A stretch of 51,816 nt of DNA from a virus (taxonomy: Duplodnaviria; Caudoviricetes), in the IMG/VR virus record IMGVR_UViG_3300027908_000080, positions 1 to 51,816 of that record. One strand, 5' to 3'. The notes beneath the pieces are model-generated. The model ran no database searches, was not told the origin of the DNA, and saw only the letters and a list, made by a program, of their open reading frames with translations. Position 1 is the stretch's first letter. Each line of letters starts with the position of its first letter. Positions 1 through 51,816 of the stretch are shown here, piece by piece. The translations under genes were made by a program, and so were the position numbers.

Positions 1-10
1 AATCGCATGG
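1..10. repeat. Terminal direct repeat (AATCGCATGG), left copy; circular-assembly overlap
   Basis: Identical to 51807-51816; collapsing the overlap keeps a minus-strand ORF in frame across the join. Confidence 0.9.
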
Positions 11-2037
11 CCTGTGTCGTATCCGTCTATGTATTCGTCACCGGTTGCAATATCGCTCAAAAAACCACCGGATATTGTGCTCCAAAACATTCCCATCGCC
101 AAACCTTCACTGCCAGTGAATTGCAATGGCTGAAGTCTTATTTCCGATGTTGAAGCAGACGAGGCAGTTCCGCCAAGGACTTTTAATACGTTTGGAGCAG
201 CCGTTGCAACATAGCTGGATATTGAATTGGTCACTACAACACCTGAACCAGCCCAATTATTCGTCAAAACATTCGGCACGATGTTCGCGTAGGGGACGAC
301 GCCTGTTGTTATCGTTGTGTATCCGACCTGAAAAACATTCGCTCCAGTCGCCGGAATTGGATACAACATTACTAGGAAACAATCATTTGTCCCAATCGTC
401 ATCGTAATTGCGTTGCTTACAATCGTATTATGCGGTGGCGCAAATGTCGTGTAAGTCTCCGTGATGTCTCCATTCCAGGCGTCCTGCTCAAGATATTGCT
501 GGTTGTTTGTCCCCATCCAACCCGACAAAGAACCATTGAAAACATTCGTGGAATAATTTGTGTTGACGAGCGGAACGGTCACAGTTTCAATAAGGTTCGT
601 GCTGTAATTATGAACCAGTAACGCAGAACTACCGTCCGATAATGGCTCAATTCCAACGTCCACGTTCGTTCCGAACCTGTTTGTGCCTCCATTGTAAAAT
701 GACAGCGGAGCAAGCCATATTATGTTGTTGTATGCGGGGTCTGTCTGAATTTTCAAACAGGCGGCATTGGTCAACGAAGTTCCTCTCGTGCCCCAAAAAT
801 CCCAGGCATCTCCGATTATGAACGGACTATGAGCCAAAGCCCAAAGCGACATTTGCTGTCTGCCTTGAACCGTATCAAAAACATTTGCACTGGAAAACCA
901 ACCTTGCATCACGTTAAGAAATGGGTGGCGATTGGCATTCCAAAATCCTGCCAAATTTTGAGACAAAACAAAATGATTTATGAATCCGTCCAGAAACGAA
1001 TTTGCCGCCAACCATTCCATGTCCGCATTCAGGTAATCACAATCTGAAACTTCCCAAGGGAAAAAACGTCCGGGGTTTAAATTGGAATTTACTGGCAGAC
1101 CATTTACGGGGTCAGTTCCGGCAATGTTTGATGGAAAGGCATAGACGTAATCTACGTTGGTCGAAGCTTGGTCAACCAGCGTGAATGAAATTGACGGAAG
1201 AATTTTTCGTGCCCAATAAGAGCAATTTTCCATGTTTGCTCGAACTACAGGATCTCCACCCGGATATGCACCCGTGTTTTCAGCAAAAACAAGCCCGTCA
1301 ATTTTCCATGAGGCGAATAGAGACATATCGTTTGAGAAATCAACGGAAGCTATTGGCGTGTTGCTGAAAATTGGAACGATTGGGGAAACCAAATTTGTTC
1401 CTCCAGTTCCATTCCCGCCAATTTCGCCGTAGAACAAATATGCTTTGAATCCATTTGTGTGAAGTCTCGCTATCACTGATGCGACACCGTTTGGAAACTG
1501 GTTGGTCGTGTAGGTAAGTTGCCCGTTAGGCAGCCGTCCATAATTCCAACCTGTGTCAATAAGAACCACGTTGTATCCGTAGTTGTAAAGGCCGCTTCCA
1601 ATTAAATTTGTGGCGATTTGAAGGACGTGCATCTCGCTTGAATAGCTGTTGTTGCCGCCAGTATTGTATGGGTAATAAGTGTCCACACCGCACCATGGAA
1701 CATTTTTTAGTGACTGCGAAATATTCGCCTCCGTTCGTGGTGAAGTGAATGTGTTGCCGACAAACACATTACTAGCACTAAAACTATTACCGGCATTAGG
1801 TGCAGTCACAACGCCGGTGAAGTTTAATGCCCTAGCATCATTAGTCCCTGCTGCACTTCCCAAAGAAGTAACTATTGAACCTGTCCCACTTCCAGTAATT
1901 GCACCAGTTAAATTGGTAGCCCCACTTCCTCCACCACCTCCAGAAGTTCCAGGATTAGCACTAATAGTGCCATTAACCAATCCAGCACCCTTAGAAGTCA
2001 CGCAACTAAGTATTAGTATAACTAGAAATCTTTTCAT
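1..2037 (-). CDS. 5' part of an origin-spanning 748-aa protein: signal peptide, Gly/Thr linker, GH27 (alpha-galactosidase-like) TIM barrel and beta-sandwich; putative receptor-binding or decoration protein
   Basis: Manual translation from ATG 2037 (overlapping the TGA of the upstream gene) is open to base 1: MKRFLVILILSC..., GYNVVLIDTGW, QFPNGV..LHTNGFKAYLFY, FASWKIDG, QMSLWALAHSPFIIG, LTNAACLKIQTDP, EPLSDGSSALLVHN are colinear with GH27 motifs. Confidence 0.8.
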   Translation of the reverse strand, partial: MKRFLVILILSCVTSKGAGLVNGTISANPGTSGGGGGSGATNLTGAITGSGTGSIVTSLGSAAGTNDARALNFTGVVTAPNAGNSFSASNVFVGNTFTSPRTEANISQSLKNVPWCGVDTYYPYNTGGNNSYSSEMHVLQIATNLIGSGLYNYGYNVVLIDTGWNYGRLPNGQLTYTTNQFPNGVASVIARLHTNGFKAYLFYGEIGGNGTGGTNLVSPIVPIFSNTPIASVDFSNDMSLFASWKIDGLVFAENTGAYPGGDPVVRANMENCSYWARKILPSISFTLVDQASTNVDYVYAFPSNIAGTDPVNGLPVNSNLNPGRFFPWEVSDCDYLNADMEWLAANSFLDGFINHFVLSQNLAGFWNANRHPFLNVMQGWFSSANVFDTVQGRQQMSLWALAHSPFIIGDAWDFWGTRGTSLTNAACLKIQTDPAYNNIIWLAPLSFYNGGTNRFGTNVDVGIEPLSDGSSALLVHNYSTNLIETVTVPLVNTNYSTNVFNGSLSGWMGTNNQQYLEQDAWNGDITETYTTFAPPHNTIVSNAITMTIGTNDCFLVMLYPIPATGANVFQVGYTTITTGVVPYANIVPNVLTNNWAGSGVVVTNSISSYVATAAPNVLKVLGGTASSASTSEIRLQPLQFTGSEGLAMGMFWSTISGGFLSDIATGDEYIDGYDTGHAI

Positions 2038-2417
2038 CACAATATACTACCTTGCCCTGAAGCATTATCATTCCTCTTTAGGAGTGTAATAGCAATAGTA
2101 GTTCCGCCTCTTGAATACATAGATAGTCTCTGTCCACAGTTTGAAGCATCTAATTGCTGCCCTGAACCAAATCCATCAGTATTAGTGGATGATGGCTTAG
2201 AAAGAATACCATTAAAGTTTACTGGTGAACAATCAGAGCCAAAAGAATAGTATGTATCGTTAGCTCCTACATTCTGAACATATCTCCCCGCTAATTCACC
2301 TACAAATGCAGTAGCATTAGGTAAAACATCTTTAGCAGTCGAATCTACTAATACAACTGGTTCAGAAGGAATATTAACTACATTCTTCTCTACTGAATTT
2401 GCAACTCTTAGTGGCAT
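2037..2417 (-). CDS. Hypothetical virion protein
   Basis: 126-aa ORF in the structural arm, translationally coupled to the next gene. Confidence 0.6.
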   Translation of the reverse strand: MPLRVANSVEKNVVNIPSEPVVLVDSTAKDVLPNATAFVGELAGRYVQNVGANDTYYSFGSDCSPVNFNGILSKPSSTNTDGFGSGQQLDASNCGQRLSMYSRGGTTIAITLLKRNDNASGQGSIL

Positions 2418-2459
2418 AAATAAAGTGGGAGTATAGAGTGTTAAGTTCTATACTCCCAT
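2418..2459 (-). terminator. Intrinsic terminator downstream of the capsid and following gene
   Basis: Inverted repeat TGGGAGTATAGA / TCTATACTCCCA followed on the minus strand by CTTTATTT. Confidence 0.65.
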
Positions 2460-2471
2460 TAGTTTAGTTGA

Positions 2472-2966
2472 TTAGTGATATGTTACAGTAACAGTAGCAA
2501 TACCAAGAGAGGTATTAGTAAACCAAATTCCTTGTCGGAAATAATAGTTTACTTGGTCATACCTACTAGAGGTTGATGCAAGTGTAGCAACTCCAATAAC
2601 TTGATTATAGTTATTGGTAGTTGCTGGAACTAGATTGTTAGTCTGGTCATACAATGCAATATTAGTAGTAGCAGTAGCCACTCCATAATAGTTAGTTGTT
2701 AATGTAATCCAATTAGTAGCAACACTAAGTGTATTAGAGTATGCTGGAGTAATATATGACAACTTATTAGTTGGACTGTCGATAAATAACCCACTAACAT
2801 TAGTTGTATTTGCAGCAATAACTATTTGATTAACAGTTGCCAAGTTATTAATAGCAAGAATTTGACCCATTGTATTAGGTCCAACTACAGTGCTAACAGA
2901 ATTAGCAAATGCTGAACTTGCAAGACCAATGCCCAGAAGGGCAAGTATAGTATATTTACGAATCAT
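2472..2966 (-). CDS. Signal-peptide, TN-rich protein directly after the major capsid gene (possible capsid decoration)
   Basis: MIRKYTILALLGIGLASSAFA-N, a classic Sec signal with AxA site; many TN dipeptides; gene position. Confidence 0.6.
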   Translation of the reverse strand: MIRKYTILALLGIGLASSAFANSVSTVVGPNTMGQILAINNLATVNQIVIAANTTNVSGLFIDSPTNKLSYITPAYSNTLSVATNWITLTTNYYGVATATTNIALYDQTNNLVPATTNNYNQVIGVATLASTSSRYDQVNYYFRQGIWFTNTSLGIATVTVTYH

Positions 2967-2989
2967 ATGTTTATTAAGTTATAGTTAGA

Positions 2990-4324
2990 TTATACAGAAG
3001 CAACTGCTGGACGTGAACGAGCAATAATCATAGGGAAGGCGAAACGTCTTTCTGTAACTATAGCTCCATGGGTTAGTTGAGATTTAAGTTGTAAATTCTC
3101 ACCGAAATCATTCATTTCAATTGTTCCATCAGAGTTAGTAATAAGTAGTTGGTCAGTTAGACGAACTTCACCATTCCACCTTAGAGAATAGAATTTCTCT
3201 CCAGACATATTCTTAGTGGCAAACTCTTTAGGAGGAGGGCCAACTTTAAGTGTTTTAATGAAGTTATCTCCAAGTAGCCATGCAATAGAATATGGAGCAG
3301 ATACTAGAGATGTGTAATATGGATTAGGTTTCCACTTATTGTCTACAGGGTCAAATATTTCAGGGTCAATTGGAAATCCAGCAGCCCACAAAGTATTACC
3401 TGCACCATCAAGAATAGCAGCAGACGAGAAACGAATAGGATACTTTTTAATCTTACAAGTAATTGTTCCAAACAAAGAACCTTTGAAGTCATTAAACAAT
3501 AAATCAAGGTTCACAGTTTTAAGCATACCTTGAACACCATTAACTCCATTAACATCAGGGTCAAATGTAAAGTTAAACCAATCTTCAGAACCACAGAACA
3601 AAGCATAACGACCTTTCAAACCCTCATTATCCTTTGGCATATTCTTACTGCCATTAAATGAAGGCGCACCAAGGTCATCTTGAAGATTCATAATTGCGCG
3701 ATAAACGTCACGAATACGCAAAGATTGAATAGCTCCTGTATTACCACCAGTTCCTTGTGTAACTCCAATGAGCCACGCAGCAGTCTTAGACCCAGCAGCA
3801 TTAAGAGCTATATTACCATAAGCTGTAGGTGCACCACCAACTAATCCTGTGCCACAAAGATAAACATAGTTAGCTGCAAACCACATGATAGTTTCAATAA
3901 ACTGATTATTAGATACTGCAATTTGCTTAACAATATCATCAGAATTGAACTTAATATATTTATCCCAGAAAACTTGGAAAGAAGGAATAAAGTTAAATAC
4001 GAATGAACCATACTTGTGTTTATAAAGAATAGCTTGTTCATTACTTTCAGTAACCTGATAAATATCTTTATTAGATGCTGTAGTGATAGGATTAGGGAAA
4101 AAGAATGAACGGCCAACAGGTGAACGCTGTGGAGTAACAGCCTCCATCACTGAACCCATATTCTCTTGCCACGGAATAGAACCATACATTTGGTCAAATT
4201 CATTCCAGTTTGAATACTGTTGAATCTCGTTATGAACCAAATAGAAAGGAAGTTGTGCGAATAAATTATTCGCCTGAATAACTGCTGGACTAAATTGTCC
4301 TGGAAGGTTATAAAAACTAGGCAT
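2990..4324 (-). CDS. Major capsid protein (probable start MPSFYN at 4324, 444 aa)
   Basis: Size, position after portal and scaffold, own promoter and downstream terminator. Confidence 0.7.
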   Translation of the reverse strand: MPSFYNLPGQFSPAVIQANNLFAQLPFYLVHNEIQQYSNWNEFDQMYGSIPWQENMGSVMEAVTPQRSPVGRSFFFPNPITTASNKDIYQVTESNEQAILYKHKYGSFVFNFIPSFQVFWDKYIKFNSDDIVKQIAVSNNQFIETIMWFAANYVYLCGTGLVGGAPTAYGNIALNAAGSKTAAWLIGVTQGTGGNTGAIQSLRIRDVYRAIMNLQDDLGAPSFNGSKNMPKDNEGLKGRYALFCGSEDWFNFTFDPDVNGVNGVQGMLKTVNLDLLFNDFKGSLFGTITCKIKKYPIRFSSAAILDGAGNTLWAAGFPIDPEIFDPVDNKWKPNPYYTSLVSAPYSIAWLLGDNFIKTLKVGPPPKEFATKNMSGEKFYSLRWNGEVRLTDQLLITNSDGTIEMNDFGENLQLKSQLTHGAIVTERRFAFPMIIARSRPAVASV

Positions 4325-4463
4325 AATTAAATTAATTGTTATTTGTTGACTTACACTCAATAACAAGTTATTCGTAACTTGCAACCGAGTTGATGCCCTT
4401 CAACAAACTTTAGTAAGCAATTAACTCTATATGCCCTTATAGACTTCTAGTAGCGAGATACTG

Positions 4464-4482
4464 TAAGCAAGAATCATGCCAA
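4464..4482 (-). promoter_or_regulatory. Sigma54 (-24/-12) promoter for the capsid operon
   Basis: TTGGCATGATTCTTGCTTA on the minus strand, GG-N10-GC, intergenic, ~140 bp upstream of the capsid ATG. Confidence 0.85.
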
Positions 4483-4495
4483 CCATACTTATCTA

Positions 4496-5728
4496 CTATC
4501 TCATGCCCATTGATTCTAATAACTTCGGGTCAAGATTAAATTCTTTTGGAACATTACCATTAGAATGACTCCCGTTAGTTACTTCTCTATGGTCAGAGGA
4601 TACCTCTACTCTCTCTGATTCTTCTTTCTTAATATTTGAAACTTGTTGAGTATTTTGTGCCGCTTTAAGTTCTGCAGTTCTAATCATAAGTCCAACAACT
4701 AAGTTAGCTGACATTCTAGCACCAGTAGAATTACGTTCATAAGAAGGAAACATATTCTTCACATCATTAATAATATCTTTAAGTTTTCTATCTCCAACTC
4801 CTTCTATTTCTACTGTATGTTCTAGTAACTCTGGATTAGCTACCCAAGAGAAATGTTCTTTCTCGTATTGATTGATAGCTTGTTGGTCTAGTTGAATACG
4901 TTGCTTGAATTGTTGTGGAAATGTTTGAAGTTCACCATTTAATTGCTGATAAACATTAAGACATTTAGATAAGTTATTATTAACTCTTATTTCTGCTTTA
5001 TCAGAAAATGGAATCTCATTACTAAGTTTAGGAGAACCGTCTTGATTCCATCCAACAATATCTTGGAATGGTTTTCCAGCCTTAATATTAAGTAATGCCT
5101 GTTCCCATACTTCAGCTTCCTTCTGTGCAAAGTATTGTTTCTGTTGTAACTGTTGAAATTCAGGACTTAAAGTATATCCTTGCTCATGTTGTAGATACTG
5201 AGAGTCTTTAAGAGCGGCAAGTTGTTTATTCTCATCAATAACTTTAGCATACTCTTTCTTAGCAGTATTAGACATTTGCTTAAGAATCTGTTGCTGCTCA
5301 GTAGAGTATTTAGTATAATCGAAAGTATCTTGTTCATCTTTCTTTAGAGGAGTGATAGGCTTGATTACTTCTTTCTTGACTTCCTCTTTCTTCTGTTCTA
5401 CTTTCTTTTCATCTTTAGGAGCTTTAAGAACTGATTCAATTCCAGTCTTTTTCTTCTCTTTCTCAATTTCTTCTTTAGGTTTTTCTTCTACTTTAACTTC
5501 TTCTTTCGGTTTAGTATCATCAACTTTTGGTTTCTCCTCTCCAATCTTAACTTCAGGTTTAATTTCTTCAACTGGCTTTTTGTCAATAGTAATAGTAGAT
5601 TCTCCACTCTCACTAATAAGAGAAGGATTAAACTCAAATTTCATTTCTTTAGCCTCTTTAGTAGGCTCAGTAGGCATTTGAGGTTTGCCCACATTAGATT
5701 GTGCTGGATTAACTATAATGTCTGCCAT
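4496..5728 (-). CDS. Capsid scaffolding protein
   Basis: Highly charged K/E-rich N-terminus and coiled-coil Q-rich body, between portal and capsid genes. Confidence 0.6.
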   Translation of the reverse strand: MADIIVNPAQSNVGKPQMPTEPTKEAKEMKFEFNPSLISESGESTITIDKKPVEEIKPEVKIGEEKPKVDDTKPKEEVKVEEKPKEEIEKEKKKTGIESVLKAPKDEKKVEQKKEEVKKEVIKPITPLKKDEQDTFDYTKYSTEQQQILKQMSNTAKKEYAKVIDENKQLAALKDSQYLQHEQGYTLSPEFQQLQQKQYFAQKEAEVWEQALLNIKAGKPFQDIVGWNQDGSPKLSNEIPFSDKAEIRVNNNLSKCLNVYQQLNGELQTFPQQFKQRIQLDQQAINQYEKEHFSWVANPELLEHTVEIEGVGDRKLKDIINDVKNMFPSYERNSTGARMSANLVVGLMIRTAELKAAQNTQQVSNIKKEESERVEVSSDHREVTNGSHSNGNVPKEFNLDPKLLESMGMR

Positions 5729-5732
5729 AATA

Positions 5733-5984
5733 TTATTTCTCCGATAATTGAACGAATTTGGTTGTTTCTTTTGTTATTGATAAAATCACATCTATAGTTT
5801 TTAGACCATAAGATAAATTTCTAAAATGAGAATCAGATAAATCATTATTACCTGCTGAGAATGATAAAGAATCTACAAATGATTTCTTATGCTTTTCTAT
5901 ATTTTTAAGTAATTGTATTGTCACAGGATGAACTAACCATGCCTTATGCTCAGCACTTAATATGTTTTCAGGAGTAATATCCAT
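5733..5984 (-). CDS. Small head-assembly protein
   Basis: 83 aa with W..HPVT..LL motif, typical of the small gene between portal and scaffold in podoviruses. Confidence 0.5.
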   Translation of the reverse strand: MDITPENILSAEHKAWLVHPVTIQLLKNIEKHKKSFVDSLSFSAGNNDLSDSHFRNLSYGLKTIDVILSITKETTKFVQLSEK

Positions 5985-5989
5985 AATTA

Positions 5990-7891
5990 TTAGTTGTTCT
6001 TTTGTTGAGGTTGTGTTAGCTGTTGTGCTATCTGTTGATATTGCTGTGCGGCACTTTGAATCTTAGGGTATATGTGAACCCTTCCAGTTTCACTAAACAT
6101 TTCAGGATGCTTAGACAAATCTACAATTTCATCTCCTAAAGACTTGGCTATTTGTAATCCTTGTTGCATCATTTGTCCTTGCTGAGATTGCTTTTGTTGT
6201 TGAGCATCATTAAATGCTTTCAAATACTTAGGAGCATTATCAGGAAACATTAGTTCTGTTAAGTCAGTTAGAAATGCTTGGGCAGCAGGAGTATTTTGAT
6301 ATACTGGCCATGCTTGTTGCATCATTTGAATCTTCTGCTGTTTCTCAATAACATCCACATCTCCAGAAGGCTTAACTGTCCATTCTCTTTGATATAATGG
6401 AAATACAGTTGGAGATACTTTAATTAGTCCAGCAAGAACACGAGACTTAATAATCTCACACTCATATGTATATTGAGCCTTAGTAGCTATAGAAAATAAT
6501 GTTACTTGAACTCCAGACAACTGTTGCTGCTGTGACATTGAGGCTTTGATAGCTGTAGCAGTCTTTCTCGAATCTCCCTGCCTATTATTCTCTGCAAAAT
6601 TAACTTGTGAAGTCTCTTGCTGATTCTGAGAGACTAGCATATTAATAGCTTGATAGGTAGATGGGTCAGGAGGGGTAAGTGAAAACTCTTTAACCTTACC
6701 ATTAATCAATGCACCAGTCTTAAAATTAATATTCTTCTGCATTAAGAAATCGTCATTAGGGTCAGTAGTATCTTTAGAGAAGTAAAGCCCTGATGCCCTT
6801 CTGGCTTGAGTGAGTGTAGAAGATATTAGAGAAGAAGCAGCATTCTGAACATCTTGGTCAAGAAATACTCTGCCCTTCAAATTAGCAATTGTATCATTCT
6901 CTGATATAAGATACGGATATAAGAAGTATGGATACTGAGTCTCATATACTTCATCAGAAGGTGGGATACCAGACTTCATTTGTTCTATGTACTTATCACT
7001 AAGGGATGGGACTATCTTTTTAAGAGCTATAGATGGAACTTTACCTATAAACCTACCAACTTTAGCAGAATCAGTATTAATCTTGCGGCGGCCTAAGAAT
7101 AGAGGTCGTGGACTTCTTAACCATCCATCACATAAATTAGGACACGCCCATCCGACCTGAACAACTCCTTTTACTCTAAACATTACTTTTAATATCTTAA
7201 AAAGACTACGATTAATAGTTGTAGTTCCAGAGTAAGTATTTGATTGTTCATCATTGGGTTCAGAATCTATTATTTTTTGAACTTGTGCAGAATCCCATTT
7301 ATCATTCTCTGAATCTTTAGAAATTAATTCTTTAAGTTTAGTTCTAGTAAAATAATATGCTCTACCTAGCATTTCTACTTTTTGTAAGTCTCTAGTGTCA
7401 GCTATGAATGAAAAATCTCCAAACTGAACATACTCTCTACCTATATTACCAGGATTATTAGTATCATAAATAGTCTCACACACTCCATATCCATTAGCCT
7501 GAAATCCATCTATATTAGCATAGGCTGGTAATTGCCATCCATCCCAACGTAATTTCTCTGTTAAATCAACCTCAAGAAGGGATAAGTCAAATGATGCCTC
7601 CTGTTTATCTTTAAGTATTACTGCTCTTGGAGATTGAGTTATGTATTGAATATATGAAGATTGTTCTCGACGAATATTAGTATCAATTATATGTTGTGGA
7701 ACATACATTTCATCTGGAGCTATTCTACCAGCCTGTCTTTCAACTTCAATATCAATTTCAGCGTATCTAAGTCTACGAGAAGCTAAAGATTTTGCAGTAA
7801 GGTCAAAGCAAATATCTTTTAGATTATTAATTTTATCTACAAGAATCTTATAATCTATGCTATTGATATAGTCTGTATAGATATCTGGCAT
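5990..7891 (-). CDS. Portal protein
   Basis: 633 aa, KTAT.I motif, Q-rich C-terminal barrel, position between terminase and scaffold. Confidence 0.8.
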   Translation of the reverse strand: MPDIYTDYINSIDYKILVDKINNLKDICFDLTAKSLASRRLRYAEIDIEVERQAGRIAPDEMYVPQHIIDTNIRREQSSYIQYITQSPRAVILKDKQEASFDLSLLEVDLTEKLRWDGWQLPAYANIDGFQANGYGVCETIYDTNNPGNIGREYVQFGDFSFIADTRDLQKVEMLGRAYYFTRTKLKELISKDSENDKWDSAQVQKIIDSEPNDEQSNTYSGTTTINRSLFKILKVMFRVKGVVQVGWACPNLCDGWLRSPRPLFLGRRKINTDSAKVGRFIGKVPSIALKKIVPSLSDKYIEQMKSGIPPSDEVYETQYPYFLYPYLISENDTIANLKGRVFLDQDVQNAASSLISSTLTQARRASGLYFSKDTTDPNDDFLMQKNINFKTGALINGKVKEFSLTPPDPSTYQAINMLVSQNQQETSQVNFAENNRQGDSRKTATAIKASMSQQQQLSGVQVTLFSIATKAQYTYECEIIKSRVLAGLIKVSPTVFPLYQREWTVKPSGDVDVIEKQQKIQMMQQAWPVYQNTPAAQAFLTDLTELMFPDNAPKYLKAFNDAQQQKQSQQGQMMQQGLQIAKSLGDEIVDLSKHPEMFSETGRVHIYPKIQSAAQQYQQIAQQLTQPQQKNN

Positions 7892-7897
7892 AATATT

Positions 7898-8389
7898 TTA
7901 GTCAGACTTAGGCATATCTTCAACACTAAATTCTTCTACTTTACTGCTATCTGGATTGCTATTCATCTGCAACAGTTCTTCAGTTCCCATTTTTGCACGA
8001 ACTTTATCTGCCTCCCAATTATTACAACACGCATTTGGATGTATTTCATTTGGAGTTAATCCATTACTATTTTTATCAACTTCTTTACAATCATTCTTGC
8101 CAAATAAGAAATACTCACATCTTTTACAAGAAAATCCCTTTTTATTCTCAGCATATCCAGCTTGAACTTTTAGTATATTTCCTATAACAGGATTATAAAT
8201 TTCAGACTTAGTTCCATCTTCATGAACATAAAACCCACAAGAACCATTGTCAGGACTTATTTCATTGTCTGGCCCAAATAAAGCACATATATTTGTCTCA
8301 GGGATTCTGTTTACACATTGTCCACAAGTATATTCTGTCTCTGGATTAAATGCATATAGAACAACTTCCTTCTTTATTTTATCTCCCAT
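7898..8389 (-). CDS. Protein with two tandem HiPIP-like four-Cys domains
   Basis: CGQC..C..ISPDNGSCGFY and CKRC..C..IHPNACCNNW resemble HiPIP CxxC..C..I.P.GWC..W. Confidence 0.55.
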   Translation of the reverse strand: MGDKIKKEVVLYAFNPETEYTCGQCVNRIPETNICALFGPDNEISPDNGSCGFYVHEDGTKSEIYNPVIGNILKVQAGYAENKKGFSCKRCEYFLFGKNDCKEVDKNSNGLTPNEIHPNACCNNWEADKVRAKMGTEELLQMNSNPDSSKVEEFSVEDMPKSD

Positions 8390-8392
8390 AAC

Positions 8393-8647
8393 CTAAGAAG
8401 GCATTCCTTCTGTGCTAAAGTTCGCAGTATTAAGATGTGATTTCTTCTGGCTAGACATTAGCTTCTGTCTAATCTCAGATATTTGACTAGACATAAAATC
8501 CAGTTCTGGGATAGTAGCATCATTAATTAACTCAGAAACTTCTTTCTGAAATTCTTCAGAAATCTTTACATTATCTTCTCCTTCTTCCTTTTCTTCTTCA
8601 GGAGATTCTGACATTTCTTCCTCTTGCATTCCTTCATCTTCTTTCAT
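8393..8647 (-). CDS. Acidic hypothetical protein
   Basis: 84-aa ORF, E-rich, tightly packed in the operon. Confidence 0.55.
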   Translation of the reverse strand: MKEDEGMQEEEMSESPEEEKEEGEDNVKISEEFQKEVSELINDATIPELDFMSSQISEIRQKLMSSQKKSHLNTANFSTEGMPS

Positions 8648-8651
8648 AATA

Positions 8652-8981
8652 TTATTTAGTTGGAGTTGGTGGAGTAACTACTCCTGCAACTTTAGGAGTA
8701 ACTACAGTAGTATTACTTGGCGGAGTTTTAGTAACTTGTTCAGTCTTAACAGAAGTTTCACCCCCGACCTTATAAAGTTTCACACCATTCAACTCAATAG
8801 TATCATCATTAGAATTGAATATGATATCTTTTGCACCCTCAGTTCTAGCATTATATCTAGACATATAATTAGTCATAGGCTTAATATCAGAAGGTAAAGG
8901 TTGATTACAGGCGGGACAAATCTTAATCTCAGGCTTCTTTAGAAAGGTTCTAGCCTGAGGATTATATGTTTCTATTGGCAT
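8652..8981 (-). CDS. Hypothetical protein (CPAC motif, T/P-rich tail)
   Basis: 109-aa ORF in the operon. Confidence 0.55.
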   Translation of the reverse strand: MPIETYNPQARTFLKKPEIKICPACNQPLPSDIKPMTNYMSRYNARTEGAKDIIFNSNDDTIELNGVKLYKVGGETSVKTEQVTKTPPSNTTVVTPKVAGVVTPPTPTK

Positions 8982-8984
8982 AAA

Positions 8985-9183
8985 TTATACAGTAGATGGA
9001 GGAGTTGACATAGGTGGAACATTAGGAGCTTCCTTTTTTCTTACTAGCTTGCATTTGAAGTTTAGGATTGAATGTCCCTCTAGCATTTGACAATTCTACT
9101 TCTTTATTGATAATCTTATGATGCTCAGAAGTAGGTTGCTCAACTTTAGGTGGATAATTAAGTTCTGTTATTTTTGGTTGCAT
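8985..9183 (-). CDS. Small hypothetical protein, apparently with one extra base in an A6 run near 9034-9039
   Basis: ATG 9183 gives 53 aa; removing one A extends it to TAA at 8985-8987, abutting the next start. Confidence 0.4.
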
Positions 9184-9187
9184 AGTA

Positions 9188-10987
9188 TTAGTTTAGTTGC
9201 ATTTGTTTTCGTTGTTTGTTGTATTCACTCAACTGTTCTTTCAAATCATCTAGCTGGTCATATTCTATATGTTCAGGTTTAAACTTATTCAAACTCCTAT
9301 TAGCCCAATCATTTAAATCAAAATCTCCTACTATCTTATTTTTAGGCTTATATTCTGGAATATCAAAAGGTTTTACTATACTTTCTTCAGAGTCTATTCT
9401 AGTTGATTTATAATTCCAAAAGCATAAATTCACAGCGTCAGCCCTATCAGGAGAAGGATAACCTCTACTCCTCTGCTCCAATTTAGTAAGCAAAGCATGA
9501 ATATTAGAAGTTGTTATTTTATAATACCGCGTTGAAAGTTGAGTAATTAAAGTTTTATCATCTATTAGAATCAATTCTTTTCCTTCAAGTAACTTTCGTA
9601 AGTTAAAGAATAGTTCTGTTCCTCTGTTAGAATAGGTTCTAAATTCTGAAGCTTTGTGCCTAGAATCAATATATTTTATATTAGACCAACCTTTTCTTTT
9701 AAGACTATTTAGCATAGGTTTTCCCATACCACAACAATCTGCAAATATTAGTGCTTCTGGAGTATTAAGATTATTTTCTTTGAACTTCTGCTCTAAGTAT
9801 TCTATAGAATCTTCTGTATTCTCAAATCTAAATGGCAGAAGTTTAATAAGTTTATTACCATTTCTTATAGCTAACACAGTCTCAGCTCCGCCATCAGAAA
9901 GGTCTAATCCTCCAGTATTAAAAGATTCAGCTATATGAATAGCTTTACTTCTTGCTCCAGCCCAAACAAATGATGAAGGTATCACTACCATTTCATCTGT
10001 AGTTCCAAACTCAGCTAGAATAGAGGATTTAAATACTACATTATTCTTTCCTCCAGGTAATTTAGAAGCAATACGTTCTATCTCAGACTCAGTAATATGT
10101 GAACATTGATATCCTGTAACTTTATACAGAATTACTTGTGTAGAAGTCAAAGACTTAATATCCTCTATTTCTTCCCTTGGTAATGCTGTTGAGGCTGTGT
10201 TATAGAAATAACCAGAAGGAAGTCCAGGTGAAGATGCATCAACTCTATGTGTAAATCCTGTGCATCTTTCGAGTGCATCTGTAATTTCTTCTGGAATCGA
10301 TTTTGTTTCTGAAGTGAAAATAGCCATTCTTTTTCCTGCATCAACTGGATGATAACCTTCAGCTTTTCCTGGCTCATCAGTAGCAAATAGTTTAATTGTG
10401 GAGATTTGAACTTCCCCTGTTTCAAGAGTATATTGGAACTCATAGTATCTATAATTAATTTTCCACATTTTACCAAATAGTGCGTTAGCTTTATGACAAA
10501 GACGGTCTATATGAATAGAGGTCTGGCTATCAAGTTGATTACCAGAAGATGAAGTTATAGGACATTGACACTCTCTATATCTCATACAAAGCCATACTGC
10601 ACAAGCAGCAATGATATATTTATCTTTCCCACTACTATTACAGGTTTGACAACAGGCTTGAAATGGAGAATCTTTAGTATGTTTACTATTTGCGAAATCT
10701 AACATAAACTGCATTTGCCAATCATGTAGCTTAACTTCTCCTGATAGTATATTTTCATCAAGAAGGAGTAAAAGTTCTATAGGATTAGCTATATCTATCC
10801 CATCAAAATCTAAAGAAGGAGTCACAGGTGAGGAAAGCATAGCCTCATCTTTAACTTCCGAAGAAGTAGAACAACCCAATACTTCAGTAGCATGTGACTC
10901 CAGCTTATTAGGAGAAAGGTCAGTTACTCCTAAATTTCTATTATTAAGTATTTCTATGAAATCTTCTGGAGATAAGTTATTAGACAT
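9188..10987 (-). CDS. terL: Terminase large subunit
   Basis: LHDWQ Q-motif, Walker A-like CNSSGKD, SSPG motif III, nuclease motifs GLDLSDGG, IFADCCGMG and SPDRADA. Confidence 0.88.
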   Translation of the reverse strand: MSNNLSPEDFIEILNNRNLGVTDLSPNKLESHATEVLGCSTSSEVKDEAMLSSPVTPSLDFDGIDIANPIELLLLLDENILSGEVKLHDWQMQFMLDFANSKHTKDSPFQACCQTCNSSGKDKYIIAACAVWLCMRYRECQCPITSSSGNQLDSQTSIHIDRLCHKANALFGKMWKINYRYYEFQYTLETGEVQISTIKLFATDEPGKAEGYHPVDAGKRMAIFTSETKSIPEEITDALERCTGFTHRVDASSPGLPSGYFYNTASTALPREEIEDIKSLTSTQVILYKVTGYQCSHITESEIERIASKLPGGKNNVVFKSSILAEFGTTDEMVVIPSSFVWAGARSKAIHIAESFNTGGLDLSDGGAETVLAIRNGNKLIKLLPFRFENTEDSIEYLEQKFKENNLNTPEALIFADCCGMGKPMLNSLKRKGWSNIKYIDSRHKASEFRTYSNRGTELFFNLRKLLEGKELILIDDKTLITQLSTRYYKITTSNIHALLTKLEQRSRGYPSPDRADAVNLCFWNYKSTRIDSEESIVKPFDIPEYKPKNKIVGDFDLNDWANRSLNKFKPEHIEYDQLDDLKEQLSEYNKQRKQMQLN

Positions 10988-11402
10988 TAATAGCCTTTTG
11001 TCCTTTAATATTATTTGTAAGTCTCGCAGCCGCCTCTCTAACTTGCATAATACGCTGATTGAAATTGAATATATTAGTTCCTTGTGGAACTTTTATCACA
11101 TCTTTTCTTCCCATTGCATCATCTCTCACATTAATTAATAGTTTACCTCTTAAATGCTCATCTTCTGCACTAAGAGCCAAATCTAATAATGCTTCTTTCA
11201 CTCTCATTTGTTCATCAAATGAGTATTTAAGTTTATTAATATCTTCTGAATCTTGCCCACAATCCTTTCTATATTTAGAAGAACACTGCATAAGTGCCCC
11301 TTTAACCGCCTCAATTTCAAGTGATTGGTCTAAAGCAATAGTCTCTGGCTGCATATTTTCTTCTTCATACGCAGTCTTAATTATGTTTAATATTGCCAAC
11401 AT
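10980..11402 (-). CDS. Putative terminase small subunit
   Basis: 140 aa, helical, overlaps the terL start. Confidence 0.5.
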   Translation of the reverse strand: MLAILNIIKTAYEEENMQPETIALDQSLEIEAVKGALMQCSSKYRKDCGQDSEDINKLKYSFDEQMRVKEALLDLALSAEDEHLRGKLLINVRDDAMGRKDVIKVPQGTNIFNFNQRIMQVREAAARLTNNIKGQKAINV

Positions 11403-11650
11403 TATAGTATATTATTTGGAAGTGCGGAGGGGAAGGGGCGCTCCATAGCCTCTTCTTCATCCATCTTATTAAGTGATTCTTGCTGTTTAAACATTTGTGT
11501 AAATATAATTGCTCTATGTAGAGCCTCTAATTCTTCTTTAGTATGTGTATCTTCTGGTGGACGACTTAGATATGCTTTAGCATTAGACTTGGTTGACATA
11601 TCTATAATTTTCATTGCTTGAGGCTTATTAGTTGGAAATTGAATGTTCAT
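11402..11650 (-). CDS. Hypothetical protein
   Basis: 82-aa ORF coupled (TAATG) to the next gene. Confidence 0.55.
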   Translation of the reverse strand: MNIQFPTNKPQAMKIIDMSTKSNAKAYLSRPPEDTHTKEELEALHRAIIFTQMFKQQESLNKMDEEEAMERPFPSALPNNIL

Positions 11651-11916
11651 AATATTTATTAGTTTAACAATGTAGTTCTATAGCTTTAATAGTTTTCAAA
11701 GTCTGTTCTCCTTCTAAAGAGAAGAGAAACCCACAATCATTTAGTTTCATTATATCTTTGTTTGTGTGCTTTAGTTATTGTTTCTCTAATTCTAGTTAAT
11801 TTCTCTTTAATTATCTTAATGTGCTTCGCCTCTTTAACCTTAATAAGCATTTCTTTCAGTTGTTCTCTTTCTTCTATTAGTAAATTATATGCCTTTTCTG
11901 TCACTAGTTTACTATA

Positions 11917-11935
11917 GTAGCATTTTTCATGCCAA
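11917..11935 (-). promoter_or_regulatory. Sigma54 promoter heading the late (packaging/structural) arm
   Basis: TTGGCATGAAAAATGCTAC on the minus strand; 16-bp core identical to the site at 23938. Confidence 0.85.
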
Positions 11936-12070
11936 TTAGTCTATCTACTGTTTTATCCTTCTTAGCCCTATTATATCACGACTTTAGGATTCGTAAATGG
12001 TCTATTCGAGAGAGAGGTATAGTTCGAGTTCGAGTTCCTCTTTCTGGTTTTCTAATAGACCCATAATTTT

Positions 12071-12156
12071 AACTAATGATAGTATTGCTAATAGTAGGTA
12101 AACTAATGATAGTTATACTTATGTAGAGATACTTATACTTATGTAGAGATACTTAT
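12071..12156. repeat. Short direct and tandem repeats in the divergent control region
   Basis: AACTAATGATAGT at 12071 and 12101; TTATACTTATGTAGAGATAC tandem at 12113 and 12133. Confidence 0.85.
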
Positions 12157-12497
12157 TAGCTATTATGACTACTAGTTAGCTAGTCATTCGTGGAGCTAAT
12201 GGAGTCATTGTGACACAGTGTATAGTGTTGTCCTTCAAGTAGTTAAAGCTTGTCTAATAGTGTTCTAACATCTCATACTTTCACTAATACAACTCGATTT
12301 GTATCACCCTTTTTGAAAAAATGGTCTCGTGGGGAGTTATATTAACGTTATATTATAGTTGGAAAGAAATATATTAAATATAATATAATATATTAGTATT
12401 CATAATATATTACTATACACTAGTTTATAAATTAAGTCTCTGATACGGAAGGGAGTTGTATTAGTCGTGATACAAAGAGACAAAATGTCCCTAATAA

Positions 12498-12514
12498 TGG
12501 CATGAGAAGTGCTA
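12498..12514 (+). promoter_or_regulatory. Sigma54 promoter candidate (early 1)
   Basis: TGGCATGAGAAGTGCTA, GG-N10-GC. Confidence 0.65.
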
Positions 12515-12692
12515 ACCTCACCCAGTTACTAACTGTCTCAATAATGGACATGTCCAAAAGACATGTGTAAGAACAGGACATACCGTCCTAAAAGTGGAAT
12601 AGGGTGTCTAATAATGGGCAAAGTGTTAATACTTAATGAGTTATGATTAAGTCTCTGCACTATTAGTGACTCATTAGTGGACACTTTGAGAA

Positions 12693-12710
12693 CTGGCATA
12701 AAAACTGCAA
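12693..12710 (+). promoter_or_regulatory. Sigma54 promoter (early 2)
   Basis: CTGGCATAAAAACTGCAA. Confidence 0.75.
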
Positions 12711-12746
12711 TAATGTAACCTATTGATACTAAACAACTTAACTAGA

Positions 12747-12764
12747 TTGGCATACCGGATGCTA
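12747..12764 (+). promoter_or_regulatory. Sigma54 promoter (early 3)
   Basis: TTGGCATACCGGATGCTA; the expected start site coincides with the beginning of a GC-rich structured tract. Confidence 0.8.
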
Positions 12765-12771
12765 TACTCAA

Positions 12772-12876
12772 CTTGCCTGTGAAGCAATGCTACAGGTGAG
12801 GGACTGCTAACCTCACTGGGGAACTGCAGCGGCTCATAGTGGGTTGGCGGAGCTATGCTCCGGGTGAACCCACAAC
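12772..12876 (+). ncRNA. GC-rich structured leader or small RNA candidate
   Basis: Stems CTTGCCTGT/ACAGGTGAG, GTGAGG/CCTCAC, and GTGGGTT/AACCCAC enclosing CGGAGC/GCTCCG. Confidence 0.4.
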
Positions 12877-13058
12877 TTAACTGTCTTATTTGTGGACACA
12901 ATAGAACTGTCTAGTAGTCTAACTCACTACAGACACTCTCTATCAATTTCACAAGCTAGGAAATTCATGTAAAGCTAATAATCACTTTGCAGACATAAGA
13001 ACTCTGCAAACGCTAGGAGAATAATCTCTTACTGATACCAGTAATAGCTATACTTAAC

Positions 13059-13409
13059 ATGAAAACAGACAACATTGTAGTTGAAAAGGCTCTAAACCCA
13101 TTCAAAACTGCCATTGGCAATAGTATGCCAAAGATAGTAGGTGATATAAAGTCTCTACTTGGCAGAGTTGATAAGGATGTAGTAGTGAAAGACGGAGACT
13201 GGAAAGCCAGCGCGGGGTTCAAACTATCACGCCGCAATGGTGAAACCGTTCAATTACCAGCTAATAATCCGGCAACCATATTGCTCTGCTTTGGTATGCG
13301 GTTCAATGAATTAGCAAAAAATGCTGATTGTGAGATTGAAGCATCCATACCAACAGTATGTGAAGCATGGGTGAAGGAACATAGCTCAAAACAGCAAGTT
13401 GCTGCCTAG
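13059..13409 (+). CDS. Early hypothetical protein
   Basis: 116-aa ORF, first gene of the + arm, followed by a long hairpin. Confidence 0.7.
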   Translation: MKTDNIVVEKALNPFKTAIGNSMPKIVGDIKSLLGRVDKDVVVKDGDWKASAGFKLSRRNGETVQLPANNPATILLCFGMRFNELAKNADCEIEASIPTVCEAWVKEHSSKQQVAA

Positions 13410-13420
13410 TTTGTAGTCAC

Positions 13421-13481
13421 AAGAGACATAGTAGTTAGTAGCTTGTTATATTAGCTCACTACTATGTCTCTTTACTCTTTT
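13421..13481 (+). terminator. Long hairpin, terminator or processing site
   Basis: AAGAGACATAGTAGT / ACTACTATGTCTCTT followed by a T-rich tract. Confidence 0.6.
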
Positions 13482-14039
13482 GTCCGACAAATAACACCTA
13501 AAGGATTGCAACATTATATCTATTAGTGTGCCTTATTTGATGCTGATACCATTGAATAACAAACACTTGAAGATTATGGTATGCACAAACTTGTAAATAG
13601 CAAAGCCAGAGAAGTAAACTTCTCATTACAACATCATATTAGATTTATCAATCCCTGATGCTTATTTGCCATAGCTATTATAGAAAGATTACAAGACTTT
13701 AGTACATAGTTGTCAGTCACACGAACATCATTGTGTGCAGTTTAATCTATCTTATGAGCAAACTTGCATTATAGAAGATAAAGGCATCGACTTAATACTC
13801 CTTGTTATACTTTGCAAGATAACAGTCATGACGACACACGATAGAACTTTAACAGAACCTTGTCTGAAGCGGATATGCAAAGGCGCGACGACATATAGTA
13901 TAATCTACTAATGAATGTTCTCTAGGATTCGAGCAGACGGTTTAAGAACTAGAGTTATCAAGGTTTAGGACAATAAATATTAGTATCCTACAATCAGCTA
14001 CTTACTATTCTCACCAAGTAGCAATTACCTACATATTAG
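13479..14039 (+). ncRNA. Large structured RNA candidate with group I intron-like core
   Basis: No ORF of 60 aa or more; many hairpins; R-like GAAAGATTACAAG (13683) and S-like ATAGTATAATCT (13895) with complementary P7; P3-, P4- and P9.0-like pairings. Confidence 0.4.
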
Positions 14040-14405
14040 GTGGTTGATTGTATGATATTACTGAATTATCCCAAAATAAATGAACACCTGACAAAATGGA
14101 ATACTGATAAATCTGATATTCCAAACCAACATAACTATTTATTAGTAGTTATGATGAAATCAGGATTACAATATGTAACAAGAGTTACTTGCATTAATAA
14201 TTTCCATAGTCTTGAACGAGCAGAAATATCTGATGTTGAAAAATGGAGACCATTAGATATAAGGGATAAACAAATCATAAATTCTCTACTTGGTGGACTA
14301 GAACAACCATTAAATGCAGTATGTGAAGTATTAACATCACAAGATAAAGATATTTATGCAGAATCATTAACTGATATTTATCTAATAGCATTAACTAATG
14401 TATGA
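14040..14405 (+). CDS. Hypothetical protein (start uncertain)
   Basis: 121-aa ORF overlapping the next ATG. Confidence 0.55.
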   Translation: MVDCMILLNYPKINEHLTKWNTDKSDIPNQHNYLLVVMMKSGLQYVTRVTCINNFHSLERAEISDVEKWRPLDIRDKQIINSLLGGLEQPLNAVCEVLTSQDKDIYAESLTDIYLIALTNV

Positions 14406-14578
14406 ACTCCCAAGAATTTCAACGACTCCTCTCTTTTCAACATGCCCGAAAACACCAATTCCGCCCTGCTAAAATACTACCCACTAAATTTGCAATGAAA
14501 CGTCTATCTCGTAAGCCTCAAGGTAGAGTATTAGTGGATGTTGAGAAATTGTTTCTTAGGTCGAAGAATAGTTTTTAA
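14402..14578 (+). CDS. Small basic hypothetical protein (58 aa)
   Basis: Manual translation MNSQEFQRLL...; ATGA overlap with the previous gene. Confidence 0.45.
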   Translation: MNSQEFQRLLSFQHARKHQFRPAKILPTKFAMKRLSRKPQGRVLVDVEKLFLRSKNSF

Positions 14579-14588
14579 TATACAATTT

Positions 14589-14792
14589 ATGTTAAAACAA
14601 ATAATTAGTTTAATAAAACGAGGCTACATATCTATTTATGTAGTTCAAGACAAAGACCATGAGACAATAGAATTTGCTTCAATAAGTGAATCTCTGGTTA
14701 TTAAAATTCTTAAACATGACTCTGAAGTTTTAGAAAAACAATTCAAAATTAATAATCCATTTAAGTTAGAAGACTATTATCACAGAATATAG
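14589..14792 (+). CDS. Hypothetical protein
   Basis: ORF 14538-14792; probable start MLKQII preceded by the AT-rich context typical of this genome. Confidence 0.45.
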   Translation: MLKQIISLIKRGYISIYVVQDKDHETIEFASISESLVIKILKHDSEVLEKQFKINNPFKLEDYYHRI

Positions 14793-14877
14793 ATTATGGT
14801 TTAGGCTTTGAAGTCGCCATAGTTAATGCCATGTGGCAACATGCACAATACCAACCACAATAACTATTAAATAACTA

Positions 14878-14896
14878 TTGGCACAAAACTTGCTTA
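14878..14896 (+). promoter_or_regulatory. Sigma54 promoter, consensus match
   Basis: TTGGCACAAAACTTGCTTA matches TGGCAC-N5-TTGCW exactly; intergenic. Confidence 0.9.
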
Positions 14897-15028
14897 TATG
14901 AGGGCGGAGATGATTAAATGGAGTAGTGATAACTAAATATTGTTGGACAATTTGAGCAATTCTAACATTAGAACACTAATCTCAATAATATGTTGTGACC
15001 TCACTACTCCATTTAATTATTTACAAAT

Positions 15029-15121
15029 GCCACAATATCTCAACTGGCTAGAGAACTAGAACAACGAAAGCAATAGTAATTGACAATCTAGTAAATGTGA
15101 GTTCAAGTCTCACTTGTGGCT
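15029..15121 (+). tRNA. tRNA-like element with a 26-nt anticodon loop (19-nt insertion; residual TT-GAC-AA)
   Basis: Acceptor GCCACAA/TTGTGGC, D arm TCTC/GAGA with GG, anticodon stem CTAGA/TCTAG, T arm GTGAG-TTCAAGT-CTCAC; no encoded CCA. Confidence 0.75.
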
Positions 15122-15434
15122 CTCTTTATGAACAAAACAAAATACAAATACCACTACTATTCTCCACGAAATCATTGTATAACATGGTCTTATTGGTTCT
15201 ATAGAAAAGTAGAATTTTCAACAGGCTTAACTGTATTAAGAGTTTTTGGTTTTAATTTTGTGAAAGATATATGATAATAGTTCCAAATGAAAGAGGAGAA
15301 CCATAAAATATGGGAAGAATTAATAAGGAGACCTAAAGTATGATACATATAATAAACTGCCTAACATTCAACATCTTAGTCTTATCAATCTCATTCTTTT
15401 TCGCCGCGCTAGGAATTAACAAGTTAAGGAAACC

Positions 15435-15993
15435 ATGAAAGAAATAACAAAAGAATTAATAGATGATATACATAATGCTCTTGATAAAGGTTTAACTAAA
15501 GGTTTAGGAAAACCTATTGAAGGGAAAAATGTGCGTTGAAGCATTGATATGCTTTAAATTGGGTCTTCCACATGGAGATAATCCTCCTTGTGTAGGAGGT
15601 GAAGTTCGTTTAGCTAAAATATCTCTTAATGATTGCAATTGGTCATCCCCTAAAGCAAGAGCAGAGGGAATGAGAAAATTAGCTATTGCTCAATTAGGCT
15701 CAGATAAAATTGACCAAAAAGTGTTTAAAGATACATTAAAACTAATATCAGCAAAAAGAATTTTGCCATGCTTAATCCAGAAACATTATGAAATAAGTAA
15801 AGATCCAAAATTAGTCGAATGGAAATTAAAATTTGAAAGTCTGGTTAAATTAGATAATAAGTTGTGGAAAGAATTCTACTACCACTACTACCACTACTAC
15901 CACTACTACGAAGATGAACTTCTATTATTAGTCGCCGACTGTATTCTGCAAGCATTAATAGAATGTAAATCCGAAGGTTGTAAGTGGTTATAA
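15435..15993 (+). CDS. Cys/His-motif phage protein, frameshifted near 15521-15529
   Basis: ATG 15435 reads MKEITKEL...GLGKPIEGK and then needs +1 at GGGAAAAA to continue as MCVEALICFKLGLPHGDNPPCV. Confidence 0.5.
15877..15909 (+). repeat. Coding tandem repeat (TACTACCAC)n encoding YYHYYHYYHYY
   Basis: Directly visible 9-bp unit, about 3.7 copies. Confidence 0.9.
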
Positions 15994-16178
15994 ATTTATG
16001 CCATCACCAAAAACATTAGAAATACGTTATATTGGCACAAAGAAAGCTAATATCTTTGTCAAACAAACTAATAAACCTAAACCAGTTCTATTAGAACGAA
16101 ATGTTCCTATTTATAAGTTAGGAACTATCGTCCATTTTGGTGGAATGAGGGTAGGAGAATTTCCTAAAGATTAATAAT

Positions 16179-16367
16179 ATGTTTGAACTTAATGAAAAAG
16201 TAATGATAAAACCACCAAATAACCAAGATGGTTGGATTAAATGTGGTTTTAAATTTTCACATTACAATCACGATAAAACTATAATAACTGTTAAATCATT
16301 AAGTAATGAACCAGCTTATTTTAACTCTTTTGAAGTAGAGGCCAATAGAGTTATTAAACAAGATTAA
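16179..16367 (+). CDS. Hypothetical protein
   Basis: 62-aa ORF. Confidence 0.5.
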   Translation: MFELNEKVMIKPPNNQDGWIKCGFKFSHYNHDKTIITVKSLSNEPAYFNSFEVEANRVIKQD

Positions 16368-16403
16368 TCACTAATTTCCTTCAAACTTATCTAACCACAA
16401 CCT

Positions 16404-16422
16404 ATGGCACACAAAATGCTAT
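16404..16422 (+). promoter_or_regulatory. Sigma54 promoter
   Basis: ATGGCACACAAAATGCTAT, intergenic, upstream of the 16534 gene. Confidence 0.85.
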
Positions 16423-16533
16423 AACACACATTTACGGTGACAGTCTGAGAAAGAACAACCAATAGCACGGACTTCTATTTCTTCTGTCAGGTAATAACAA
16501 ACAATGAACAAATAAACAAAATAGAACACAAAT

Positions 16534-17169
16534 ATGAGTAATAACCCACTATCAATCCCACTTATGGTTAATCGCAATGGAATTGATGCGACATTAACTT
16601 TATGTATGGGCAAACGTGATGCTTGGAAAGATAAACCTTATCAGGCATTTCAAATTCAAACTGATGGAACAGAGTCTTCTCCCGCTGAAGATAAACCCTT
16701 TATAGAAGGAATTACTTGGTGGGGAAAGCAAAATGTAAAACTTGCTCTTAATACTATCTTCAAGCGTTTTGGGCAAGATTTTGCTGATGATGCTACAGGA
16801 GATAAAGACACAGAAAAAGCTGGTGGTTTGGCTGATGGTATTTTCTCTGTTGAAAAATTCCTTGAGTATTGGCAAAAGGGCAAATCTTCTGCAATGCGTC
16901 TTTCAGAGTTGAATGAAGCATATCAATCAACAGTGGCTGAGTTTAATGAGTTTACTTCTGGTGAACTTATGGCTGCTGTTCAAAGGCAGACTGATGCTAT
17001 GGCATCTGGTGATTCGACACTAATCTCACAAGCTAGTGTTCGTTTTGCTAATGCTAAGACTAAAATGGAGTCTCTTAGTGCAACACTTAAGTCCTACAAA
17101 GCTGACTTTGAGGAACGTAAGGCTCGTCGTTCTAAAGAGGCTGCAACTGAAACGACAAGCCCAGAGTAA
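16534..17169 (+). CDS. Hypothetical protein with coiled-coil C-terminus, possibly highly expressed
   Basis: 211 aa, own promoter and downstream hairpin. Confidence 0.75.
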   Translation: MSNNPLSIPLMVNRNGIDATLTLCMGKRDAWKDKPYQAFQIQTDGTESSPAEDKPFIEGITWWGKQNVKLALNTIFKRFGQDFADDATGDKDTEKAGGLADGIFSVEKFLEYWQKGKSSAMRLSELNEAYQSTVAEFNEFTSGELMAAVQRQTDAMASGDSTLISQASVRFANAKTKMESLSATLKSYKADFEERKARRSKEAATETTSPE

Positions 17170-17246
17170 TCAGTCAAACTAGTAGTTAAAGTCTCGGCAT
17201 TAGTAGGTAACTATCTGTTAGTGCCGAGCATTTAGTTACTGATTAT
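17167..17246 (+). terminator. Long hairpin (terminator or RNase III-type site)
   Basis: CTCGGCATTAGTAGGTA / TATCTGTTAGTGCCGAG with outer TAATCAGT/ACTGATTA. Confidence 0.55.
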
Positions 17247-17248
17247 TT

Positions 17249-26834: not shown

Positions 26835-27177
26835 CAAGAACAACCAGATAAAATATGGTAATAGTTAAGGTAATATTTGAAAGAGAGCCTAATAATTTAT
26901 GGCAAGTTAGATTCGCCTACAATACTCGTCAAAAAATTGACAGAGCAATTAGAAACTATTTAGAAGAACTTAAAGTATTTTATCCTTTAGCCAAAATAAA
27001 AGAACACCATGAAACCAAATAAAACACATACATGCTTTATAGAGCATAAAATAATTAATGACAAACCATTCTTAGAATTAACTTTATCTGACGAGAATGG
27101 AGATGTAGATAGGTCAACATTTAGACCAACTGAAAATCAAACTTTATGGAAAGTTATATTGGAGTGGTTATACAATT

Positions 27178-27507
27178 ATGAACGTTAAAGCACTACTTTC
27201 CTACCATAACTCTATGTCAACTCGTGCTAGAAATATAATGCGAGTTAAAAATAGAGACTATGCTGGTGCGACTGGTGAAACTCCATTTGCTAATTTTCAA
27301 TTAAATGAGCTGGCCAAGATTTCAACCACAGAGAAAGGCATTCTAACAAGGATGCTAGATAAGATTATGAGACTATCTACCTATGCGAATAGTGGTAAAC
27401 TTCTAGTTAAGAATGAAGGAACAGAGGATGCTTGTTTAGATATTATTAATTATGCAGTATTACTTTCAGCCTACATTAAATTCCAAAAGAAAGAACAACA
27501 TAAATGA
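27178..27507 (+). CDS. DUF1599-like (MazG-fold, nucleotide-modification-associated) protein
   Basis: KNRDYAG, PFANF, RMLDKIMRL, EDACLDIINYAVLL. Confidence 0.75.
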   Translation: MNVKALLSYHNSMSTRARNIMRVKNRDYAGATGETPFANFQLNELAKISTTEKGILTRMLDKIMRLSTYANSGKLLVKNEGTEDACLDIINYAVLLSAYIKFQKKEQHK

Positions 27508-28355
27508 GTATTTATACACCACCTAATTGCACAACTTTAGCAGCATCAAAATATAAACAGCAATTACGATTAGGGATTCAAGGATTTCCTAAAACAGGTA
27601 AGACATGGTCTGCTTTGACTTTCCCCAATCCTATTGTTATAAATATGGACAGAGGTTTAGCTGCCCATGAGGGTCGCTCAGATGTTATTGAGATACCATT
27701 TTACAAAACAGAATTTTGTGGAAATAGATTTGAAGTAAAAGATAAACTAGTTAAATGGTTAGAAAAAGAAGCTTCCAATTTAACAGAAGAACAAACATTA
27801 ATATTTGATGGTTTCTCATCTCTTGAAATTGCTTACCATATATGGTTTTCAGTTAATCAACACAACTTCTTAACCAAGCAGGGTAAGGTAGATGATTTTG
27901 CAGAGTATCAAGTAAAGAAAAAATATTTTGCTGAGTTGCATGAGATATTTAAATCTCTCAAATGTGACTTGATAGCAATAACTCATGAGTCAGAGAGAGC
28001 TGATAAACCTACCCCAGGACAACCAAGTTCATATAATGGAAAAATTAGACCACTTCTTACTGGTGCTTATGGGGATATGATAGTAAAAGATTATAGTGAT
28101 TGGTATAGACAGCACTCTGCTGATAAACCTAAAGATTTTAGTAATATAACACCTGATACTTTGTTTAATTGGGGATGTAAAACTTTAGAAGAATTTAAAC
28201 TCTTGATATCTCAGTTTGAAACAAATACTGTTTATTTTTGGCAGACAGCTGGTGATGATAAATTTGATGGTGGAACATCACTTATCAACTGTCCTAGATT
28301 TCTACCAGCAAACTATCAATCGTTCACAAAATACCAAAGACAGAATAAAATATGA
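27504..28355 (+). CDS. AAA_24 / Sak4-like ATPase (single-strand annealing)
   Basis: GFPKTGKT, INMDRG, LIFDGFS, ITHE. Confidence 0.8.
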   Translation: MSIYTPPNCTTLAASKYKQQLRLGIQGFPKTGKTWSALTFPNPIVINMDRGLAAHEGRSDVIEIPFYKTEFCGNRFEVKDKLVKWLEKEASNLTEEQTLIFDGFSSLEIAYHIWFSVNQHNFLTKQGKVDDFAEYQVKKKYFAELHEIFKSLKCDLIAITHESERADKPTPGQPSSYNGKIRPLLTGAYGDMIVKDYSDWYRQHSADKPKDFSNITPDTLFNWGCKTLEEFKLLISQFETNTVYFWQTAGDDKFDGGTSLINCPRFLPANYQSFTKYQRQNKI

Positions 28356-28607
28356 ATATACAAATAACTCAAATATCAAATGGCTTTTTAGTTGCCATAG
28401 CTAAATCTCCAACCGAACAAATGGCAATATATGTTGAAACATTTCCACAAGTATTAGACCAGCTTAGAGAAATATCAACTCCACCAGAGAATGTAGCCAA
28501 GTTGCCAACTGATAGAAAATAATTTCTCTCATACTAATTGAGATTAACGCCTGAGAAGTCGTAACCTTCTCACAATAGCTAGCATCTTACTGCTTACACA
28601 TAAACAT

Positions 28608-29150
28608 ATGTCAAGAAAAATAGGAACAGATATAGCAATTCCTCAAGACTCGTCATACATTATTCGTTGTATTGATGAAACTTTTGGACCATCTAAGTCA
28701 AGTGGTAAGCCAATGATAACTCTTAAGTTTGAGGTTGTCTCTCCTGAGGAAGTAGAAGTAGCAGGAGAAATGATTAGTATTGCGGGGGCACAACCAACAC
28801 CTAACTACTATGTTACTCAATCTATAGACGAGAACGGAGCAGTAGATGTTGTGAAGTCTGCTGAAATACTTAAGCGTTTGAAGGCAGTTTACAAAGCATT
28901 TGGGTTGCCAGATGCAGACATTAATCCTGAAAATCCTGCCCTAGGATTCAAAGGAAAGACTGTTTACGCATTACTATACCCAGATAAACAAGAACGACGT
29001 AAATCTCCAACTGCTGCACAATTAGCAGCAGGACAGAAGCAAGGAGATGTTATGATTAATCCTGTGACTAAACAACCATTAACTTCTTATTATATTAAAG
29101 TTGGAGAAATCTTTGGTCTTGCTACGACTGATGGTAATAAACCTTATTAA
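28608..29150 (+). CDS. Putative ssDNA-binding protein (DUF669-like)
   Basis: SKSSGKPMITLKFEV motif; follows the Sak4-like ATPase. Confidence 0.6.
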   Translation: MSRKIGTDIAIPQDSSYIIRCIDETFGPSKSSGKPMITLKFEVVSPEEVEVAGEMISIAGAQPTPNYYVTQSIDENGAVDVVKSAEILKRLKAVYKAFGLPDADINPENPALGFKGKTVYALLYPDKQERRKSPTAAQLAAGQKQGDVMINPVTKQPLTSYYIKVGEIFGLATTDGNKPY

Positions 29151-29188
29151 TCAATGACTCCCAGTCCCGCGGGCTACAAGAATAAATT

Positions 29189-29413
29189 GTGGGACGCTTA
29201 TTAATTATGGATACTTTTGACGGACTTATAATTATGGTACTCATTACCGGACTGACATTCCTAACAATAGGAGCTACAGTTTCTTATGAACATACACAAA
29301 TAGTTAAGCACGGGTTTGCTCACTGGGTAGTTGAAACTAATGGTGATACTAGATTTGAATGGGATACTGAGGACTATTATTTAAATCATTTGACTAATGA
29401 TAATGCGCAGTAA
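29189..29413 (+). CDS. Small membrane protein
   Basis: One hydrophobic helix followed by G.AHW....G...FEW. Confidence 0.5.
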   Translation: MGRLLIMDTFDGLIIMVLITGLTFLTIGATVSYEHTQIVKHGFAHWVVETNGDTRFEWDTEDYYLNHLTNDNAQ

Positions 29414-31010
29414 ACCAAAATTTTCTTATTGTGGACTCTCTATAGTCTTAAGTAACCCATCACGTTTTGATAAATTAAGACTTCTTAGTGCGAATGGTGG
29501 TCAAATGTTTGATAATTTTTGTTTGCGCCCAGAAATAAATTCATTAATGTGCGACGTTCGATTAGCTGAAGATAACTCACCATTTTTACCTGATACTAAA
29601 TGTATCTTACTACTTGGCCAACGAGCAATGGAAAAATATTTACCAGAAACTTTTGGTTCACAACTATCTAATATACGAGGGGGATTATATGAATATAAAG
29701 GCATACCAACTATCTGTTCTTTCTTACCACAGGACGCTGCTGATTACAAGAATTATGAGGCGTCTCTTAATCCTTTGTCCTCGGATTATACTCCTGACTC
29801 TGAAATATCAGATGGAGATGAGGAAGATGAGGGTGATGTTAAAGCGTTTGGAAGAACAAAGAGAAGCAACTATGCGTTTTGGCTTAGGGCAGATGTTAGG
29901 AAGTGTAAGTCCATGCTTTCTGGACGGATGGAGTCACTACAACATATTCCCAATTATAAAGTATATCCATCTAGTGAGGAAGCAATAGATACATTAACTA
30001 ATACCAAGAATGAATTTTTATACTTTGATATTGAGAGCGATAGGGAAGAACAGAATCTTCAATGCTTCTCTTTTGCTTTTGGAGATAAAGAATTGAAACT
30101 ATGGTCACCAATTTATGCTGTTCCAATACTAGATTGGAATTATAAGGTGGCATATTCATCGTTCCATCTTATACTGCGCGCTTTGTCTATTGCGATTCGT
30201 GACAATATTACTGTTGCTCACAATGGTTCTAACTTCGATTTCTTTGTCCTATCACATAAATACAAAATACCAATCGCGCGAACATATGATACGATGATAG
30301 CAATGCATAGATGCTTCCCTGATATTGAGAAGTCTCTCGGGCATTGTGTTAGCTATTGGACGAATGAAAAATTCCACAAAGATGAAGATTCAGTAGCCTA
30401 TAGAACCCATAACCAAATGATGGATAGATTAAAGTATAATATGAAAGATGTCTACACTATGTATCTAGTCCATCAAGCCATAACTAAATATGCACGAACT
30501 ATTCCAGGTCTTGAAGATAGTATTAGAGATGCTATGCGTTGTATCAACCCTTATCTTACTAGCACTTTGCAAGGCATCAAAGTAGATGAGAAGAAGGTAG
30601 AATTAATGGTGAATGAGAATGATAGATTGATGTTTCAGTATAACCGAATGATAGAACTCTTGATAGGTGAAGAAGGAATGAAGAATTGTAGAGCAGAAAT
30701 TAAAGGAAAGGCTAAGTTAATAGCAGGTTCTAACACTCAATGTTGCGAATACTTCCATGAACTAATGAATTATCCAGTAGTTGCACGTTCTTCTAAAACA
30801 CAGAAGCCATCCTTAGGAAAGAAAGCATTATACAAACTTGCTCTTAAACACGAGAATCCAGTAATAACACTTATATGTGCATATAGAGCCACACAAAAAG
30901 AAACTTCAAGACTTAGATTTATACCATGGATTAATACATCAAATGAAGATACTAATAAAATACAATTTAATGGAATTAGACCCAACGCAGAGTGCCTTAT
31001 TACCTCCTAA
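29397..31010 (+). CDS. polA: DNA polymerase A, N-terminal part: degenerate UDG-like domain, 3'-5' exonuclease and thumb
   Basis: ILLLGQRA..IRG..PTICSFLPQ (UDG-like), YFDIES, AHNGSNFD, YDTM, YNMKD, QGIKVD, AYR. Confidence 0.8.
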   Translation: MIMRSKPKFSYCGLSIVLSNPSRFDKLRLLSANGGQMFDNFCLRPEINSLMCDVRLAEDNSPFLPDTKCILLLGQRAMEKYLPETFGSQLSNIRGGLYEYKGIPTICSFLPQDAADYKNYEASLNPLSSDYTPDSEISDGDEEDEGDVKAFGRTKRSNYAFWLRADVRKCKSMLSGRMESLQHIPNYKVYPSSEEAIDTLTNTKNEFLYFDIESDREEQNLQCFSFAFGDKELKLWSPIYAVPILDWNYKVAYSSFHLILRALSIAIRDNITVAHNGSNFDFFVLSHKYKIPIARTYDTMIAMHRCFPDIEKSLGHCVSYWTNEKFHKDEDSVAYRTHNQMMDRLKYNMKDVYTMYLVHQAITKYARTIPGLEDSIRDAMRCINPYLTSTLQGIKVDEKKVELMVNENDRLMFQYNRMIELLIGEEGMKNCRAEIKGKAKLIAGSNTQCCEYFHELMNYPVVARSSKTQKPSLGKKALYKLALKHENPVITLICAYRATQKETSRLRFIPWINTSNEDTNKIQFNGIRPNAECLITS

Positions 31011-31149
31011 CTTTGCTGGCAAAGTTTATAAGGTTGTAAATACTTTTGTTGACCATTACGAGATAGAAGATAGAAAAGGTTTCTTTTGGAATGTTCCTTT
31101 TTATCTGGCCTCAAAACATCATCCAAGAGTTAGACATAATAGGATATGA
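30943..31149 (+). CDS. Small ORF inserted between the two polymerase halves
   Basis: 68 aa from ATG 30943, overlapping both neighbours. Confidence 0.5.
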   Translation: MKILIKYNLMELDPTQSALLPPNFAGKVYKVVNTFVDHYEIEDRKGFFWNVPFYLASKHHPRVRHNRI

Positions 31150-32207
31150 TTAGGGACTCCTCATCTTGGGTAATATCAGGAACTAAAACTTTTAGATTAG
31201 CTTCAAGAAAAGTTCTTAAAATTTATGGTGGTAATTTAGCTAATATAGAAAAATCAATGCGCGAGATATATGTTCCTGATGATGGTAAAATATTTGTCCA
31301 ATGTGATTGTGCGGGTGCAGAAGCTTTAGTAGTAGCATACCTCTGTGAGGCTGGACAGTTTAGACAGTTGTTCCTTCATGGAGTTAAGCCCCATGTATTT
31401 GTAGCACTACATATTTTTAAAGACATATGGGCTAAAAAGATGAAATCAATAGTAGGTGATATGCCATTCAATATAGATAATATTATCAAACTCCCAATAG
31501 CATCTTTAAAGTCTGCACCATTTTGGAAAGAGCTTGACTCTCTTATCAAAGATTCTGATAACTGGTCATTAGACCAACGCTATTATTATCTAGCAAAGCA
31601 AACGTGTCACAGCGCGAACTATGGAATTACTGCTCCAACATTTAGAATGAATATCCTAGAAAAATCTGGAGGAAAAATTAACATTTCTAAAGAAGATTCA
31701 GAACGATTTCTATTAACTTACCATTCATTGTTTCCTGAAATTCAAGAATGGCATCGTCGTTTGAAACAACAAGTAGACCTATCAAAGGTTCTCTATAACT
31801 TACATGGTCATCCATATACTATAACTTCATACACAATTCTTGAATCTCAGTGGAAAGAGTTAATAGCTTGGATTCCCCAAAGCACGGTAGGCATGATAAC
31901 TAATATTGCCTATGCTAACTATCAAGATGAAATTGAAGCGCGGCACTTGGATTTTGATTTACTAGTTAACTGCCATGATAGCTACCTTTTGCAGTGTCCT
32001 ATAGATGAAACCAATGAGTGTATTAAGTTGGCGAAGCAGTTTATGGAACAGGAGTTTGAGTCTCCAGTAGATGGAGTTAAATTTAGGATGAAGTCTGAAG
32101 TTCAAGTAGGTATGAACTGGCGACCTAGATATGAGAAAAATAATTTAGTTATAAATCCACTAGGATTAAAGGAGTTTAATTATGCTCATAAAGATAAGAT
32201 AGTTTGA
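31146..32207 (+). CDS. polA: DNA polymerase A, C-terminal palm/fingers part
   Basis: GTKTFRLAS, NLANI, motif A DCAGAE, motif B AKQTCHSANYG, PQS, motif C NCHDS. Confidence 0.9.
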   Translation: MIRDSSSWVISGTKTFRLASRKVLKIYGGNLANIEKSMREIYVPDDGKIFVQCDCAGAEALVVAYLCEAGQFRQLFLHGVKPHVFVALHIFKDIWAKKMKSIVGDMPFNIDNIIKLPIASLKSAPFWKELDSLIKDSDNWSLDQRYYYLAKQTCHSANYGITAPTFRMNILEKSGGKINISKEDSERFLLTYHSLFPEIQEWHRRLKQQVDLSKVLYNLHGHPYTITSYTILESQWKELIAWIPQSTVGMITNIAYANYQDEIEARHLDFDLLVNCHDSYLLQCPIDETNECIKLAKQFMEQEFESPVDGVKFRMKSEVQVGMNWRPRYEKNNLVINPLGLKEFNYAHKDKIV

Positions 32208-32210
32208 TTT

Positions 32211-33581
32211 ATGACTAACTATGAAAAATGGATGAGTTATACATCTGGATTGAGCAGTCCAGATAGTTTCCTTTCTTGGGCATGGAGATTCGTAATCTCT
32301 GCAGCACTACAACGTCGTGTAGGATTTGGAGGCAACGGAGACCTTACTTTCGGTCATGGTGTTTTGTTCCCTAATATCTATGTTATTCTAGTAGGTAAAG
32401 CAGGAGTAGGAAAAGGTGTTGCCATAGCTCCAGCAGCAGAATTATTGCGTTATCATAAGAAGAAGGACTTCACTACTGCTACTCCACAATCAACTGAACA
32501 AGAATTATTAGTCATAGAGAAAGTAAACCAAGCTAATTTAGAAGATGCCGAAGCAACAATGACTAAATTGAAGCGTGGAGGGGAGAAAATAGATGCTCCA
32601 TTATTCCCTTCTGCTCCAGATGCAGTCACTTATGAGGCATTGGTAGAAGATATGAGTAATTCATTGCGGCGGATTAATCACACAGTTATTAACGGAGAAG
32701 GCCATCCTAAGATGGCAATATACACTCATTGTTCAATGTTCTTTACTCTGCCAGAGTTGGGTTCTTTGTTTCGTAAACGAACAGACGACCTTATTAACTT
32801 CTTACTTGGTATGTATGATAGTCCTTTAGACTACGAGAAGAAAACTAAGACTAAAGGTGATGATAGAATACGCAGGGGATGTTTGTCAATACTCGCTGGA
32901 ACTACTCCAGAGTTTATGGAGACAGTATTTAATCAACAGTTGATAGACCAAGGATATTCTAGTCGTAACTTCTTTATCTATGCAGCTAGGAATAGAAAGC
33001 ATGTTATAGTTCCAGACCCTCTTACAGAAGAACAGAAAAATTACCGATTAGATTTACTTAGACACATTAAAGAATTAGCTAAGCTGTTTGGAGAAGTTAA
33101 GATTGAGCCAGCAACATTAAAATTTTTAAAAGAGTGGTGGAACTATGTTGAGGAAAATAGAAGTGAGCGTTCTAATATATCTCCTAAGCTTGAACCATAC
33201 TATGCAAGAAAGAATATACATACTATTAAGTTAGCTATGATAGAACACTTCTCCGAGTCAACTGAAATGATTATTCCTTTGCCAGCTTTTGAAAGGGCTA
33301 TAGCTATTCTTGAGAAAGAGGAAAAGAATATGCATATGGCTTTGACATTTGAATGTGATAATCCACTATCTAAATTGACTGACGAAGTAGTGGCATACCT
33401 GAAAACTAAAAAACAGGCTAATATGGTTGACCTTATGGTAGAATTTTTTAAGCAATGCCCACAAGGTAAACATAGTATGGAAGAAGTATTACAACATTTA
33501 ATAGGAGTAGGAATTGTTAAAGAAGAAGTAGTTAGTGACTTAATAGGAACAAAAACAAAACTAATGTATAAAATTGTATGA
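32211..33581 (+). CDS. DUF3987-like P-loop replicative helicase
   Basis: PNIYVILVGKAGVGKG, TYEAL, ELG, GMYD, LAGTTP, GYSSR, C-terminal winged-helix-like segment. Confidence 0.75.
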   Translation: MTNYEKWMSYTSGLSSPDSFLSWAWRFVISAALQRRVGFGGNGDLTFGHGVLFPNIYVILVGKAGVGKGVAIAPAAELLRYHKKKDFTTATPQSTEQELLVIEKVNQANLEDAEATMTKLKRGGEKIDAPLFPSAPDAVTYEALVEDMSNSLRRINHTVINGEGHPKMAIYTHCSMFFTLPELGSLFRKRTDDLINFLLGMYDSPLDYEKKTKTKGDDRIRRGCLSILAGTTPEFMETVFNQQLIDQGYSSRNFFIYAARNRKHVIVPDPLTEEQKNYRLDLLRHIKELAKLFGEVKIEPATLKFLKEWWNYVEENRSERSNISPKLEPYYARKNIHTIKLAMIEHFSESTEMIIPLPAFERAIAILEKEEKNMHMALTFECDNPLSKLTDEVVAYLKTKKQANMVDLMVEFFKQCPQGKHSMEEVLQHLIGVGIVKEEVVSDLIGTKTKLMYKIV

Positions 33582-33970
33582 CAATAGAACAACAAATGGT
33601 AAGAGAGTTTATGCTTAAAGCAGGCCAAGAGTGTCCTGTCTTTTGTTCACATGAACCGACAGAAGACATTAAAAATCTAAGATATGAATTGATAAGAGAG
33701 GAATTAGAGGAATTTGATAAAGCTCAGTGTGATTGTGATAGGATTGGAGTAGCTGATGCAATAGGAGATTTATTAGTTGTAGTGTTAGGTGCGGCAGTAT
33801 CGTATGGATTTGATATTCAGCCAATATTTGACGAGATAATGCGTTCTAATATGTCAAAATTTATTGATGGTTATAAAAGAGAGGATGGTAAATGGATGAA
33901 AGGTAAGTCATGGACACCACCCAATCTTGAACCAATTATCAAGGAACAACAGAACTCTTTGCTTCGTTAG
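33578..33970 (+). CDS. MazG-like / PRA-PH nucleoside triphosphate pyrophosphohydrolase
   Basis: LIREELEE, DAIGDLLVV, RSNMSK, REDGK..K...W.PP. Confidence 0.88.
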   Translation: MTIEQQMVREFMLKAGQECPVFCSHEPTEDIKNLRYELIREELEEFDKAQCDCDRIGVADAIGDLLVVVLGAAVSYGFDIQPIFDEIMRSNMSKFIDGYKREDGKWMKGKSWTPPNLEPIIKEQQNSLLR

Positions 33971-36900
33971 TTATCTTGTGCTTGAAATAATCTGACAACT
34001 CTGCCTGTGCAGCTTCAGAACCTTCTTCTCTTTGAAGATAACCAAGATAGCGCATGAATTGTAAAGGCATTTTTTCAAGAGAGGGAAAAGTGCTGTATTG
34101 ATTTTCTTTCAATGCCTGTAACTTACTCATCATAACGTCAGGATTGCTTCTATATGTTTGAATAGTATTCTGAATAAGTTGTGGCAACTCTTTCATAGCA
34201 GTTGGTAAGTCTTGTTCATATTTGAACTTCTTTTGTTCCAAATTCATATAAGGATTACTTCCTTCATCAATATCATTATATGGCAATCCTTCTACCATAT
34301 CGAATCGTCGTAGTTGTCCAACTTTGTCAGATAATTCTTTCTTTTCTGCTGGTAAACCAGTAATAAGTCCAGAATTAATGCCTTGATTAATAGCAATCCG
34401 TCCCATCTGAAAGTTAGTAGATAGTGTGTGCATAGCTACAACCTTAGCTAAGTCAACCCAATTAACATTTGGGTCATTGGCAATAGCTTCTGAGACGTAA
34501 TGCAGAGTAGATGCTGTGTCAGTTACTACTTCATCCAGAGGAAAAGTCGCGCCTTGTGGGTTATTTTTATATGCAAAGTCAAATGGATATTTAGCAATTT
34601 GAGATAGCAATCCTCCGAATCCTGCATACTGCATTGCTGCAATCATGTTATATCCTATCAATCCTTTATTACCTTCTAATCCTCTATCGCTACTAGCTAT
34701 CTCCTGTAGAGAAGGTATTGGTGATTTCTTTCCTTGAATATCTTGACGTAACTCTTTAATCAAGTAGCCACCAATAGTTGCTCCAAACACACCAGCTAAT
34801 AAAGGTTTAAGGTCTCCCCTTAAAGCTGGCTCATAAGTATCTTTCATAAAGTTATTAGTCTGAGCAATAGACCAATGAGCAAGAGAAAAGAATCCTGAGA
34901 ACTCAGAATCGTTTAGCATCCAAGCTGGTAATGAGCGTATATCACCTGTTCCATGAATATAGTTAGCAGAACGAGATGCTAATTGTTGCATTTCTTGTTC
35001 TGAATATTGTTTACCTCTGGCATATGTGGGGTCTAATCTTCTTATAAATAGTTGTGAAGTAATATCTCCAGCATTTGCTCGCGCGACTTTGGACGGTATG
35101 ATTACTTCTGCCATTGATTGGACTAATCCTGCACCTACTTTAGTGGTTATGTCATTGAGTGTAGATACGCGACGAATAATTCTGGCCAAAGATTGCATTC
35201 TTTCAGCGGCAGTAGATGAACCAGAAATCATTTGAGAGGCTGAGCGAGCAGTTAGTTTAACTACTCCATTTTCTACTGCGTGTTGGTAACCAGATTTTAT
35301 GTTCATTATACCATTAACTAATGCTTTAATTAAGACAGAAGGATTGGTAGTTTGAATCATTTCCTTTACAGTATTAGATACTACTTTATGAACTTCAAGT
35401 GGGGGTCCAGCTATAAAGCCAGAGGATACTAAAGATGATATAGACGACTCATTATATTCAGAAGGATTCCTTGCTTCACCTCTCCAATGATTAAGTCCAG
35501 CCTTAACTGCTGGATTATTAGCTATTGAACCTTCCTTATTTGGTGGAACTTCATTACCCCAAGCATCCTTTGTTTGTCCTAAAGAAGACAATACTTTAGG
35601 GTCTTTTTCCATAAACTCATAGTGAGAAGCATCAATAGCTGCTCTGTCGAAGTATCGTTCTAAGTTCCTAACAGGGTCAACTTCTCGAAATGAAGGTGGA
35701 AGTGGAGAACCTTGTGCCTTACGGTGAGCATTGAAGTAATCTTGGTGTGATATATCAGAGTTCTTAATTGAACCTTGTAAGGCTTTCTTAAAGTTATCAA
35801 TTCGTTCTTTAGAAGCCTGTTCATTCATTCCTAAAGTTTTAGTATTGTAGTCATGGAACTCTTTGTCCAATTTATCTATAGCTGCATGGTCAGTGTTATT
35901 TCTATAGACCTCATTAATCTTTTGATTGGCCATTCCAGGGAAATAAGTAGGGTCTTGTTTAAGATTACGCTGAACATAGATATTATTCCCTTTCTTATCA
36001 GTAATAGTTTGTGTCACAGGTTCACCTATTGCAAGGCGATATTTACCTGATTCATCGAGTTTAGCTCTTGCTAAGTTGTAGAAGGCGCGCTGAGCAGCAT
36101 TAGTAAGCATAGTAGTTGCTGGCTTACGAGTTGCCATTTCAGTATTAAAAGTATCCATCAATTTCTTACGGTCGAAAGATGATAAGTGTTCTCCAGCTTG
36201 AACAATCATATTTTTCCATTTACCTTTAAGCTCTGTCTCTTTATCAACTGCCATTTGCATATGGTCAGCTAAGTATTTGGCAGACTGTTTAGGTATATCA
36301 CGAACCTTATCTATTACTGCACGAGTAATTAGGCCGAATCGACCCATATATTTATCGGGAGGTAAGTTGAGTTCGGAAGGAGTTTTGGATTGTTCTTCTT
36401 TGGGAACTTTAACTTCTTGAGAGACTTCATCACTCTTGCCAGTTTGTTTGGGTGGGGCAGATACTTTGTCTCTTATTTGGGATGTGCCAGGATATTTCTT
36501 ATCAAGATAGTCATTGAGCCAACCCTTAAACTTTTCAAGTGCTATCTCTGGGGTTTTACTATTACCAGTAGCTGGACGAGAACCCCCATTTTTAGTTTCA
36601 TAGTAATACTTACCGTTACCATAAGTATCTTCTTTATCTTCCTTGAGAACATGTCTATTAAATTGTTCTTCATATTCAGATTGCCTAGCCTTTTGATATT
36701 CTAATCTCTTCCGCATTATATCTGGCCTCTCCTGCTTAATAAGTTCACCACTACTTCTAAGCACTCTATCAAGCATACTTCCAGCTTTCGGACTTAGTCC
36801 TAATAACTTACGAACAGCATCTACAATCTTCTGCATTACTGTTCTGCCATCTGTTGTCTTAATACCATCTAACACTCTCTGAAATTGTGGGTCTTTAAGG

Positions 36901-39269
36901 GCTTGAGCAATAAATTCATCTAAATTGCCCATTGCATATTTGGTGGTTGAACCTAGCCCAATATTAAGTTGCTGAGCCTTATCTGGGTCTCCAGCAACAC
37001 CTTTGAAAGAGTAATTAAACGAACCATCTTTATTTTGTATTCCAGAATCTTCATAGCCAAACAATTTATTGTGAAGTCCTAAATGTTTCGCTGTCTCAAA
37101 ATAGCTATGAATCAAATCCTTAACATGAGGATTAGAACCAGTTTTCAAATAACTATTAAGTCTATTATAGTGCTCTGCACCTTGACCAGCAAAATGTGGT
37201 ATTTTTTTACTGGTCAAAGAATGTATTGCTTCTTCTAATACTACTCTTGAGTCTCCAGCACTACCAGTTCCAATATTAACTCTATCAGTTATTGGGTCGT
37301 AGTGGGAGCGAAGTCCTTGCATCATCTTTAGAGTCTTTGGATGCAGCCATGTATTATCTTTATCAAGAGAAGGGTCATGATTCCACTTAACACCTAATGA
37401 CTTAGTATCTCCATTCTCATATAGCTCTTTAGCTAATGGAGCAAGTTCATGGTTAGGAGTATTAGCCAATCCATGTAATACTGAACCTGTTGTAGCTTTG
37501 CCAGACAATATATGTTCCTGTAAACTCAATGGATTTAGTATCCTATTCTCAGGAACTTCTGGTGGAGGTAGCCCTTTATTCCTATTCTTAATCTCTTCTA
37601 ACTCCTGATTTATCTTTTGATACTCTGGAGAGGCCATTATCTCCTCAGGGTCTTTAGAAGAGCGGACAAGTTCTTCGCGCCGGAAATTAAGTTCAGTGTA
37701 ACGGTTGTAGTCTGAGAGGGGAGAATTGACGGTATGTATATCCTGTTTTCTTTTTCCATTTAGACCAGAATAATGTTTTAGATTTATATCATTGTAAATA
37801 GCATAGTCTTGTAGAGCTTCTTTTTGTCTGTTAGTAAGTTGTTCAAATGGTTTATTTGAGTCAGACTCAAGAGTATTTGTTTCTTTATTATAAACAACTC
37901 TAAGATTTCCTTGTGATTCATAATCTTTCGCAGCTGGTCTGTCAGAATAAGCAGAATATGATTCTTCATAGTTACCACCCTGACTATTCAAATCTTTTAC
38001 AGCATATAAATCATGCCCATATGAATTGTTAACAGCAGACATTTTGCCTTCTGGTGATACCCAAAAACCATAGGGAATAGACTTTTTTGGCGGACTATTT
38101 ACAACTTGCCCCGACTCCATTAACTCTTTCTGTAATTCCTCTTTTTCGGCGTCACTGAGTTCGGCAGATTTTTGTATTCCACTGGACTCTCCTTCTGCCA
38201 CTGGTGTAGTAGATTCGGGTGTTTGACTGCGAATAGCTTCCACTGTGCTTTTGACTTGATTGGCATATTGTTCTGGTAGTGTTAATGTTTTTCCTTCATC
38301 AGTTATTATTTGTGTATTACCTGTTTCCGGTTCTGCTCCTATCACATGGCCTTGAACTTTAGTTCCGTCAGGCATAGTAGCATGAACTTCGTCGCCATGA
38401 TATAAACCTTTCTGAAGTTCTTCTAAATCTTTGTCAGGCTGTATAATTTGTGGCTTAACAATTCTATCTGGCTGTTGTTCAGTTTCTCCTAGTATTTGTT
38501 TGCCGGCCTGTTCATCAGGTAATAACTGTTGATTGCCATTATTAACCTCTGGTGCTGGTTCATCAGGAGTTCTTCCGTGTCCTATTAGTCTATTTGCCCA
38601 TTCAGCTTGTTTAGAAAACAAAGCGCCACCAATGGCTTGAGAAGCTAGTTCAGAACCAGTTGGTAACTCACCAGTCGTGGCATAGTTAATGCCAGAATTA
38701 ATGGCAGGATTGATGGCACTTTGAAGTAGTGTAGGAGCTATTGCAGCACGGTCTATGGCTGCTTGACCTTCTGAACCAGATAAACCAATAATTCCTCTAA
38801 TAGAACGTAGAGCATTAAGAGATGGTTTACCTCCAGAAGCAAGAGCAGATAATCCTATATCAGTAGCTAAGGCAGTTTTAGGATTTTGTTCTGATGCTTG
38901 TTGAGCAATATCTTGCTGTCGATTATAATAGTCAGTAGGCTCAATAGCCTGTTGAGCTTTCTGTCCAACATAACCTCCACCTAAAGCTCCGGCCGTTCCA
39001 CCTATTATTGCTCCTAATGCTTCTGGAATACCTGTTAAGTCAGCCCCAGGAACTAATGCTCCAAGCGCTGCACCAGATAAAGCCATTCCACCAATAGAAC
39101 CAGCACCACCACCCAATATACCACCAGCATGAGCTTTAGCTATATCACCTATAGTTCCTAATGTTCCAATAGGTTGTTGAGACTGTTGTGGAGGATTATA
39201 GTTAGCTATATCCTCATCAGTCCAACCTTGGGACTTAAGAAATGGTATATCTTGAGAAGGAACTGGCAT
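33939..39269 (-). CDS. Large internal virion/ejection protein (polyvalent-protein-like)
   Basis: 1776 aa; Gly/Ala hydrophobic N-terminus, zincin-like LEEAIH...DEFIAQAL, last gene of the structural arm. Confidence 0.7.
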   Translation of the reverse strand: MPVPSQDIPFLKSQGWTDEDIANYNPPQQSQQPIGTLGTIGDIAKAHAGGILGGGAGSIGGMALSGAALGALVPGADLTGIPEALGAIIGGTAGALGGGYVGQKAQQAIEPTDYYNRQQDIAQQASEQNPKTALATDIGLSALASGGKPSLNALRSIRGIIGLSGSEGQAAIDRAAIAPTLLQSAINPAINSGINYATTGELPTGSELASQAIGGALFSKQAEWANRLIGHGRTPDEPAPEVNNGNQQLLPDEQAGKQILGETEQQPDRIVKPQIIQPDKDLEELQKGLYHGDEVHATMPDGTKVQGHVIGAEPETGNTQIITDEGKTLTLPEQYANQVKSTVEAIRSQTPESTTPVAEGESSGIQKSAELSDAEKEELQKELMESGQVVNSPPKKSIPYGFWVSPEGKMSAVNNSYGHDLYAVKDLNSQGGNYEESYSAYSDRPAAKDYESQGNLRVVYNKETNTLESDSNKPFEQLTNRQKEALQDYAIYNDINLKHYSGLNGKRKQDIHTVNSPLSDYNRYTELNFRREELVRSSKDPEEIMASPEYQKINQELEEIKNRNKGLPPPEVPENRILNPLSLQEHILSGKATTGSVLHGLANTPNHELAPLAKELYENGDTKSLGVKWNHDPSLDKDNTWLHPKTLKMMQGLRSHYDPITDRVNIGTGSAGDSRVVLEEAIHSLTSKKIPHFAGQGAEHYNRLNSYLKTGSNPHVKDLIHSYFETAKHLGLHNKLFGYEDSGIQNKDGSFNYSFKGVAGDPDKAQQLNIGLGSTTKYAMGNLDEFIAQALKDPQFQRVLDGIKTTDGRTVMQKIVDAVRKLLGLSPKAGSMLDRVLRSSGELIKQERPDIMRKRLEYQKARQSEYEEQFNRHVLKEDKEDTYGNGKYYYETKNGGSRPATGNSKTPEIALEKFKGWLNDYLDKKYPGTSQIRDKVSAPPKQTGKSDEVSQEVKVPKEEQSKTPSELNLPPDKYMGRFGLITRAVIDKVRDIPKQSAKYLADHMQMAVDKETELKGKWKNMIVQAGEHLSSFDRKKLMDTFNTEMATRKPATTMLTNAAQRAFYNLARAKLDESGKYRLAIGEPVTQTITDKKGNNIYVQRNLKQDPTYFPGMANQKINEVYRNNTDHAAIDKLDKEFHDYNTKTLGMNEQASKERIDNFKKALQGSIKNSDISHQDYFNAHRKAQGSPLPPSFREVDPVRNLERYFDRAAIDASHYEFMEKDPKVLSSLGQTKDAWGNEVPPNKEGSIANNPAVKAGLNHWRGEARNPSEYNESSISSLVSSGFIAGPPLEVHKVVSNTVKEMIQTTNPSVLIKALVNGIMNIKSGYQHAVENGVVKLTARSASQMISGSSTAAERMQSLARIIRRVSTLNDITTKVGAGLVQSMAEVIIPSKVARANAGDITSQLFIRRLDPTYARGKQYSEQEMQQLASRSANYIHGTGDIRSLPAWMLNDSEFSGFFSLAHWSIAQTNNFMKDTYEPALRGDLKPLLAGVFGATIGGYLIKELRQDIQGKKSPIPSLQEIASSDRGLEGNKGLIGYNMIAAMQYAGFGGLLSQIAKYPFDFAYKNNPQGATFPLDEVVTDTASTLHYVSEAIANDPNVNWVDLAKVVAMHTLSTNFQMGRIAINQGINSGLITGLPAEKKELSDKVGQLRRFDMVEGLPYNDIDEGSNPYMNLEQKKFKYEQDLPTAMKELPQLIQNTIQTYRSNPDVMMSKLQALKENQYSTFPSLEKMPLQFMRYLGYLQREEGSEAAQAELSDYFKHKITNEAKSSVVP

Positions 39270-39271
39270 AA

Positions 39272-40699
39272 TTATTCTCCAAGTAATTTATCTAATTCAT
39301 CAGCCATATCTTGTAATTGGTCATGAGTATAATCAGAAACAACTCCTGCTTTACCTGCATAGTGTTTAGGTGGATTAGTTAAAATAGAAGTTAGTTGTTG
39401 TATTCTAGCATTTTCAGATTGTCTATTATTTATCGATTGTGAGACACTCATCATTGCTGAACGGCTATTAGGATTAGAACTATTTGGAGTTCCTATAGTT
39501 GACGGTATACCTTGTAATAATCTTTGACCAGTAGTTAAAGGTTTGTGAGCCTGATTATTATCTAGCCAGCTACCTCCTGCACCATGAGGAGTGTTATCAT
39601 CTACTGGAATACCAGAACGATATAATTGTCCTTTTTCATCAGTATGATAATCTGTGCTGCCAATCAAAGGATTAATTGGTTGTTGAATTTGAGGCTTAAC
39701 TGGATATTGATTTCCTGAAGGTGCTGTAGTAATTCCACCACCCATCATACTATTTAGTCCTCCATTCATCATCCAAGATGCTCCAGCAGGAGAAGACATA
39801 GAGGCCGGTAAGTAACGACCAGGAGTTATATTTCCTAGAGAACCTCCATTTGGATTAATATTTATATTAGCTGCAAAAGGATTGGTTGCTATTAAAGGAT
39901 GCTCAGCCTGATATAATCCACCTATAGCTCCGGCTTCTTGTGCCTGAGCGTCGTAAGGAGCAGTAGCAGAACCAGCTTGCGCACCTATTAAAGCACTATT
40001 ATTCAAATAAGGTATTCTTTGAGCTAATCCATATTGTTGCTGTATATCATTTTGTAATCCAATATTCTGTGAGCCTGCAATTAGTTGAGGATTACCTAAT
40101 TGATATGCTTTAGCAGCTTCTGTGGCTCTATTTGCTGCCTCATTAGATTGAGCAATGTTTGAAGCTACATCAGTAGAAGCAGTAATTTGTGGTAAACCCT
40201 GATTAATTCTTTGTATATCAGTTCCAGTTCCTATCAGAGAAGGAGCAGTAAAATTACCACCAGTTGTGGTTATAGCATTCTGCTGATTAGGAAATAACGA
40301 CTGTTCATTAGGACTTAAAGTTTGATAATCCTTACCTGCCTCTGTTCGTCCTATAGTTCTCTGCAAGTCTGCTACATTCTGAGCATTATTCTGATGTGCA
40401 ACCCAATCTGCCATTTGAGGATTAGAGTTAGCTAGCGCATTAGAGTATGGAACATAAGGACTATTAGAATAATTACCTTGTTTAGCAGCATTGTATTGTT
40501 TAGCTATAGAAGGATTAGGATTATCTTTGCTATGAACTATATTTCCATCTTTATCATATATCTGCTGGTCAGCACCAGTCAATCCATTGTCTGTATACCC
40601 AAGGGTAGAATTTTGTTGAGGATTAGAGGCTGCTCCTTTGTTAGCACGGTCTTGCCATTGATTAACTAAATCAAAAATCTGCAGAGGATTCATTGGCAT
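39272..40699 (-). CDS. Putative ejection/internal virion protein
   Basis: 475 aa, Q/N/A/G-rich, position. Confidence 0.55.
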   Translation of the reverse strand: MPMNPLQIFDLVNQWQDRANKGAASNPQQNSTLGYTDNGLTGADQQIYDKDGNIVHSKDNPNPSIAKQYNAAKQGNYSNSPYVPYSNALANSNPQMADWVAHQNNAQNVADLQRTIGRTEAGKDYQTLSPNEQSLFPNQQNAITTTGGNFTAPSLIGTGTDIQRINQGLPQITASTDVASNIAQSNEAANRATEAAKAYQLGNPQLIAGSQNIGLQNDIQQQYGLAQRIPYLNNSALIGAQAGSATAPYDAQAQEAGAIGGLYQAEHPLIATNPFAANININPNGGSLGNITPGRYLPASMSSPAGASWMMNGGLNSMMGGGITTAPSGNQYPVKPQIQQPINPLIGSTDYHTDEKGQLYRSGIPVDDNTPHGAGGSWLDNNQAHKPLTTGQRLLQGIPSTIGTPNSSNPNSRSAMMSVSQSINNRQSENARIQQLTSILTNPPKHYAGKAGVVSDYTHDQLQDMADELDKLLGE

Positions 40700-40702
40700 A
40701 GA

Positions 40703-41833
40703 TTAAACCTTTCTCCAAATATTAAACCAAAATAAACGTATTGGTATTGTTACCCATCCAAACTTACATAGTCTACTCATCCATTTACCATTATAAGAAA
40801 TAGGTTTAACCATAAACAAATTAACAAAGAGCCGCACTGAAGTATGTTGTTTCATTAATGGAACTAACCATTTAGCCATTCTTTTGTATCCTTCTGCAAT
40901 TCTAGGCTCTTCTTTGTAATAGTAATCTCTCCAATAACGAACATAGTTAGGCAATGCTCCATTATAAGATTCTAAAAATATGAAGCAGCAAAGATTTGAA
41001 CCAATACCTTGTAACTCTCCTTGTGAGCCACCAAGAGCTCCAGTTAATTGATTGGTATTAGTAAGACCCATAGCATTATTCTGAACTCCAAATAATCCAC
41101 TTAATAAGCCATTGCTGCCTGCTAGAGCATTAGAAGCACTTCCAGCTTGAGTTCCAGAATTAGCACCAAATGTATTAGATGTTCCAACATTAGGTTGTCC
41201 GAGAGCAACATTAACTGGATTAAATCCTGCATTTCCAGAGGCAGCGTTAGCAACATTAGAAGCTGCATTAGTAGCATTATTCATAAGTCCAATCTTATTA
41301 TTAAATGCTCCACCAAAATTCATTGCATTAGAAATAGCATTAGTATTATTAAGTAATCCAAGATTACCAGTTCCAGCATTAGATTGATTAAGAGAGCGTT
41401 CTGTTGCATTATATTCCCCAGGACTTAGACCTTGCAAGTTAATAGCATTAATGGCATTTCCAGCACCTAATGAGGCATTATTAATAGCATTATAGTATGC
41501 AGGGTTTAATAATTGATTAAGATTTTGGGCTGCTCCTGCTGCTTGTCCACCTGCTCCTTGAATCTGAGCAAGATTAGTTTGTGCTCCTCCTAATGCTGCA
41601 GCTTGTGTAGCAGCACTTTGAGCTTGTGCTGTGGGTATTCCGTATTGCTCTAACTGCTGTAAAGTTAGAGCATTATATCCTGGTTGTGTATTTTGTGCAG
41701 CAGTTAAAGCCCCCTGAGCTAAGCCTGGAGTTCCTGCTGCCGTCTCCTGCAAGATAGCAGGAAGATTTTTAGTGTATGCTGCAATTGCTTGAGCATCATT
41801 TGTTGAAGGATTTACTGCGCCTGGACTTGACAT
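40703..41833 (-). CDS. Putative DNA pilot/ejection protein with a CFI-box-like basic C-terminal domain
   Basis: A/N/G-rich body; abrupt CCFIFLESYNG..VRYWRDYYY..GY tail. Confidence 0.55.
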   Translation of the reverse strand: MSSPGAVNPSTNDAQAIAAYTKNLPAILQETAAGTPGLAQGALTAAQNTQPGYNALTLQQLEQYGIPTAQAQSAATQAAALGGAQTNLAQIQGAGGQAAGAAQNLNQLLNPAYYNAINNASLGAGNAINAINLQGLSPGEYNATERSLNQSNAGTGNLGLLNNTNAISNAMNFGGAFNNKIGLMNNATNAASNVANAASGNAGFNPVNVALGQPNVGTSNTFGANSGTQAGSASNALAGSNGLLSGLFGVQNNAMGLTNTNQLTGALGGSQGELQGIGSNLCCFIFLESYNGALPNYVRYWRDYYYKEEPRIAEGYKRMAKWLVPLMKQHTSVRLFVNLFMVKPISYNGKWMSRLCKFGWVTIPIRLFWFNIWRKV

Positions 41834-42195
41834 AAAATTTTATTGATTAATTTTGGTGTGTTATGAATACGAAATTTATTACGTTTTTCAGAAAGTATTG
41901 TATAATTGGGATATAGCCTAATCATTCTTTGTATGAAGTTTTTCAATACCCATTTCTCTTTGCATATTATATTTTCTACAAATAAAGTTTTTTCATCATG
42001 AAAAGGTTTAACACAAACTACTCCAACTATTTTATTATCATTATTAGTTGCGAATGCTATTCTATTATCTTTAGAGTATTCTTCAACCATAATAGATAAA
42101 CTTTTAATGCTAGATTCATAGAATGTTCTACAGCCTTTATTTCTATTCGCGATAATAAACTTAACTAAATCACCTATAGTAAATTGATTGTTCAT
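41812..42195 (-). CDS. GNAT-fold-like virion assembly protein (probable start 42195)
   Basis: KIVGVVCV...LFVENII; position after the nozzle gene, as for T7 gp13. Confidence 0.45.
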   Translation of the reverse strand: MNNQFTIGDLVKFIIANRNKGCRTFYESSIKSLSIMVEEYSKDNRIAFATNNDNKIVGVVCVKPFHDEKTLFVENIICKEKWVLKNFIQRMIRLYPNYTILSEKRNKFRIHNTPKLINKILCQVQAQ

Positions 42196-44081
42196 TTCAC
42201 ATTCGCCTGTGCTGTTAGTGGTTGCATAGTTTCTGCCTCTGTCATAGTCATAGAGACAGAAGTTAAGTTTCCGCCTGTCCAAGATAATAATACAAATGTT
42301 TTCCACCCTTGAGAAGTGTTAGGAAACGTAAAATACACTGGCTGACAAAGAGTGTTAATATCTGGCATATTAACTGCTCCATTGTAAATAAAGTCTGGAG
42401 GATTATAAGTAATAGTCTTAGGAGTTGAATTAGCTTCAGATATTCTATTATCAGTAAATACTTGACATGAACAGGTGCAGTTACCAGTGATTTCATTAAG
42501 AACCAAACACACATCAGTAAGCTTATGAGTCATCTTAGGGTCATTAGAAATAGCACCCAAACGAACGTAAGCTGTGGCAAAGTTAGGAGAACTATAGAGT
42601 GTGTAGAGATTATCGTCAACTCCTACAGCATATAGAGCTTGAATAGTTAGTTCTATTTTCGCCAACTGTTTAATCGCAACAGGGCATTGTCCTAAATCAA
42701 ATGAACTCCAGCAACTAAGTATTGTATCATATACTGCTATAGCTTGTCCAAATATAGTATTAACTGCATATAACTCATAGTTATCATATAGAATTGCGGC
42801 AGACATAGTTGCATCTTGAACTATATTAGTAAATGCAGATTGTATAATAGCGGAGAAAGCAGAATTACGACCTTCATTCTGTTGTTGTTCTACAGCATTA
42901 AAAGACCTAATTCCTGTCAAATCTATAAACTTAGTATCACCAAGAGAGTCAATTATAGTGCGGTCAGATAAACAAGTATCATTAAATAAGAAGGTTCGAA
43001 TAAATGTATATTCTCCATAAATAGTTGGAGCATTAGGAGTAGTATTCTGTGTGACCACAAAATTAGCATTAGAAGCCGCAACGAATATACCTCCAGATGC
43101 TACAGGTCTTAGGCATACTATCCCTCCAACTCCTACAGAATAACTAGTGGTTGTTGCATCTCCTCCAGCACTAAATACATTAGTTGCTGAAAATGCTCCT
43201 CCACCTGATTGAGCATAGGGAGGAACAGACACAGTAGTTCCAGTCCCAGATATAGGGTCAATATAATTCCATGTTTGTGTAGTAGTATTAGCAGCTAATA
43301 TGTTAGTAACATTAATAACAAAATCTAATGGCCGACCTGAAACAGAGCGATATATGAAATTACCGTCTTGAGATGTAATATACAGCACTCCATTCTCCCA
43401 AGTCATAGAGTTACCTATTGGAACATATTCTCTATTATCTAATGGATTATTGTGAGAATCAGTTGCAACTACAGTATTAGTAGCATCAGTATAAACTATT
43501 GACCACTGAGTAAATGATTGAGTGGTTCGGCAAATAATATTACTGTCTTCATCTAAGAATATAAATTGTGGCTGATTAATATTGTCTTGCACTAATAATC
43601 CTGGTAAATTACCTGCAGAAGCACCAGCAACATTAGATAATTGTATTCCACCCGCCGGATTTGTTGTTCCAGTGTTGGTTGTCCCAGTTGCAGCAATTCT
43701 AATGTAGTTAGTAGTAGCCACTGGAACGAAGGAAGTCCAATATCTAGGAGCAGTTGGTGACATTTGGAAGTTTGGAATTTGCTTCCATCCTGAGTCTAAA
43801 TAATAACGATAGTAAGCAAATCCCGCGACGAAAAGGATAATATAGTTTCCGAAGGTTACTAATTCTTGTTTAATGCCAACTGGAGCAGCAGGGTCTTTAA
43901 CTGATTGGTAAATAGGCTTAAGGGTGTCATAACGATTGCGGACATTAATTCCTAAACGATATTGGTTATATCCAATCTTATATGGATTATCTCCAATCTT
44001 ATATTCAAACATCACAGGTAGGCGTGAATCATCTAGTAGAAGGTTCATGCCAGCGTTGAAGTGAGTTTGAACAAATTTCAT
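42192..44081 (-). CDS. Tail nozzle / tubular protein B-like
   Basis: 629 aa, QTHFNAGMN N-terminus, beta-rich, follows the adaptor gene. Confidence 0.7.
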   Translation of the reverse strand: MKFVQTHFNAGMNLLLDDSRLPVMFEYKIGDNPYKIGYNQYRLGINVRNRYDTLKPIYQSVKDPAAPVGIKQELVTFGNYIILFVAGFAYYRYYLDSGWKQIPNFQMSPTAPRYWTSFVPVATTNYIRIAATGTTNTGTTNPAGGIQLSNVAGASAGNLPGLLVQDNINQPQFIFLDEDSNIICRTTQSFTQWSIVYTDATNTVVATDSHNNPLDNREYVPIGNSMTWENGVLYITSQDGNFIYRSVSGRPLDFVINVTNILAANTTTQTWNYIDPISGTGTTVSVPPYAQSGGGAFSATNVFSAGGDATTTSYSVGVGGIVCLRPVASGGIFVAASNANFVVTQNTTPNAPTIYGEYTFIRTFLFNDTCLSDRTIIDSLGDTKFIDLTGIRSFNAVEQQQNEGRNSAFSAIIQSAFTNIVQDATMSAAILYDNYELYAVNTIFGQAIAVYDTILSCWSSFDLGQCPVAIKQLAKIELTIQALYAVGVDDNLYTLYSSPNFATAYVRLGAISNDPKMTHKLTDVCLVLNEITGNCTCSCQVFTDNRISEANSTPKTITYNPPDFIYNGAVNMPDINTLCQPVYFTFPNTSQGWKTFVLLSWTGGNLTSVSMTMTEAETMQPLTAQANVK

Positions 44082-44091
44082 ATAAGTTCCT

Positions 44092-45063
44092 TTATCTACC
44101 TACTATTCGGTAAGCATACCTATAGTCTCTTCCAAATCCAACCCTATGAACTACAGAATCATGTGGATTCTGAACAAGAGACACTACATCATCAGTTCCT
44201 CGATTCATGTCTTCATGTATCTGAGCTAATGATTGAGTAGCTTTAGCTGAGTAAGCCATCGCTCCTTGTATATCTCCTTTTTCTTCACACCATAGTTGCA
44301 AGACTTTATTAACAATAATATTGTCATATCCTTTAGCTGGAAATTCATCTGTATCATTTGAGAACCAAGGTAAAGCTTTCTTATACAATACTTCTACCCA
44401 TCCAAGTAAAGGATTAACATTTGCTGGATACCAAGGTGAGGTAGATATGTCAACCTCTTGATAACGAGCTTCTAGTTTATCATTAGGTATAGTAGTAACC
44501 AAGTTACCATCTATATCAAATATAACTACATTATATTGATTAACTACATTCTTGGTTACTGATTTAATATCATTAAAACTGTTAGTCGTAACCATTGATG
44601 TTGAAGTCATAGTAATAGTTTCAGTTACATTAGCTGAAACATTACTAGAACCTGTAATAGATACTACAACAGGTGGAGTTTCCACTGCGGGAACTGTAAT
44701 TGTCATTATTGACTGATTGACGATTGCAGCTTGTAAAGCAGTCAAACCTTTAAGTCTCCAATCTCTCCATTCGTCTGGCCAAGAGAATTGGTTATATCTT
44801 GGGCGCATTTGAGATAGTTTCAAAGCTATATGAGAATATGCTTCTCGCATTGCACGAATTTGTCCAACGTATTCAGGTAAAGATATTGTTTGGTTAGAAT
44901 TAATTTTGAAATATTGTTCTTCCAAGCATCCTGCCATGTCAGACTGTTGATACAGTTCTACTACTGCCTCATTAACGAACCTAAGCATAACAGCACGTTG
45001 TGCAGGATTAGTCTGGTTAAGCCCCATCTTATAACTAACTTGTTGTAAAATATACGATAACAT
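44092..45063 (-). CDS. Head-tail adaptor / tubular protein A-like
   Basis: MLRFVNEAVVELY, ISLPE, D.DEFP..Y..II motifs. Confidence 0.7.
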   Translation of the reverse strand: MLSYILQQVSYKMGLNQTNPAQRAVMLRFVNEAVVELYQQSDMAGCLEEQYFKINSNQTISLPEYVGQIRAMREAYSHIALKLSQMRPRYNQFSWPDEWRDWRLKGLTALQAAIVNQSIMTITVPAVETPPVVVSITGSSNVSANVTETITMTSTSMVTTNSFNDIKSVTKNVVNQYNVVIFDIDGNLVTTIPNDKLEARYQEVDISTSPWYPANVNPLLGWVEVLYKKALPWFSNDTDEFPAKGYDNIIVNKVLQLWCEEKGDIQGAMAYSAKATQSLAQIHEDMNRGTDDVVSLVQNPHDSVVHRVGFGRDYRYAYRIVGR

Positions 45064-45064
45064 A

Positions 45065-46159
45065 TTACAAGTATTCAGTTACCTTTATTGATGTTGCGCT
45101 AACAGCAAATAAGTTAGTTCCTCCAACATTAGCATTAAGTGTTACAGTATTAGCATTAGTAGTCTGTCCAAAACGTAAGTAAAATGTTAGTGCTGATAAA
45201 CTAACACTAGCTAGTATACACTGAAAACTTAGCGGAGCAGTAACATTAGCATCTATAGTAATACAGCCCATACCTCCAACAGGTGCAACTGCACCAGTGC
45301 CAGTATAAACTCCCATAAAAGCAGAGGTAGCAGCAGTAACTAATGGATTTGCAAATACTTCAATTAAGAATGTTGAAGTTGCAGATTTAGGTGTAAATAC
45401 TAAAGCTATTCCAGAATCAGTCACACCTGTAGCATTAGCATTTGGGGCAGTAGTATTATTTGCTAGAACTCCAACAGAAGCAACGGCAACAATAGTTTGA
45501 GCATAGGCTACTTGTAATACTCTAGCTCCATTAATAGCCCATTCACAAGCTGTAGCTCCAGCATTAGTTCGGAGGACTGACAGTCCTACTCCACTAGGTA
45601 GCATATCAGTAATTGGTTGAATAGCTTGTGATGCTATATTACTATGAGTAATTGTAGATGCCGCAATCTTAGCTCCAGTTATTGCTCCTCCTGCTACAGT
45701 AGGATTAGGAAATGTTCCAGTAAGGTCTCCACCTGCAGCTCCAGAAGGGGGAAGTCCAGAAGGTGCACCAGTAAGCTTAGAGTATGACAAGTTAGCTATT
45801 TTAACATCTTGAATAGTGTTATCTGCTATCATACTATTAACTATAGAACCAACACCTATTCCTGCTATATTAATAGATTGCCATTGAAGGAACGTAGCAT
45901 CAACAGCAGCATTAGGATTCCACACATAAAACCCTATAGAAGTAGATGACACCCTAAGCCATCCATAGTTCTGCCATTTAGTAGTAGCAGTAGCATTAGG
46001 AACTTGTGGAACTCCTGCAATATCAATAGTAGTTATTACAAATCCTATTCCTGCAAATGGTGCTGCACCAGTAATTAGTTGTAAAAGTTGCGCGCCTGTG
46101 ATTTCTGTATAAGCCGTTGGGTCAAATGGAGCAGATAAATCTTGTGTAGGTATTGCCAT
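45065..46159 (-). CDS. Tail fibre protein
   Basis: GAAGGDLTGTFPNPT, ITGAKIA repeats, RVLQV...SIKVTEY C-terminal domain. Confidence 0.75.
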   Translation of the reverse strand: MAIPTQDLSAPFDPTAYTEITGAQLLQLITGAAPFAGIGFVITTIDIAGVPQVPNATATTKWQNYGWLRVSSTSIGFYVWNPNAAVDATFLQWQSINIAGIGVGSIVNSMIADNTIQDVKIANLSYSKLTGAPSGLPPSGAAGGDLTGTFPNPTVAGGAITGAKIAASTITHSNIASQAIQPITDMLPSGVGLSVLRTNAGATACEWAINGARVLQVAYAQTIVAVASVGVLANNTTAPNANATGVTDSGIALVFTPKSATSTFLIEVFANPLVTAATSAFMGVYTGTGAVAPVGGMGCITIDANVTAPLSFQCILASVSLSALTFYLRFGQTTNANTVTLNANVGGTNLFAVSATSIKVTEYL

Positions 46160-46165
46160 AATATA

Positions 46166-46819
46166 TTAAGGATTAAGGATTGGTTGAGATGGGACTGGCC
46201 ATGTTAGAGGTAAAAGAAAGACGGATGATACTGTTGTTACAGTTGGGGGAGGGTTTGTCGCTCCCATGCCTACTGCCCAACCTGTGGCTAAATCTGGTGT
46301 AGCTACATTGCTAGAACTTGTATAATAAGATAAAGCTGTGCCAATAATCCATGAGCCAAATCCACCAGTCCAGTTTATAGTATTTATTCCACTCTGATAT
46401 AAATTTTTACCATTGAACTGCCCATTTAATGTATAAGTTCCATTAATTGATGGAGTTCCTGCACCACTTACAATAATACTACCACTAAGTGCAGCGTCTT
46501 TAAATGATGTAACAATAGGGTCACTGTTTACTAACGTATTATCTACTCCATATCTGTAATCGATAGCTTGTAGAACAGAAGTAGTAAACTGTAGTGGAGT
46601 TAATTGTCCCACTGTTACTAAATCTGTTGACCATACTTCAAACCTAAAGTTTTTAGCTATCTTTTGACCAGAATACAAAGGTATATTTTCAAACACCACT
46701 TCTCCTACACCTTTCCACATAGCGTATCGGAACATATTATTGTTCCCATCTACCCAACTAATAGTTAGCATATAGTTAGGCTGGAAATTGGCAGGTAGGT
46801 TTGTTAGATTAGTTATCAC
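46166..46819 (-). CDS. Virion structural protein
   Basis: 217 aa; IIVSGAGTPSINGTY...W module. Confidence 0.55.
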   Translation of the reverse strand: MITNLTNLPANFQPNYMLTISWVDGNNNMFRYAMWKGVGEVVFENIPLYSGQKIAKNFRFEVWSTDLVTVGQLTPLQFTTSVLQAIDYRYGVDNTLVNSDPIVTSFKDAALSGSIIVSGAGTPSINGTYTLNGQFNGKNLYQSGINTINWTGGFGSWIIGTALSYYTSSSNVATPDLATGWAVGMGATNPPPTVTTVSSVFLLPLTWPVPSQPILNP

Positions 46820-47373
46820 CTTGTTATAGTAATTGTAAATGTTTGAGGATTAGCAACTCCTAAAGCAGCAATAAAAAATATAGCTGCTGACTGTCCAGGG
46901 GTGTTCTGAGAACACTCTATTTGAAAAAAGCCGTTGCCTGAGCCATCAGTGGTATATCCAACATTACCTACACCTTGCTGAACTACGTTAAAAGTTGTAT
47001 TATTAGGACTAGCTGGTGAGTTATTCCAAGATGGAGATATAGATATAGCTGATATAGTGCTTCCCCAATTACCAGTTCCAGTTATAGTAAATAGTATTGT
47101 TGGAACTGATATAGATACAGCATTATCAATTCCTGGAACTGTGGCAATATCAACATTGATTGAGTTAGTGCTAGTCTGATATACACTAGAGTCTAATGTA
47201 AAAGTTAAAGTTCCTGATGGAGAACCACCATTATTACCTAAGTTATTAGTTAATGAAAGATAGGAAGGAGTTATTTGGCTATTTATTTGTTGGTCAATAA
47301 ATGGCAAATCATTCATAGTCATAGATTGACTATAGCATGACAAGGAACTTAATAGTATTACTAAGTATTTCAT
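46816..47373 (-). CDS. Signal-peptide, beta-rich protein (probable start 47373)
   Basis: MKYLVILLSSLSCYSQ; ATGA overlap. Confidence 0.55.
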   Translation of the reverse strand: MKYLVILLSSLSCYSQSMTMNDLPFIDQQINSQITPSYLSLTNNLGNNGGSPSGTLTFTLDSSVYQTSTNSINVDIATVPGIDNAVSISVPTILFTITGTGNWGSTISAISISPSWNNSPASPNNTTFNVVQQGVGNVGYTTDGSGNGFFQIECSQNTPGQSAAIFFIAALGVANPQTFTITITR

Positions 47374-48005
47374 TGAAACGTAGTTGTGCAATAATTAGTT
47401 AATACTCCACTATTTACTAAATAACTAACAATTCCCCACTTACCAGCAAGTATAGATAGTAAGTTAGTTGAATTTACTCCTGCTCTACCAACTGTCATAC
47501 TAAGGGTTATAGTATTAGTAGATGAATTGCTAACTGACAATGATGCCCATGCTCCAGTCCCAGTTATATTAGTTATTCCAACATTATTAGTAGAAATGTA
47601 TTTCCAATAAGAATTATTAATAGATAAACTATTAGTATTAGAAGGGAAAGTTGACCATGTGTATAGATTAGTATTGATATAATTTATTACATTAGTGGTT
47701 ACTTGATTTATTATATTAGTAGTTATAGTATTAGTAACATAAGTATAAACATTAGTGGTAATTATATTTATGAGATTCGTAGTTAATAATTGACTCGTAA
47801 AATTAGTATCATTGGCCAAAAAATTCTCAAATTGTCCTACTGTTATATTATAGTTGCCAACACCAGTGTTAGAGAGTAGTAATAGTAGACTAGGTGCAGG
47901 ATTAGGATTATTTGGAAATAATGAAACTGGAGTAATATTAAGACCTGCCCCTATAACTAAGAGTAAAATACAACCACAACTCGCTCCTACTAAATACTTT
48001 TTCAT
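47370..48005 (-). CDS. Signal-peptide, extremely TN-rich protein
   Basis: MKKYLVGASCGCILLLVIGAG; repeated TTN/VTN/NTN units. Confidence 0.6.
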   Translation of the reverse strand: MKKYLVGASCGCILLLVIGAGLNITPVSLFPNNPNPAPSLLLLLSNTGVGNYNITVGQFENFLANDTNFTSQLLTTNLINIITTNVYTYVTNTITTNIINQVTTNVINYINTNLYTWSTFPSNTNSLSINNSYWKYISTNNVGITNITGTGAWASLSVSNSSTNTITLSMTVGRAGVNSTNLLSILAGKWGIVSYLVNSGVLTNYCTTTFQ

Positions 48006-48313
48006 ATTAACATACCTCCACCTTCTGCTCCAATGGCAGTTCCACTAAATGGTTGAGGCCCAGTGTTACTAAGTGGAACAACAGTAGCTATTTGTTTCAA
48101 AGTAAAATTATGTGTTCCTTCAAATGTAAATGCTGCAACTATATCTGAGTATCCTTGCCAATTCACATTAACACTAAAGGCTGGCAAAGTTATGAAAGTT
48201 CCGCATCTATCTAACTTTGTAACAGGGTTTTCATCTAACCATCTTTGCAGTTGCCGAGGAACAGTTAATGCTCCTGAGTCATTAGATGGAGGTGGCACAA
48301 TTGGGGGAGGCAT
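48002..48313 (-). CDS. Hypothetical virion protein (probable start MPPP at 48313)
   Basis: ORF with AT-rich start context. Confidence 0.5.
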   Translation of the reverse strand: MPPPIVPPPSNDSGALTVPRQLQRWLDENPVTKLDRCGTFITLPAFSVNVNWQGYSDIVAAFTFEGTHNFTLKQIATVVPLSNTGPQPFSGTAIGAEGGGMLI

Positions 48314-48317
48314 AATA

Positions 48318-48752
48318 TTAACTCCTATCTTCCTTAAACGCGTGCCATCCACCAATTGTCACACCTTCGTATATGGCATCCATCTGTGCTTTCTCAAATA
48401 ATGTTGGCTGCGGTTTTATAGACTGCATAGCTTCTAGTAGAAGGTCATTAGACTCTTGTTCGTTGAGATTGGCAATCATTATATTGCATTGACCATCAAT
48501 AACTTGTAAAGTATTCTGGTATGCAGAATCATGTAGCTCTGCTGGCAAACTATACCATCCAGTAGGTATTAAGAATAGTAGTGCACCCCACAACTCCTTA
48601 GGCACAGATGCAAAATCTGTAGATGCTCCTATTGGGATTCTGTAATGCATACCACTTTTAGAAATATAATCTACAGGCTTGATGAGTTTACATACACTCA
48701 AATCAAGCGAGTAGATTATCTCTACATCTACAGTTGAGAATCCTGACTCCAT
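48318..48752 (-). CDS. DUF1353 family protein
   Basis: IPIGASTDFASVP, AELHDSAY, Y.GV..GG..AF. Confidence 0.85.
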   Translation of the reverse strand: MESGFSTVDVEIIYSLDLSVCKLIKPVDYISKSGMHYRIPIGASTDFASVPKELWGALLFLIPTGWYSLPAELHDSAYQNTLQVIDGQCNIMIANLNEQESNDLLLEAMQSIKPQPTLFEKAQMDAIYEGVTIGGWHAFKEDRS

Positions 48753-48757
48753 ATTAC

Positions 48758-49072
48758 TTATGGTGCTGGTGTAATTGCTGTTGCTACTGCACTTGCTACT
48801 GTAGCAGGAATAGCATTAAGAGAAGATACTTCGGCAGTTAAATCTACATTTGTAGCTTTAGCTTGAATTGCAGCAATAATAGGTGCTAGTGCAGTTTCAA
48901 GTGCAGTTTCAAGTTCTTGTGGAAGTGCTGCTATTGCAGCATCTAGTTGTGCCTGTGTTGTCATAATTTTATTCTCCAGTTCTTTTATCCTTTCAAGGAT
49001 TTTTATTTCGGTTTGCTGTATTGCCATTAATATTTGATGTGACAAATTATAATGTTCTTGTTCTTCTGACAT
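48758..49072 (-). CDS. Small coiled-coil Ala-rich protein
   Basis: 104-aa ORF with internal MTTQAQLDAAI. Confidence 0.6.
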   Translation of the reverse strand: MSEEQEHYNLSHQILMAIQQTEIKILERIKELENKIMTTQAQLDAAIAALPQELETALETALAPIIAAIQAKATNVDLTAEVSSLNAIPATVASAVATAITPAP

Positions 49073-49073
49073 A

Positions 49074-49682
49074 CTACCAACAAAGATTAATCATTAGTCC
49101 TGCATCAATGTCATTACCATTTTTAGTGGAATACACATAATGCTCATAATCACCTATTAATCCCATATTAAGAATATATTTATTACTAAAGTTGTGAGAA
49201 AATAGAGTAACCCAAGCTCCTGGCCCAACACTACCATACAATGACGAACTTCCCATTCCTACTGAAGTTTCAAGAAATGGATGAACTACAAAGCTGCCAA
49301 CAGTATATGTTGCTTGTATTTGTGCTTGAACTCCTGCCTCAGTCTTTTGATGGTCAACACTTTGAATCCTTAGTCCAGTCCAAAGAACTGGATTAACTTG
49401 GTACAGTATAGCTGCACCTTCACCAAATGCTTTAGTTGAAGTATCATAAATAGCAAATGGAATTACTACCCAATTAGTAGCAGATAGATTAAGAGTTGAA
49501 GTAATTCCAGATGGCTCTGGAAGAGTAGTAACTGGTGGAGGAATGGCAAACACCCCTATTGTAGGAGGTAATGTTGGCATCCCATTAGTTTGCAATACTC
49601 CATTTACATATGTTGCTTGTGCATAAATAGATAATGCACAAAAGAAAGTCGCGCAGATAAGTATTAATTTTTTCATGGTCAT
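49074..49682 (-). CDS. Signal-peptide protein, possible outer-membrane beta-barrel
   Basis: MKKLILICATFFCALSIYA-Q; alternating amphipathic strands; terminal Trp. Confidence 0.5.
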   Translation of the reverse strand: MTMKKLILICATFFCALSIYAQATYVNGVLQTNGMPTLPPTIGVFAIPPPVTTLPEPSGITSTLNLSATNWVVIPFAIYDTSTKAFGEGAAILYQVNPVLWTGLRIQSVDHQKTEAGVQAQIQATYTVGSFVVHPFLETSVGMGSSSLYGSVGPGAWVTLFSHNFSNKYILNMGLIGDYEHYVYSTKNGNDIDAGLMINLCW

Positions 49683-49844
49683 TTAATGATGTATAGGTTG
49701 TCCAAATACTACCCATCCAAGTAAAACAAGAAGGATGAATAAAAGTAAGTCTCCACCAAACCCGCGAAGGTTGGTGCGATTAGTATAAAGTCCGAATACT
49801 AGCCACATTAGAATTAGTATCCAATAGCACAGTGAGAATGTCAT
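49683..49844 (-). CDS. Small two-TM membrane protein (53 aa)
   Basis: MTFSLCYWILILMWLVFG...LLLFILLVLLGWVVFGQPIHH. Confidence 0.65.
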   Translation of the reverse strand: MTFSLCYWILILMWLVFGLYTNRTNLRGFGGDLLLFILLVLLGWVVFGQPIHH

Positions 49845-49848
49845 ATAA

Positions 49849-50178
49849 TTATTGAGGTATCATATTACCTGATGGTGGTTGGTTAGATTGTGAACCAAGG
49901 TTACTAATTGGTGAACCTTGCATAGTTATTTGCTGTCTTGTTGGGGGTGTTGTTATACTTTGTTTCTGTCCAAAATAAAATCCTACTATAATTAGTGTCA
50001 TAGAGTAAAGAGGTTCTGTAACCCCAATCTTAAACCACTCCATACCACATACGCAAATAACAACAATAAGAGTAATCCATCCACGCATGGATACATTCAT
50101 TAGTTGAGATTCAGACTTTTTAGTTGAATCATCTTTAGGTGCTTTAACTGATATTGTTGTTTGCTCTTCCATATTCAT
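49849..50178 (-). CDS. Holin-like two-TM protein
   Basis: Two hydrophobic helices ending IIVGFYFGQK. Confidence 0.55.
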   Translation of the reverse strand: MNMEEQTTISVKAPKDDSTKKSESQLMNVSMRGWITLIVVICVCGMEWFKIGVTEPLYSMTLIIVGFYFGQKQSITTPPTRQQITMQGSPISNLGSQSNQPPSGNMIPQ

Positions 50179-50311
50179 ATTAAATTATTCTTTTGACATC
50201 TATCTGCCAACTTAGCTAATTGTATTGCTTCTTTCTTAGTTATTTTCTTGCCAGTTGCTGATTTCATAGCTAAAGTTTTAGACAGCTTACGTTCAACTGT
50301 GTTCAAAGGTT

Positions 50312-50719
50312 TCACAATTCATCAGACTTTGTTGTAATCTTACCATACTTTGCTTTTAATTTATGCTCACAAACAGCACCTAAAATACCGGCTAGACTAC
50401 GTTCTATCTTAGAGACTCTAGCTTCGTCATGTAAAATATCTTCACATCTATGTGCTAGTTCTTTCCACTCTTCCATTGATAGTTCATAATTACGGTCTAA
50501 ATATTTGTTTAATAGATTATCTAAGTATAAATGGTCATCTTGATTATGTAATGCTTTTGCTATTTTCTCACCAAGAGTATCAATAAATAAGTCATTCACA
50601 AATTGAATTTTATTAAGTTTTAGCAGCATACCTAAGTAAGCCGCACTCAAAACAGTATTCCAAACACAAATACCACCAAACATTGCTAAAATAGCCACAT
50701 CAGATAGTCTGTCATTCAT
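50312..50719 (-). CDS. Membrane-anchored hypothetical protein
   Basis: N-terminal TM helix. Confidence 0.55.
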   Translation of the reverse strand: MNDRLSDVAILAMFGGICVWNTVLSAAYLGMLLKLNKIQFVNDLFIDTLGEKIAKALHNQDDHLYLDNLLNKYLDRNYELSMEEWKELAHRCEDILHDEARVSKIERSLAGILGAVCEHKLKAKYGKITTKSDEL

Positions 50720-50828
50720 AAGTAATATTATTGTTTAAAGCACCAAGACATCATTAAGTAAATAATAATTATAACTACAACTATCCCAAATAAAACACTA
50801 ACTGTTTGTTTTGTATATTTATCTAGTT

Positions 50829-51164
50829 TCATTTATGAGTTGCAAAGGTGGATATTGAATGTGTAACAGTATTCGACGTGCAAACCGCATAAAAATCCAT
50901 TGGATTTGACTCTTGAAAATAAATGAACTTGTTGCTTGTGAAAATTATCATCTTGAATCCGGTTACGTTAGTTACAGTTCCAATGGGTGCAGCTAATCCG
51001 GTAACTCCCATTCTACCAATATCATATTGAGCGTTGGTAGATTCAAACACTGCAAACACGCAATTCGGTGGCATAGTGTTTGTAAAATCCCAACCTATAC
51101 CAAATTGTCCGGCCTGCAACGAGGCGCACAGGGCGAGAAGAAATATGATTAAATATTTTACCAT
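50829..51164 (-). CDS. Signal-peptide, TN-containing small beta protein
   Basis: MVKYLIIFLLALCASLQA-G. Confidence 0.6.
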   Translation of the reverse strand: MVKYLIIFLLALCASLQAGQFGIGWDFTNTMPPNCVFAVFESTNAQYDIGRMGVTGLAAPIGTVTNVTGFKMIIFTSNKFIYFQESNPMDFYAVCTSNTVTHSISTFATHK

Positions 51165-51247
51165 AGACCATGGTTGAAATCGTGGTTGCAGCCACTAGCA
51201 ATCAACGCCAGCACCAAGAGGCACAGGATGGCGAAGGTGGGTTTCAT
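51158..51247 (-). CDS. Minimal lipoprotein (29 aa)
   Basis: MKPTFAILCLLVLALIASG-CNHDFNHGLW; lipobox; overlaps both neighbours. Confidence 0.55.
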   Translation of the reverse strand: MKPTFAILCLLVLALIASGCNHDFNHGLW

Positions 51248-51600
51248 TGCGTCAGTTGGATACCGGTCGCCACAAGATTTCCCGTGAACGTCAACGCCGT
51301 CATGCTCATGCTGAAATTAGTTGTCGTCTGTGCCGTGATTGATAAGCCCGGAATTGAAAGTCCGTTCTCGGTCATGCTGATAGCATAATTATTATTCGGA
51401 AATGCAGTCTTCCAGTTGAACGTGAATGAAGATACACCAATCAGAGCTACATTGGTAATGCCGGACTGAACCACCGGCACGGTGATGTTGTTGGTCGAAA
51501 TCGAATCAGCAACATAATGGGCAACGCTGTCAACACGCTGGCCGGAGACGCAGACTGCCAACACGCAAACTGAACAGATTGTGATAAATATTTTTTTCAT
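51244..51600 (-). CDS. Signal-peptide protein with a fibre-tip (gp53/H-lectin-like) domain (probable start 51600)
   Basis: MKKIFITICSVCVLAVCVSG; FNWKTAFPNNNYAISMT..AQTTTNF. Confidence 0.55.
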   Translation of the reverse strand: MKKIFITICSVCVLAVCVSGQRVDSVAHYVADSISTNNITVPVVQSGITNVALIGVSSFTFNWKTAFPNNNYAISMTENGLSIPGLSITAQTTTNFSMSMTALTFTGNLVATGIQLTQ

Positions 51601-51816
51601 TGGTAAAGTGGAACTTTGTAAAGGCTTCCGTTGTTTGTTACTCCTATCCAAAGAACCGGAGTAGTCGCATTGGCAGGAGGGGAATTTGTGGTCTGTAAAG
51701 TTGGTGAATTCTTTACGTTTATAGTTGGAACATATTCGATGAAATTATCCACATTTGATGTTGCAAATACGCTGATAGTGGATTGACCGTTTCCCAACCC
51801 TATTCTAATCGCATGG
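51597..51816 (-). CDS. 3' part of the origin-spanning GH27-like protein
   Basis: In frame with 1-2037 after collapsing the 10-bp overlap (...DTGHAI-RIGLGNGQS...YKVPLYQ). Confidence 0.8.
   Translation of the reverse strand, partial: HAIRIGLGNGQSTISVFATSNVDNFIEYVPTINVKNSPTLQTTNSPPANATTPVLWIGVTNNGSLYKVPLYQ
51807..51816. repeat. Terminal direct repeat, right copy
   Basis: AATCGCATGG, identical to 1-10. Confidence 0.9.

Follow-up and report, generated by a model that had tools for sequence, protein, structure and literature searches.

Seven proteins encoded in the late arm of an uncultured soil phage, with a genome of about 52 kb and a podovirus-like gene set, begin with N-termini that strongly support, in silico, their being true Sec substrates, expressed late and by their leaders exported. 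Two of them would make up a core pair, present in every relative: a 164-amino-acid jelly-roll protein, whose gene directly follows the putative capsid gene, and a large modular protein whose gene spans the origin of the circular map. The reading that we favour, tentatively and at a little short of an even chance, is that the seven are a mixed set in which the core pair joins particles at lysis while the rest are lysis-linked or accessory.

The DNA analysed (IMGVR_UViG_3300027908_000080, 51,816 nucleotides, here the window) is an entire contig, circular through a 10-nt overlap, and no tRNA genes were found in it. The DNA runs with this phage are soil metagenomes from three studies, some of them possibly its source, and none of those listed is an RNA run. 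A membrane-containing virion was considered and set aside as being without supporting evidence; the genome has a terminase, and its portal-sized and capsid-like genes are of a kind usual in tailed phages.

Sec-type leaders on late proteins

Leaders were sought with a rule-based heuristic of our own, not SignalP, which requires an n-region of net positive charge, then a hydrophobic stretch, 8-16 residues long and free of charge, whose mean Kyte-Doolittle value is at least 1.8, and lastly either a lipobox or small residues at -3 and -1. Of the 70 greedily called ORFs of at least 50 amino acids, eight pass (binomial P 1.3e-4 at the control rate). Among the controls, 1 of 187 internal-Met segments passes, and so do 30 of 1400 proteins after shuffling, a false rate of about 2% on shuffles. 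Seven of the eight are exactly the late-arm proteins to which the original prediction had ascribed basic-hydrophobic-cleavage N-termini, and all seven pass the rule: those of 2472-2966, the origin-spanning gene, 51244-51600, 50829-51164, 49074-49682, 47370-48005 and 46816-47373. The eighth, the polymerase-exonuclease at 29397-31010, is a weak match and probably false. A T9SS sorting domain was considered and rejected, no such Pfam family being matched by 30 window proteins and 35 from relatives.

The capsid-like gene and its jelly-roll neighbour

The gene at 2990..4324 (minus strand), whose product has 444 amino acids from the ATG at 4324 and is 60-87% identical in relatives, is a putative major capsid gene by position and conservation. 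The neighbours of the protein in a protein atlas are all viral, with two carrying capsid families in 13% and 37% of their members; a weak cellulase match (profile against PDB sequences, E 2.7e-4) was not taken as meaningful. Neither it nor the portal-like protein nor the 164-amino-acid protein had a match in PHROGs, Pfam or NCBIfam, or by tblastn in 50,697 phage records.

The gene at 2472..2966 (minus strand) for the 164-amino-acid protein, SP-164, has an ortholog immediately behind the capsid-like gene in all 16 of the related loci. The protein is predicted to be exported, with a leader of residues 1-21, cleavage between MIRKYTILALLGIGLASSAFA and NS, and a mature domain with nine conserved TN pairs. 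Upstream of the pair is a sigma-54-type promoter identified by its motif, TGGCATGATTCTTGC (4467..4481, minus strand), and in all 12 related loci compared this motif precedes the capsid-like gene by 142-211 nt. Between promoter and gene, a leader with two small hairpins (4390..4441, minus strand) has stems that vary with compensation and an invariant AGGGCA loop; hairpins with this loop number two in the window, against 0.055 expected, and 21 copies occur in the leaders of 12 genomes. A terminator-like hairpin followed by TTTATTT lies directly 3′ of the 164-amino-acid gene (2424..2460, minus strand), and 11 of 12 related loci have a strong hairpin (-18 to -32 kcal/mol) of differing sequence in the corresponding position. 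Beyond it is a conserved neighbour of 126 amino acids without a leader (2037..2417, minus strand; ortholog in 15 of 16 loci). The signals suggest a conserved, co-expressed two-gene unit consisting of sigma-54-type promoter, capsid-like gene, 164-amino-acid gene and terminator hairpin, and since the second gene would be co-transcribed with the first and closed by the terminator, we propose that its protein is made in capsid-like amounts. The phage also encodes a sigma-54 activator, or enhancer-binding protein (22821..23729, plus strand; Pfam Sigma54_activat, E 4.1e-51), that is kept in five of five complete relatives.

The 164-amino-acid family has at least 463 cluster representatives (E<=1e-3), all of about 165 amino acids. 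Fused, longer members were sought and none turned up, which is weak evidence, and three divergent single members searched for related loci gave no viral locus. Modelled with AF2 from a 150-sequence alignment, the protein is a jelly roll at pLDDT 94.1; an earlier run from 10 sequences, with pLDDT 56.6, was discarded in its favour. Comparison with 48,161 chains gave as top match a chain of 114 residues in the entry for the capsid turret of HFTV1 (Haloferax tailed virus 1; Z 9.4, rmsd 2.7, 96 residues aligned, 12% identity). Other matches are the cement protein of Helicobacter phage KHP40 (PDB 7dou, Z 7.7) and capsid chain H of cyanophage Pam1 (PDB 7eel, Z 7.2), both small and all-beta with a fold similar to the model, at Z values that fall in the range of common arrangements. 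Non-capsid jelly rolls, namely nucleoplasmin, carbohydrate-binding modules, PirA and spore-appendage subunits, match at Z 7.8-8.4. Foldseek with the model gave nothing at E<=1e-3 against PDB and only weak uncharacterised proteins against BFVD, and a profile search of the family against PDB sequences gave nothing credible. A complex prediction for the capsid-like and mature 164-amino-acid proteins scored 0.00, run without controls, and speaks neither for nor against binding.

The large modular leader protein

Read through the origin, the other core gene encodes 749 amino acids starting with VMKRFLVILILSC. The N-terminal 679 amino acids (1..2037, minus strand) hold the leader, the segment GLVNGTIS, a Gly-rich linker and a GH27-like alpha-galactosidase domain, and the C-terminal end is at 51597..51816 (minus strand), the last 10 nt of which repeat window positions 1-10. 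A lipobox-like Cys in the protein is not conserved in relatives. The match to Melibiase_2 reaches 30.3 bits (Pfam cut-off 23; E 3.3e-7) over residues 133-215 only, that to Melibiase_C is below cut-off at 18.7 bits, and the protein-atlas neighbours are Melibiase_2 clusters (0.91-0.93). By the Pfam cut-off it is a candidate member of glycoside hydrolase family 27, with alpha-galactosidase activity predicted.

A layout of leader, GGLVxGTIS and Gly run is common to the large leader proteins in 12 of 12 cases, with a GDSL esterase, Melibiase_2 plus Laminin_G_3, an endosialidase N-terminal extension or collagen repeats among the modules found in relatives. The large protein is modular and spike-like, its glycosidase, esterase, lectin or collagen parts differing between relatives. 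Over its last 40 amino acids the 749-amino-acid protein shares 55% identity with the C-terminus of a 406-amino-acid leader protein in one relative; across five complete relatives this stretch is all that matches, in one of the five.

Accessory leader proteins, lysis region and tail genes

The remaining five leader genes are all on the minus strand. A 118-amino-acid protein with TN at 2.2 times expectation (51244..51600) is in part homologous to an 834-amino-acid large leader protein of the relative L016, and next to it is one of 111 amino acids with TN at 3.7 times (50829..51164). Three small membrane-helix proteins follow (50312-50719, 49849-50178 and 49683-49844; together 49683..50719, minus strand), lysis-cassette-like in arrangement and presumably lytic in function; in relatives the same place is taken by analogous TM proteins, lipoproteins and papain-type peptidases. 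The 202-amino-acid leader protein beside them (49074..49682; SIYA before the cleavage site and Q after it) ends in LMINLCW, a pattern that suggests an outer-membrane barrel, and the proteins at the corresponding position in relatives terminate in RF, TF or KRF. Further on are a 211-amino-acid leader or anchor protein with TTNxxNxx-type repeats and TN at 2.5 times (47370..48005) and one of 185 amino acids without TN enrichment (46816..47373; SCYS before the site, Q after it).

The last two sit in a 1182-nt insert that parts a tail-module gene, undivided in relatives, into an N-terminal piece (48002..48355, minus strand) and a C-terminal piece (46166..46819, minus strand). The proteins of 46816, 47370, 49074, 50829 and 51244 have homologs in none of the five complete relatives, unlike the 164-amino-acid protein, which is in all of them. 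Because these five are absent from relatives, and two lie in the tail-gene insert, they look like accessory cargo and not architecture. The tail set without leaders, a fibre with conserved N-terminus and variable C-terminus plus proteins of 323, 629, 376, 475 and 1776 amino acids, is complete, so the leader proteins are extras.

Particle or envelope

That decoration or fibre subunits are added at lysis is plausible but unproven; what makes it plausible is the jelly-roll fold, the unit of capsid gene and 164-amino-acid gene, the spike-type domains and a structural annotation in Cellulophaga phage phi18:3. Beyond the leaders and their conservation, the operon, the fold and the domain content, all of them observed in silico, we infer export, periplasmic folding and, above all, particle attachment of the core pair. 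Both proteins would fold in the periplasm and encounter DNA-filled heads only when the cell lyses; on these they would make up an external turret or fibre layer, the jelly roll serving as its base and the enzyme as its head, and the layer would bind or cut host surface glycans. The large protein runs from its leader through the short conserved GGLVxGTIS segment and the Gly-rich linker to a swappable glycosidase, esterase, lectin or collagen part. Leader proteins beside holin-like genes, barrel-like here and lipoproteins in relatives, would serve lysis, and the small TN-rich ones would be mobile accessory cargo.

A bolder form of this, conceivable though we would sooner doubt it than not, is that a large clade of soil phages assembles in two compartments, with heads and tails made in the cytoplasm and a secreted, periplasm-folded capsid turret snapping on at lysis. 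Its swappable glycan-cutting or fibre heads would be docked via a short N-terminal strand onto the jelly-roll base, and its TN-rich beta folds would be adapted to the extracytoplasmic route. We know of no tailed phage that adds virion parts from the periplasm, and a literature search found no paper describing such an addition. The fold matches are middling, the large proteins conserve only some 10 residues after the leader, which is very little for a domain that would dock onto a virion, and five of the seven proteins are patchy, which are counter-points to a virion route.

A close parallel among cultured phages is with phi18:3 gp085-087 (KC821620) and phi46:3 gp079-083 (KC821622), large late proteins (547-785 amino acids) that, like the window's set, begin with classical Sec-type leaders, for example MKKTIYILSILLLTISGVSA followed by Q. 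GenBank notes phi18:3 gp085-087 as 'structural protein, experimental MS/MS proteomics', and RefSeq labels homologues pectate lyase or tail fibre. Immediately downstream of the phi18:3 leader genes come small membrane proteins and a glycosyl hydrolase, and the phi46:3 homologues are placed likewise. They differ in having no sequence similarity to the window proteins, in a capsid gene that is not followed by a small leader protein, and in TN being unenriched in most. A further counter-point is that the phi18:3 MS record may include proteins co-purifying with envelope debris.

For the turret arrangement the parallel is HFTV1 (PDB 8qpg; base gp30, head gp31), whose entry supplied the best match. 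Its turret has a small base protein on capsid hexamers and a head with a glycan-binding module and putative deacetylase (bioRxiv 10.1101/2024.12.09.627619). The pair predicted here, in which a small jelly roll goes with a large protein of glycosidase, esterase or lectin type, may be analogous. HFTV1 differs in being an archaeal virus, and the part of its description available to us mentions no leaders on turret proteins. The 164-amino-acid protein departs from known decoration proteins in that a leader is present and conserved. Known jelly-roll cement and decoration proteins are, to our knowledge, leaderless and bound in the cytoplasm.

Quite possible, although we would put it below likely, is that the proteins are exported and never become virion parts, acting on the envelope of the infected cell. 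The abundant jelly roll would then shield a glycan receptor on the cell surface, which the glycosidase, esterase or lectin proteins would destroy, so that progeny are spared loss on debris or their release through capsule or matrix is eased, with the remainder aiding outer-membrane disruption. Exported accessory phage proteins include T5 Llp, lambda Lom and Bor, and spanins, of which Llp acts on FhuA, sparing progeny from debris; lysis proteins, exclusion lipoproteins and Lom/Bor-type cargo are the textbook fate of leader-bearing phage proteins. The genomic setting fits too: the region is hypervariable, with five of the seven proteins lacking homologs in the complete relatives, two leader genes are in the insert within a tail gene, and leader proteins adjoin holin-like and peptidase genes. 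Carbohydrate-binding modules among the fold matches (CBM36, Z 7.8; CBM62, Z 7.2) are also in its favour, and a receptor-destroying role would equally predict enzyme specificity that differs between relatives. Porphyromonas phage leader proteins with Q after the cleavage site, a feature shared by leader proteins here, have been interpreted as envelope modifiers (PMC10367356).

Against an envelope role, the 164-amino-acid gene is core, single-copy and uniform in length, unlike typical accessory genes, and a conserved promoter and terminator tie it to the capsid-like gene across the relatives examined. Collagen repeats and the endosialidase N-terminal extension are characteristic of fibres and spikes on virions, and the phi18:3 leader proteins were annotated from MS of the structural proteome. 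Llp, Lom, Bor, the spanins and the Porphyromonas phage proteins are alike in their Sec or lipoprotein leaders, and some are in late operons, envelope-acting and variable; they differ in numbering one to few per genome, with none a core gene co-transcribed with capsid and none with spike-type enzyme or collagen modules. Five rumen phages have 0-2 signal peptides each (PMC5723332). Attachment of the core pair to particles at lysis stays the reading that we tentatively prefer.

Signal peptide or structural helix

The hydrophobic N-termini could instead be assembly or anchor helices, such as a capsomer-pore plug, or leaders removed in the cytoplasm by a phage or host protease, with decoration and fibres assembled in the cytoplasm in the ordinary way, which we consider improbable. 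Two-compartment assembly would then become unnecessary, and the HFTV1 turret alignment does begin at residue 7 of the model, within its N-terminal helix. The Porphyromonas phage paper supposes that prohead proteases cut signal-peptide-like N-termini of capsid proteins (PMC10367356).

The leader rule is passed by 146 of 150 sampled representatives of the 164-amino-acid family, with A, G or S at -1 in 143 of 150, A, V or S at -3 in 116 of 149 and K or R at position 3 in 141 of 149. Conservation is poor in the hydrophobic core (1.2-2.4 bits per position), whose length varies with indels, whereas a packed helix would keep specific positions. Conserved KK and -3/-1 residues around a variable, indel-rich core are the signature of a signal peptide and not of a structural helix; the N-terminus keeps only what Sec and signal peptidase I need, namely KK, an uncharged core and the small -1 residue. 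Among 38 accessory leader proteins, lipobox-like Cys sites in 11 and Gln right after the -3/-1 site in 14 are host envelope-sorting features, and the outer-membrane-barrel-like protein bears the same type of leader.

Threonine-asparagine pairs

The TN bias that had been seen in the leader proteins holds up against composition. Together the seven (1763 amino acids) have 50 TN where 21.4 are expected from their own composition (2.34-fold, P 9.5e-8), as against 1.17-fold in the non-leader late proteins and 1.07-fold in plus-strand proteins of the window; NT is at 0.89 and NxS/T at 0.84 times expectation. TN exceeds twofold in five of the seven, the other two being 49074-49682 at 1.84-fold and 46816-47373 (counted as 46816-47391) at 0.83-fold. 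In five complete related genomes the ratio is 2.2-2.9 in the leader set and 0.9-1.15 in the rest, and with six genomes pooled no dipeptide exceeds expectation in the leader set by more than TN (267 found where 103.6 are expected, 2.58-fold), which stands at 1.01-fold in the other 357 proteins. The nine TN pairs of the 164-amino-acid family keep their positions, mostly inside or ending predicted beta strands, with varied following residues and most without x-S/T after them. As part of the reading that we tentatively prefer, the pairs would be a structural trait of beta-rich exported folds, not glycosylation sites.

Host glycosylation at TN or NxT-type sites as the purpose of export, prior to particle joining, as had first been suggested, is very improbable: export would open access to periplasmic glycosylation systems, and D-[ST]-[AILVMT], the motif for O-glycosylation of the Bacteroidetes type, shows mild enrichment among the leader proteins (39 where 27.4 are expected, 1.42-fold, P 0.02; 1.05-fold in the rest), but TN is not a glycosylation motif known to us, NxS/T is at 0.83 times expectation in the 164-amino-acid family and 1.09 pooled over genomes, the conserved pairs lie as just described, and no glycosyltransferase family was found among the proteins scanned.

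Host

The host is probably a diderm of the Bacteroidota, to which the sequences point because Gln follows many of the cleavage sites. It does so in only two of nine orthologs of the 164-amino-acid protein, and the +1 residue of the 150-member family is mostly Ala. Gln after the signal peptidase I site, the Q rule, is a Bacteroidetes pattern, at a mean of 71%, in an analysis that left Verrucomicrobia outside its scope (PMC5837995). A host in subdivision-3 of the Verrucomicrobia, the initial guess, is unsupported, the sole link to the phylum being a terminase 27% identical to those of Akkermansia phages; of the original interpretation, then, export stands in silico and neither glycosylation nor this host does. 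Terracidiphilus was also considered, from a 4.6-kb contig in a MAG so labelled, and was dismissed as a binning accident because the contig has 41% G+C and the genus a G+C content far above that.

Implications

Tailed-phage particles are regarded as being built entirely in the cytoplasm, and annotation pipelines consequently count a signal peptide against a structural role. Here a textbook export signal stands on the product of a core gene that is tied to a capsid-like gene and whose family numbers at least 463 clusters, and on the neighbouring spike-like enzymes as well. If these proteins reach the particle, there would be an unrecognised extracytoplasmic assembly step, with consequences for the prediction of host ranges, for phage display and engineering, and for the interpretation of structural proteomes. 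Should they not be on the particle, they would represent a widespread programme directed at the envelope late in infection, in which an abundant lectin-like protein is exported together with variable glycan enzymes. The cultured Cellulophaga phages, with leader-bearing structural proteins on record, permit the testing of either outcome.

Leader-bearing proteins of the late arm

The original prediction was that at least seven late-arm proteins (2472-2966, the origin-spanning gene, 51244-51600, 50829-51164, 49074-49682, 47370-48005 and 46816-47373) have export-type N-termini and, in most cases, a TN bias. A purpose-written rule-based test, with its false rate measured on controls (1/187 internal-Met segments and 30/1400 shuffled proteins pass), was positive in 8 of 70 window ORFs (P 1.3e-4); seven are precisely those named and the eighth, a polymerase-exonuclease ORF, scored weakly. 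Each of five complete related genomes has 5-8 leader-positive ORFs among 59-69, of which some outside the leader cluster look false, and ORF calling overlooked a true ortholog. The seven proteins hold 50 TN pairs against 21.4 expected by composition (2.34x, P 9.5e-8) while the reverse pair, NT, is at 0.89x; TN is at 1.17x in the remaining late proteins and 1.07x in those of the replication arm. In the five relatives the flagged proteins have TN at 2.2-2.9x and the rest at 0.9-1.15x; with genomes pooled, TN is the most over-represented of all dipeptides in the leader set (2.58x versus 1.01x in others). The leader set is low in charged residues (K, E, D, R) and high in T, N, S and G. The observation is genuine and holds across the family, and export of the leader proteins is well supported by their sequences.

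Genome organization and sigma-54 motifs

Since its first 10 nt recur as its last 10, the 51,816-nt window is taken as circular. Late genes occupy one arm, on the minus strand from 11,900 through the origin to 33,939; the other has replication genes and a sigma-54 enhancer-binding protein (22821-23729, +; Sigma54_activat, E 4e-51). The late arm encodes a terminase large subunit, a 633-aa portal-sized protein, a 410-aa Glu/Lys-rich scaffold-like protein and a 444-aa capsid-like protein (2990-4324, -), the last with the highest conservation in the family (60-87% identity). We infer the portal and capsid identities from protein size, conservation and place in the gene order; neither protein is matched by any Pfam, PHROG or NCBIfam model or, by tblastn, by any cultured-phage record. 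A language-model search places the capsid-like protein among all-viral clusters, two of which include a minority of members assigned to capsid families. Soil metagenome runs from three studies contain near-identical DNA, and some of them may be the window's source. A related 4.6-kb contig (L017; 41% G+C, capsid-like gene 58% identical) sits in a MAG labelled Terracidiphilus, probably a binning artefact.

A 1776-aa protein (33939-39269, -) has a Gly/Ala-rich, hydrophobic N-terminal region with a weak endolysin PHROG match (E 2.9e-4). After it come two proteins rich in Gln, Asn and Gly, of 475 and 376 aa, and by analogy with T7-like phages all three may be read as internal or ejection proteins. 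Family-A DNA polymerase is split over two ORFs (29397-31010 and 31146-32207, both +), its 3'-5' exonuclease and polymerase parts being separate genes in five relatives too.

The motif TGGCA[CT]-N5-[TAC]TGC occurs 10 times in the window, where 0.235 would be expected. Seven copies precede same-strand genes, four between called ORFs and three overlapping small opposite-strand ORFs: 4467-4481 (-, before the capsid-like gene), 11920-11934 (-), and 12694-12708, 12748-12762, 14879-14893, 16405-16419 and 23938-23952 (all +). Much of the phage programme seems to be driven by host sigma-54, and a full-text literature search surfaced no phage described as relying on it to that extent.

The 164-aa protein

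The capsid-like gene and that for the 164-aa protein (2472-2966, -) are separated by 23 nt. A sigma-54-type promoter, TGGCATGATTCTTGC (4481-4467, -), lies 142 nt upstream of the capsid-like ATG, and a strong hairpin (16 pairs by scan) followed by TTTATTT begins 11 nt past the 164-aa stop. The motif recurs ahead of the capsid-like gene in 12/12 related loci and a strong hairpin, of unrelated sequence, past the 164-aa ortholog in 11/12, two of the 12 being identical in that stretch. This conserved bracketing of the two genes implies that the 164-aa protein is probably made in capsid-like amounts, a dosage that would suit a capsid partner bound in stoichiometric amounts or else an envelope factor required in bulk. 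The capsid-like gene's leader also holds two small hairpins with an AGGGCA loop (4390-4403 and 4428-4441, -), with 21 copies in that leader across 12 related genomes and no further copy in the window; the loop is invariant and the stems vary yet remain complementary. They may be an operator through which an RNA-binding regulator controls capsid-gene expression.

Ten close homologues of the 164-aa protein were found first; a profile search over 1.84 billion representatives then extended the family to at least 463 clusters with E<=1e-3, of which 250 reach E<=1e-10, and all 150 matches listed are 140-194 aa long. The leader test is passed by 146 of the 150 aligned members, and the other four look truncated at the N-terminus. 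The leader conserves only M-K-K, an uncharged core, A/V/S at -3 and A/G/S at -1 (143/150); its core has low information and indels, a pattern that fits the evolution of a signal peptide and not of a packed helix. Nine T-N pairs are conserved in the mature domain. In six of them T and N are each present in at least 123/150 sequences, and in all nine in at least 104/150; most pairs lie within predicted strands or at strand ends.

AlphaFold2 on the 150-sequence alignment gave an all-beta model with pLDDT 94.1, against 56.6 with just ten sequences. Foldseek found no convincing match to it. When 48,161 chains were scanned exhaustively for structural similarity, the top match was a 114-residue chain from the turret entry of Haloferax tailed virus 1 (HFTV1; Z 9.4, rmsd 2.7, 96 residues). 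Next came a jelly roll from an archaeal virus (Z 8.7) and nucleoplasmins (Z 8.2-8.4), then YomS, a prophage protein, with PirA and spore-appendage subunits (Z 7.9), CBM36 (Z 7.8), the Helicobacter phage KHP40 cement protein (Z 7.7) and a capsid chain of Pam1 (Z 7.2); just 8 chains reach Z 8, and Z 7-8 is frequent between unrelated folds. The safe statement is that the protein, as modelled, is a jelly roll of the type in capsid turret and cement proteins, lectins and nucleoplasmins.

Large and accessory leader proteins

After a conserved, leaderless 126-aa neighbour comes, in every relative, a large leader protein, 244-1214 aa long (749 aa in the window), which in 12/12 cases has a leader, a GGLVxGTIS-like segment and a Gly-rich run ahead of unrelated bodies. 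The window's body has a GH27-like alpha-galactosidase domain; those of relatives have GDSL esterase, alpha-galactosidase with a concanavalin-like lectin, an endosialidase N-terminal extension or collagen repeats. These are predicted domains of the sorts usually seen in phage spikes and fibres. More small TN-rich leader proteins come after it, then small membrane proteins, lipoproteins or outer-membrane-barrel-like proteins with aromatic ends, and papain-type peptidases, which taken together resemble a lysis cassette. Five of the seven window leader proteins have no homologs in the five complete relatives. Two genes, 47370-48005 and 46816-47391, are inside a 1182-nt insert (46820-48001) interrupting a tail-module gene whose pieces (48002-48355 and 46166-46819) form one intact 195-411-aa gene in five relatives; the break is at about residue 80, the insert length is in frame, and the two inserted genes overlap by start and stop codons. 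A full leaderless tail-type protein set, including a fibre with conserved N-terminus and variable C-terminus, is conserved as well.

Glycosylation and host

Glycosylation at TN/NxT sites, once proposed, is not supported: NxS/T sequons are unenriched in any set (0.83-1.09x; 0.84x in the seven window proteins), and the Bacteroidetes-type O-glycosylation motif is just mildly enriched (1.42x, P 0.02). The TN pairs are therefore read as a structural habit of exported beta folds. Nor is a Verrucomicrobia host supported, its sole link being the terminase large subunit, whose top tblastn matches are annotated Akkermansia phage terminases at 27% identity (E 1e-32). Gln follows the -3/-1 site in 14/38 accessory leader proteins and lipobox-like sites are in 11/38; in the 164-aa family +1 is mostly Ala. 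Bochtler et al. (PMC5837995), whose analysis did not include Verrucomicrobia or Acidobacteria, report that Gln at +1 averages 71% in Bacteroidetes and is low in four other groups. With these Gln counts beside 35-45% G+C and a soil source, the best guess at a host is Bacteroidota.

Virion or envelope

In the literature searched, phage leader proteins are described as lysis proteins or envelope modifiers (PMC10367356), with 0-2 per phage in an account of five rumen phages (PMC5723332), and a full-text literature search surfaced no description of periplasm-matured virion parts in a tailed phage. The main rival reading, a possible one that we hold less probable, is that the leader proteins act on the host envelope without joining the virion. 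Leaders are present on proteins annotated as structural: gp085-087 of Cellulophaga phage phi18:3 (KC821620), called 'structural protein' in GenBank from experimental MS/MS proteomics, each start with a textbook leader, then Gln, and are encoded just ahead of small membrane proteins and a glycosyl hydrolase. The phi46:3 homologues, with RefSeq names pectate lyase or tail fibre, have the same pattern. These modules (1892-7584 in KC821620, locus L035; 344-8946 in KC821622, locus L034) are common to Cellulophaga phages of 53-76 kb at 92-96% nucleotide identity, and such identity across differing genome sizes makes the module appear mobile between phage types.

The closest architectural analogue to the 164-aa and large leader proteins may be the HFTV1 turret, described as a small base protein with a glycan-binding, hydrolysing head (bioRxiv 10.1101/2024.12.09.627619). 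Our preferred reading, unproven and tentatively held, is that this pair would be attached to the phage particle.
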